A stretch of 64,000 nucleotides of DNA. Source: Mobula hypostoma (lineage: Eukaryota). Of this stretch, positions 1 through 64,000 are shown piece after piece; position 1 is the stretch's first letter, and every line of letters starts with the position of its first letter. The notes beneath the pieces were generated by a model. That model did no database searches and was not told the origin of the DNA. It saw only the letters and a program-made list of their open reading frames with translations. Where the stretch lies: NCBI RefSeq assembly GCF_963921235.1, contig NW_026948141.1:124001-188000 (forward strand), given 5' to 3'. The position numbers were made by a program, and so were the translations under genes.

Positions 1-170
1 ACACCACTAGTCACAGGCTGCCCGTCAGTGAGGCAACCAGTCTCAGGCTTCTCTCATGAGGTCAATGTTTAATCCAATTGACTACCTCATCCTGAATGCT
101 GCGCGACTGAATCTTCTTGACCAATACTGTACCCCATGTGGGACCTTGTCAAATGCCTTGCCAAAGTAAC
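1..170 (-). mobile_element. CR1 LINE RT-region fragment
   Basis: acaccactagtcac...accttgtcaaatgccttg matches the same segments in the CR1 copies at ~4440-4600 and ~8690-8860. Confidence 0.6.
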
Positions 171-277
171 GCTCATCCTAAATTTTGTGAGTGGGTGTCA
201 CCGCAAGGAAGAAGCACCATTGGTTATCCCACTGATATTTTCCTTGTGTTCCTAATGTTCCCTTCTTTTTTCCACAG

Positions 278-475
278 GAACTGTATGTGGCGTACAACAA
301 CATCTCAGACGTTAGCCCGGTCAGCATGCTAGAGCACCTGGAAGTGCTCGACCTGGAAGGGAACAATATCGAAGATATTGTGCAGATCCACTACATAGCT
401 CTGTGCCACAGGCTGAATACCCTCACGCTGGAAGGAAACCCTTTGTGCTTTCAACAAAACCCAGGGGCCGCAGAG
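278..475 (+). CDS. LRRC56: LRRC56-like exon (LRR repeats plus start of LRR cap), 198 bp, phase 0/0
   Basis: Polypyrimidine tract and ccacAG acceptor at 276-277; donor GAG|GTAACA at 476. Translates ELYVAYNNISDVSPVSMLEHLEVLDLEGNNIEDIVQIHYIALCHRLNTLTLEGNPLCFQQNPGAAE, which I recognise as closely resembling vertebrate LRRC56 (ELYASYNNISDLSPL...LEVLDLEGN...LTLEGN). Confidence 0.92.
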
Positions 476-776
476 GTAACATGAGTACATTACTTTCATT
501 ATGAGTGTGGTTATGATGGTTTTCATTAAATATTATTTACAATCATTGGAACTAATTTAGGAATTACTGTAATGTTGTGATTACCTTCCTGGACTAGTAA
601 TGCAGAGGCCTGAACTGAAGATGTGTTCAAATTCCACATTACACCTGGGAAGTCAAAGTCAAAGTGACTTTATTATCAACGTACACAAATGTCACCATAT
701 ACTACCCTGAGATTCATTGTTTTTTGCATTTATAGGAAAATAAAGAAATGCAATAGAATTTATTAAAAACGGTATA

Positions 777-1030
777 TGGCATGGCAACATAGCAGTTAGC
801 GTAATGCTTTAAAACACCAGTGACGTGGGTTCAATTCCTTCCACTGTCTATAAGGAGTTTGAGTGTTCTCCCTGTGACTGCATGTTTTCCTCCGGGTGCT
901 CTGGTTTCCTCACATATCCCAAAGACATGCGGGTTAGTAGATAATTGGTCATATAGGTGTCATTGGGCAGTGCGGCTTGGTGAACTGGAAGTGCCTGTTA
1001 CTGTGCTGTATCTCTAAATAAAATAAAAAT
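777..1030 (+). mobile_element. V-domain tRNA-derived SINE (HE1-like)
   Basis: tRNA-like head with B box GGTTCAATTCC, V-domain core tcctccgggtgctctggtttcctc, and (AAATA)n tail. Confidence 0.75.
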
Positions 1031-1357
1031 AAATACAAAATAAACAAAGATTGGCAAACAACCAATGTACAAAAGAAAACAAATAAAAAATAAATAATAC
1101 TGAGAACATGAATTATCAAGTTCTTGAAAGTGATCACCTAATTAAATATCGAATTAAAATGATCAAATGAGTCTTCCTTCCTTTGTGTGCAGTCTATACA
1201 TATGAGCAAGTGTTTGAGTTTGGATTTGCCGGGTGCTCCAGGCAGCGGGCATCTTCAGCTCAGCGCTGTATTTCTGACTGGCAGGTGGGTCAGGGATATG
1301 AAATCCTGCCATAACCCGGAGAACACAACGGTCAGTAACAAATTAGTATCTTTATGG

Positions 1358-1627
1358 GACACCATGGTAGCATAGCTGTTAGCACCACTCTAACATAGCT
1401 GAGAGCGTCAGAGTTCAATTCTGGCATCCTCTAAGAAAGTCTGTATGTTCTCCCTGTGAACCCATGGGTTTTCTCCGGGTGCTTTGGTTTCCTCCCACCA
1501 TCCAAAGATGTACCAGTTAGTAGGTTAATTGTAAATTGTCCTGTGATTAGGCTAGGGTGGGTTGCTGGGCAGTGCGACACATTGAGCCAGAAGGCCCTGT
1601 GCAGCGCTGTATCTCTAAATAAATAAA
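1358..1627 (+). mobile_element. V-domain SINE
   Basis: gggttttctccgggtgctttggtttcctcccac core; ends gctgtatctctaaataaataaa like the copy at 777. Further copies lie at ~25360-25575 (+), ~26105-26400 (+), ~38430-39440 (-, interrupted), ~44520-44700 (-) and ~52790-53090 (-). Confidence 0.75.
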
Positions 1628-2119
1628 TGATCGGACCCTAAGAGCACTGGGTTGCTGCAAACACCCAACAAGTTTGGTGAAGGAAGTCCACTGTCCTTAT
1701 TAATCCAGTTTTAGAGTAACGAGGGCTGGCCAGTAAATGCTGTACTCGTACATGATGCCTGGATCTGAATAATGAATGAAAACAACAGGTGGATGATCCT
1801 GCATAGGAAAGAGAGCAGCTGATAAAGCATTTATATACTTTGTTCTGTATGATATTTAAGCCTTTTTGAATTGTGTAGGAATGTGAAAGGCATTAAGAGC
1901 TCAGTCGATGGACTCCTGGGATGATTGAGGGAATGTTGCAGAATCCCTGTTTCAAATTCCAGCCTCCCAGACTGCTGTACAGATACACACTGCAATTTAC
2001 CAGAAGCTCTATAAGCCTGCATTGAAACTCAACAGGGATCATAAAAAGCATTCGCAAGGCAACGTGCACTAATTAATTCAAACTCATTATAAAACGGACT
2101 ATAATTATATAAGCATTCT

Positions 2120-2740
2120 TACATTTAGTATGTCACCAAAGAATTGCAAGTTTTTACAGATGTTCTATGGAGAGTATTCTGACTATTTGCATCACTGTCT
2201 GGTATGGAGGGGCCAATGCACAGGACTGGAAAAAGCTGCAGAGGATTGTAGACACGAGAAATTCTGCAGATGCTGGTACTCCGGAGCAACACGTACAAAA
2301 TGCTGAAGGAACTCAGCAAGTCAGGCAGCGTCCATGGAAATTAACTAACAGTTCATGTTTCAAGCCAAGACTCTTCTTCAGGATTGTAGTCTCAGCTAAC
2401 TCCGCCATGGTCGCTAGCCTCCCCCACCATCAAGGACATCTTGAAAAGATGATACCTCAAAAAGGTAGCAGCCATCATTAAGAACCTACATTACCCAGGA
2501 CATGCCCTCTTCTCATTGTAACCATCAGGGAGATGGCACAGGAGCCTAAAAACACATTCATAACTTTTCAGGAACAGTTTCTTCCACTTTGCCATCAGAT
2601 TTCTAAATGACAATGAACCTATGAACAATGCTTCATTATTTTGTCTCTTTTTGTACCAGTTATTTTTAATATATTTTTCTTATTGTAACTTATAATAATT
2701 TTTTATGTCTGGCACAATACTGTTATCAAACATCAAAATC
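2120..2740 (+). mobile_element. Rex1/Babar LINE 3' fragment interrupted by a Penelope-like insert
   Basis: ESILTICITVWYG...DWKKLQRIV C-terminal motif shared by many copies in the window, followed by an AT-rich 3' UTR. Confidence 0.75.
2252..2379 (-). mobile_element. Penelope-like terminal fragment with decayed hammerhead motif
   Basis: Flanked by the duplication aggattgtag (2242-2251 and 2380-2389); same family as 32599-33340. Confidence 0.7.
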
Positions 2741-2934
2741 AACATCTGCATCACTACTCAGTTACATTTACCCTCCATTTTATAGCAGGGTAGGGCACCA
2801 CGCTGTAAACTCCTATCAACTACAGCACTGACAACATGCAACCTCACAAGCCATTTGTCAGGTTGGTGGTTTTGTTTTCATGTAGTCAGTTCACCAGAAA
2901 AGAGGACGAATTCTCTGCATTTCTCTGTAACCTT

Positions 2935-3312
2935 ATTGCAGACAAAGATACGAGTCTCTGTTGGTCAGGGTCGACCTAGCTGTCTATGTATACACAAGCC
3001 AGGTCACTACAACATGGAGAGCAAGCTGTTGCCCATAAAGCAGACTGCTGAACCCCTCTCCACGTAGCTGATGAATCAAAGAAATGGCAGAGACTGATAC
3101 AGTCTCACACCAGTGGCATCACAGGAGCTGCCAATCAGTGCTGAACTCAACGTAGGACTGCCTTAGGGAGTCCATCTCCAGATTTCTCCACAAGGTTTAC
3201 TCCTGAAGCATTTTCCATGCCTTTCCCATAAAGCAACAGAGATTTGAGATCAGATTTTTCCTTCACCTAGATGAGCTGCCAGCCACGGCTGACAAGCCCA
3301 ATCTGCCCAGAA
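2935..3312 (-). mobile_element. RTE-clade LINE 5'-UTR-derived fragment
   Basis: Motifs such as tccacgtagctgatgaatc and cctagatgagctgcc...gcccaatctgccc resemble RTE 5' UTRs as I recall them; not database-verified. Confidence 0.45.
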
Positions 3313-3439
3313 CACAAAGATAATGAATTTAAATTCCATTGATCATTAAACAGCAGTTGCTGGTGTGATCAGTGTCGAAGAATTGAGCAGCACTGCAGTC
3401 TTGTGCCTTATTTTCACCTCACCGAGAGCTGATTTTCTG

Positions 3440-6400
3440 AGGACCACAAGAAATTGGAGCAGTGTTAGACCATTTTGCCATCGAGTCTGCTCCGCCATTT
3501 CATCACGGTTTATCCAATTTTTCTCTCAACCCCAATCTCCTGCCTTCTCCCTATATCCTTTCATCCTTTAATGACCAATCTAGAATATATCAACCTCTGC
3601 CTTAAATGAATATAAAGACTTGACATCCAAAGTTGACTGTGGCAAAGAATTCCACAGATTCACCATTCTCTGGCTAAAGAATTTCCTCCTCATCTCCATT
3701 CTTAAAGGGAGACTGCTCTGTTCCGAGGCTGTGTCCTCTGGTCTAAGACTCTCCCACATAGAAAATAACCTCTCCACATCCACTTGATCAAGGCTTCTCA
3801 CCATTCGATAGGTTTCAATGAGGTCACTCCTCATTTTTCTGTATTCGAGTGAATACAGGCCCAGAGCCATCAAACGCTCTTCATATGACATGCCATTCCA
3901 TCCTGGAATCATTTTTGTGAACTTCCTTTGAACCCTCTCCAGTTTTAGTATATCCTTTCTAAAATAAGGAGTCCAAACATGCTCACAATACTCCAAATGA
4001 GGCCTCACCAGTGCTTTATAAAATTTCAACATTGCAACCTTGCTTTTATATTCTGATCCTCTTGAAATGAGTGCTAACATTGAATTTGTTTTCCTCACCA
4101 CCGACTTAACCTGCAAATTAACCTTTAGGGAATCCTGCACAAGAACTCCCAAGTCTCTTTGCACCTCAGTTTTTTTGTATTTTCTCCATTTAGAGAATAG
4201 ACAACCTTTTCATTTCTTCTACCAAAGTACACTTCCCCACATTGTATTCTATCTGCCACTTCTTTGTCCATTATCCAAATATATCTAAGTCCATTGGTAG
4301 CCTCTCTACTTCCTCAAAGCTACCTGACCCTTCACCTATCTCATATCATCTGCAAACCTTGCCACAAAGTCATCATTTCCATTATCCAATCATTGACATA
4401 TAACATAAAAAGAATCGGTCCCAACACAGACCCCACTGGAACACCACCAGTCAATGGTAGCAATTCAGGAAAGGCTCCCATTGTTCTCATATTTTGCCTC
4501 CTGAAAATCAGCTACTGCTTTATCCATGCTATAATCTTTCCTGTAATGCCATGTTGCTGGTAGCTTGTTAACAGCCTAATGTGTGGCACCTTGTCAAAGG
4601 CCTTATGAAAATCCAAGCAGAAAACATCAACTGATTCTCTTTTGTATATCTCGTGTGCTATTTCCTCAAAGAATTCCAACATTTGTCAGGCAAGATTTTC
4701 TCTTGAGGACACCATGCTGAATAGAGCCTATTTTGTCATGTGCCTCCAATTACCCTGAGACCTCATCCTTAATAATCAACTCCAATGTCTTCCCAACCAC
4801 TGAGGTCAGACTAACTAATTAGCCCATAGTTTCCTTTCTTCTGCCTCTATCCCTTCTTAAAGAAGGGAATAAAATTTACAATTTTCCAGTCTTCTGGAAC
4901 CATTCTAAAATCTAATGATTCCTGAAAAATCATTACTAACGCCTCCATGAATGCTTCAGCCACCTCTTTCAGATGTCTGGGGTGTACACCATCTGGTCCA
5001 GGTGACTTATCTAACTTCAGACTTCTCTGTTTCCCTAGAACCTGCTCTCTAGTTTTGACAACCTCACACACTTCATGTCCCCTGAAAGCTGGAACTTCCA
5101 CAACAATGCTAGTGTCTTCCACAGTGAAGGCTGATGCAAAATACTTATTCAGTTTGTCTGCTGTTTCCTTGTCCACCATTACCACCTCTCCAGCATCATT
5201 TACCAGTGGTCTGATATCCACTTTCAACTCTCTTTTACACTTTACGTATCTGAAGAAACTTTTGGTATCCTTTTCAATATTATTGACTAGCTCACATTTG
5301 TATTTCATCTTTGTCTTCTTAGTAGTGTTTTCAGTTGCCTTCCATTGATTTTTAAAAGCTTCCCACTCTTTTAACTTCTCACTAATTTTTGCTCTATTAT
5401 ATGCCCTCTTTGGTTTTTATGCTGGCATTGACTTCTCTTGTTAGCCACGGTTGTGTCATCTTTCCTTTAGAATATTTCTTCTTCTTTGGGATGTATATAT
5501 CCTCTGTCTTCTGAGTTGCTTCTAGAAACTCCAGCCATTGCTGCTCTGCCGTCATCCCTGCCAGTGTTCTTTTCCAATCAATTCTGGCCAACTCCTCTCT
5601 CATGCGTGTACCATTCCCTTTACTCCACTGTAATAATGATACATCTGACTTTAGCTTCTCCTTCTCAAATTTCAGGGTGAAGTTGATCATATTATGATCA
5701 CTTGTCCCTAAGGGTTCTTTCACCTTAAGCTCTCTAATCAATTTTGGTTCATTCCACAACACCCAATCCAGAAGAGCTGATCCTCCAGTGGATTCAGCTC
5801 GAGCTGCTCTAGAAAGCCATCTGATAGACACTCTAGAAATTCCCCCTCCTTTAATCCAGCACCAACCTGATTCCCAATCTGCCTGCATATTGAAGTCCCA
5901 CATGACCATTGAAACTTTGCCCTTATGGCATGCGTTTTTTATTTCCTATTGTAATTTGTAGGCCACATGTCACCTCTTTCTTAATTTTTTACCAATGGAG
6001 CAGCACTGCCCTTCTGCCTTACTGCCTGTTTTCGATACAATGTGTATCCTTGGACATGAAGCTCCCAACCATACCCTTTCAGCCATGAAACAGTGATGCC
6101 TACAACATCATACCTGCCAGACTGCAACCGTGCTGCAAGTTCTTTTACCTTATTCCGTATACTGCTCCAATTCAGATACAACACCTTAAGTCCTGTATTC
6201 ACCTTTTCAATTCTGTCTATCTTTTACGTTGCAACTCATCCCATTGACGGCAATTATGCCCTGTTCTCACAACATATTGCCTCTGTTTGTAAACCAGCTA
6301 CCTCATCTTCAGAAATGCAAACATGAGGAAATCTGCAGATGCTGGAAATTCAAACAACACACACAAAATGCTGGTGGAACGCAGCAGGCCAGGCAGCCTC

Positions 6401-6720
6401 TATTGGAAGAGGTACAGTCGACGTTTCAGGCCAAGACCGTTCACCAGCAACTTTTATGTGTGTGACCTCATCTTCAGCACTATTATCCACCTTTCCTCAG
6501 ATACTCCTTGCATTAAAATATACGCAACTCAGGACACTAATCGCAATAGATTCAACCTTTTGATTCCTAACCTTGTCTGAAGTCTTACCAATATCTGCCT
6601 CCACAACCTCTCCACTAACCGTTCTGCACTCTGGTTCCCATCCCCCTGCAAAACTAGTTTAAACCCCACCATGCTGCATTAACAAAGCTTCCCGCTGGAA
6701 TTAAACCCCCTCCAGTTCCC
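3440..6720 (-). mobile_element. CR1 LINE, decayed: whole ORF2 (APE endonuclease + RT) plus the end of ORF1
   Basis: Minus-strand ORFs 5981-6202 (LKVLYLN..SIRNK; APE), 5397-5909 (LGTSDHNMI), 4847-5308 (KSPGPDGVHPR) and 3580-4164 (LVRPHLEYC); multiple stops and frameshifts. Confidence 0.9.
6313..6464. mobile_element. Miniature fold-back Penelope-like insertion in CR1
   Basis: 13-bp TSD acctcatcttcag (6300-6312 and 6465-6477); the last ~27 bp are an inverted copy of cacacacaaaatgctggtggaacg. Confidence 0.75.
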
Positions 6721-6869
6721 CCTCCCAGACACGGGAGAATGCAGGATCTCCTGCCCTGGTGTAGGCCCAGTGTAGACATCAGGAATCTTGGAATGGTCAA
6801 CATTTCCAGCTGAGGGAACAGTACATGGGCAGAGCTTCTCTTCGGACAAGTGATTACTTTGTTTCCCTG

Positions 6870-7480
6870 TCTTGACAATGAGCATCAAAGAGGAAAAGAG
6901 TGAGCAGTTTCACATTCCTGGGTTTCAGCAAACTTATAGGGTTTATCGTGGGTCCAACATATTGCACTTTCAAAGGAGCAATGCCTGCAGCTCTACTTTA
7001 TTAGGAGTTTGAGGAAATTTGGAATGTCAGTGAAGTCTAGCAAATGTACCCTGGAGACCCTTCTGACTGGTTGCATCATTGAATGGTATGGTGGCTCCAA
7101 TGCACAGGGTTGGAACAAGTTGCAGAGGGTTGTAAACTTAGCCAGCTCCATCATGGACACTAGCCACCCCACCACTGAGGACATCTTCAAAAGACGATGC
7201 CTGAAGAAGACAGCATCCATTATGAAGGTCTATCATCATCACCTGGCTTATGCCTTCTCCTCATGACTTCCCTCAGGGAAGAGGTACAGAAGACTGAGGA
7301 TGCACAATTAATGTTTCAGGAACAGCTTCTTCTCCACCATCAGATTTATGAATGGTCCATTACACGGAATGCTACTCACTATTTTGTTCTTTTCTTGCAC
7401 TATTTATTTTTTATCTATTATTATAACTTATAGTCATTTTTAGGTCTTGCATTGGGCTGGTGCTGGAAACCAACAAATAT
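6870..7480 (+). mobile_element. Rex1/Babar 3' fragment
   Basis: ORF 7009-7266 (LTGCIIEWYGG...KLQRVV). Confidence 0.7.
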
Positions 7481-7677
7481 CATGGTGTCCTGGATGCTGG
7501 GGGTCCTTAATGATGGATCCCACCTTTTTGAGGGTGTGTATTGGTGCCTCCATACCAGATAGTGATGCAACCAGTCAGAATAATCTCCACGGTACATCCG
7601 CAAATATTTGTTGAAGTCTTTGAGGATAAATCTCCTCAAACTCCTAATGAAATATAGCCACTGCCTTCTTTGTAATT

Positions 7678-10600
7678 AGACCATAAGACTATAAGACATA
7701 GGAGCAGATTTAGGCTATTTGGCCCATTGAGTCTGCTCCACCATTCAATCATGGCTGATCCTTGTTTCCCCTTCTCAGCCTCACTCCCTAGCCTTCTCCA
7801 TGTAACCTTTGATGCCGTGACCAATACAAGAGCAGTCTCTGCCTTAAATTTACCCAGTGATCTAGCCTCCACAGCTGCCTGTGGTAACAAATTTCACAAA
7901 TTCACCACCCTCTGGCTAAAGAAATTTCTCCACGTCACTGTTTTAAATGGATGCCACTCTATCCTGAAGCTGTGCCCTCTTGTTCTAGACTCCCACATCC
8001 TTTCCACATCCTTTTCACATTTGCTCTGTCTTGGCCTTTCAACATTCAAAAGGTTTCAATGAGAGGCCCCCCCCTCATTTTTCTAAATTCCAGCCAGTGC
8101 AGACCCAGAGCCATCAAATATTCCTTGTATGATAACCCTTTCATTCCCGGAATCATTCATGTGAACCTCCTCTGGACCCTCTCCAATGTCAGCACATCTT
8201 TTCTTAGATGAGGAGCCCAAAACTGTTCACAATACTCAAGGTGAGGCCTCACCAGTGCCTTATAAAGCCTCAGCATCACATCCCTGCTGTCGTATTCTAG
8301 ACCTCTTGAAATGAATGCTAACATTGCATTTGCCTTTCTCACCAATGACTCTAACTGCAAGTTATCCTTTAGGGTGTTCTGCACAAGGACTCCCAAGTCT
8401 CCTTGAATCTCAGATTTTTGGATTTTCTCCCTGTTTAGAAAATAGTCCGCACATGTATTTCTTCTATCAATGTGTATGACCATGCATTATACAACATAGT
8501 ATTTCATTGCCACTTTCATGCCCATTCTCCTAATCTAAGTCCTCCTGCATCCTACCTGTTTCCTCAACACTACCTGCCCCTCCACCAATCTTCGAATCAT
8601 CTGCAAACTTGGCAACAAAGCCATCTATTCCATCATCTAAGTCATTCATACACAGCATAAAAAGAAGTGGTCCAACACCGACCCCTGCAGAACACCACTA
8701 GTCAGTGGCAGCCAACTAGAAAAGGATCCTTTTATTCCCACTCACTGCCTCCTACCAACTAGCCAATGCTCTAACCATCTTAGTAACTTTCCTGTAATAA
8801 CACGAGCTTTTAACTTGGTAAGCAGCCTCGTGTGAAACTTTGTCAAAGGCCTTCTGAAAGTCCAAATATACAACAACCACTGCATCCCCTTAATCGATCC
8901 TACTTGTAATCTTCTAAAAGAATTCCAACAGGTTCGTTAGGCAAGATTTTCCCATAAGAAAACCATGCTGACTTTGTCCTATCTTGTCCTGTGTCACCAA
9001 GTATCCATAAACTCATCCTTAACAATTGACTCCAACATCTTCCCAGCCACTGAGGAATGGCTAGCTAGTCTATCAATTCCTTTCTGCTGCCTTCCTCCTT
9101 TCTTAAAGAGTGGAGTGATTTTTGCAATTTTCCAGTCCTTTGACACCATGCCAGAGTCCAATGATTTTTAAAAGATCATTTCTAATGCCACCACAATCTC
9201 TACTGCTACCTCTTTCATAATCCTGGGGTGCAGTTACTGTGGTCTGGGTGATTTATGTACCCTTAGGTCTTTCAGCTTTTAGAGCATCTTCTCCCTTGTA
9301 ATAGTAACTGCACTCACCTATCTTTCCTCACACCCTCCAACATCTGGCATACTGCTAGTGTCTTCCACAGTGAAGACTGATGCAAAATATTCATTTTGTT
9401 CATCTGCCATTTCCTTGTCCCCCATTATCATTTCTCTGGCCTCATTTTCTGACAGTCCTATATTCTTTTTGATATTGTTTGCTAGCTTGCTTTCATATTT
9501 CATCCTTTCCCTCCTAATGATTCTTTTAGTTACTCTCTCTAGGTTTTCAAAAGCTTCCCAGTCCTCTGTCTTTCCCAATTTTTGCTTTATTGTATACCCT
9601 CTTTTTTGCTTTTACATTAGCTTTGACTTACCTTGTCAGCCACAATGGTACAATTTTGCCATTTGAGTATTTCTTTGTTTTTGGAATAAATCTATCCTGC
9701 AACTTCTTCATTTTTTTCCCAGAAACTCACACTATTGCTGCTCTGCTGACATCCCTGCCAGAATCTCCTTCAAACTTACTTTGGCCAATTCCTCTCTCAT
9801 ACCCCTGTAATTTCCTTTACTCCACTGAAATACTACTATGTCAGATTTTACTTTCTCCCTATCATATTTCAGGTTAAATTCAATCATGTTGTGGTCACTG
9901 TCTCCTAAAGATTCTTTTACCTTAAGCTCCTTAATTACCTCTGGTTCATTACATAACAACCAGTCAGGATCCCCTAGTAGGCTCAATGACAAACTGCTCT
10001 AAAAAGCCATCTCACAGGCATTCAACAAACTCATTCTCTTGAGATCCATTACCAACCTGATTTTCCCAATCAACCTGCATGTTGAAATCTCCCATGACTA
10101 CCATAACATTGCCCTTTTGACACGCCTCTTCTATCTCCTGTTGTAACCTGTGGTCCACATCCAGCTACTGTTGGGAGGCCTGTAATAACTGCCATCAGGA
10201 TCCTTTTACTCTTGCAATTTCTTAGCTCAACCCACAAGGATTCAACATCTTCTGATCCTATGTCACACCTTTCTACTCAGTTGATGCCATTCTTTACCAG
10301 CAGAGCCACACCACCCCCTCTGTCTACAGTCCTATCCCTCTGATACAACGTGTATCCTTGGATATTCAGTTTCCAAATACAACCATCCTTCAGCCACGAT
10401 TCAGTGATGGCCACGACATCATACCTGACAATCTGTAAAAGTGCAACAAGATTATCCACCTTATTTCTAATACTCTGTGTGTTGAGATTCAACACTTTGA
10501 GTACTGTATTTGCTACCCCTTTTGATTTTGCATCCCTAATGCACTGATACTCACCCTGCTGGCTGCAATAATGTCCTATCACCTGCCTGCCCTTTCTGAC

Positions 10601-11789
10601 AGTCTGACTGCATACTATCTTTGTTTTTCTACCATCCATCCTATCCTGAGTCCCTTCACTCCAGTTCCAATTCCCCTGCCAAATTACTTTCAACTTTCTC
10701 CAACAGTTCTACCAAACCTGTCCTCAAGGTCCCCCTTGGGTTCAGGTGCAAGTCGTCATACGTCCCCAAGAAGAGATCCCAGTGATCCAAGAACCCGAAG
10801 CCCTGCCCCTGCACCAGCTTCTCAGCCACGCATTTATCTGCCAAACCATCCTGTTTCTACCCTCACTGGCATATGGCACAGGTAGCAATCCAGAAATTAC
10901 TACACTGGAGATCATACTTCTCAGCTTCTGCCTAGCTCTCTAAAGTCTCTCTTCAGGACTCTTGCTTCTCCTTTCTATGTCATTGCTACCAATTGTACCA
11001 AGACATCTGGCTGCTCTCCCTCCTCCTGCAAAATACTGTGGACATGATCCGAGACGCCCCTGACCCTGGCACCTCGGAGGCAACGTAACATTCAGGTGTC
11101 CCGTTCATGTCCACAGAATGTCCTGTCTGTTCCTCTGATTATTAAGTCTCCTATCACTACTGCTCCCCTCTTCTCCCTCTTTCCCTTCTGCACCATGGAT
11201 CCCCGGTCTCTGTGGCATTTCTCTGAGAGGTCATCCCCCACAGCAGTATCCAAAACGGTATAGTTATTATAGAGGGGAATGGCCACAGGGGCACTCCACT
11301 AATTGCCTATTCACATTTCCATTTCTCCTGACAGTCACTCAGCTACTCACCTCCTACATCTTAGGTGTGACTACTTACCTGTAACTCTGATCGATTATCT
11401 CCTCACTCTCCCGTATAAGCCGAAGGTCATCCAGCTGCTGCTCCAGATCCTCAACATGATCTTCAAGGAGCTGCAGCCGGATGAAATTCATGCAGATATA
11501 GTTCCCTGGGAGAATCTGGGTCTTCCAGGATTCCAACATCCAGCATGAAGTACACACAATGGCCATTTACTACACCAGGTATAGTCAGAGAAAAAAGAAA
11601 AAAGGGAACTTTAACAGAAACTTACCTAGTGCTAACGCCTCTTTTGAGCTGAAGCCTCCTTTGAGGCAAAGCCTGACACTCCTACTCTCACCACTGGGCT
11701 ACTCCCAACAATGGCCGCCCTGCTTGTCCCTTCTGTACTTTTATTTAATTCACAGTGCTGTGCTCCTGCCACTAATTGGGCTTCCGGAA
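7678..11789 (-). mobile_element. Full-length (~4.1 kb) decayed CR1 LINE with 5' UTR, ORF1 and ORF2, inserted into a Rex1 fragment
   Basis: taatt TSD (7673-7677 and 11790-11794), with the Rex1 host rejoining across it. ORF1 pieces: CTSC zinc-finger/coiled-coil (11375-11566) and esterase-like AVVIGD.IIRG (11092-11286) and LHLNPRG (10656-10844). ORF2 APE starts at ~10500 and the RT C-terminus is at 8157-8483. Confidence 0.9.
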
Positions 11790-12029
11790 TAATTGCATGC
11801 ATCAATATGTTGGGCCCAGGATAGATCGCAGACATGTTGATACCCAGGAACTTGAAAGTGCTCACCCTTTCCACCACTGACCCTTCAGTGAAGACTGGTG
11901 TGTGTTCTCTGGACTAGCCCTTGCTGAAGTCCACAATCAGTTCCTTGGTCTTGCTGGCGTTGAGTGCAAGATTGTTACTGCAACACCACTCAACCAGCCA
12001 ATCTATTCCATTCCTTTCTGCCTTCCGAG

Positions 12030-12695
12030 TATGGCTTTCTTGCTTTTATTGTCCAAGGCATTGACTTCATGAGTTAGGACGTCATGTCACAGTGATAGAG
12101 AGCGCTGCTGGGCTCTGATCATTGTACTGGAAGAAGAATAGAGAGGACAGCGAAAAGATTCAAAAGAGGCTTTTGCCTGAACTGGTGGGCTTGAATTATA
12201 AGGGAGATTGTACAGGTTGGGACTGTTTTCCTGGAGTGATGGAAGCTGAGGGCTTGACGTTATGGAGATTTATAAAATTCTCAGGGGCATTGATGGGGTC
12301 GATAGTCACGGTTTTTTTTTTCCCACTGTAGAAGATTCTGAAACTACTGGGCATAGGGTTCAGCTGAAAGAAGAAAATTTTAAACAGGACCTGTGGGACA
12401 AGTGTTTCACACTGAGGATGCTGGAAGGAGCTGCCAAGGAACTGGTAGAGGTGGGAACAATTGCAACATTGAAAAGACATTTATGCAAGTACCTGAGATT
12501 CTGCAGATACTGGAAATCTTGAGCAATACACACAAAATGCTGGAGGAACTCATGTTTTGTGTGAATTGCATGGATAGAAAGGTTAGAGTTATATGGGGTA
12601 CCCACAGGTTCCGAGGACTAGCACCGATTGCCAGTTGGCCTGGTTGATTTAGACCGAAGGGCCTGTTTCTGTTGTGTATACATTTACAACTCTTT
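12030..12695 (+). mobile_element. Older CR1 3' fragment containing a small Penelope-like insert (~12490-12565)
   Basis: EIYKILRGIDGVD motif; 3' end gaagggcctgtttctg. Confidence 0.65.
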
Positions 12696-12994
12696 GATAA
12701 TCCTCAGTGAAAATAAAATAATTGACACTTATGTTACCATGACAATGAACACTGCTCCTCATGAGTAAGAGATGTGGCGAAGACTGGTTGTGATGGGATT
12801 CATTGAAGGGCGAGCAGGAATAGAATGGTTGGTGCTAAAAAGATAACTCTATCCAGAAGAGACACAGGTTAGGATAAAACTCTGAGCCTCAGTCAAAACA
12901 AGTGAATCTTCTAGAAGAGATGAGCTACAATAGAAATCATTTGATTAGACTCCTGTATAGCAGGCATGGTCAGGAGACTGGGTAACCCATTTAA

Positions 12995-13650
12995 GTTTAA
13001 GGTTCAAAGTACAAACTAAATGTATTATCAAAAGTACATTTATGTCAGCACATACAACCCTGGGATTCATTTTCTTTTGGGCATTCATAACAAATACAAA
13101 GAAACACAATACAATCATGAAACACTGCACCCAACAAGACAGGCAGCCAATGTACAAAAGACAACAAACTGTGCAAATACAAAAAGAAAGAAAAAAAGAA
13201 ATAAAAGTAATAATAAATAAATAATGAATATTGAGAATGTGAGATGAAGAGTCTTTGAAAGTGAGTCCATAGATTGTGGGAACATTTCAGTGATGGGGCA
13301 AGTGAAGTTGAGTGAAGTTATTCCCTCTGCTTCAAGAGCCTGATGGTTGAAGAGTAATGACTGTTCCTGAACCTGGTGGTGTGAGTTCTGAGGCCCCTGT
13401 ACTTTCTTCCTGATGGCAGCAGTGAGAGGAGAGCATGTCCTGGGTAGTGGGGGTCTTTAATGATGGATGCTGCTTTCCTTAATCAGTTCACCTTGTAGAT
13501 GTGCTCAATGGTGGGGAGGGTTTTACCCGTGACGGTCTAGGATGTATACATGACTTTTGTAGGATTTTCCTTTGAAGGGCATTGGTGTTTCCATACCAGG
13601 CTATGATGTAACCAGTCAGTATGCTCTCTACCACACATCTATAGAAGTCA
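12995..13650 (-). mobile_element. Rex1/Babar 3' fragment
   Basis: Same 3' UTR and C-terminal region as the copies at 31755-32600 and 58220-60070. Confidence 0.7.
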
Positions 13651-13878
13651 GAATAGATATCAGAAGTCAGATAGAGACAGTAGTCAGGAAGCTGTGTAAC
13701 TCATTTAATAATGGCAGAGATTATGTATAGTAGGAGTACTCATTTTGATTTGAGATTCTGGAGTGGGATATTCTCATGTATAATGGGTAGTCAGGAAACT
13801 ATGTAACTAATTTTGCAGTGTTACAGTTCGGGATGTCTGGAGTGGGACAATCTCATTGATGGTAGGGGTAGTTAGCTA

Positions 13879-15320
13879 CAGTGTCTATAAAAAGTATTCA
13901 CCCCCCACTTGGAAGTTTTCACGATTCTATTGTTTTACAACATTTTGTGTCAAAGTGAAAACAAATTGATCTAAATTTTTCACAATTATTAAACTCAAAA
14001 TAATTGATTGCGTAATTACTCACCCCTTCAAGTCAGTATTTAATAGATGCACCTTTGGCAGCAATTACAGCCTTGAGTCTGTGTGGATAGGTCTCTGTAG
14101 GCTTTGCACATCTGGACACTGCAGGTTTTTCTCATTCTTCTTTACAAAACTGCTCAAGCACTGTTAGATTGCATTGGGATCATGAGTGAACAGCCTTTTT
14201 CAAGTCCAGCCACAAATTTTCAATTGGACTGAGGTCTGGACTCTGACTTGGCCACTCCAGGACATTAATTTTATTGTTTTTAAGCCATTCAAAGGTTCAA
14301 AGGTCAAGTTTAAAGTCAGAGAAATGTATACAATATACATCCTGAAATGCTTTTTCTTTGCAAAACTTCCATGAAAACAGAGAAGTGCCCCAAAGAAAGA
14401 ATGACAGTTAAACGTGAGGACCTTAAATCCCCTCCAGCTCCCCCCTCCCATGTGTAAGCGGCAATGAACAGCAATCCCCCTCCCCCCACCAACAAAATTA
14501 AACACGCATCGGTACAATCACCAAGCCAAAGCGTGTGCTAAACAATGGCAAAGACACAGACCTTGCAGATGGCAGTTACCCCAGAAGTTCACATTTCATC
14601 TGAATTCGACAACCCACAGGTTCTCTCCCTCCCTGGCAAGGGAGAGGGAGGTGTCCCCCATTTTCACATTCCTGTAGCTTTGGCTTTCTGCGGAGTCATT
14701 GTCTTGCTGTAAAACAAATCTTCTTCTAAATCACAGTTCTCTTGCAGAGTGCATCAGGTTTTCCTCCAGGATTTCCCCTTATTTTGCTGCATTCATTTTA
14801 CTCTCTACCTTCACAAGCCTTCCAGATCCTGCTGCAGTGAACATCCCACAACGTGATTCAGCCACCACCATGCTTCACAGCAGGGATGGTGTATCTACAA
14901 TGATGTGTGGTGTTTGGTGTGCACATACCTTCTGGCAAACTCTGGCTGAGATTTCATGTGAATTTTTTTCAACAGTGGCTTTCTCTTTGCCACTCTCCCA
15001 TAAAGCTGTGACTGGTGAAGCACCCGGACAACAGTTGTAGTATGCACCGTCTCTCCCATCTTAGCCTCTGAAGCTTGTAACTCCTCCAGAGTTGTTACAG
15101 CTCTCTTGGTGGCCTCCCTCACTAGTCCCCTTCTTCCACAGTCACTCAGTTTTTAAGGACGGCCTGCTCTTGGCAGATTTACAGCTGTGCCATATTCTTT
15201 CCGTTTCTTGATGATTGACAACTGTACTCTAAGGATATTCAGTAACTTGTGCTTTTCTATAACCTTTTCACAGAGTTGCTTGAAGTGTTCTTTTGTCTTC
15301 ATGGTGTACTGTAAATACCT
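13879..15320 (-). mobile_element. Tc1/mariner DNA transposon remnant (transposase pseudogene, one TIR)
   Basis: TA followed by CAGTGTCTATAAAAAGTATTCACCCCC TIR at 13879. Minus-strand transposase pieces MKTKEH..EKVIEKHK..LPRAGRP, TTLEELQ..LYGRVAKRKPLLKK and a SQSPDLxPIE-type segment near 14220-14260. Confidence 0.85.
14291..14666 (-). mobile_element. Non-autonomous retroposon (same family as 22605-23166 and 38587-39369) nested in Tc1
   Basis: cattc TSD (14286-14290 and 14667-14671); shared 3' end ...gtatattgtatacatttctctgac. Confidence 0.7.
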
Positions 15321-15837
15321 GTTGTCTATTACTGCCATTCCTCCAATAGTTACAGTTGTTGCAGCTGCTCCCAAGGGCAATCTGGTGGAATGGTGTGAAT
15401 GGAAAATCCTACAAAATGTGGTAGATTCAGCCCACTGCATCTCGGGTAAAGTCCTCCCAACAACGGAGCTCATATACATTGAAATACTGTTGTAGGAAAG
15501 CAGCATCCATTAGCAAAGATCCTCACCACCCAGGCCATGCTCCTTTCTTGTTGCTATCAGGAAGAAGGTACAGGAGCCTCAGGACTCACACCACCAGGTT
15601 CAGGAACAGATACTACCCCTCAACCATCAGGCTCTTGAACAAAAGAGGATAACCACACTTATCTACTGAGATGTTCCCACAACCAATGATCTCACTTTAA
15701 CGACTCTTTATCTGGTTATTCTGTGCTCTCGTTATTTATTGCTATTTATTTATATTTGCATTTGCACAGTTTGTTGTCTTCTGTGCTCTTGCTCTTTCAT
15801 TGATCCTGTTGGTGTAGAAAAAGGACCAACTGCTCTT

Positions 15838-16085
15838 GTAGCAACACACACAGAATGCTGGAGGAACTCAATAGGCCAGGCAGCATCTGTGGTGGGGGGG
15901 GGGGAATAAACAGTCAACCATTCGGGCTGGGACCCGTCATCAGGACTGAAAAAGGAAGGGGGCAGAAGCTAGAATAAGAATGTGGGGGGAGGATTAAGGA
16001 GGACAAGTGAGAAGGTGATGGGTGAAGCCAGGTGAAGGGGAAAGTGGGTGGGTGGGGGAGAGGGCATAAAGTAAGAGTCTGGGTA
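15838..16085 (-). mobile_element. Penelope-like terminal fragment with hammerhead motif (15911-15948)
   Basis: Reverse strand reads cagtc CTGATGA cgg gtcccag ccc GAAT GGTT gactg; the flanking purine-rich tract matches the copy at 36370-36900. Confidence 0.7.
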
Positions 16086-16511
16086 CACTTGTAGTGCCAT
16101 TTATGTCACAGGTATCCAACCAGTCAGGCAGTGTAAAGTGTACTTACCCATATAATGTAGGGATTATGGCACCAATGTCCACAAAGCAGGTAGTCACAGT
16201 GATATAATCATGGCCAAGCATTATCTTTTAGTGAGGACTGCTTCCCCTCCACTCATTCTCCAGTGTTTTTATTTTCTTCAACTTGAGGTGCTCAGACTCT
16301 GTTTCAGCCTAGCCTAAAAGGGCCAAAGGGCCTGTTTCTGTGTGGTAGTACTCTATGCCTCCTAAACAATCTTTCCCTCATGTAAATCTGCAGTGCTCGT
16401 GGGCTGCACCTTACATCAGATAGACAGACGTGCAGTGCCACAGTAAGTGCACCATCACACAAAAATAGGTAGCTCATCAGATAGCTCCTGCCCCATCAAT
16501 GGAAGTGTATG

Positions 16512-18085
16512 TCCATAAGACACAGGAGCCAAATTAGGCCATTCAGCCCATCATCTGCTCCGCCATTCCTTCATGGCTGATCCCGGATCCCACTTAACCC
16601 CATTCATGTGCTCTCTCGCCATATCCTTTGATGCCCTGACCAATCAGGAAATGATTACCCTGCCTTAAATATTCGCATGGACTTGTTCTCCACTGCAGTC
16701 TGTGGCTGAGCATTCCACAGATTTACTACTCTCTGGCTAAAAGTTCCTCCTTACCTCCGTTCTAAAGGGTCGCCCCTCAATTTTGAGGCTGTGCCCTCTA
16801 GTTCTGAGTACCCCCACCATAAGAAGCATCCTCTCCACATCCGCCTACCTAGCCCTATATCCATTCAGTAGGTTTCAATGAGATCCCCACCCCCGCATTC
16901 TTCTAAATTCCAGTAAGTACAGGCCCAAAGCTGTCAAATGCTCCTTGTATATTAACCCCTTCATTCCTGGAATCATCCTTCTGAACCTCCTCTGGATTCT
17001 CTCCAATGATAACACATCCTTTCTGAGATATGGGGCCAATACTCCAAGTGCAGCCTGACCAGTGTCTTATAAAGCCTCAGCATTACCTCCTTGTTTTTAT
17101 ATTTTATTCCCCCTGAAATAAATGCCAACATTGCATTTGCCTTCTTTACCACAGACTCAACCTGTAAATTAACCTTCTGGGAGTCTTACACGAGGACTCC
17201 TAAGTCCATCTGCACCTCTGATGTTTGAACCTTCTCCTTATTTAAATAATAGTCCGCACTTTTGTTCCTTTTACCAAAATGCTTTATCATATATTTCCCA
17301 ACACTGTATTCCATCTTCAACCTTTTTGCCCATTCTTCCAATTTGTCCAAGTCCTGTGCAATCGCAATGCTTTCTCAGCAGTATCTACTCCTCCACCTAT
17401 CTTCATATCATCCACAAACTTTGCCACAAAACCAGCAATTCCATGATCTAAATCACTGACAAACAACGTGAAAAGTAGCAGTCCCAATACTGACCCCTGA
17501 GGAACACCATTAGTCATTGACAGCCAACCAGAAAAGGCTGCCTTTATTTCCATTTGCTGCCTCCTGCCTGCCAGCCATTCCTCTATCAATACCAGTATCT
17601 TTCCTGTAACGCCATAGGATTTTATCTTGTTAAGCAGCCTCATGTGAAGCACCTTATCAAATGCCTTCTGAAAATCCAAGTAAATGACGTCCACTGCCTC
17701 TCCTTTGTCCACCCTGCTTGGTACTCCTTCAAAGAACTGGAACGTATTTGTCAGGCAAGATTTCCCTTTGCAGAAAACATGCTGACTTTGGCTTATTTCA
17801 TCATTAGTCTTCAAGTACCCTGAAACCCCATTCTTCATAATGGACACCAACACTTCCCAACCACTGAGTCTAGCCTAACTAGCCTATAATTTCCTTTCTT
17901 TTGCCTTCCTCCCTTCTTAAAGAGTAGAGTGACATTTGCAATCTTTCAATCCTCCGGGACAATACCAGAATCAAGTGATCCTTGAAAGATTATGACAAAT
18001 GCATACACTATATCTTCAGCAACCTCTCTCAGGACTCTAGGATGGAGTCCATCTGGACCAGGTGACTTATCCACCTTAAGCCCTG
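16512..18085 (-). mobile_element. 5'-truncated CR1 LINE (RT domain)
   Basis: ORF 17317-17853: YLDFQKAFDKV...GVPQGSVLG...KFVDDMKIGG. Confidence 0.9.
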
Positions 18086-19360
18086 TGTAGGGAATTATGG
18101 TGGTGAATGCTGAACTGTAGTCCAAATCAGCATTCTCATCTGTCGATGAGTTGTGTCGGTAGGTGAATTGTCGGGGGAGTCCAGTGTGGGTGGCAGCATA
18201 CTGCAGATGTAGACCTTGACCAGACTCTCAAAGCATTTGCTTATTTCTGAGGTGTGTGACAGGACGCCAGTCATTCAGACTTTATACTGTATTGTCGCCA
18301 AACAATTGATACTAGAGTGTACAATCATCACAGCGATATTTGATTCTGCACTTCGCGCTCCCTGGATTACAAATTGATAGTAAATATTAAAAATTTAAAT
18401 TATAGATCATAAATAGAAAATAGGAAAGGGGAAGTAAAGTAGTGCAAAAAACCGAGAGGCAGGTCCGGATATTTGGAGGGTACGGCCCAGATCCAGGTCA
18501 GGATCCGTTCAGCAGTCTTATCACAGTTGGAAAGGAGCTGTTCACGAATCTGGCCGTACGAGTCTTCAAGCTCCTGAGCCTTCTCTCAGAGGGAAGAGGG
18601 ACGAAAAGTGTGTTGGCTGGGTGGGTTGTGTCCTTGATTATCCTGGCAGCACTGCTTCGACAGTGTGCGGTGAAAAGTGAGTCCAAGGACAGAAGATTGG
18701 TTTGTGTGATGTGCTGCGCTGTGTTCACAACATGTTACCTTGGTCTTTTTACCTTGGATAATGGTGGATGTTTTGAAACAGAAGGGCACTCTACGCTGGG
18801 AGGGGGAGAGATTAAAAATGTCTGCAAACAACCTGCCAGTTGTGCCGCGCACATCCTGAGTACCCGCCCTGATATGCCGTCCGGTCCTGTAGCCTTGTGA
18901 CTGTCCACCTGTTGGAAACACCTGCTTACTTCAGCCTCAGAGATGACTAAGCTGCCGGTCGCATCATCTGCAGGTCTCCTCATGGCGACATTGAATCCAG
19001 CGTAAAAAAGATTTGGCTCGTCTGGGAGGGAGGCATCATTGTTTCACTTTGAAGTCTGCGATGGTGTGCAGAGCTTTCCATAAGCTGCATGTGTTGGTGG
19101 TGGAATGTTGGGTCTGAATCTTGTCTCTGTATTGTTGTTTCGCTGCCTTGACGACTTTGCACAGATCGTAGTTGCATTTCTTGAGCTCTTGCTGATTACC
19201 AGCAACGTAAGCTCTGTCTTGCACAGTAAGTGCTGCTCACACGGAACTGTTGATCCAGGGTATCTGGTCTGGATTTCTGGGGGACATCATCCTCAGTGCT
19301 CTTCCAGATGAAGCTCATGACCCCTTCCATGAACTCGGAGGCGTCCTCATCATTTGCATG
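18085..19360 (-). mobile_element. Rex1/Babar internal fragment with a nested, younger Rex1 3' end (~18280-18730)
   Basis: KATGPDGISGRVLRMCA and LFADIFNLS motifs; the nested copy encodes IIKDTTHPANTLFVPLPSERR and retains many CpGs. Confidence 0.75.
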
Positions 19361-20147
19361 GTGCTGATCTGTTACTATGCTGTATCTAAATAAAAATGTT
19401 TTTAAAAGATCCTCAGTGTTGGGGCCCTAGTCAGGCACACTGGGCAGGCCATGTTGTTCACATGCCAAGTGCCAGAGCCGGGACTAGCTGTGAAGAGAAC
19501 AGGACCTGGAAGGACAAGATTAATGGACAGTCTGATCAGTTCTGTGGTTTGCTTGTGTTTACTTGCATAATGCATGAAGAAGCAGTTTATTGCAACGCCA
19601 GTATCTGTGTGAGCAGCTGCCGACCACTATCGATGGAATATTCTTAACTACTTGGGCCAAACACAAACAAAAACTGCTCCTGGTCCAGTCACCCACCGGG
19701 AAAAAACATACAGTATGTCAGACATAGATACAGGAGCAGAATTAGGCCATTTGGTCCACCCAGTCTGCTCCGCCATTCCGTCGTGGCTGATTTATTATCT
19801 GTCTCAACTGCATTCATCTTCCTTCTCCCTGTAATCTGATTCTGATATGGTGAATGATCACATTTGGAATATCCATCTGCCAAATAGCAACTCACATTGT
19901 TTCTACAGCATCCACATTGTAGCCAGAGCTGCACATTTGGCTTTGGATGAAAGAGTTTTAAACCTTTTTCTTGTAGACTTCCAGTGCACTCGGCTCCGGG
20001 TTTGCAGTATCCCACTGTTGACAGGTCCCCACAGTCAACCAACATTTATTCATTCCTGAGGTGCTTCAACCCACCCGAAAACTGCCACAGGTGATTGATT
20101 CTCCAGCTCTGTGGAGATGTGTACTGAATCACATCTTGTCTGTCACC

Positions 20148-20570
20148 AACACAAGAGATGCTGCAGATGCTGGAAGTCCAGAGTGAGTTAGTTAAGCCCG
20201 ATTACTCTATTAGAGCATAGGCCACTGACAGTAGCTCACATGCCTGTGATGATAAAGCTTATTCTGATCTGAGTCCTCTGTCTTGGGCCCAGATGAAGCC
20301 CATCCTCTTGGTGTATTCTTCTGTCCCAGAGGTGAGGTCTTTGGATCTTCTGTTGGCTTTTCTGTAGCTCTGGGTTTTTATGGGATGGGGTTGCTAGCCC
20401 CATGGCCAACCCTCCTCTTTTTGCAGCCAGTCTTGAGACCATTCATGGCTGAGTTGGAAATCCAGAGTAACATATATGTAATGCTGGAGGAACTCAGCAG
20501 GTGAGGCAGCTTCTATAGAAATGAATAAGCTGTCAATGTTTCGGGTCAAGACCCTTCATCAGGACTCTGC
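20148..20570 (-). mobile_element. Penelope-like terminal fragment split by an RTE-type insert; hammerhead motif at 20531-20567
   Basis: Reverse strand reads gagtc CTGATGA agg gtcttga ccc GAAAC ATT gaca. Confidence 0.7.
20185..20454 (-). mobile_element. Short non-autonomous RTE-type element
   Basis: 14-bp near-perfect TSD tggaa(g/a)tccagagt (20171-20184 and 20455-20468); gggctagcaacccc 5'-UTR-type motif on the minus strand. Confidence 0.6.
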
Positions 20571-20779
20571 CTGTCTGTCACATCTGATCATCAGCTTGCA
20601 TCTGATAGTCTCCTGTTCCCTGAATGAGATTTGTAAACCCTGGATATAGTGGCTTCAGTTAACAGCAGCCATTTCTTATGCCAATCATAGAATCATGCAT
20701 CACAAAAACAGGTCCTTCAGCCCATCTAGCCCATGTCATCCAAGATGTCCATTCTAAGCTAGTCCCTTTTGCCAACTTT

Positions 20780-21535
20780 TGATAGACTGGATGTGGAGAG
20801 GATGTTTCCTGTAGTGAGAGAGTCTAAGACCAGAGGATACAGCCTCGGAACAGAGGGGTGTACTTATAGAATGGAGATGAGGAGGAATTTTGTTAGCCAG
20901 GGAGTGGTGAATCTGTGGAATTCTTTGCCACAGGCAGCTGTGGATGACAAATCTTTATGTATATTTAAGGCAGAGGTTGATAGGTTCTTCATTGGTCAGG
21001 GCATGATGGGATATGGGGAGAAGGCAGGAGATTGGGTCTGAGAGGAAAATTCGATCAGACATGCTGAAATATTGGAGCAGACTTGATGGGCCAAATGGCC
21101 TAATTCTGTTCTTATGTCTTATAGTCGTATGCTCTTATAAAACATAGGTGCTGAATTAGGCCATTCAGCCCATTGAGGCCCCTCCAACATTCCATCATAG
21201 CTAATTTATTTTTCCTCTCAACTCCATTCTCCTGCTTTCTCCCCATAATCTTGGACGCCTTGACTAAGCAAGAACCTATCAACTTCCACTTTAAATATAC
21301 CCAATGACTTGGCCTTCATGAGCCGTCTGTGGCAACGAATTCCACAGAGCCACGATCCTCTGGCTAAAGAAATTCCTCCTCATCTCTGTTCTAAATGGAC
21401 ATCTCTCTATTCTGACACTGTGCCCTCTGGTCCTAGACGTCGCCACCATGGGAAACATCCTCTTCACATCCACTCTATCTAGGCTTTTCAATATTTGATA
21501 GCTTTCAATGAGATCTCCCTCATTCTTCTAAATTT
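20780..21535. mobile_element. Two CR1 3' ends tail-to-tail (+ 20780-21130; - 21135-21535)
   Basis: ORFs 20769-21041 (+) and 21291-21491 (-) both read DRxDVxRMFP...RRNF..Q.VV.LWNSLPQ. Confidence 0.8.
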
Positions 21536-21904
21536 GACCTATTTGTGGCTCAGAGCCATAACCTGTTTGGCCCTTAACCTTCTCAATCTTTCCAAACCAT
21601 ATACCTGTCGAACTGTCATTCACAGGCATTTAACCAGCCACTCATCTTATTTACTGTTTGTGGTGGCATACTGTCTGCAGACCTGTTCCCTTTTCTGATG
21701 AGACAGCAGGTCAAGCAGCATCATGGAGGGGACTAAACGGTCAACGCATCGTTTTGATGACGGGTCTCGGCCTGAAACGTTGACTATTTATTCCTCTCCA
21801 CAGACGCTACTGGACCAATTCTGTGTGCGTTGCTCAAGATTTCCAGCGTGTTTATGAGAGATGCCTACAGCTGGTAAATGTTAACTCCAGCCTGTATATA
21901 GAAT

Positions 21905-23350
21905 CGTAAAACTATGAGACATAAGAGCAGAATTAGGCCATTCAGCCCATCGAGTCTTCTCTGCCATTCTGTCATGGTTGATTTATTATCCCGTTCTTCT
22001 GCCTTCTCCCTGTAACCTTTGATGCCCTGAGTAATCAAGAACCTATTAACCTTCACTTTAAATATTACCAATGACTTGGCCTCCAGAGCTGTCTGTGGTA
22101 ATGAATTCCACAGATTCAATAGTCTCTGGCTAAAGAAATCCTTTCTTATCTCTGCTCTAAACAGGTATCCTTCTATTCTGAGACTGTGCCCTCCGGTCCT
22201 GGACTTACCCCATCATAGGAAATATCTTCTCCACATCCACTCTATCAAGGCCTTTATATATTCGATACGTTTCAATGAGATACTCCCTCATTTTTCTAAG
22301 CTTTAGTGAGTACAGGCCCAGAGTCATCAAACGCCACTCATACATTAACCCTTTCATTCCTGGAATAATTGATATGAACCTCTTCTGGACCCTCTCCAAT
22401 GTTAGCACATCCTTTCTTAGATAGGGACCTAAAACTGCTCGCAATACTGTACTTCAAATGCCTTAGGAAGCCTCAAAATTACATCCTTGCTTTTATACTC
22501 TAGTCCTCTTGAAATGAATGCTAACTTTGCATTTGTCTTTCTTACCACCGACTCAACCTACAAGTTAACCTGCACGAGGACTCCAAGACCCTTGCACCCT
22601 TGATATCCCAAGTACACGGCCTGGAAGACAAGCGTGCCTTCGTGGCTCTGGAGATGTGCTCATTCTAGCCGGTGCCCCTGACTGAAGCGCCGTGGCAGTA
22701 CATGGAACGACGGGAGCAGCAGGTTAGCTGCTGTGAGTTGTGTGTCCAAAGAGCTGCGCCTTTCTGGGGCCGACTCTCTGGGTGCAGAGCTTGGAAAAAG
22801 CGACGCAACAGACTTTTAACATCATAAAGCAGCAAGTTGTTTGTTATGTCTTCCCTCTCGGAGTAAAACGGTGACACCTCTTTTTCCATTATTAGGGTGT
22901 AGAGAGCCTGTGATATGTCGAATTACCTGGTGAACAAGTAGTCTTTGGGGTACTGCAAATATATTCCTTTATTGATGCTTGAGTGCTCAGTAGAGGGCGC
23001 TGATGCTTTTGCTGGTGGGGGTTGGAGGGGCTTTGGGGTTCTAATGTTTAACTGTCATTTATTCTTTGGGGCATTCCTCTATTTTCGTTGTTGTTGCAAA
23101 GAAGAAGAATTACAGGATGTACCAACGTGTATATTGTATACATTTCTCTGACATTAAATGTACCTATTGATTTTCTGAATTTTCTCCCAGTTTAGAAAAT
23201 AGTCTGCCTTAATTCCATCAACCAAAAGACACAGCCTCAGAACAGATACTGTATCCCATCTGCCACGTTTTTGCCTATTCTCCTAATCTGTCTAAGTACT
23301 TCTGCAGAATCCAGGCTTCCTCAATACTACATGCACCTCCACCTATATTC
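21905..23350 (-). mobile_element. CR1 3' fragment interrupted by a non-autonomous retroposon (~22605-23166, +)
   Basis: ORFs 21865-22119 and 22205-22444; CR1 sequence resumes after 23166. Confidence 0.8.
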
Positions 23351-23379
23351 GGGGCTTACAAACACTGACTGGATATTCA

Positions 23380-23785
23380 GCCATAGTCAGAGTGGAGGAA
23401 CAACACCTCATATTCCAATCACAAACAAGATTTCTTATTTTCATTTTTTCTTTTCCTCTCCCCCTTCCCTCTTCTTCTATTCCTCACTCTGGCCTCTTAC
23501 CTCTTCTCCCCTGCCTATCACCACCCACTGGTGCCCTTCTTTCTTCCCTTTCTCCTTTGGTCCACTCTCCTTCTTCTCCACCCCTTCACCTTTCCCACTT
23601 TCCTGGCTGCACCTATCACCTTCTAACTTGTCCTCCTTCCCCTTGCCCCACCTTTTTATTCTGGCAGCTTCCACCTTCCTTTCTTCTAATCCTGATGAAG
23701 GGTCTCAGAATGAAACATTGACTGTTTATTCATTTCCATAGATGCTGCCTCATCCGCTGAGATTCCCCGGCATCTTGTGTGTGAA
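23380..23785 (+). mobile_element. Penelope-like 3' end (GIY-YIG C-terminal remnant, pyrimidine-rich UTR, hammerhead motif 23687-23724)
   Basis: EEQHLIF remnant, followed by CTGATGA agg gtctcag aat GAAAC ATT gactg. Confidence 0.75.
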
Positions 23786-23989
23786 ACTCAGGAAAACTGT
23801 CTCTCATTCGGGTTTAGTCTTAGACAAAAGATTTGCTGGGCACGTGACTTCTGTCTGACTGAAAATGAATCACTGACATTGAATCATTGCCATTTATAAC
23901 AGCAGTTACTTACATTCCCATGAAACCTGTAAATTGTTTCCGGCAGGTACCACACTTATCCCTGGATAATTAGGCCATTGGTTTCGGCT

Positions 23990-24770
23990 TTCCTGCAGAG
24001 ACTTGAGAGAAAACAAGCCTAGGCTCACACTCCAGTGCAGACTTAAAGGGATAGTTCATTGTTGGAGGGGCTGATTTTCTGGTGAAATGTTAATGTGAGG
24101 CCTGCTCTATACAAAATTATGAGGGATAGAGATAGGGTAAATGCAAGCAAGCTTTTTCTACTGACGTTGGATGAGACTAGAACTACAGGTCATGAGTTAA
24201 GTCTGAAAGGTGAAATATTTAATGGGAACTTGAGGGTAAACCTCTACACTCAATGGGTGGTGAGAGTGTAGAATGAGCTGCTAGCGGAAGTGGTGGATGC
24301 GGGGTCGATTTCAACATATAAGAGAAATGTAGATAGGTACATGGATGAAAGGAGTATCGAGGGCTATGGTCCAGGTGCAGGATGGGCCTAAGCAGATTAA
24401 TGGTTCAGCACGGCCTTGATGGGCCAAAGGGCCTGTTTCTGTGCTGTACTGTTCTATGATTCTATGAATTTCCTGAATGATGCATGAATCTCAAATAGCA
24501 TTTATCTCTCAAGAACTTGGTATTGACAGTTTAACATAAACAGCAGATTGAAAACTACCATTTAACTAGGTTCAGCACATGTCTATCAATGAGTGTAGAC
24601 TACTGTTGTATGATTATTTCATTTTCTTCTCTGAAGGATTTGTATCTAGCTAACACATTTCATGTCACTCTCTGAACACCTCAAAGCACTTCAAAGCAGC
24701 AAGCTTTCTTTGAAGAAGAATCATTATTGTGAAGCGGAACAGCCAATTTGTGAAGGATTCCACGCGCTGC
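23990..24770. mobile_element. Old Deu-domain SINE relics (+ ~23990-24560, split by a CR1 3' end at ~24105-24470; - ~24660-24770)
   Basis: ctaggctcacactccagtgcag...gttggagggg...gaaatgttaatgtgaggcc and ctcaaagcacttcaaagc...ctttgaag...cagccaatttg resemble the Deu-domain consensus as I recall it. Confidence 0.5.
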
Positions 24771-24949
24771 AACATGGGCATGTAATTAGTTCTAGAGTTG
24801 TACATCGATGAATAAAGTGTATGATGGGTACGACAGATTAGTTTAGTATATGAAACTACAGTATTATAGCCATTACAGAAAGGGCAGGACTGGCAGCTCA
24901 ACCACCCGGGATAAAGATTGCGCAGTTCAAAATTCAAATTAATTTATCA

Positions 24950-25330
24950 TCTTCTTTCTTTTGCTCATTACGTTGCTGGCATTTAGGGCAGCAATGGAGG
25001 CCTCCATCTCTGGTAGCATTCACGGCTTCCTTCATCGTGTCAGAAACTTTACCTTGGTTTACTGTCAGTCATGCAAGTCCCGGGTGGAGACTCAGGAATA
25101 CCATCACTCTCAGATGCAGAAGTATTCTTCATTGTTGTTTCCATAACAGATTTGTTTAACCAGTCAAGGTTGTTAGCCCTAAGCTTAAACCCCAAATCTG
25201 GAGGATCAGTGGACCACTCTTAGTCTGGCCTCTACCCTTTGACCTGTTTGGTGTGGGTGACCCTACCAAAAGCCAAAGCATAAAGCCTTGACTCCAGCAT
25301 GCAAGCCTCCAAACTACCTATGGTCCTCTT
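24950..25330 (-). mobile_element. Short non-autonomous RTE-type element
   Basis: Minus strand has the ggtagggtcaccca...gaggccagactaagagtggtcc...gggctaacaacc 5'-UTR-type block joined to a short 3' end with an (AAG)-rich tail; approximate TSD aaatt..ttatcat. Confidence 0.55.
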
Positions 25331-25574
25331 GAAGGAAATTTATTATCATGTACATATATTCTCTTCGCTGCCTCTAAGGAGTTTGTACATTCTCCCCATG
25401 ACAGTGTGGGTTTCCTCTGGGTGCTCTGGTTTCCTCCCACAGTGCAAAGACGCAACAGTTGATAGGTTAACTGATCATTGTAAATTGTCCTGTGAATAGG
25501 CGCAGATTAAATTGGGGGTTTCTGGGCGGCGCAGCTCAAAGGGCATATTCCGTGCTGTATCTCAATAAATAAAT

Positions 25575-28500
25575 ATGCCACCATATTCAGCCTGAGATCT
25601 TATTGTGGGCAATCACAGTAAATACAAAGAAACACAATAGAATCAATGAAAATCTACACACAAAGACTGACAAGCAACCAATGTGCAAAAGATGACAAAC
25701 TATGCAAATACAAAAAGAAAACAAATCATAATAATAAATAAATAAGCAATTAATGATTGGGAACATGAGATGAAGAGCCCTTGAAAGTGAATCCATAAGT
25801 TGTGGAAACAGTTCAGTGTTGAGGTGAGTGAAGTTGAGTGAAGTTCTCCCCTCTGGTTCCAGAGCCTGATGGTTGAGGGGTAATAACTGTTCTTGAACCT
25901 GGTGGAGTAGGTCCTGAGGCTCCTGAACCTTCTTCCAGATGGCAGCAAGATGAGAGTACAGCTGAATGGTGGGGTGTCTTGATGATGAATGCTGTTTTCT
26001 TGCGACAAAGCTCCTTGTAGATGTGTTCAATGGTGGGGGGTGGAGGGGAGCGGGTTTACTCAAGATGGACGGGGCTGTATCCACTACTTTTTGTAGATTT
26101 TTGGTAGTGTAGCGGTTAGTGCAATGCATCACATCACCGGCTGTTAGCTTGGGTTTCATTTCCCGTCACTATCCTGTAAGGAGTTTGGTGTTCTCCCTGT
26201 GACTGCGTGGTCTGGTTCACTCCCACATTCCAAAGACGCACAGGTTAGGGTTAGTGAATTGTGGGCATGCAGTGTTGGCACTGGAAGCGTGACGGCACTT
26301 ACAGGATGCCCCCGGCATAATTCTCTCTGATTTGATTTGGCGCGAATGATGCAATTCACTGTATGTTCCAATGTACATGTGACAAATATAGCTAATCTAG
26401 ATATTTCAAGTGTGATAGAGAGGGCTATAGGAGAGATGGGAGAACTGTCTTACTGATTAGGGAGAATGTAACATCACAAGACATAGGAGCAGAGTTGGGC
26501 CATTCGGTCCCTTGAGTCTGCTCTGCCATTCCATCATGGCTGACTTATTATCCCTCTCAACTCCATTCTCCTGCCTTCGCCCCATAACCTGTCTAATCAA
26601 GAGTCTATCAACATCCGCTTTAAATGTACTCACTAACCTGACCTTCACAAACATCCAGGGCAAAGAATTCCACAGTTTCACCACCCTCTGACTAAAGAAA
26701 TTCCTCCTCATCTCTGTTCCAAGTGGACATGCCTCTATTCTGAGGCTGTGCTGTCTGGTCCTATACTCCCTCACTATTGGAAATATCCTCTCCATGTCCA
26801 CTCAATGTCAAAGCTGCATTAAGAGAAGACATCTTGGAAGGTTCATCCTGTGACACCACGAGGATAAAATTCAGGAATGAAACAAGGACAACCATTATGA
26901 CAGTGTTGTAGTATCAGCCTCCCAACCAAGCAGGAACCAAAGGAACAGATCTCAGGCACATCATGGAAGAACAGCAAAACAATAGTAGTGGATGTTTTGA
27001 ACATTCTCAATATTGACTGGGGCACCTTTAGATGGAACAGAATTTGTTAGGTACATCCAGGAAAGTTTCTTGAAACAATGAGTAGATAGCCTAACTGGGA
27101 ATGGAGCCATACTCAACACTGTACAGGGCTAATGAGCCAGATGGATGAGATGTAGAGTATTTCAGAAACAATGACCATAATTCCATAAGCTTTAGTCAAG
27201 TCAAGTCAAGTTTATTGTCATTTAACTATATATATTCATGTATATAACATACATATATAACCATATAATGCATATAGAAATGAGACAATGTTTCTTCAAA
27301 CCAGGATGTAAATCATAGTAGTCCACATACACACAATAACCTGTGAAGGTACGGATAAAATCTACAGATGAATCACTCGTAAATAACAAACTGAAGTGCA
27401 TTAATTTTAAATATTGGAAGGCACAGAACAGATTAACCAGTACTTAGAAAATGCTGTGGTCGGAAATTCAGAAGCCTAATAGTCTGGGGGAAGAAGCTGC
27501 TTCTCATCCCGACCATTCTTGTTTTTAAACATTGGAGTTTTCTGCCTAGGCAGAATGTCAAAGAGGATGCTGGATGGATGAGTGGGATCCTTAATAAGAC
27601 TAAGGTCCCTGTGTATGCAGCACTCCTGATAAACATCCCCGAAAGATAGTAGGGAGACCCCTATGATCCTCTCAGCTGTTATCACAGTCCTTTGTAGGGA
27701 CTTCTAGTCTGTTGCTTAACTGCTCCCATATCAGATGGAGATGCAACTTGTCAGGACACTCTCATAATGCAGTTAAGATGGTGGGGGTGGGGGTGGGGGA
27801 GCCTTGCTTACCTCAATCTTCTTCAGAAATGGAGGCGCTGCTGTGCCTTCTTGTTCAGAGAGGTGATATTAAGAGACCAGGTGAGGTCATCCATGCTGTG
27901 AGCTCCCAGGAACCTGGTGTACTTAACTCTCTCAATGGAGGAGCCATGGATTTGCAGAGGGGTTGGTTTGTTTGCACCTTCCTGAAGTCCACAATAATTT
28001 CTTTTAAAATATGGATAAGGATATGACTAGTTGTCAGATGAAAGTGCTAAACTGAGGGAGGGATAATTATAAAGTCATAGAATCAGAGGGTTCAGAAACA
28101 GGCCTTTTGGCCCACCTGGTCCATGCCAGCCAAGATGTCCATGCAAGCTCGTCCTGCTTGTTTGTGTTTAGCCCATGTCCCTCAAAACCAGGGGTTCCCA
28201 AACTGGGGTCCACTGATCCCTCAGTTAATGGTAGGGGTCCATGGACCCCTCAGCTAATGGTAGGGGTCCATGCTATATAAAAAGATGTGGACAGCTGCCC
28301 TAAACCTTTTCTATTCATATACCTCTCTGAGTGCCTTTTAAAATACAATAGTATCAGCCAGGAACTGGGGAGAATAGATTGTGAGCAGCTGTTTGAGAGG
28401 AATCCACGTGTGTGAGTCTGTTAAAGGCCAGTGGGTTAGAAACATAGAAAATAGGTGCAGGAGTAGGCCATTCGGCCCTTCAAGCCTGCACCGCCATTCA

Positions 28501-29600
28501 GTATGATCATGGCTGATCATCCAACTCAGAACCCTGTACCAGCCTTCCCTCCATACCCCCTGATCCCTTTAGCCACAAGGGCCATATCTAACTCTCTCTT
28601 AAATATAGCCAATGAACTGGCCTCAACTGTTTCCTGTGGCAGAGAATTCCACAGATTCACCACTCTCTGTGTGAAGAAGTTTTTCCTCATCTCGGTCCTA
28701 AAAGGCTTCCCCTTTATCCTCAAACTGTGACCCCTCGTTCTGGACTTCCCCAACATCGGGAACAATCTTCCTGCATCTAGCCTGTCCAATCCCTTTAGAA
28801 TTTTATATGTTTCAATAAGATCCCCCCCTCAATCTTCTAAATTCCAACGAGTATAAGCCTAGCCGATCCAGTCAGAGTTAGAATACACTACCACCATATT
28901 CCTTTCGGGATTCAAAATTTCAAGATTATTTAATGTTATTTTCAGTGCGTAAGTTGAAAGGAGAATAAAATATTGTGACTCTGGATCCAATGCAGCACAA
29001 AAAAACACAGTAAGATTAGACAATAATAATAAAAACACAATAAATATGGATACACAAGATAACTTTTCTACATATTGTACAGGTATTTCCATAAAGTGAC
29101 GCTAGGCACAGGAGTGTCTGTACATAAGCGAATGATAAAGTAGTGGTGGTTGGGGATGTGGAAGGGTCAGTTAATGGGTGGAGGTGTTGATCAGCCTTAC
29201 TGCTTGGGAAAAGTAACTGTTTTTGAGTCAGGTGGTTCTGACATGGATGCTAAGTGGCTTTCTCCCTGATGGGAGTGGGCCAAACAGCCCATGTGCAGGC
29301 TAGGTGAAATCCTTCATGTTGTTATTGGCCCTTTTCTGGCACCTTACTGTAGATATGTCCTTGATGGCGGATAGGCTGGTGCCAGTGATGCGATGGACAG
29401 TTTTGGCCATCCGTTTAGAGCAATCCTGTCTGCCACAGTGCGGTTTCTGTACCATGCAGTGATGCAGCTTGTTAAGATGTTCCCTACTGTACACCTGTAG
29501 AATGACATGAATATAGATGTAGATAGTCCAGCTCTTTTCAGTCTCCTCAGAAAGTAGAGGCTTTGGTAAGCTTTCCTGTTTGTGCAGAATGTGTTCTGGG
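25575..29600 (-). mobile_element. Cluster of Rex1/Babar 3' fragments (25575-26105, 27195-28005, 28895-29600) and CR1 3' ends (26470-26805; low-divergence 28438-28872)
   Basis: LPSGRRFRSLRT.STRFKNS, IIKD.THP and RVVNLWNSLPQ motifs in the minus-strand ORFs. Confidence 0.75.
28189..28297. mobile_element. hAT (Charlie-type) MITE, 109 bp
   Basis: Starts CAGGGGTTCCCAAACTGGGG; degenerate right end ...acagctg; imperfect 8-bp TSD ctcaaaac / ccctaaac; internal ~30-bp tandem duplication. Confidence 0.6.
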
Positions 29601-29609
29601 ACCATGAGT

Positions 29610-30900
29610 AGTCAGGATAAAAGGTAAGTATGATAAGGTTCTGGGGCCTTGGGCAGCTAGAGATGTTGGAAGTTTAGTCAAAAAGAAGCATATGTGATAT
29701 TTGTAACAAGACTTTTCAGGAATATACAGCAAGTGGGAATGAACAAATAAGAAACTAGGAGGGGTAAAAGGGGCCAGGAAACATCATCAGCAAGTAGGAT
29801 TAAGGGGATGTGTATCAGGAGCAAAAGGATAGGCAAGGAAAGGGTCAGCCCAATCACAGACAAGAGAGGGAATTCATACACGGTGCTAGAGGAAGTGGAT
29901 GAAGTTCTTAATGAGTACTTCATATCAGTATTCACTAAGGAGAAGGAAATGGGTGTTGGTGAGATCAGTGAGGAATATGTTGGCATTCTCTGGCATGTCA
30001 GTATTAAGAAGGCAAATGTGTTTGGTGTCTTGAAAAAAAGCCCTGAGGTGAATATGACTCCAGACCCTTTTAGGATCCTTTTCCCAGGATCCTGAGGAAA
30101 GCAAAGGAGAAGATTGCTGGGACCTTAACAGAGATCTTTGCATCCTCTTTAGCCTCTGGAGAGTAGCCAACATTGTTCCTTTGTTTATCAAGGGCAACAG
30201 GGGCCAACGAAGAAATTATAGACTGGAATCTGAAATCAGTGAGGGGGAAATTATAGGAGAAGATTATTGGGGACAGGATTTACTAGCATTTGGAAAAGTG
30301 TGAACTTTTTGGGGAGAATCAGCAAAACGTGATAGAGCACAGCAGGAAAGAAACAGGCCCTTTGGCCATCTTGTCTATGTCTGCCTCATCCAATTGCCTT
30401 GCACCCAGACCCTCCATACTCCTCTCATCCTATCTAAATCTCTCTCAAATGTTGAAATCAAACCCGTATCCACCACTTGTGCAGCAGTTCGTTCCACATT
30501 CTCACCACCCTCCGAGTGAAGAAATTCCCCCTCATGTTCTCCTTAAACATTTCACCTTTCACCCTTAACTCATGACCTCTAGTTCTAGTTTCACCCAACC
30601 TCAGTGGAAAAAGCCTGCTTGCATTTACCCTATCTGTATCCCTCATAATTTTGAATACCTCTAACAAATCTCCCCTCACTCTTCTACATTTCAGGGAATA
30701 AAATCCTAGCCTGAAGTCCCTAAACTTAATAAGAAATGACTAAGAAGTTTGATGCGGGTGCAGCATGGGTTTTGTTCAGCACTTGGCAAGGTTCCACATG
30801 GTAGACTAAGCAGGAAGATTTATAGCACATGGAATCCATGGTGAGTTGTAAGTTGGTTCTAATTGGCATGGGTCATGAAGGAGGAGAGCTTTGGCCAGTG
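29610..30900 (+). mobile_element. Old CR1 ORF2 fragment with a nested CR1 3' end (-, ~30335-30712)
   Basis: EVLNEYFISVFTKE motif (ORF 29808-30095); nested MRGDLLEVFKIMR (ORF 30458-30679). Confidence 0.7.
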
Positions 30901-32694
30901 GAGTTCTGCAGGGATTAGTGCTGGGTTGTTTGAAGCATATATTAATAATTTGGATGAAAATGTGGTTTGTCTCTTTAGTAACATGCAAGTGAAATGAAAA
31001 TAGCACCTTAGACTGTTTACTGTTTACCTGTCTGCGTACTAAATGCATTTTGAATTATAGTTTATTAATGTATTTATGGTAATATTTTGGTTTATGTGCT
31101 GTGTGTGATATATGTTTTGTTGGTGTACCATGGGCTGCCAGAATGTTGTTTCATTTGGTTGTATATATGTACAGTCAGATGACATTAAACTTGAACTTGA
31201 TTTTGACAATGGCAGAGGGAGAAGTCAACAAGGTGGAGATCAGAGTCTACTGGTTAAACAATAGCCAGTGTCGTTTGAAATGCTTACAAACAGAAAAATA
31301 ACATTTAGATATTTGTAGTATCTTTTAAATGTTGCTTTCTTTATAGCTGAATCAATATAGAATTGTTACTCTGTGTCTCACCTGTTCTCAGTCATTAACC
31401 TGACCATTCTGATGGCTTTTTTTTTGCCAACGGTAATGAGGAAAGTGTTTCGTATTATTCAGTATGCAGCAAAAACTATCACCTTGTACATAAAAACACT
31501 GCAGCGTGGAACCTGTGCTTTAATGAACGGGGCGGGGGGAGGGGGAGAGGGGGGTGGATTATAGCTGCCCGTTAAAAATTAATCTGCAGTTTTGGCTTGA
31601 GTCACTGAACCTTTCAGTGAAGCCAAAGTCCAGGAATGATTGCATATCTGTTGAAACACTACAGGAGTGTTGTGTTGTTGCCTTTGGATTGGAGTTTCCA
31701 ATTATGATCCTGTCAGTTTATTCAGTGGATTCAAATTCACATTCACGTTCATTTATTTAAAGTTCAAAGTTTAAAGTAAATTTTATTATCAAAGTACATA
31801 CATGCCACCACATACAACCCTGGGAATCATTTTCTTGCAGGCATACTCAGCAAATCTATAGAATAGTAACTAACAGAAACAATAAAAGATCAGCTCGAGT
31901 GTAGAAGACAGCAACTGTGCAAATAAATAGCAATAAATATCAAGAACATGAGATAAAGATAAAGAATCCTTAAGGAGAGATCATTGGTTATGGGAACATC
32001 TCAATAGATGGGCAAGTGAGTGTAGTTACCCCTTTAGTTCAAGAGCCTGATGGCTGAGGGGTAGTAACTGTTCCTGAATCTGATGGTACAAGTCCTGAGC
32101 ATCTTGGATCTTCTACCTGATGGCAGCAGTGAAAAAAGAGCATGGCCTGAGTGGTGATGGATGCAACTTAACTATAATGGTGTTTCATATAGATGTGCTC
32201 AGTCATTGGGAGGGTTTATCTGTGATGTCCTGGGCCAAATCCACCACCTTTTGCAGGATTTTCCATTCAAAGGCATTGGTGTTTCCATACCAAGCCGCAA
32301 TACAGTCAGTCAATACACTCTCCACTACACATCTATAGAAATTTGTTGAAGTTTTTGATGTCATGCAGAATCTCCACAGACTCCAAAGGAAGTAGAGATG
32401 CTCCCGTGGTTTCTTTGTAATTGCACTTACATGTTGGGTCCAGGACAGTGCCTCTGAAACAGTAACACCCAGGAATTTAAAGTTGCTAATCCTCGCCACC
32501 TCTGATCCTCTGATGAAGACTGGGATATGGACCTTTGGTTTCCCATTCTTAAAGTCTATAGTCAGTTCCTTGATCTTGCTGACATTGAGTGAGAGGTTAA
32601 CACGAGGAATTCTGCAGATGCTGGAAATTCAAGCAACACACACCAAATTGCTGGTGAACGCAGCAGGCCAGGCAGCATCTCTAGGAAGAGGTAC

Positions 32695-32730
32695 AGTCGA
32701 CATTTCAGGCCGAGACCCTTCGTCAGGACT
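32695..32730 (-). ncRNA. Minimal hammerhead motif, inverted copy
   Basis: Reverse strand reads agtc CTGACGA agg-gtctcgg-cct GAAAT GTC gact: stem I intact, with a C>T change in the stem III palindrome. Confidence 0.6.
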
Positions 32731-33240
32731 AACTGAAGGAAGAGCTAGTAAGAGATTTGAAAGTGGGAGGGGGAGGGGGAGATCCAAAATGATAGGAGAA
32801 GACAGGAGGGGGAGGGATGGAGCCAAGAGCTGGACTGGTGATTAAGATGAAGCCACACTCAGGTCGGAGGAACAACACCTTATATTCCATCTGGGTAGCC
32901 TCCAACCTGATGGCATGAACATTGACTTCTCTAACTTCCGCTACTGCCCTACCTCCGCCTCGTACCCCATCCGTTATTTATTTTTATACACACATTCTTT
33001 CTCTCACTCTCCTTTTTCTCCCTCTGTTCCTCTGACTATACCCCTTGCCTATCCTCTGGGTTCCCCCCCCCTCCCTTTTCCTTCTCCCTGGGCCTCCTGT
33101 CCCATGATCCTCTCGTATCCCTTTTGCCAATCACTTGTCCAGCTCTTGGCTCCATCCCTCCCCCTCCTGTCTTCTCCTATCATTTTGGATCTCCCCTCCC
33201 CCTCTCACTTTCACATCTCTTACTCACTCTTCCTTCAGTT

Positions 33241-33276
33241 AGTCCTGACGAAGGGTCTCGGCCTGAAACGTCAACT
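33241..33276 (+). ncRNA. Minimal type I hammerhead ribozyme motif (PLE-associated)
   Basis: agtc CTGACGA agg-gtctcgg-cct GAAAC GTC aact: intact core boxes, 3-bp stem II, ACGT palindrome in place of stem III, one mismatch in stem I. Confidence 0.65.
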
Positions 33277-34904
33277 GTACCTCTTCCTAGAGATGCTGCC
33301 TGGCCTGCTGCGTTCACCAGCAACTTTGATGTGTGTTGATTGAGAGGTTGCTGTTATGACACCACTCAGTCAAATTTTCAACCTCCCTTCTGTATGCTGA
33401 TTCATCATAACCTTTGATTTGGCCCACAGCAGTGGTGCTGGAGCTGTGCTTAGCCACACAGTCATAGATGTAAAGTGAGTAGAGCAGGGGGCTAAGCACA
33501 CAGCTGGTGCACCTGTGCTGATGGAGATAGTGGAGGACACACAGTTGCCAATCCGAACAGACTAGGGACTACACGTGAGGAAATTGAGGATCAAGTTGCA
33601 CAAAGAGGTATTGAGGCCAAGGTCTCGGACCTTACTGATTAGTTTTGAGGGTATTCAATGCTGAGCTGCAATTGATAAAGAACATCCTGATGTATGCATC
33701 TTCGCTGTCCAGGTATTCCATGGTTGAGTGAAGAGCCAATGAGATGGCACCTGCTGTGAACCTGTTGCCCTGGTAGGCAAACTGGAAGAGCTGATGTTTC
33801 ATCACTTGCCTCTCAAAACACTTCAGCACTATGGATGTAAGTGCAACTGGGCCATTGCCGTTGAGGCAGGTCATCATGCTCTTCTCGGGCACCAGTGTAA
33901 TTGAAACCTGCTTGAAGCAAGTGGGTACCACACACTGCTGAAGCAAGAGGTTAAAGATACCAGTCAGCACAAGTCTTTACTACATAGCCAGGTACTCCAT
34001 CCAGTCTAGATGGTTTCCCTGGATTCACCCTCCTGAAGGCAACCACGTTTCAGTTTCAGAAACCGAGATGTGGGAGTTTGCAATGGTTCCTTCTCGTTCA
34101 GGTGGTCAAGGCGAGCAGAGCAGGCCCTGAGCTCATTTGGAAGTGAAGCCCTGCAGTCCCCCATGTCATTTGAATTAACTTTGTAGGAGGTTATAGCACT
34201 TAAACCCTGGCACAGCTGTCGAGCAACCCTTGTTGATTTCAGTTTGGTCTGGACACTCCACTTCTCATGTGAGATGGCTTTCCAGACATGATATCTGCAC
34301 CTCTTGTAGCATTCTTGGTCTCCAGACTTCAATGCCTCTAATCTGGCTCTCAGCAAATTTCAGATCTCATGGTTCATCTAGGGCTTCTGATTGGGGAAGA
34401 CTCTGAATGATTTTGTGAGGGCACGTTCATCTACAGCTGTTTTAATAAAGTCTGTTACAAGCGTGGTGTATTCATTTACATCTCTAAAAGAGTGCTTGAT
34501 CACAGCCCAGTTCACTTGCTCAAGGCAATCCTGTAATCGTTCCTCTGCCTCCTGAGACTACCTCTTAGTTGTCCTAAGCTTGTTTTTTAGGCTCTGCCTA
34601 TATACAGATAGGAGGAAGACAGTTAAGTGATCTGATTTACCAAAATGTGGCCTAGGCAAGGAATGGTAGGTATTTCTTAACTTTGTGTGGCAGTGGTTTG
34701 TGGCCTCTGGTGCTACAGGTTATATGCAGGTGATAATTAGTAGTATTTTCTTCAAACTGACTTGGTTAAAATCTCTGACTATAATTTGAAATGCATCAAG
34801 ATGGGGTGTTTTTTGTCAACAGAGGACATCATGCAGTGTCACGGGTGCTTGCTTATAGTTGGCCACTGGTGTATATAAACTGCGGTCACGATCACAGATG
34901 AGAA

Positions 34905-35815
34905 TTTAATTAACGATGAGATGGCCTACAGAGGGGTGATGGAAGAGCTTGAGGCCCGGTGTCAGGCAAATAATTACTTTCTCGATGTCAACAAGTCAAA
35001 GGAGATAGTTGTCAAGTTCAGGAGAATTCACACCACTCACACCCCTCTTTACGTTGGCAGCACAGCAGTGGGAACTGCGAGCAGTTTCAGACTCCTGGGA
35101 GTGAACATCTCGCACAACCACTCATGGTCCCAGAACACATTCTACACAATCAGGAAAGCTTATTAGCACCTCTACCCTGTTAGCAGCCTGAAGAGAGTTG
35201 GACTCTGCACACATCATTGCACATGTATATGCACACCTATACCCAGGTTATTCTACAGATGCACAGTGGAGAGCATCCTCGCATGCTGTCTCACTGCATG
35301 GTATGGAAAATGCACCGCGGTGGACAGCAAGGCTCTGCAACAGGTAGTCAAAACCACCCAGTGTATCACTGATACCAGCCTATGTGCCATCAAGGACTTA
35401 TACACAGAGAGGTGCTGGAAAAGGACCAGTACCATTACGAAGGATCCCACGCGCCCTGCTCATGGACTGTTTGTCCCATCAGGGAGGAGACTATATAGCA
35501 TCCACACCAGGACCACCAGTCAAAAACAGTTACTTACCCCAAACAGTAAGGCTGATCAACACCCCCAACCACCACTTCTTTATCATTTCCTGTCAGAGTC
35601 ACCTTGTGTACAGACACTCCTGTGACTAGCGTCACTTTATGGACATAAAATCAATCTATGTATGAAAGCTACCTTACGTATTTATATTTATTGTGTTTTT
35701 AAATTATTATTGTGTTCTTTATTTTATTGTGTTTTTGAGCAGCATTGGAGTAAAAATTATTTTGTTCTCCCTTACACTTGTGCACAGGAAATGACAAACA
35801 ATCTTGAATCTTGAT
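34905..35815 (+). mobile_element. Rex1/Babar 3' fragment
   Basis: ORFs 34921-35166 and 35266-35625 (ESILACCLTAWYG..LQQVVKT); (CTTGAAT)n tail. Confidence 0.8.
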
Positions 35816-36369
35816 TTATTAAACAATCTGAAATGTGTACACTGAGGCATACAAAGAAGTGCAACCAAAACAATGTAAGGAAGTGCTGGGGGCAGCTCGC
35901 AAGTGTCTCCACAAGTTCTGGTACCAACATATCATGCTCACAGTGCTCAGCAGAACAACACAAGCAGCAAAACAAGCCCCTTCCCACCCACTCATCACTC
36001 ACCTACATCAGTGGCCTTCAAACATGAAGTGCAGAGTGTGGAGTGTGGAGCAGACGTCTAACTCCACCACATCCCTATCCCTAAACTCTGACCTGACCCC
36101 TAACACCCTTCTCAGGCCCCAATACCATTCCTACAAACCTAAAAACCAACTAAGCATTAGCTGCAACCTCGATGGAGATCCCAGCCCAGAACCATCTTGA
36201 TCGGAAGTCAAGCCCTTGTACCTCAACGCCAATTCTAAATGAAATGAAAGAGGAAAGTCATTCTGAAGCGAGGAGAGGGAGGTTAGTTACTTCCTCGGTG
36301 CAGCCTGGACTTAAATTAGTTAAGCTGGATTCTTCGACACTATCTGAAAAAGAGCAAGATCACAGTCCT

Positions 36370-36900
36370 AAACACAGGAGATCTGCAAATACTGGAAATC
36401 CAGAGCAACACACACAAAATGCTGGAGGATCTCAGTAGGTCAGGCAGCATTTGTGGAGATGAATAAACAGTTGACATTTTGGGCTGTGACCCTTCATCAG
36501 GATGGAAAGGAAGTGGGAAGAAACCAGAATAAGAAGGTGGGGGGAGGGGAGGGGAGGGATGACAAACTAGAAGGTGATAGGTGAAGCCAGATGGATGGGG
36601 GAGGGGGATGAAGTAAGAAGCTGAGAGGTGATAGGTAGAAAATGTAAAGGGCTGGAGAAGAAGGAATCTGATTGGAGAGGAGAGTAGACCATGAGAGAAG
36701 GGGAAGGAGGAGGCACACCGGGGAAAGTGATAGGCAGGTGAGAGCCAGAGTGGCAAATTGAAGAAGAGGGATGGGGGAAGGGAAAAATAATGGAAGTTAG
36801 AGAAATTGATGTTCATGCCATCAGGTTAGAGGTTACCCAGATGGAATATGAGGTATTGCTTCTCCAACCTGAGAGTGGCCTCATCGTGGCAGAAGAGGAA
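36370..36900 (-). mobile_element. Penelope-like 3' end with decayed hammerhead motif (36469-36505)
   Basis: Minus strand encodes DEATLRLEKQYLIFHLGNL*PDGMNINFSNF; then CTGATGA agg gtcacag ccc AAAAT GTC aactg. Confidence 0.8.
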
Positions 36901-37831
36901 TTGAGATAGGAATTAAAATGGTTGGCAAGATCACAGTCTTGCTGAGAGTTCTTTCTGCACCCATGATTAGGCACAACAGTTAACCGACCATTTCTCTGTG
37001 TTGTTAGTGGGATCTCTCAATGCAGAGCAGTTGCCATTTTGGCCAAGGGTGGAAGAACTTCACAATGCTTGAGACTAGAACTAGAGGTTAAAGGTAAAAC
37101 ATGAAATATTTAAGGGGAATCTGAGGGGAAACTTCTTCACTCAGAGGGTAGTGAGTGTGTGGAACGTGCTGCCAGTAGAAGTGGTGGATGCTGGTTTAAT
37201 TGTAACATTTAAGAGAAGTTTGGGTAAGTGCATGGATCGGAAAGGTATGGAGGACATGGATGGAGAGATCTGACGGGTTTATAAGGTTATGAGAGGCATA
37301 GACAGAGTAGACACACACTGTCATTTTTCACGGTTGAAATGTCTAATACAAGAGGGCATGCATTTAAGGTGAGGGGGGTAATTTCAAAGGAGACGTGAGA
37401 GACAAATTTTCTTACACACAGAGTGGTGGGTGCCTGGAATGTGCTGCTTGGGGTGGTGGTAGAAGCAGACACATTAGAGACTTTTAAGAGCTGTTTAGAT
37501 CTAATGAATGTGATATGGACATTGTGTAGGTAGAAGAGATTAGCTTAGTTGGCCACTTAATTACTAGTCTAATTGGTTTGGCACAATATTATGGCCCGAA
37601 GAGTCTGTTCTTGTGCTGTACTGTTCTGTGTTCTATCCATGTGACAATTGATTTCTAACAAGAAACACAAGATATAGTGTTTCTGCAGAGCTCTTTGGAG
37701 GAGGCTGCTTTGGTAGGATAATAGTTTGGCATCGATTAGATGGCTGCTTTGGTAGCTAGTTGTCTGATTCATGTCGATGGGCGGGGGTGGGGTGGGGAAG
37801 GATTTTCCAACGGTGGTGATAGTAACATTTT

Positions 37832-38196
37832 TGTTAGGAAATGTAGAGGAGACTTGACCCAAAAGCAGAGCAGCAGAGACAATCCCGTTGTGAATGAAAA
37901 CTTTAATAATAAACTGCAAAATAATAGGCCACGAGGGGCCATAAAACAAGAGAGAACAGATACTAAACATAGCAAGTAACAAGGTAAACTTTAGACAGGG
38001 AGAGTGACAGCCAAGAGCAACTGATTAAGGCTGGCTGGTTTGATGAGTGGACAAGGACTATGGATGAGAGGTGGGGTTCAATAGGCTGCAGGTGATGAGT
38101 CATGAATGAGAAGCAGCTGATTCCTGTTAGCTGGGTGGAGACTAGGAGGTGCCTGCATGTGCAGGCTGGAGGTATCAGTGGAAGCCAGGCCTGACA
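37832..38196 (-). mobile_element. Probable solo LTR (Gypsy-like), 365 bp
   Basis: Termini TGTTAGG...CCTGACA (6/7 inverted match); ATTAAA poly(A)-like signal on the minus strand; no TSD found. Confidence 0.45.
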
Positions 38197-38586
38197 GTAA
38201 GGGTGGCTCTGTATATTATTTCTGTTTTTGCACAATATTTAGTCTATTCAATATATACATGTATACTGTAATTGATTTACTTATTTATTTATTTATACCT
38301 TTTTTTTCCTTCTGTATTATGTATATTGAACTGCTGCTGCTAAGTTAACAAAATTCATGACACATGTCGGTGATAATAAACCTGATTCTGATTCTAATTC
38401 TGAAAGGTGCTGTTGGCATCATTGTTTGCAATGAGCTGCAGGCATCCCACAAGCATCACCATGCTTCTGGTGCCAATGCAGCATGCCCACAACGTCTTTG
38501 GAATGTAGACGAAGCTGGAGCACCAGGAGGAAACCCACGTGGTCATGGGAGAACGTACATACCCCTTACAGACAGCACTGCCAATT

Positions 38587-39369
38587 CAATAGGTACATTT
38601 AATGTCAGAGAAATGTATACAATATACGTCCTGAAATTCTTTTTCTGTGCAAACATCCACAAAAACAGAGGACTGCCCCAAAGAATGAGTGACAGTTAAA
38701 TGTTAGAACCCCAAAGCTCCTCCCAACGCCCCCCTCCCACGCACAAGCAGCAGCAGCTAAGCAATCACCCCTCCTCCCCCACCAGCAAAAAAGTATCAGC
38801 ACACTCCACCGAGCACTCAAGTGTGCAGCAAAGCATCAATAAAGACACAGACTTGCAGTACCCTAGAGACTACTCGTTCACCCGGTATATGACATACCAC
38901 AGGCTCTCTCTCCCTCATAAGGGGAAAAGAGGTGTCACCATTTCACAGTGAGAGGGGAGACATAACAAAACAACTCGCTGATTTATGGTGTTAAGAGTCT
39001 GTTGTGTCGCTTTTTCTGAGCTCTGTGCCCAAGGAGCTCGAGTCCCTGATCTTCTGTGTACTTCCACAACACATCAGGCGACAGCACTGGCCTTGAATCA
39101 GCCCATTTCGAGAGCTATGAAAATCTGGCACCCTGAAGGCGTGCTAGTCTTCCAAGCCACGTCCTTGGCATTTTGAAAAGTGGCCGCTCCTGAGGCCCTG
39201 AGAGCGGGTCCCATTTCCACAAAGAACTGAAGTCAGCGTGTAACTCCAGGTCAGGTCTTCAAAAGAACCTTGGAAGGGGAAAAAAGAGATATCAAAGATA
39301 GAAGTAGAGCTGTTTCCAAAGATGCAAGCGAAGGAGTCGCCATTAGGCGCCATCGTCCTCCTCGGCTCT
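38587..39369 (-). mobile_element. Apparently complete ~780-bp non-autonomous retroposon inserted in a V-SINE
   Basis: Minus-strand 5' end gaggaggacGATGGCGcc; 3' end ctctgacattaaatgtacctattg shared with 22605-23166; the V-SINE host rejoins across an aatt duplication. Confidence 0.65.
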
Positions 39370-39461
39370 AATTGAACCCCGATCAGTGATTACTGGTGCT
39401 GTAAAGCGATTGCACTGACCACTATGCTAATGTGACACCCCAAAATTCAAGACTGACAGCA

Positions 39462-39537
39462 CAGAGATGCCAGGGATTGAACCCAGGTCTTGTACAAGCA
39501 AAGCATGCACTCTCCCACTGAGCTACAGTACATCCCT
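39462..39537 (-). pseudogene. tRNA-Ala(TGC)-derived pseudogene
   Basis: Reverse complement AGGGATG TA CTGTA GCTCAGTGGGAGAGT G CATGC TTTGCTT GTACA AGAC CTGGG TTCAATC CCTGG CATCTCT G aligns to vertebrate tRNA-Ala; it has a 5-nt insertion before the D arm and two mismatches in the anticodon stem. Confidence 0.75.
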
Positions 39538-39689
39538 AATGCTCTATAACTATAAAACAATAGCTGGTTGTGCATCATATCCAACAATAACAGGAGAGCA
39601 GTGTGGGAGAGTTTTTAAAGTGGAGAAGCTGTATTACTTAAGCATTTCCACATTCTTGACCTCAGAAATCCGGTTCCAGTGGTACAAGT

Positions 39690-40045
39690 AATCGTCACAT
39701 ACTGGAGTCTTTCTTAGTTGTAGTGGATGACTATGATTTCTTCTGTGCTTTGACATGCCCTTCGCTCTTCACTAAATGCTTCAGAACTGCCTTCCTGGCC
39801 ATTGGTTGTCACTGTTGACCTCATCCACCCAATCCACCAGAGCTGACATTACATGCCAGGACAGGCATGTCCCTGTCTCACCAAGGTAAGAGGCTACCAG
39901 GTTTAGCCTGCCTCTCTGTGGCTGGTTTTGCATGCAAACAATGATTTGGAACCACAGGTGAGAGCTGAGTGTCCAGTGGGGACCAAAGGTGAGCGAGCTG
40001 ACCCAGAATGGACACAACAAGCCCCTTCACCAGAGGTGCTACCAC
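39690..40045 (-). mobile_element. Probable RTE-type non-autonomous element
   Basis: GC-balanced block with ggacaggcatgtccct and gtccagtggggacc motifs resembling RTE-type UTRs; recalled similarity only. Confidence 0.35.
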
Positions 40046-41084
40046 GCTCTGGAAACTCCGTACACTCCTAGTAATCAGTAACAAAGAGAATATCCAATAT
40101 CCCAGCTGTGAAACGGGACCTTCAGATCATTGAACTTCTGAAACGAGGCCATGTGATAGTGAGCCTGTTACACAGACTGATCCCATTAGTTCCCACAAAC
40201 CTGTTACCCAGGGACCAGAAGAGACCACACCAGAGGTGCTACCCTTCTCTCAACACTCTATACTCCCACTATTAAACAATATAGGAATGATTTTCTAATT
40301 GTCTTCTCCACTGAATCCAAATGATTTTCCCCAGGTAACAGAGGGCAACATAACCTGCGGATGTTTGCTTGACTGGTATGTTTGTTCAGCCATTCCACAA
40401 GACAATAACCTTGTCAATCCTGGTCTCCTTACTCACTGGAGTGTATTAAATTGATGCAGTTAACTCTCTGAAAACCCAAGTAGCTATGTTAATTGAGTTG
40501 GAAATTTGAGCTGTGGTGTCTCGCAGACAGATGTGGCTTTGTAAATTGCAGTTTGGCACAGTGTTTTCATTACTCCAGTGTCAGAGATCACCAAGGTAAG
40601 TACAGATTAAGTAAGCTGTTCCACTTACGCACTCAGTTTCCCATCACATCTTTCAAATGCCTCTTGAGTAACTGCAAAAACTCCTTGGAGAGCAGGCTGG
40701 GAATCAATCACTCGCTCTGCGCCAGTCAGTTTTTAATCTGAACTCTTCACACTTCATTCTACCACCTCTACAGGAAGATTACTTTAATTTCCAGAGTAAC
40801 CTCTCCCACTTCTGCATACTCCACAATGTTGTACCTTTCCAAATCACAGGTGACAGAATGATTAGCTCACTAATAATCCAGGATAATAATCTAATAATCC
40901 CTCAGCACCCAGGACATGCCCTCTTCTCATTGCTATCATCAGGAAGGAGGTACAGGAGCCTGAAGACGCACACTTAACGATTCAGGAAGAGCTTCTTCCC
41001 CTGTACCATCTGAATGGACAATGAACCCGTGTACACTGCCTCTCTCTTGATGCACTACTTACTTAATTTATTATATATATATAT

Positions 41085-41775
41085 ATTATGTTATGTCTCC
41101 CTTCAAATGTGCAATGTGCAATTGTAGTAATTTATAATAAATATGTACAACAGGATAGTCAATATAACATAGAAATACAGTTGTGTCAGTGTGAATTAAT
41201 CAGTCTGATGGCCTGGTGGAAGAAGCTGTCCCGGAGCCTGTTGGTCCTGGCTTTTATGCTGCGGTACTGATTCCCGGATGGTAGCAGCTGGAACAGTTTG
41301 TGGTTGGGGTGACTTGGGTCTCCAATGATCCTTTGGGCCCTTTTTACACACCTGTCTTTGTAAATGTCCTGAATAGTGGGAAGTTCACATCTACAGATGC
41401 GCTAGGCTGTCCACACCACTCTCTGCAGAGTCCTGCGATTGAGGGAAGTACAGTTTCCATACCAGGCAGTGATGCAGCCAGTCAGGATGCTCTCAATTGT
41501 GCCCCTGTAGAAAGTTCTTAGAATCTGGGGGCCTCATACCAAACTTCTTCAACCGTCTGAGGTGAAAGAGGTGTTGTTGTGCCTTTTTCACCACACAGCC
41601 GGTATGTACAGACCGCGCGAGATCCTCGGTGATGTTTATGCCGAGGAACTTAAAGCTGTTCACCCTCTCAACCCCAGATCCATTCATGTCTATAGGGGTT
41701 AGCCTGTCTCCATTCCTCCTGTAGTCCACAACAAGCTCCTTTGTTTTTGCGACACTGAGGAAGAGGTGGTTTTCA
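41085..41775 (-). mobile_element. Low-divergence Rex1/Babar 3' fragment inserted in a (TA)n tract
   Basis: ORF 41493-41729 (VERVNSFKFLGINITEDL..KKAQQHLFHLRRLKKFG); (TA)n on both sides. Confidence 0.8.
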
Positions 41776-42814
41776 TTTTATATATATATGTAATCTCCAA
41801 TTAAGGCTAAAATTTTACAGTTTTCATCTGGTCATTCTATTTTAATCCGGGTAAAGGGTCTGATCCAAAACATTGACTGTTTATCCCCCTTCATAGATAT
41901 TGTCTGACCTGCTGAGTTCCTCCATCAGCTTGTGTATGTTGCTCTGGATTTCCAGCATTTGCAGATCTCGTGTGTTTGTTAGAAGTACTTTCCTCTGACA
42001 GTACATTATTATAGGAAGGACATGGAAGCTTTAGAGAGGACGCAGAGGAAATTTATCAGGATGCTGTCTGGATTAGAGAGCATTTTTTATGAGGAAAGGT
42101 TGAATAAACTGGGTTTTTTTCTTTTGGAGTTAAAGAAATGAGAGGTGACTTGTTAGAGGTGTACAAGATTATGGGGGCATAGATAGAGCAGAAAGCCGGA
42201 AACTTCTTCCCAGGGTGGCAAAGGCCAATGCCAGAGGACATTTCCCCAAGCAGTAAACTGATTAACACCTTCACCCCGTAACCTATTGCTTCACACCCCC
42301 CACCACCACGATTTTATCGTTCCCTGTCAGAGTCACCTTATGTACAGATGCTCCTGTGCCTAGCGGCACTTTATGGACATACAGTCAATCTGTCTATATA
42401 AGCTATCTTATGTATTTGTATTTATTGTGTTTTTTACCTTATTGTGCTTCTTTTGTGCTGCATTGGATCTGGAGTAACAATTATTTTGTTCTCCTTTACA
42501 CTTGTGCACAGTAAATTACTTTAAGCTATCTTGAATCCTGTATCTGTTTAAGGTGATTGGAGAAAAGTTCAGGGGAGATGTCAGAGGTAGTTGTTTTTTT
42601 TACATAGAGAGTGGTGGGTGTGTGAAACTCACTGCAAGGAGTGTTGGCAGAGTCTGATGTACTGGGCACATTTAAGACACTCATAGATAGGCAATTGGAT
42701 GCAGGCTAAATGGACGGTTATGGTTGTGTAGGAGGGAAGGGTTAGATGATTGTGGAGTGGGTTTATTATTATATACAATAGGTCTATGTAAACCTACTCC
42801 GCAATTAATTCACT

Positions 42815-44250
42815 TCCAGTTCAAGTTTATTGTCATCTAACTATACATGTATATAATCAAACAAAACAATGTTCCTCTGATCCATGGTGCACCCACAAAA
42901 CACATAACACACACAGCATATAAATCAATCTGTTACCGTCAATAAGTTAATAAAATATAATTCAACATGCATGTCAAGTGCACAGCACAGGTAAACAGTA
43001 GACAGCTCGGTGTCCTAGTGACAAGACCTCAAGAGTGACATTAGTCTTACAACCTGAGGGAAGAAGCTGTTACCCAGTCTGGTAGTCCTAGTCCTGATGT
43101 TCCTGTACCCCTTTCCTGATGGTAATGGGTGAAAAACGCTGTGGGATTGGTGGTGGGGATCCTCAACAATGCTTCAGGCCTTTCGTGTATAACACCCCCC
43201 CTAGTAAATGTCACAAATAGGGGGGGAGGGAGGGAGACCCCAGTGATCCTCTTAGCGAAAATCTAACCCTTACCTCTTACACAATCCATAACCCGCAAAA
43301 TTCCGGAGGAACTCAGCAGGCGCCAAACGTCGACTGTACACTTTTCCATAGATGCTGCCTGGCCTGCTGAGTCCCTCCAGCATTTTGTGTGTGTTGGTTG
43401 CATAAATTAAATTAGTGAAAAACTGAGCAAAAAATAGTGAGATCATGTTCACAGGTTCATTGTCTATTCAGAAATCTGCTGGCAGAGGGAAAGAAGCTGT
43501 CCTGAAATGTTGCGTGTGTGTGTCTTCAGGCTCCTGTACCACATTCTTGATGGTAGGAAAGAGAAGAGGGCATGTCCTGGGTGACAGAGGTCCTTAATGA
43601 TGGATGCCGCCTTTTCAAGCCATTTGAACCTGTCCTGGATGCTGGGGAGGCTAGTGCCAATGATAGAGCTAGGTGCGTGAGCCAATTCTGTGCAGTGGCC
43701 CCTCCATACCTGATGGTGATGCAACCAATTAGAATTGCTTTCCACAGTACATCTGTAGAAATTTGCGAGAGTGTTGGTGTCAAACCAAGTTTCCTCAAAC
43801 TCCTGATGTAATTTAGTCACTGTTGTGTCTAATTTTTAATTGCATCAGTATGTTGGGCCCAGGATAGATCTTCAGGGATGTTGACACCTAGGAACTTGAA
43901 ACTGCTCACCCTTTCCACTTCTGATCCCTCAAGGAGGACCGGTATGTGTTCCCTCAACTTCCCCTTCCTGAAGTTCAAAATCAATTCCTTGGTCTTACTG
44001 ATGTTGAGTGCGAGGTTATTGTTACGACACCACTCCACCAGCTGATCTATCTTGCTCCTGTACACCTCCTCGTCACCATCTGAAATTCTGCCAATAGTTG
44101 TGTTGATGGCAAATCAATGGTTGATGTTTGAGCTGTGCCTCGCCGCACAGTCATGGATGATGAGAAAGTAGAGCAGTTGTATGCATCCTTGAGGTGCGCT
44201 AGTGATGATTGTCAGTGAGGAGGAAACGTTATTTCCAATCCACACTGCTA
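42815..44250 (-). mobile_element. Rex1/Babar fragments with a mini fold-back Penelope-like remnant at ~43290-43400
   Basis: ORFs 43829-44065 (WCRNNNLALNISKTKELI) and 43464-43820. Confidence 0.75.
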
Positions 44251-44794
44251 GATCAACCCTCCCCTCCCACATAACCCTCCATTTTGCAATCATTGTTGTG
44301 CCTATCTAAGAGTTTCTTAAATGTCCCTAATGTATTTGCCTCTACCACCACCCCCGCAGACTGTTCCACAGACCCACCACTCTGTGTGAAAAACTTACTT
44401 ATAACATTCCCCATATACTTTCCTTCAATCACCTTAAGATTATTATTATTTATTTATAGATACAGAGCAAAACAGGCTCTTCCAGCTGTGCTGCCCACCA
44501 ACCCAACAATTTAACTCTGACCTAATCACAGGACAATTTAAAATAACCAATTAACCTAATAACTGGTCTACCTTTGGCCTGTGGGAGGAAACTGGAGCAC
44601 CCAATAGCAACCCAGACGCACACAGGAAGGAACGTACAAGCTTGCTAACAGAGCATGCCAGAACTGAACTCTGAACTCTGATGCCCCTATCTGTAACAGC
44701 ATGGTCTACTGTGGTACTCCCTTATATTAGCAATTTCTGTCCTGGTAAAAACTTACCTCTGACATCCTCTTAGACTTCCCTCTAATCACCTTAA

Positions 44795-46765
44795 AGACCA
44801 TAAGACATAGGAGCAGAATTAGGCCATTCAGTCCATTCAGTCTACTTTGCTTTTCCATCATGGCTGATCCCAGATTCATTCAACCCCATACACCTGCCCT
44901 CTCGCCATATCCTTTTATGCCCTGACCGATCAGGAAACGATCAACTTCCACCTTAAATATACCCACAGCCTTGGCCTCCACCACAGTCTGTGGCAAAGCA
45001 TTCCACAGATTTACTACTCTGGCTAAAAAAAATCCTACTTACGTCTGTTTTAAAGGGTCGCCTCTCAGTTTTGAGGCTGTGCCCTCTAGTTCTGGATACC
45101 CCCGCCACAAGAAACATGCTCTACAGATCCACCCTATCTACTCCTTTCAACATTTGGCAGGTTTCAAAGATATCCCCCGCCCTAAATTCCAGTGAGTACA
45201 GGCCCAAAGTTGCCAAATGCTCCTCGTATTTTAACCCCTTCATTCCCAGAATCATCCTTGTGAATCTCCTCTGGACTCTCCAATGACAACACATCCTTTC
45301 TGAGATATGGGGACCAAAACTGTTGACAATACTCCGAGTGCGGCCTGACCAGTGTCTTATAAAGCCTCAGCATTACCTCCTTGTTTTTATATTCTATTCC
45401 CCTTAAAATAAATGCCAACATTGCATTTGCCTTCTTTACCACAGCCTCAACTTGCATATTAACCTTCTGGGAGTCACCCAGATGTTTGAACCTCTCCCTA
45501 TTTTGATAGTAGTCCACAGTATTGTTCCTTTTACAAAAAATGCATCATCATACATTTCCCAACGCTGTATTCCAATTGCCTTTTTTTGCCCATTCTTCCA
45601 ATCTGTCTAAGTCCTGCTGCATTGACATTGCTTCCTCAGCACTACCTACCCCTCCACCTACCTTCGTATCATCTGCAAACTTTGCCACAAAGTCATCAAT
45701 TCCATTATCTAAATCACTGACAATGTGAAAAGCAGCAGTCCCAATACTGACCCTTGAGGAAAAGACCATGACTATCAGACAATAAGATATAGGACCAGAA
45801 GAAGGCCATTCAGCGCCTGTCAAATCTGCTCTGCCATTCAATCATGAGCTGATCCAATTATTCCAGTTATCCGCACTCCCCTGCCTTCACCCCATACCCA
45901 AGAACCTATCTATCTCTGCCTTAAATGCACCCAATGACTTGGCCTCACAGCCGCTCGTGGCAACAAAGTCTGCAGATTTACCACCCTCTGACTAAAGTAA
46001 TTTCTCCGCATCTCAGTTCTAAATGGACTTCCTTCAATCCTGAAGTCGTGTCCTCTTGTCCTAGGCTCCCCTACCACAGGAAATAAATTTGCCATATCTG
46101 ATCTGTTCAGGCCTTTTAACATTCGGAATGTTTCTATGAGATCCCCTCTCATTCTCCTGAATTCCAGGGAATACAGCCCAAGAGCTGCCAGACATTCCTC
46201 ATACAGTAACTCTTTCATTCCTGGTATCATCCTCGTGAATCTTCTCTGAACCGTCACCAATGTCAGTATATCCTTTCTAAAATAAGGAGCCCAATATTGC
46301 ACACAATACTCCAAGTATAGTCTCACGAGTGCCTTATAGAGCCTCAATATCACATCCCTGCTCTTATATTCTATACCTCTAGAAATGAATGCCAATATTA
46401 CATTTGCCTTCTTCACCACCGACTCAACCTGGAGATTAACCTTTTGGGTGTCTTGCACGAGGACTTGCAAGACCCTTTGCATCTCTGCATTTTGAATTCT
46501 CTCCCCATCTAAATAATAGTCTGCCTGTTTATTTCTTCCACCAAAGTGCATGACCTTACACTTTCCAACATTGTATTTCATTTGCCACTTCTTTGCCCAT
46601 TCCACTAAACTATCTAAGTCTCTCTGCGGGCTGTCTGTTTCCTCAACACTACCCACTCCTCCACCACAAATCCATTAATACTGAAGTCCAAATCATTAAC
46701 ATACATCGTAAAAAGCAGCAGTCCCAACACCGACCCCTATGGAACTCCACTGGTAACCAGCTGTT
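44795..46765 (-). mobile_element. Two tandem 5'-truncated CR1 copies (~44795-45765; ~45765-46765)
   Basis: ORFs 45182-45517, 45548-45841 (KFADDTKVGG) and 45910-46656 (248-aa CR1 C-terminus). Confidence 0.88.
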
Positions 46766-47277
46766 TGATCAGATGATGTCTCAGTCTCTGTGTAATTCCT
46801 TGGCTATGCACTGCCTGCTGTTTATTCCCCTCAGGATGCAGTCAATTTGCATTGTGATCCTGTAGAATGGAACCAGTTTAGATTTGAGACAATCTGCAGG
46901 CGATTCATTTCTGTGAGTCCCCAGGATGATTTCATTCCCTTCATCAGGACCTGCATCCATAATCTTCTCTCCTGCTGCATCAGGATGGCCACTGCCTTGG
47001 GCAAAGAGCAGTCATGTCATACAACAGTCACTGAGGCTTCTGAGGAAGCAGTCCCCTCTTCCACAATCCTGTTGTTCAATGCCACCCACTAGTATAGACA
47101 CAGGAGAGCAGCAGCCATCATCAAAGGAGCCCCACCATGCAAGCTGTGCTCTCTTCTTGCTGCTGCCATCAGGAAGGAGGTACAGGAGCCTCAGGACTCA
47201 CACCAGAAGGTTTAGAAACAGATAGTACCCGTCAACCATCAAGCTCCTGAACCAGAGGAGATAACTTCACTCATCTG

Positions 47278-49671
47278 CGAGATGGGTTTTTAGAACAGCT
47301 TGTTGTTGAGCCCACTAGGGGATCGGATGTACTGGATTGGGTATTGTGTAATGAACCGGAGGTGATTAGAGAGACTGAGGTGAAGGAACCCTTAGGAGAC
47401 AGTGATCGTAACATGATGGAGTTCACTGTGAAATTTGAAAAAGAGAAGCCGAAATCTGATGTGTCGGTATTTCAGTGGAGTAAAGAAAATTACAGTGGCA
47501 TGAGAGAGGAACTGGCCAAAGTTGACTGGAAAGAGACACTGGCAGGAAGGACGGCAGAGCAACAGTGGCTGGAGTTTATGCGAGAAGTGAGGAAGGTGCA
47601 AGACAGGTATATTCCAAAGAAGAAGAAATTTTCGAATGAAAAAAAGGATGCAACCGTGGCTGACAAGAGAAGTCAAAGCCAAAGTTAAAACAAAGGAGAG
47701 GGCATACAAGGAAGCAAAATTTAGCGGGAAGACAGAGGATTGGGAAGTTTTTAAAGCTTACAAAAGGAAACTAAGAAGGTCCTTAAGAGGGAAAAGATGA
47801 ACTATGAAAGGAAGCTAGCAAATAATATCAAAGAGGATACTAAAAGCTTTTTTAAGTATATAAAGAGTAAAAGACAAGTGAGAGTAGATATAGGACTGAT
47901 AGAAAATGATGCTGGAGAAATTGTAATGGGAGATAAGGAGATGGCGGAGGAACTGAACGAGTATTTTGCATCAGTCTTCACTGAGGAAGACATCAGCAGT
48001 ATACCGGACACTCAAGGGTGTCAGGGAAGAGAAGTGTGCACAGTCACAACTACGACAGAGAAAGCACTCAGGAAGCTGAATAGTCTAAAGGTAGATAAAT
48101 CTCCCGGACCAGATGGAATGCACCCTTGTGTTCTGAAGGAAGTAGCTGTGGAGATTGCGGAGGCATTAGCAATGATCTTTCAAAAGTCGATAGATTCTGG
48201 CATGGTTCCGGAAGACTGGAAGATTGCCAATGTCACTCCGCTATTTAAGAAGGGGGCAGGGAAGCAAAAAGGAAATTATAGACCTGTTAGCTTGACATTG
48301 GTAGTTGGGAAGTTGTTGGAGTCGATTGTCAAGGATGAGGTTACAGAGTAGCTGGAGGCATATGACAAGATAGGCAGAACTCAGCATGGATTCCTTAAAG
48401 GAAAATCCTGCCTGACAAACCTATTACAATTTTTTGAGGAAATTACAAGTAGGCTAGACAAGGGAGATGCAGTGGATGTTGTATATTTGGATTTTCAGAA
48501 GGCCTTTGACAAGGTGCCACACATGAGGCTATTTAACAAGATAAGAGCCCATGGAATTACGGGAAAGTTACATACGTGGATAGAGCGTTGGCTGATTGGC
48601 AGGAAACAGAGAGTGGAAATAAAGGGATCCTATTCTGGTTGGCTGCCAGTTACCAGTTGTGTTCCACAGGGATCCGTGTTGGGGCCGCTTCTTTTTACAT
48701 TGTACATCAACAATTTGGATTATGGAATAGATGGCTTTGTGGCTAAGTTTGCTGATGATACAAAGATAGGTGGAGGGGCCGGTAGTGCTGAGGAAACAGA
48801 GAGCCTGCAGAGAGACTTGGATAGATTGGAAGAATGGGCAAAGAAGTGGCAAATGAATTACAATGTTGGAAAGTGTATGGTTATGCACTTTGGCAGAAGA
48901 AATAAATGGGCAGACTATTATTTAAGTGGGGAGAGAATTCAAAGTTCTGAGATGCAACGGGACTTGGGAGTCCTTGTACAGGATACCCTTAAGGTTAACC
49001 TCCACGTTGAGTCAGTGGTGAAGAAGGCGAATGCAATGTTGGCATTCATTTCTAGAGGAATAGAGTATAGGAGCAGGGATGTGATGTTGAGGCTCTATAA
49101 GGCGCTGGTGAGACCTCACTTGGAGTACTGTGTGCAGTTTTGGTCTCCCTATTTAAGAAAGGATGTGCTGACGTTGGAGAGGGTACAGAGAAGATTCACT
49201 ACAATGATTCCGGGAACAAGAGGGTTAACATATGAGGAACGTTGTCTGCTTTTGGACTGTATTCCTTGGAGATTGGAAGAATGAGGGGAGACCTCATAGA
49301 TACATTTCGAATGTTGAAAGGCATGGACAGAGTGGATGTGGCAAAGTTGTTTCCCATGATGGGGGAGTCTAGTATGAGAGGGCATGACTTAAGGATTGAA
49401 GGGCACCCATTCAGAACAGAAATGCGAAGAAATTTTTTTAGCCAGAGGGTGGTGAATCTATGGATTTTGTTACCACGGGCGGCAGTGGAGGCCAAGTCAT
49501 TGGGTGTCTTTAAGGCAGAGATTGATAGGTATCTGAGTAGCCAGGGCATCAAAGGTTATGGTGAGAAGGCGGGGGGAGTGGGACTAAATGGGAGAATGGA
49601 TCAGCTCATGATAAAATGGCGGAGCAGACTCGATGGGCCGAATGGCCGACTTCTGCTCCTTTGTCTTATGG
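47278..49671 (+). mobile_element. 5'-truncated CR1 LINE; best-preserved ORF2 in the window
   Basis: tcatctg TSD (47271-47277 and 49672-49678) inside a Rex1 3' UTR. ORFs 47344-47688, 47797-48351, 48472-49284 (LDFQKAFDKVPH, PQGSVLGP, FADD) and 49242-49679. Confidence 0.92.
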
Positions 49672-49709
49672 TCATCTGAACAGTGAACTGATTCTGCAAC
49701 CTACAGAGG

Positions 49710-49940
49710 TGTATTTAAAGTTTCAATAATGTTTGAGTGATGTTGTAGATGTACTGTTTGATTGGGCATTCTTTGTTTGCATAGTTCATTATGGGTTGTA
49801 CGTGGGAGGTACGCAAACCATATACAGTACGCCACTGCATCATATGTGCATGCCTCACTAAGAAGAAGAAACTAAGTATTCGCACATCTGGGGCTCCTGT
49901 GTTTTCTTTCAATTATTTTCTGGAATTACAAAACTTAACA
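49710..49940. mobile_element. Probable short solo LTR (~230 bp)
   Basis: TG...AACA-bounded block interrupting a Rex1 3' UTR that resumes afterwards; no clear TSD. Confidence 0.4.
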
Positions 49941-52900
49941 CTTGCAAACTCACTTTCGAGGACTGGTTACAACTCAGGGTCTCAGTATTATGTTTTTATT
50001 TGCACAGTTTTACATATTGGTCATTTGTCAGTCTTTGTTTATGTATAGTTTTTCATAAATTCCATTTGTATTTCTTTATTTTCTTGTAAGTGCCTGTAAG
50101 AAATGAATCTCAAGCTGGTACGGCACAGGAGGGCGTTCCTGCCTGTGGCCATCGAACGTGCAGCTCCTCCCGTGGAGGGTCAGACACCCTGAGCCAATAG
50201 ACTGGTCCTGGACTTATTTTCCATCCGGCATAGTTTGCATTTTGGTGTTTGATTGTTGGGGTTTTTTGTATTGTTATATTTACGCTCTATTCTTGGTTGG
50301 TGCGGCTGTAACGAAACCAAATTTCCCTTGGGATTAATAAAGTATATCTATCTATCTATCTATATGGTGGCAAATACATACTTTGATATTAAATTTACTT
50401 TGATTATTGAACCATTCCGGTTCCGGTTAAGAACATGTGCAACATCTTCTGGTAGTCAAAAATAAATCCAACTAAAAACAACACTAAAAGTACCTTTTCT
50501 ATGGTAAACTATGTTATATTATCACCGCAAGTAGTGAAGAGGCAATCACTGGTGAGGCGAGTTCGGGAGATGAGGCGAGATGGTGCGTTACAGAATCGTT
50601 GCAGATGCCCGTACATCTGGCCTGGGTGCGAGCTTGGATCACTCTGGGACTGAAAGGAGAAGTCAGGGCCCAGGCAGAGAAGTTCTGATGCTCGTTCAAC
50701 TGGGGGGTGCAAGGTTGGGTTGCTCTGGGCACCAAGCTGATCTGAAGAGCTTGAGAGGCAGTTTCGGGCTCGGCGATGAAATCCGGGCCCAAAGCGAGTC
50801 ACTGGGTGGTGTGGTCTAGGTCCGGTGGCTAGGTCCTACTGGGAGGTATGATACACTGTTTAGGCAATTTAAACACTGGCCAAGATCAGAAGCAAAGAGC
50901 CAATTTTGTTCACTTTCCACAATCTTGACTCCTCTCCCCAGGATTCCATCGTTGGGTCAATTTAAACGCTAGCCCAGTTAGACTGAAAAGACAGGGTGTT
51001 GGTCAGAATGAGAGCCAGTTTTGCTCTTTCTCTGCGATGGTCATCTCCATGGCGCTCAGGCTATGTAAACTGCCCTGCTGCTGTTCTGCATGCCTGTTAA
51101 CATGATTAACTGACATATGAGGCTTTGGGCCTTCTCCAGGCTACTCCAGGGTTCGGATCTGAGCACACAATTTTGGTTCAGAATGCTGTAGTTCGCTTCA
51201 GCTATTTGCGTGATTTGTATTTTTTTCTTTCTCTTGCGCATTGAGTATTGGTCTTAATTTTTCTAATTTTTATTTTTTTCTTTAATTGGGTTCTTCTGGG
51301 TTTCTTGCTTTGCGACAGATTCGATGAAGCACAGTAAAATAAAACACAATATGATAAAGAACATATTAATAAAAAAACACACAATAAATATAAATACATA
51401 AGATAGCTTATATATATAGATTGAATGTATGTCCATAAAGTGACACTAGGCACAGGAGTGTCTGTACATGAGGTGAGTGGCAGGAAATGATAAAGTGGTG
51501 GATCATAGTAAGATGTATGGGCCTGTAGCTGCCTTGACTTATTTGTTCTGTTGGGTTGAAAGGCCTAATGATAGAAATGATTAATTCTAAAACACAAACA
51601 TTCCGAGCTCTGACGTGGATGAGGCTAGGTGTCAATATCTTTCTTATTCACTGTGTAAACACAGGAAATTGTCAGTAATGTAAACAATAAATGAAGCTAC
51701 TTTATTGCTGAAATGGTTTACGGAGCCAGCAGGCATGCTTTCAGTCGTCAGGACCTCCCGACACTGTTGTAACACTAGCCTGCAGGTAGCCACCCTGCTG
51801 CAGTCCTTGAATAGATGACGTCATTGAACAAATAGATTACTTCCAACAATTCCTTCTCTCCTCCGGGGAAGAGGTACCGGAGACTGAAGCTTTTTGCCTC
51901 TGCCATCGGATTTCTGAATGGACAGTGAACCAACCCATGAACACTACCTCACTATTTTGTTCTCTATTTGCACTGCTTATTGTTATATATTTCTTATTGT
52001 AACCTATAGCATTTTTTCTGTACCACACCATACTGCTGCTGCAAAACAGCAGATTTCATGACAAGTGTCCATGATAAAAATCCCAATTCAGATTCTGATT
52101 CATAGAGTGGTAAAGGAGGCTTATTGAGTGCTGGCCTTCACTAGTCAGGGGATTCAGTTGAAGAGCTGGGGGGTAATGTTGCAGCTTTATAAAGCTGGTT
52201 AGACCACACTTGGAATATTGTGTTCAGTTCTGGTTGCTTCATTATTGAAAGGATGCAGAAGCTTTAGAGAGGTGCTGAGGAGCTTTACCAGGATGCTGTC
52301 TTGATTAGAGAGCATGTCTTATGAGGACAGGCTGAGCGAGCTGGGGCTTTTCTTTTTGGAGTGAAGGCGGATGAGGGTTACTTGATAGTGGTGTACAAGA
52401 TGAAATGTGGCATTGATAGAGTGGACAGGCAGTGGAAGTTAAGGGACAACTTTTCTACACAAGCTGTCATATGTATATGGAATGAGCTGTCAGAGGTGGG
52501 TACAGTAACAACTTTTAAATGACAGTTGGACAGGTACATGGTTCTGGGCAAACGGGATTAGTTGGTGATCATTATGATCGGTATGATGCAGTTGGCTGAA
52601 GGGCTTATTTCTATGGTATATAACTCTATGACTCTATAGCGTAGAAACTATCCCAACTCATCTATGTCAACCACTGTGCTCACCCAGCTTGCCCCATTTG
52701 CCGAGATTTGGCCCATATCCCTTCTAACCATGTACTCATCCAAGTTTCTTTTAAGTGCTGTTATTGTATCTGCATCAACCACTTTTTTTAAAGATTAGCT
52801 TTATTTGTCACATATACATCAAAACACAGAGTGAAATGTGTCATTTGTGACAAATTAAATCAGCGAGGATTGTGCTGGGTCAACCCCTGAGCGTCACTTC

Positions 52901-53899
52901 CAGTGCCAACATAGAATGTCCACAACTCCATAACTCTAATCCGTTGGAATATGGGAAGAATCCGGAGCACCTGGAGGAAACCCACATGGGCAGAACGTAC
53001 AAACTCCTTACAAGCAGAGACGGGAATTGAACCCTGATCTTACAGCTGTTATTGTAAGGTGATGCGCTATCGCTACGCTTTTGTGCCACACCATTTCCTT
53101 TGGCAACTCATTCCATGTTCCCACCACACTCTGTGTGAAGAAGGTGCTTCTCTGGTCCCTCTTAAATCTTTCTCCTCTCACATTGAACCGATATCCCCTA
53201 TTTTTTAGTTTCCTTCCCTGAGAAAAAGACTAAGCACGTTCACCCTATCTGTATAGCCCTTGACTTTATAAACCTCCATAGGGTTACATTCCAGTTTCTT
53301 ACACTGCCAGGAATAAAACCTGGGATGGTAGACTGATCCAGTTCCAAGAGACTTGGGTCAAGCACTAGAACTTATACTCCAAATGCTTATTCTCCATGTG
53401 TTTTGCATCAGTGGCTTTGAGATTGAAATCTGTCTTGCCATGATGATTACTTTTTATAGGTACTGTATGTCACCATATACAGTCCTGAGATTCGTTTTCT
53501 TGTGAGTGTACTCAGTAAATACAAAGAAACAGAATAGAATCAATGAAAAGCCCCTCCCAACAAGATGGACAGACACCAATGTGCAAAAGACAACAAACTT
53601 CAAATCAAAAAGAAAAAAAATAATAAATGTGCAATAAATATCAAGAACATGAGATAAAAAGTCATTGGAAGTGAATCCATAGGTTATGGGAACAGTTCAG
53701 TGTTGGGGTGAGTGAAGTTGGGTAAAGATATCCCTCCTGGTTCACAAGCCTGATGGTTGAGGGGTAATAACCATTTGTGAACCTGGTGGTGTGAGTCCTG
53801 AGGCTCCTGTACCTCCTTCCTGATGGCAGCAGCAAGAAGAGAGCATGGTCTGGATGACTTCTATGGATCTCACTGATCTGAAGACAATACCTTCAGAAT

Positions 53900-54488
53900 T
53901 CACACAAAATCAGGGAAATCCTGGAGGAAAACCTGATGTAGTCTGTAAGCGAACTGCAACTTGGAAGGAGATATGTTTTCCAGCAGGACAATGACCCCAA
54001 GTATAAAGCCAAAGCTACACAGGAATGGCTTAAAAATAATAAAGTTAAGGTCCTGGAGTGGCCAAGTCAGAGTCCAGACCTCAATCCAATTGAAAATTTG
54101 TGGCTGGACTTGAAAAGGGCTATTTACTCACAATCCCCAATTCAATCTGACAGAACTTGTGCAGTTTTGTAATGAAGAATTTGGAAAAATTGCAGTGTCC
54201 AGATGTACAAAGCCTACAGAGACCTATCCACACCAACTCAAGGCTGTAATTGCTGCCAAAGGTGCATCTACTAAATACTGACTTGAAGGGAGTGGATACT
54301 TATGCAATCAATAATTTTGTGCTTTTTATTTATAATTAATTACAATCACTTTGTAGGAATCTGTTTTTACTTTTACTGGGAACAGTCTTTTCTGTTGATC
54401 AGTGTCAAAAAAGCCAAATGAAATCCACTGTGATTCAATAAAACAATAAAAAAATTCCAAGGGGGATGAATACTTTTGACAGGCTCTA
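53900..54488 (+). mobile_element. Tc1 transposon 3' remnant with TIR
   Basis: Encodes [38 protein letters not shown]; ends ggggatgaatacttttgacaggctcta followed by TA. Same family as 13879-15320. Confidence 0.88.
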
Positions 54489-54519
54489 TATATATTTCTA
54501 GAATGCCTACAAGAGTTAT

Positions 54520-57230
54520 TCTTTGGAGCATAGAAGGTTGATAGAGGTATTTAAAATTATGAGGGGGATAGATAGAGTTAATGTGGATAGGCTTTTTCCA
54601 TTGAGAATGGGGGAGATTCAAACAAGGGGACATGAGTTGAGAGTTAAAGGGTAAAAGTTTAGGGGTAACATGAGGGGGAACTTCTTTATTCAGAGAGTGG
54701 TAGCTGTGTGGAACGAGATTCCAGCAGAAGTGGTTGAGGCAGGTTCAATATTGTCACTTAAAGTAAAATTGGATAGCTATATGGACAGGAAAGGAATGGA
54801 GGGTTAAGGGTGAGTGCAGGTCGGTGGGACCAGGTGAGAGTAAGAGTTTGGCACAGACTAGAAGGGCCGAGATGGCCTGTTTCCGTGCTGTGATGGTTAT
54901 ATGGTTATATGGTTATAAGATGACTTTTTAAGAGCAGCTCATGTTTCAGCCCACGAGGGGACCAGCCATTCTGGATTGGGTGCTGCACCAGAATTGATTA
55001 GAGAACTTAAGGTAAAAGAACCTTCAGAGGAGAGTGATCATGATATGATCAAATTTACTCTGAAATTAAAGAAGTAGCTAAAGTCAGATGTGTCGGTATT
55101 ATAGTGGATTAAAGGGAATTGCATAGTCATGAGAGAGGAGTTGGCAAAAATTGACTAGAGAAGAACATTGGCAGGGATTATGGCAGACCAGCAATAACTG
55201 GAATTTCTGGAAGCAATTCAGAAGGCACAGGATATGTACATTCCAAAGAGGAAGAAGTATTCTAAGAGCAAGGTGACACAACAGTGACTAACGAGAAGTC
55301 AAAGCCAACATAAAAGCCAAAGAGAGGGCATACAATAGAGCAAAAATTAATGGGAAGTTAGAGGATTGGGAAGCTTTTGAAAAGCAACAGAAGGCAACTA
55401 AAAGTCATTAAGAAGGTAAAGGCGGAATACGGAAGTTATCTAGCCAGTAATATTAAAGGGGTTACCAGAAGTTTCTTCAGATACGTAAAGCATAAAAGAG
55501 AGACGAGAGTGGGTATTGGACTGCTGGAAAATGATATTGAACAGCTAGTAATGGGGGACAAAGAAATTGCAGATGAACTGAATAAGTATTCTGCATCAGT
55601 CTTCACTGTGCAAGACACTAGCAGTATGGTGGAAGTTTCAGGTGTCAAGGGTCATGAAGTGTGTGAAGTTACCATGACTAGAAAAATCCACTTATGGGTT
55701 CTTGGGAAATTAAAGGTCTGAAGGTCGATAAGTCACCTAGACCAGATGGTGTGTACCCCAGAGTTCTGAAAGAAGTGGCTGGAGAGATCATGGAGGAATT
55801 ATTAATGATGTTTCAAGGATCACTAGATTCTGGAATGGTTCTGGAAGACTGGAAAATTGCAAATGTCACCTACTTTTCCAGAAGGGTGAAAGGCAGAAGA
55901 AAGGAAATTATAGGCAGATGGTCTGACCTCGGTGGTTGGGAAGATGTTGGAGTCGATTGTTAAGCATGTGGGGTACTTGGAGGCACATGATAAAATAGGC
56001 CATAGCCATCATGATTTCCCCAGATGAAAATCTTGCCTGATAAATCTGTTAGAATTCTTTGAAGAAATAGCAAGCAGGATAGACAAAGGAGAATCAGTTG
56101 ACGTTGTGTACTTGGATTTTCAGAAGGCCTTTGACAAGGTGCCACACATGAGGATGCATAACAAGCTACGAGCCCATGGTATTACAGGAGAGATCCTGGC
56201 ACGGATAAAGCAGTGGCTGAATGGCAGGAAGCAAAGGGTGAGGATAAAGGGAGCCTTTTTTGGCTGGCTGCTGGTGACTAGTGGTGTTCCACAGGGGTGG
56301 ACCGATTCTTCTTACATTATATTTTAATGTCAAAATTGATGGCTTTGTTGCAAAGTTTGTAGACAATATGAAGATAGATGGAGAAGCAGGTAGATTTGAT
56401 GAAGTAGGACGATTAAGACATATTAAGAGAATGGGCAAAGAAGTGGCAGATGGAATACAGTGTCAAGAAGTATATGTTCATGCACTTTGGTAGAAGAAAT
56501 GAAAGAGTTGACTATTTTCTAAATAGAGAGAAAATATTTTTAAAAACTGAGGCATAAGGAGACTAGGGAGTCCTTATGCACAATTTCCTAAAGGTTAATT
56601 TGCAGGTTGAGTGTATGGTGAGGAAGGCAATTCATTTCAAGAGGACTAGAATATAAAAGCAAGGATGCAATGTTGAGACTTTATAAAGCACTGGTGAGGC
56701 CTCATGTGGATATTGTGAGCAGTTTTGTCCCCCTTATCTTAGAAAGGATGTGCTGAAACTGGAGAGGGCTCAGACAGCTTATCATATGAAGAGCATTTGA
56801 TGGCTGTGTGCTTGTATTCAATAGAATTCAGAAGAATGAGGGGTGACCTAATTGAAACCTATTGAATGGTAAAAGGCCTTGATACAGTGGATGTGGAGAG
56901 GATTTTTCCAACAATGGGAAAGTCGAAGATCAGAGTACACAGCCTCAGAAAAAAGGGGTGTCCTTTTGGAACGGAGATGTGGAGGAATTTCTTTCACAGG
57001 AGAGTGGTGAATCTGTGGAATTCTTTGCCACAGGCAGCTGAGGAGGCCAAGCCTTTCTGTATCTTTAAGGTAGAGGTTATTAGATTCATGATTGGTCATG
57101 GCATGAGGTGATGCGGAGGCAAGGCAGGAGACTGAGGCTGAGACGAAAAATGGATCAACCATGATGAAATGGTGGAATAGACTCAGTGGGCAAATGGCCG
57201 AATTCTGCTCCTGCATCTTATGGTGTTGTT
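54520..57230 (+). mobile_element. CR1 3' end with (ATGGTTAT)n tail (54520-54917), followed by a decayed 2.3-kb CR1 (54918-57230)
   Basis: ORFs 55377-55721, 55694-55963, 56106-56327 and 56866-57111. Confidence 0.88.
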
Positions 57231-58219
57231 GACACATATATGTACTTTGATAATAAATTTACTTAGAACTTTGAGGAATCAGTAGATTTGTTGAGCAGAG
57301 CACATACAATTGGACTTTTGGTTTAACCAAGGTATTATTGAAGCGAATAGTCCTGCGGTTTCTTAAAGGATCTCAACTGCTGAATGAAATAGAAGGCTTT
57401 CTCTCAAACAGCAAGAAAAATTCTTCACTGATCACAACTTTCATGATGTGAACAGTTAACATTGTGTGAATTCAAAAGTTCAAATTAAATTTATAATAGA
57501 AGTATGTATATGTTACCATATACTGACCTGAGAATTATTTTTTTCCAGGAATTTATAGGAAAATAAAGGAATACGATAGAATTTACAAAAAAATACACAA
57601 AGACCAACAAATGACCAATGTGCAAAAGAAAACAAATTATGTAAATAACAATAATACTAAGAACATGAGTTGTAAAGATGTTGTCTGCAGATCAGTGAAA
57701 TTAGAGTGCATAAATACTGAAGCAATCTGCAGTCTATTAATAACAGCTGCCTTAATGGATCGGGTAATGGGTCCTCTTTACTTGAGCACTTCACATTGGT
57801 TGGACTAGGTAATAGTATTTCTCTGGGATTGAAACAGTACTGTGCATTACTTAATGGATGCTGCTGGCTAAAGTGGGGTTTCACAGAAGGAAGATCATTC
57901 GAGAGCGTGTCTGTGAGATTTAGGTATTTTTTAACATCATTTTGAAAGGTGGAATCTGTGAGGGTGTGATCTGGAGTTATGTGAACAGAGCAGATATTAA
58001 TTCAAACAAGAATTAATCTTAAGTTTTTATTGTAAATTGCAGGCAGTAGATAGAATTTAAAGGTACAGGCTGGCTCTCAGTGAAAGAGACCATTATAACA
58101 TTGTGAACATCGTGTAAATTCAGGGAAGTTTGTAACTAGTTTGTCCCAGCCAAGGTATCTGAATGTTCAGAGGTGTATCCCACTGTAGATATACAATGCA
58201 AAGGAAACATTGTCAACCC

Positions 58220-60070
58220 AAAATACAAAGTACAAAGTTCAAAGTAAATTCTATTATCAAAGTAGCTGTATGTCACCATATACAACCCTGAGATTCATAT
58301 TTTTTATGGGCATTGTTGCATGCTTAAGGAGATCTTTTTTTTGTGAGAATGATGTAATGGTCTTTTGGAGGTCACCTGATGTGATTTTCCCACTGATGTG
58401 AGGTCACGTGATGACTTGTGCCCCATGACTATATAAGGGTCAACCTAGGTGACGCGGTTGGTTTTTGAGTTTGTAGATTTCCAGGTAGAACGTGCTGTAT
58501 CTCCATTTCTGTTGTGTGTTTTTGTGACGCAGTTTCATTTTTGAGGTGGTGTGCGTTCTGTTGCGGGATACCATATTTTTTGGACTGGAAATTTTTGCTA
58601 GATGTGTTGATTTCTCAATTCCAACATTAGAAGGGAGAGTAAAGAATTTATCGAAGTTAGTGAATCGAAGGATCTAGGGAAACCGGCATCGTTTGGCAGT
58701 TTAATAAAGGATCGACCTTATTGAGTCTTCGTTGGAGGAGTACCTGCATCGAGATAACTCTTGCCAAAAAGAACAAGGAGTTCATGCAAAAAGGTGCTCT
58801 CTCTCTCTCTCTAAAGGAATTAAAGGTCAGTCGATTTAAGCTGTTTATTTTCGGCATCGTGAATCCTGTGGACAGAACCAGCAGGAAAGTTGCGTCTGTG
58901 AAGAAATCCTTCTCCAGAGAAGTCTCTCCCAATTGAACGTGTAAATCTATTGGACTTTTGAAATTATCACTTTAAGAACTATATCTGACTGTATCGCTTT
59001 AAGAACTGTTTTCGCATTTAACACTTTAAGAACCAGAGCCGAGTGGCGAGTTGGTGAACGGCTGTATATCTGTTAACTTCCGGTTAAAATTTTCGTTTGT
59101 TTTTTTTTCCTTATCGTTTATCCGTGTTTAATAAATGTTTGGTTGTTTTTATATCACCTATCTCGATTGATATTCATTGTTGCCGGTTACGTAACAGCAT
59201 ACTCAGTAAATCTATAGAATAGTAGCTAACAGGATCAATGAAAGATCAACCAGAGTGCAGAAGACAACAAACTGTGTAAATGAAAATATAAATAAATAGC
59301 AATAAATAATGAGAACATGAAAACATGAAATAAAGAGTCCTTAAAAGTGTGATAATTGATTATGGGAACATTTCATTGATGGGGCAAGTGAGTGTAATTG
59401 TCCCCTTTTATTCAACAGCCTGACGGTTGAGGTGTAGTAACTGTCCTTGAACCTGGTGGTGCAGGTCCTGAGGCTCTTGTACCTTTTACCTAATGGCAAC
59501 AGTAAGAAGAGAGCATGACCTGGGAGACAGGGATCTCCAATGATGGATGCTGCTTTCCTACAATAGTGTTTTATGTAGATGTGCTCAGTTATTGGGAGGG
59601 GTTAACCTATGATGTACTGAGTCGAATCCAATACTTTTGTAGGATTTTTCATTCCAAGGCATTGGTGTTTCCATACCAGGCCATGATGCAGCCAGTCAAT
59701 GCACTCTTCCCTACACATCAGTTGAAGTTTGTTAAAGTTTTAGATGTCCTGCTGAATCTCCATAGATGCAAAAGGAAGTAGAGGTGCTGGCTTGCTTTCT
59801 TTGCAATTGGACGTATATGCTGGGTACAGGAGAGGTCCTCTGAAACAGTAACACCCAGGAATTTAATGTTGGTAACCCTCGCCACCTCTGATCCTCTGCT
59901 GAGGACTGGTTCATGGACATCTGGTTTCCAGCTCCTGAAGTCCATAGTCAGTTCCTTGGTCTTGCTGACATTGAGTGAAAGGTTGTTGTTATGACACCAC
60001 TCAGCCAGATTTTCAATCTCCCTCCTGGATGATGATTCATCACCACCTTTGATTCGGCCTGCAACAGTTT
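58220..60070 (-). mobile_element. Rex1/Babar 3' fragment (host of the solo LTR)
   Basis: ORF 59718-60110 (WCHNNNLSLNVSKTKEL..KFLGV). Confidence 0.8.
58314..59196 (+). mobile_element. Solo LTR, 883 bp (Gypsy/ERV type), nested in a Rex1 3' UTR
   Basis: TGTTGC...GTAACA termini; perfect 4-bp TSD gcat (58310-58313 and 59197-59200); TATATAA at ~58430; AATAAA at ~59130; the host Rex1 sequence rejoins across it. Confidence 0.85.
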
Positions 60071-60927
60071 GGGTTGAAGTAAATGATATCATTGTTACTA
60101 TTGAAATCACCTATTGATCTTGAGGGTATGAAAACATGATGTACTTTTAAGTTTGTGGGACTCTACTGGGTATCTCCAGAAGAATACCTGTTTGTGGTGA
60201 TGAATAAAGACTTCTATATCACCAGCTTTAGTCTCTCTCTGGTGACTTTAATCACAATCACAACAGCTGATGCTGATGGAAAGCTTGTTTTTGATTTTTG
60301 GCCTTTGACTGAATTGGTTTCATTTTCAGACTGTTCCAGACAGGAAGGAGATGGTGCTACTGATTGGAGAATGAGTGTCTCTCCACAGAACTTCACTCCC
60401 CACAAGTATAAGTGCTGTTTCCTGCTTTCCACCAATTCCTCATCCTCTCCTCTATTGTATCAGAATCTGAATCAGCCTGGGGGGTTGGGGGGTGATGGGT
60501 GGAGGTGTCAGAGTCAGACACTCCACCAGAGTGCCAGAGGCAGTGCAGTGCAGCTGGAGCCAGTGCTGCCCCATGGTGTTGACTATGTATATTGTCTTCA
60601 ACAGCAGACTGCTGTAGCATGCATGACTCAGGGACTTGCACTATAGACTTTTGTGTGTGACTGTACTTTACTGTTACCTTATTTGTGCCTTGTGCTATGC
60701 ATAACTGTTGGTTCTGTGTTTTGTACCTTGGCCCCAGAGTACCACTGTTTTGTTTGGCTGTATTCATATGTATGGATGAATGACAATTAAACTTGAACTT
60801 GAATCCGATTTATTATCTCTCACATATGTTGTGAAATTTGTTCTTTTGTAACAACAGTACAGTGCAATACATAAAATATACAAATGTACAATAAATTGTA
60901 AGAAATATGTTTAAAGAGAGCAAAAAA

Positions 60928-61538
60928 GGGGGAGAAGATGGCGGCACGACGCAGCTCGCAGCGGCCACTCCGGTGGTGATATCTGTCATCTGTCAAGTAG
61001 GGCGCCGTGCACAATCCTGATTTGATGGAGACAGACGTGAGAGCACGGAGGAACATCTGGTGAAACTTCTGAAATGCCTGCTTCAATGCTACTGCTACTG
61101 TGGTGGTCCAGAATCTCCGGAGGGGAAGGCCCCAAGTCCTCAGCTTTGCTTGTTGCTCGGCGGCCGGGGCGGGGTCGAAGCACTCAGCAGAGATGGTGCT
61201 CGGTGTCGGAGGGCTGGTCGGAGGTTCAAAGTTTTCGGACGGACTCAGAGTCGGCTGCGGTCGGGTGCTTCCACTACATCGGCAAGTTTGCAGCGCTCCC
61301 GTATGCATGAGATGATGGGGCTATCGGGACTTGAGACTTTTTTTTTACCTGCCCATGGTCTGCTCTTTATGAAATTACGGTATTGCTTTGCACTGTTGTA
61401 ACTATATGTTATAATTATGTGGTTTTGTCAGTTTTAGTTTTGGTTTGTCCTGTGTTTTTGTGATATCATTCTGGAGGATATCATTTCTAAATGACAATAA
61501 ACGAGGACTGAATGTCCTCATAATCTAATCTAATCTAA
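60928..61538 (+). mobile_element. GC/CpG-rich non-autonomous retroposon with AAGATGGCG head and (AATCT)n tail, nested in a Rex1 fragment (-, 60810-62195)
   Basis: Begins gggagAAGATGGCGgc and ends gacaataaacg...taatctaatctaatctaa; the host resumes on both sides. Confidence 0.65.
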
Positions 61539-62501
61539 AATATAGCAAGCTGGTGTTTATCGTTTCATAGAGCGTTCAGATATCTGATGGCAGAGGGGAA
61601 GAAGCTGTTCCTAAAATGTTATGCGTGTGACTTCAGGCTCCTGTACCTCTTCTCTGATGGTAGTTAATGAGAAAAGGACATGTCTGGGATGGTGGGGTCC
61701 TTCTAAATGGATGGCACTTTTTTGAGGCACCACCTTTTGAAGATATCCTCGATGATGGGGAGGCCAGTGTCCGTGAAGGAACTCGCTGAGTGTACAGTCC
61801 TCTGCAGCTTTTTCCTATCCTGTGCAGTGGCCTCTCCATACCAGACAATGATGCAACTATTCAGAATGCTCTCCGCCTTACAACTGTAAAAATTTGCTGG
61901 AATCTTTGATGACGTACCAAATCTCCTCAAACTCCTAATGAAATGTAGCCACTGTCTTTTTGGCAATTGCATTAATATGTTGGGCCCTGGATGGATCTAC
62001 AGACATGTTGACGTCCCGGAACTTGAAACTGTTCACCCTTTCCACCACTGACCCCCTTGATGAGAACTGGTGCGTATTCTCTAAACTTCCCCTTCCTGAA
62101 GTCCAGAATCAGTTCCCTAGTCTTAGTGACGTTGACTGCAAGATTATTGTTGCAACACCACTCAACCAGCTGACCCATTTCACTCCTGTACACATTCTAA
62201 GTATAACACACTTGCTTTTATTGTTTGAGTCCAAAGCATTGAGTCTGCGAGTAGGGATGTCAGGTTACGCTTATAGAGAACACTGCAGATTATTAATTTA
62301 TTAATGGGATGTGGGAGTTCCAGGTAAACCAGTATTTATTGCCATTCCTAACTGCTCCTGAGAAAGTGGTGTTGTGCTGTGGCAGTGATCGTGGTGAATC
62401 ACGAAGGGAGAATTCCATTCCACACTAACATTTCAAGGGCTGTTGCTGATACTCAGAAACTGTGAAAGTAATTGCAATTTTGCTCTTTTCTGTGACCTCA
62501 G

Positions 62502-62679
62502 GATTCAAATGCTAACTACAGGAAGGTGGTCAGAAAGCTAATTCCACACTTGAAGTATTTGGATGATATTCCTGTGAGTGAGAGTTGTACTCAGTCTGAC
62601 CATACCGTCAGTGAGGACTGGCTGATTGTGAAGGAAGCAATTAAGGATGGAATCTCTGCCGAGGACCTTGGAAATCTAG
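62502..62679 (+). CDS. LRRC56: LRRC56-like exon (LRR cap), 178 bp, phase 0/1; absent from the ORF track
   Basis: Acceptor tttgctcttttctgtgacctcAG (62500-62501); donor CTAG|GTGTGT at 62680. Translates DSNANYRKVVRKLIPHLKYLDDIPVSESCTQSDHTVSEDWLIVKEAIKDGISAEDLGNL, containing the LRRcap motif YRxxVxxLIPxLxxLD and DWLxVKEAIK. In frame with the exon at 278-475. Confidence 0.9.
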
Positions 62680-62964
62680 GTGTGTGGAATAATTCATGAA
62701 AAACACCACACTTACCCGTGAAATGTGCTCATTAACAGAAAAGGCAGAATCATCTCTCATAACTTGCTAAACACTTGCTCGTGCTGCTAGTATCTGTGGC
62801 AAATGTGGAAATGGATCAGTAAGTTATCAGAGACTAGTTCAACCAAAATGAAATAACTCCCAGCCTTTAACTTAAACCCTCTAAATGTAATAGGGTTTTA
62901 TTTAATATATTTATTAGGAATACCATAAGAAACAAAACACTAATCATCTGGCAAAATTACAAAG

Positions 62965-63340
62965 AAAAATATCTTATGAAGATAGGTTGAGTGACTTATG
63001 GCTTTTCTCTTTGGAGTGAAGGAGGGTGAGAGGTGACTTGATAGAGGTGTACAAGATAAGAGGCATAGATAGAGTGGACAGATGTTTTCCCAGAGTAGAA
63101 GTGGTTAATACAAGGGGGCATTCAATAAAAGTATTGGGGGGGTGTTAGAGGTGTTTTTTTTTTACAGAGTATTGAGTGCATGGAACATCTTGCCAGGGTG
63201 GTGATAGAGGCAAATACATTATAGATAGGCACATGGATGATAGAAAGATGGAGGGACACGTGGAAGGGAAGGTCAGATTGATCTTAGTGTAGGTTAAAGA
63301 GTGCCTCAACATCATGGGCTGAAGGGCCTGTACTGTTCTA
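62965..63340 (+). mobile_element. CR1 3' end in intron 62680-63372
   Basis: gaggtgacttgatagaggtgtacaag...gggctgaagggcctgtactg 3' terminus. Confidence 0.75.
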
Positions 63341-63372
63341 CCTTCTAAAACAATTGTTTTGAATGCACACAG

Positions 63373-63555
63373 ATGCTGTTGTTGGCCCAGGAAGATCAGC
63401 TTCTCGGCAGCATCAAGCCTGTTCATCTACGAGGCGGTCAAGCTGCCAGAGACCCTACAGTGCTGGGAGGGTCGCCACACTCTTACCCATTGGCACCTAC
63501 AGGACAGGAGCTGTTGACAACTGGCTTCAAGATGGTGCCAGTGACCTAACACACG
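63373..63555 (+). CDS. LRRC56: LRRC56-like exon, 183 bp, phase 1/1
   Basis: cacAG acceptor at 63371-63372; donor CACG|GTACTG at 63556. Reads (D)AVVGPGRSASRQ...NWLQDGASDLTH(G); the end resembles the LRRC56 'S.LTHG' motif. Phases fit both neighbours. The acceptor is weak, so the start is less certain than the end. Confidence 0.75.
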
Positions 63556-63639
63556 GTACTGCTTTCCAGTTCATTCGGTATTTCACCACTTCTGAAGTAC
63601 TTGTGATGTAACCTTCCTGTGCAGTGATATGTCATGTTT

Positions 63640-63900
63640 TCAACTCAAGTTCGACCTCAGGTTATTGATATTCAGCCGTACATGTGTTTACCCTAAATGA
63701 AACAACATTCTTCCGGACCAGGGTGCACAACACACGACATATAACTCACACACATAACACATAAAGTGATATTACCACAAATAATAAAGTGCATTTATCA
63801 TACAAGTTAAAAAATAAACAGTATAATGCTACTGCCACTTCATACGTGATGAGACCTGGGTGGTGGCAGGGAGTTCAGTAGTCTTTGTGGCCTGGGGGAA
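63640..63900 (-). mobile_element. Rex1/Babar 3' UTR fragment in intron 63556-63926
   Basis: Matches the 3' UTR subfamily at 42815-43080 and 27195-27500. Confidence 0.6.
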
Positions 63901-63926
63901 TAGTGATGTCTCATTTCTGTACCCAG

Positions 63927-63991
63927 GTACGGGAAGCATCTTCTGTGGAAATCCTGTCACAGCTCTCCGTGCAAGAAAGAAGAAACAAGCT
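63927..63991 (+). CDS. LRRC56: LRRC56-like exon, 65 bp, phase 1/0; absent from the ORF track
   Basis: Acceptor tttctgtacccAG (63925-63926); donor GCT|GTAAGG at 63992. Reads (G)TGSIFCGNPVTALRARKKKQA, resembling the LRRC56 'G.G...CGNP...LR.R' motif. Confidence 0.85.
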
Positions 63992-64000
63992 GTAAGGTTT

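What the first reader, a model, noticed from the sequence alone, without database searches (positions are those of the whole stretch)
33241..33276. Dispersed family of minimal hammerhead ribozymes carried by Penelope-like repeats inside a host intron
Seen in sequence: at least eight copies of one motif, consensus CAGTC-CTGA(T/C)GA-AGG-GTCTCGG-CC(C/T)-GAAAC-GTC-GACTG. They lie at 2349-2385(-), 15911-15948(-), 20531-20567(-), 21753-21785(+), 23687-23724(+), 32695-32730(-), 33241-33276(+) and 36469-36505(-), with partial or heavily decayed copies at ~6416-6437, ~41845-41879 and ~43323-43337. CAGTC/GACTG forms stem I, CUGANGA and GAAA are the hammerhead core boxes, GUC is the cleavage triplet, and stem III is reduced to the palindrome ACGU. 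Three copies lie downstream of a GIY-YIG C-terminal remnant. Established: Penelope-like elements carry minimal type I hammerheads with palindromic stem III that cleave as dimers. Inference: this abundant, anonymous-looking repeat is a ribozyme-bearing PLE terminus, and the + strand copies are transcribed within the LRRC56 pre-mRNA. Every copy has at least one deviation from consensus, mostly CpG decay; 33241-33276 is closest to intact.
Basis: partly seen in the sequence, partly recalled or inferred. Interest (0 to 1): 0.7.

Follow-up and report, generated by a model that had tools for sequence, protein, structure and literature searches.

The report
Penelope hammerhead relics in ray intron
The repeated 36-base motif has the layout of the minimal hammerhead ribozyme already known from Penelope-like jumping genes and sits in the tail ends of such elements in a ray's LRRC56 intron, where every copy is mutated and the flagged copy is predicted to be locked in a long hairpin with its own inverted twin, so it is likely an inert relic.

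Summary
In detail: all 8 listed copies are at the stated places, inside the 62-kb intron 476-62501 of LRRC56 (exon 100% identical to the Mobula birostris protein). They are 3' ends of a Penelope-like retrotransposon. A GIY-YIG C-terminal remnant matches a ray RT+GIY-YIG protein at 2 sites (the third is a 39-nt trace), 4 of 12 insertions have 9-14 bp target duplications, and inverted arms and the optional tail are present. Corrections: 33241(+) and 32695(-) are two arms of one insertion, and in LRRC56-sense RNA 34 of 36 motif bases are predicted to pair with the twin arm. 33241 also has a C.A mismatch next to the cut site. Only about half of the deviations are CpG decay, and covariation in the window is not above the shuffles. 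Cleavage is untested. The scan has noted this element before, in this genome (31 notes fit 'hammerhead'; 7 of the 8 shown concern this element) and in two shark genomes. Known kind, low interest.

The parts
33240..33277 (+). Minimal type I hammerhead motif (the flagged copy): stem I 33240-33244 / 33273-33277 with a C33244.A33273 mismatch; CUGACGA 33245-33251; extra A 33252; stem II 33253-33256 / 33261-33264 (G10.1.U11.1); GAAA 33265-33268; ACGU palindrome 33268-33271; predicted cut after C33272
   Evidence: family majority is G at 33273
32844..33340 (+). Right arm of the insertion: 5'-truncated PLE 3' end (GIY-YIG C-terminus, pyrimidine-rich 3' region, hammerhead motif, end without tail)
32846..32944 (+). 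C-terminal remnant of the PLE GIY-YIG endonuclease; similarity to P0121 runs on to 33040
   Evidence: tblastn with P0121: 91% over 65 aa, E 5e-23; P0121 carries a Pfam GIY-YIG match, E 4.6e-4, below the curated cut-off
32599..32843 (-). Left arm of the same insertion: inverted, 5'-truncated terminal repeat with the ~30-nt tail; holds the motif copy 32695-32730
   Evidence: 94.4% identical to 33129-33343 over 216 columns; 13 differences in 214 columns
32590..32598 (+). 9-bp target-site duplication, left copy (TGAGAGGTT)
   Evidence: the empty site aligns without a gap to a paralogous LINE-like copy at 59837-60068, 86.6% over 232 nt
33341..33349 (+). 9-bp target-site duplication, right copy
36368..36924 (-). 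PLE 3' end with GIY-YIG remnant (36769-36900), motif copy 36469-36505 (G12>A, stem I broken) and tail; 14-bp TSD
   Evidence: (66% to P0121, E 6e-13)
2252..2379 (-). Short PLE end with decayed motif and tail, 10-bp TSD; the 5' end falls inside the CUGA box
   Evidence: empty site aligns across the join to paralogues
6313..6464 (-). Short PLE end starting inside stem II, with tail, plus an inverted 27-nt stub; 13-bp TSD
15842..16051 (-). PLE end with motif copy 15911-15948 (A15.1>U, helix III lost)
20450..20567 (-). PLE end with motif copy 20531-20567 (core boxes whole, palindrome broken: ACAU); the tail fragment 20146-20184 may be the same insertion, interrupted
21704..21850 (+). PLE end with motif copy 21753-21785 (C3>U) and a short inverted arm 21704-21751
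23379..23790 (+). Decayed PLE end with motif copy 23687-23724 (stem II broken, palindrome broken) and a 39-nt trace of the GIY-YIG end
41842..41976 (+). Heavily decayed PLE end (4 core changes) with tail
43295..43398 (+). PLE end starting at the GAAA box, with an inverted stub 43295-43321
12487..12552 (-). PLE end fragment downstream of the motif (no hammerhead), with tail
476..62501 (+). LRRC56 intron (GT..AG, 62,026 nt) that holds every copy; flanking exons 278-475 and from 62502

Best explanation
The motif is the minimal hammerhead-type sequence in the terminal repeat of a very abundant Penelope-like retrotransposon (likely Neptune clade) of rays, and the copies in this LRRC56 intron are 5'-truncated, mutated insertions that are likely inactive. 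Shown: element anatomy (GIY-YIG end, then about 300 nt, then the motif in the same sense, then two alternative 3' ends), target duplications, inverted arms, huge abundance and per-copy lesions. Inferred from other PLEs: in tandem transcripts of an intact master element, two motifs would pair through their ACGU palindromes to build a shared helix III and would cut slowly after GUC, probably with help from the element's protein; reverse transcription would start about 65-100 nt downstream of the cut site and copy the uncut motif into each new insertion. Predicted for the flagged copy: in LRRC56 pre-mRNA the antisense left arm is made first and would capture the motif in a duplex of about 215 bp, so it would not fold as a ribozyme.
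For: GIY-YIG C-terminus upstream in the same sense at 2 sites; its best relative P0121 has YIDD, a CxxxxCxxC linker and CxxC between the GIY and YIG halves, and longer relatives carry RVT_1 plus GIY-YIG (7 of 10 scanned show both). TSDs of 9-14 bp at 4 of 12 insertions against 0.2% of 2000 random pairs reaching 9; empty-site alignments for 2 of those 4. Loose ends at 33338 and a tail class at 33343, plus tandem and opposite-strand joints in public contigs; 164,503 contigs of run X1 laid on 655 nt. Min-HHR features of PMC4209133 met: extra base after A9, G at 10.1, palindromic 15.2-16.2. No copy of 10 is free of lesions. Mean pairing to the twin arm 0.95; 34 of 36 bases paired as soon as the motif is made; forcing stems I and II costs 69 kcal/mol. 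Low in vitro activity and protein dependence of PLE hammerheads (PMC4209133; PMC11167929).
Against: No cleavage data. Rfam has no match at E<=1. Stem covariation among 10 window copies is not significant (21 of 500 shuffles reach the score; 1 compensated pair). The isolated motif is predicted to fold as a rod, not a hammerhead, with z about -0.7. Most related contigs carry U, not the canonical C, at 11.1 (C is 30-38% in the DNA runs). No full-length element or RT-coding piece of this family lies in the window, and no phylogeny was built, so the clade rests on motifs of a relative.
Confidence: 0.8

Rival explanations
1. Same element, but in this family the motif is no longer (or never needs to be) catalytic: it persists as part of the RNA handle for the element's protein or as a passenger next to the reverse-transcription start.
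For: A subfamily with U at 11.1 is the majority among contigs alike to this copy. In the anole element, core mutants do not impair insertion in vitro and no RNA-seq reads end at the cut site (PMC11167929). 8 of 9 Xenopus retrozyme dimers did not cleave (bioRxiv 10.64898/2026.07.22.740005). No significant covariation here.
Against: All hammerhead boxes, the extra base and the palindrome are kept in the family majority. U11.1 still pairs with G10.1, or with the preceding A in the shifted register. The anole motif does cleave once protein is added.
Confidence: 0.12
2. One or more sense copies cleave the LRRC56 pre-mRNA (as cis dimers across the intron or in trans), acting like the conserved intronic hammerheads of amniotes.
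For: Four near-full-length copies lie on the LRRC56 sense strand; 33241 keeps all 11 core bases scored and a GUC triplet. Domesticated intronic type I hammerheads exist in amniotes (review PMC6155905).
Against: 33241 is predicted to be sequestered and has a mismatch at the pair next to the cut. Its possible sense partners are 8.6-11.5 kb away and broken. Each sense copy has antisense copies in the same intron with predicted duplexes of about -80 to -240 kcal/mol. No stable helix III for monomer activity.
Confidence: 0.04
3. The repeat is a non-autonomous derivative (non-LTR retrozyme or SINE-like unit) that moves as a short hammerhead-bearing unit, not truncated copies of a coding element.
For: Most copies are under 250 nt. 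Retrozymes derived from PLE ends are reported in vertebrates, including one chondrichthyan. Joints that go back 434-485 nt show tandem units in the family.
Against: 5' ends are ragged, not fixed; the longest copies run into the GIY-YIG coding end; no tandem array of the unit in the window; retrozymes are described with canonical type I hammerheads, PLEs with minimal ones (PMC7229834).
Confidence: 0.04

Closest known systems
Minimal type I hammerheads (min-HHR) in the pseudo-LTRs of metazoan Penelope-like elements (Cervera and De la Pena 2014, PMC4209133; parts 1-2 of 4 read; supplement file 2 searched, file 1 not searchable)
   Same: Type I layout, 4-5 bp stem I, extra base between positions 9 and 10.1, G at 10.1, no helix III beyond a palindrome, location in the terminal repeat, dispersal as single motifs on truncated copies, pairs of motifs 100-700 bp apart on opposite strands.
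   Different: Host is a mobulid ray; no shark or skate term in the searchable supplement. Stem II is 4 bp (7-8 bp in the schistosome families). Many copies carry U at 11.1. No activity data here.
Neptune-clade EN+ Penelope-like elements (defining features from passages of Craig et al. 2021, PMC8557442; structure from passages of Arkhipova et al. 2013, PMC3846280)
   Same: C-terminal GIY-YIG, CX2-5CxxC linker and CxxC between GIY and YIG in the relative P0121; 5' truncation; inverted 5'-truncated arm; 30-40 bp tail on one arm only; TSD of about 8-14 bp.
   Different: Only 3' ends are in the window; Nematis shares the linker motif and was not excluded by a tree.
PAc (Poseidon) element of Anolis carolinensis (Frangieh et al. 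2024, PMC11167929; parts 1-2 of 4 read)
   Same: Hammerhead upstream of two alternative 3' ends (end and tail) in the terminal repeat.
   Different: Poseidon clade lacks the linker Zn-finger motif; in PAc the ORF starts inside the hammerhead, which I could not show here.
Non-LTR retrozymes of animals (bioRxiv 10.64898/2026.07.22.740005, parts 1-3 of 5 read, supplements closed; PMC7229834, passages)
   Same: Type I hammerhead in a repeat related to PLE ends.
   Different: No head-to-tail array in the window; copies are continuous with coding PLE sequence.

Membership tests
Penelope-like element (EN+) | C-terminal GIY-YIG endonuclease upstream of the terminal repeat, same sense | tested here: met
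   tblastn with P0121 at 32846-33040 and 36900-36769; P0121 Pfam GIY-YIG E 4.6e-4, below cut-off; full-length relatives also hit both sites
Penelope-like element (EN+) | Telomerase-like RT in the same ORF | tested here: inconclusive
   No RT piece of this family in the window; present in the 90%-identical relative P0121 (YIDD) and in longer relatives (RVT_1)
Penelope-like element (EN+) | 5' truncation with inverted terminal arm and variable TSD | tested here: met
   Inverted arms at 4 insertions; TSD 9-14 bp at 4 of 12; empty sites for 2 of 4
Penelope-like element (EN+) | Optional 30-40 bp tail on one end | tested here: met
   Left arm extends about 30 nt past the right arm; two loose-end classes at 33338 and 33343
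Penelope-like element (EN+) | Terminal repeat contains the start of the ORF (pseudo-LTR of a partial tandem) | tested here: inconclusive
   No meaningful match between translated ends and N-termini of about 60 distant full-length relatives; tandem joints seen in contigs
Neptune clade | CX2-5CxxC linker plus CCHH motif | tested here: met
   Read in P0121, not in the window itself; a linker-like pattern in 131 of 151 relatives
Neptune clade | RT phylogeny with reference Neptune, Nematis and Poseidon elements | not testable with these tools
   No named reference PLE set was available
min-HHR of PLEs | CUGANGA and GAAA boxes, NUH triplet, type I stem I | tested here: met
   33241: all 11 core bases scored are intact, triplet GUC, 4 of 5 stem I pairs; descriptor hit
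min-HHR of PLEs | Extra nucleotide between 9 and 10.1 | tested here: met
   Bulged register pairs 92.5% of stem II cells against 70% for the unbulged one; the extra base varies A/C
min-HHR of PLEs | G10.1-C11.1 pair | tested here: inconclusive
   G-C in 4 of 10 copies, G.U in 5 including 33241, unpaired in 1; C is 22-38% of laid depth in the four runs
min-HHR of PLEs | Palindromic 15.1-16.1 segment for a dimer helix III | tested here: met
   ACGU intact in 3 of 10 copies (33241, 6416, 21753), G.U form in 2, broken in 5
min-HHR of PLEs | Compensatory changes in stems across copies | tested here: inconclusive
   1 of 10 pairs with a two-sided change; covariation 0.193, reached by 21 of 500 shuffles; only 10 decayed copies
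min-HHR of PLEs | Self-cleavage as a dimer | not testable with these tools
   Needs in vitro transcription; contigs cannot show RNA ends
Rfam hammerhead families | Covariance-model match | tested here: not met
   0 matches at E<=1 in 64 kb
Non-LTR retrozyme | Head-to-tail tandem units each with a hammerhead | tested here: not met
   No such array among the 5 tandem repeats of the window
Domesticated intronic hammerhead (RECK type) | Single, conserved, monomer-competent motif on the sense strand | tested here: not met
   High-copy, lesioned, no monomer helix III, predicted sequestration; orthologous conservation itself not tested

The most novel reading that the evidence does not exclude
The head-to-head inverted arm that Penelope insertions make is a built-in off switch: it locks the hammerhead in double-stranded RNA on both strands, and this is what lets near-intact ribozyme copies survive on the sense strand of giant elasmobranch introns. 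Genome-wide, intact sense-strand intronic copies would then be depleted unless they have an inverted twin, which would show that the motif does cut host pre-mRNAs in vivo.
Probability: 0.08. Interest if true: 0.55.

Novelty: new member of a known kind. Interest (0 to 1): 0.14.

Why it matters
It adds a ray family to a described class and is otherwise ordinary. Its one use is scale: with about 12 insertions in 62 kb, and 164,503 contigs of one run laid on a 655-nt piece, this family has enough copies for a genome-wide test of an open question, whether minimal PLE hammerheads cut RNA in vivo (strand bias in introns, rescue by inverted arms, 5' ends at the cut site). This window alone cannot answer that.

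Tried and rejected
No whole genome is held, so copy number and genome-wide covariation were not measured. Rfam: nothing. Pattern scans of viral and metagenome contigs: 0 matches each. Pfam on the short remnants themselves: no GIY-YIG hit among 5 pieces; the link came through P0121. The idea that the ORF starts at the ATG about 20 nt after the cut site: no meaningful match to N-termini of distant relatives, left open. 5' ends at the predicted cut site: none of the window's arms starts there (position 146 of the left arm; nearest start 139). Sequencing runs: no RNA holder listed; runs X5 and X16 are only guessed to be RNA and are contigs, so they say nothing on expression or RNA ends; 66 variant rows were not shown and some differences were not counted. 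The stretch laid did not include the left flank, so presence or absence of this insertion in other rays is untested. TSD search found nothing of 7 bp or more at 8 of 12 insertions. Strand bias in the intron (4 near-full sense copies against 6 antisense) is too small to read. Nearest-neighbour energies favour non-hammerhead folds even for a CpG-restored reference, so they rank copies but do not test catalysis. The paper on dimer cleavage by PLE-associated hammerheads (Lunse, Weinberg and Breaker) is not held; I saw only its citation and a summary in review PMC6765202. Searches for a printed account of this motif in elasmobranchs: Penelope+hammerhead ribozyme+shark gave 1 review where 'shark' refers to the name; Penelope+elasmobranch+transposable elements+genome gave 4 papers, one reporting PLE expansion in whale shark introns; Mobula+Penelope gave 0. 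Unseen supplements (bioRxiv 2026 tables; file 1 of PMC4209133) may list a chondrichthyan family.

Full report
1. Observation. The exact pattern occurs once and never in 100 shuffles. A descriptor of my own that asks only for the boxes and for pairing passes three sites, 33245(+), 32726(-) and 20562(-), against a mean of 0.155 and a maximum of 2 in 200 shuffles. A profile from the eight copies adds four fragments, and the whole set falls into about 12 insertions. Rfam gives no match at E<=1.

2. Host. The exon at 278-475 is 100% identical to LRRC56 of Mobula birostris (P0003). That protein maps to exons at 278-475 and from 62502, 63372 and about 63926 on the + strand, with GT at 476 and AG at 62501. 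Every copy lies in this 62,026-nt intron. No whole genome is held.

3. The carrier is a Penelope-like element. The frame at 32846 matches a Mobula hypostoma protein, P0121 (90%, E 1.5e-15). P0121 reads as the RT C-terminal half with YIDD, a CxxxxCxxC linker and a GIY-YIG domain with CxxC between its halves (Pfam GIY-YIG E 4.6e-4, under the cut-off). Seven of ten relatives scanned show both RVT_1 and GIY-YIG. By the features given in PMC8557442 (passages) this points to Neptune or Nematis, not Poseidon; I built no tree. tblastn places the endonuclease end at 32846-33040 (91%, E 5e-23) and 36900-36769 (66%, E 6e-13); the third site claimed is only a 39-nt DNA trace at 23379-23417. Four of 12 insertions have flanking direct repeats of 9, 10, 13 and 14 bp, where 0.2% of 2000 random pairs reach 9; the other eight have none of 7 or more. 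Removing the insert and one repeat restores alignment to paralogous repeats for two of the four; the other two have no paralogue in the window. In public contigs, 164,503 records of run X1 and 158,900 of run X6 lie on 655 nt, with one class of loose ends at 33338, a tail class at 33343, and tandem and opposite-strand joints (summed depth is no copy number). Truncation, an inverted arm, a one-sided tail and 8-10 bp duplications are the described PLE anatomy (PMC3846280, passages). PLE expansion in shark introns is in print (10.1101/443036, passages).

4. The flagged copy is half of one insertion. 32599-33340 is flanked by TGAGAGGTT and interrupts an older LINE-like repeat. Its left arm (32599-32843, - strand, with tail) is 94% identical to the last 215 nt of its right arm. 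So 32695(-) and 33241(+) are twins, not independent copies.

5. The motif. The extra base, G at 10.1 and the palindrome are features listed for minimal PLE hammerheads (PMC4209133, parts 1-2 read). Against this: covariation among ten copies is not above the shuffles (21 of 500 reach the score; one compensated pair), and the isolated motif is predicted to fold as a rod with z about -0.7.

6. Every copy is damaged. 33241 keeps all eleven core bases scored but has C.A at the stem I pair next to the cut; the family majority there is G (81% and 78% of laid depth in the DNA runs). It has G.U at 10.1-11.1, which is the majority among alike contigs (C 30% and 38%), so it may be a subfamily trait rather than decay. 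32695 keeps stem I but has a G.U dimer helix. The other sense copies have C3>U (21753), broken stem II and palindrome (23687) or four core changes (41845). CpG transitions are 37 of 65, 29 of 57 or 21 of 51 differences depending on the reference.

7. Predicted state in the host transcript. Folding 32580-33360 pairs the motif with the twin arm with mean probability 0.95 on + and 1.00 on -. On + the antisense arm is made first, and 34 of 36 motif bases are paired to it in transcripts ending at 33285, 33300 or 33340; forcing stems I and II costs 69 kcal/mol. Without the arm the motif still mostly pairs with flanks. These are predictions, not measurements.

8. Mechanism. Shown: anatomy, abundance, lesions. 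Inferred from other PLEs: two motifs in a tandem transcript would share helix III and cut slowly (PMC4209133; review PMC6765202, passages), probably helped by the element's protein; in the anole element cleavage needs protein, is dispensable for insertion in vitro, and reverse transcription starts at two internal sites that define the end and the tail (PMC11167929, parts 1-2 read). Because these insertions contain the whole motif, their templates were uncut at that site (inference). I give 0.80 to this reading, 0.12 to a motif that is non-catalytic even in master copies, 0.04 to cleavage of the LRRC56 pre-mRNA and 0.04 to a separate non-autonomous unit.

9. Novelty. The kind has been in print since 2014. 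Earlier notes of this scan describe the same element in this genome and in two sharks; they are unchecked AI notes and I count them as leads only. One of them suggested 5' ends at the cut site; none of this window's arms starts there. Verdict: new member of a known kind, likely inert here, interest 0.14.

Noticed in passing
window 32599-33340: The insertion is predicted to form a duplex of about 215 bp in the LRRC56 pre-mRNA, a likely A-to-I editing or small-RNA substrate. In one search the two guessed-RNA runs show more A>G sites (15, 18) than the DNA runs (10, 9), but these are other individuals and other copies.
   Followed up: partly
window 33273: The stem I-restoring G is 94-95% of laid depth in the two guessed-RNA runs against 78-81% in the DNA runs; younger copies may be over-represented there.
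   Followed up: no
window 2252-2379, 20450-20567, 21752-21850: Three of about 12 insertions begin within about 6 nt of the motif's 5' edge (stem I to CUGA box), not at the cut site; reverse transcription may stall there.
   Followed up: no
window 32846-33343 (+) and 36340-36825 (-): The GIY-YIG frame stays open through the whole 3' region and the motif in two different subfamilies, and in both it is in frame with an ATG about 20 nt after the cut site; pyrimidine-rich sequence has few stops, so this may be chance.
   Followed up: partly
window 33241, 32695, 6416 versus the other copies: Two subfamilies differ just 3' of the motif (GTACCTCTTCC-type and GTTTATTC-type) and upstream of it.
   Followed up: partly
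protein P0122: A skate neuromedin-U receptor 1 model ends in this element's GIY-YIG C-terminus: an exonised insertion or an annotation artefact.
   Followed up: no
window 47251-49679, 45910-46674, 17317-17874, 3580-5945, 8157-8486: Several decayed LINE-type RT/endonuclease copies (RVT_1 E 1.5e-25 at 48352-49281; CR1-like by recall) fill the intron.
   Followed up: partly
window 32203-32628, 33632-34359, 59718-60110, 2113-2481, 6940-7266: A second LINE-like family whose C-terminal piece scores weakly to Pfam ALKBH8_N; two of the Penelope insertions landed in it.
   Followed up: partly
window 15157-15495: Fragment that reads like a Tc1/mariner transposase N-terminus on the - strand (by recall; the + frame scanned gave no Pfam hit).
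   Followed up: no
window 46937-46950 (-): Isolated 14-nt match to the first half of the motif without family flanks (E 1.6); probably chance.
   Followed up: no
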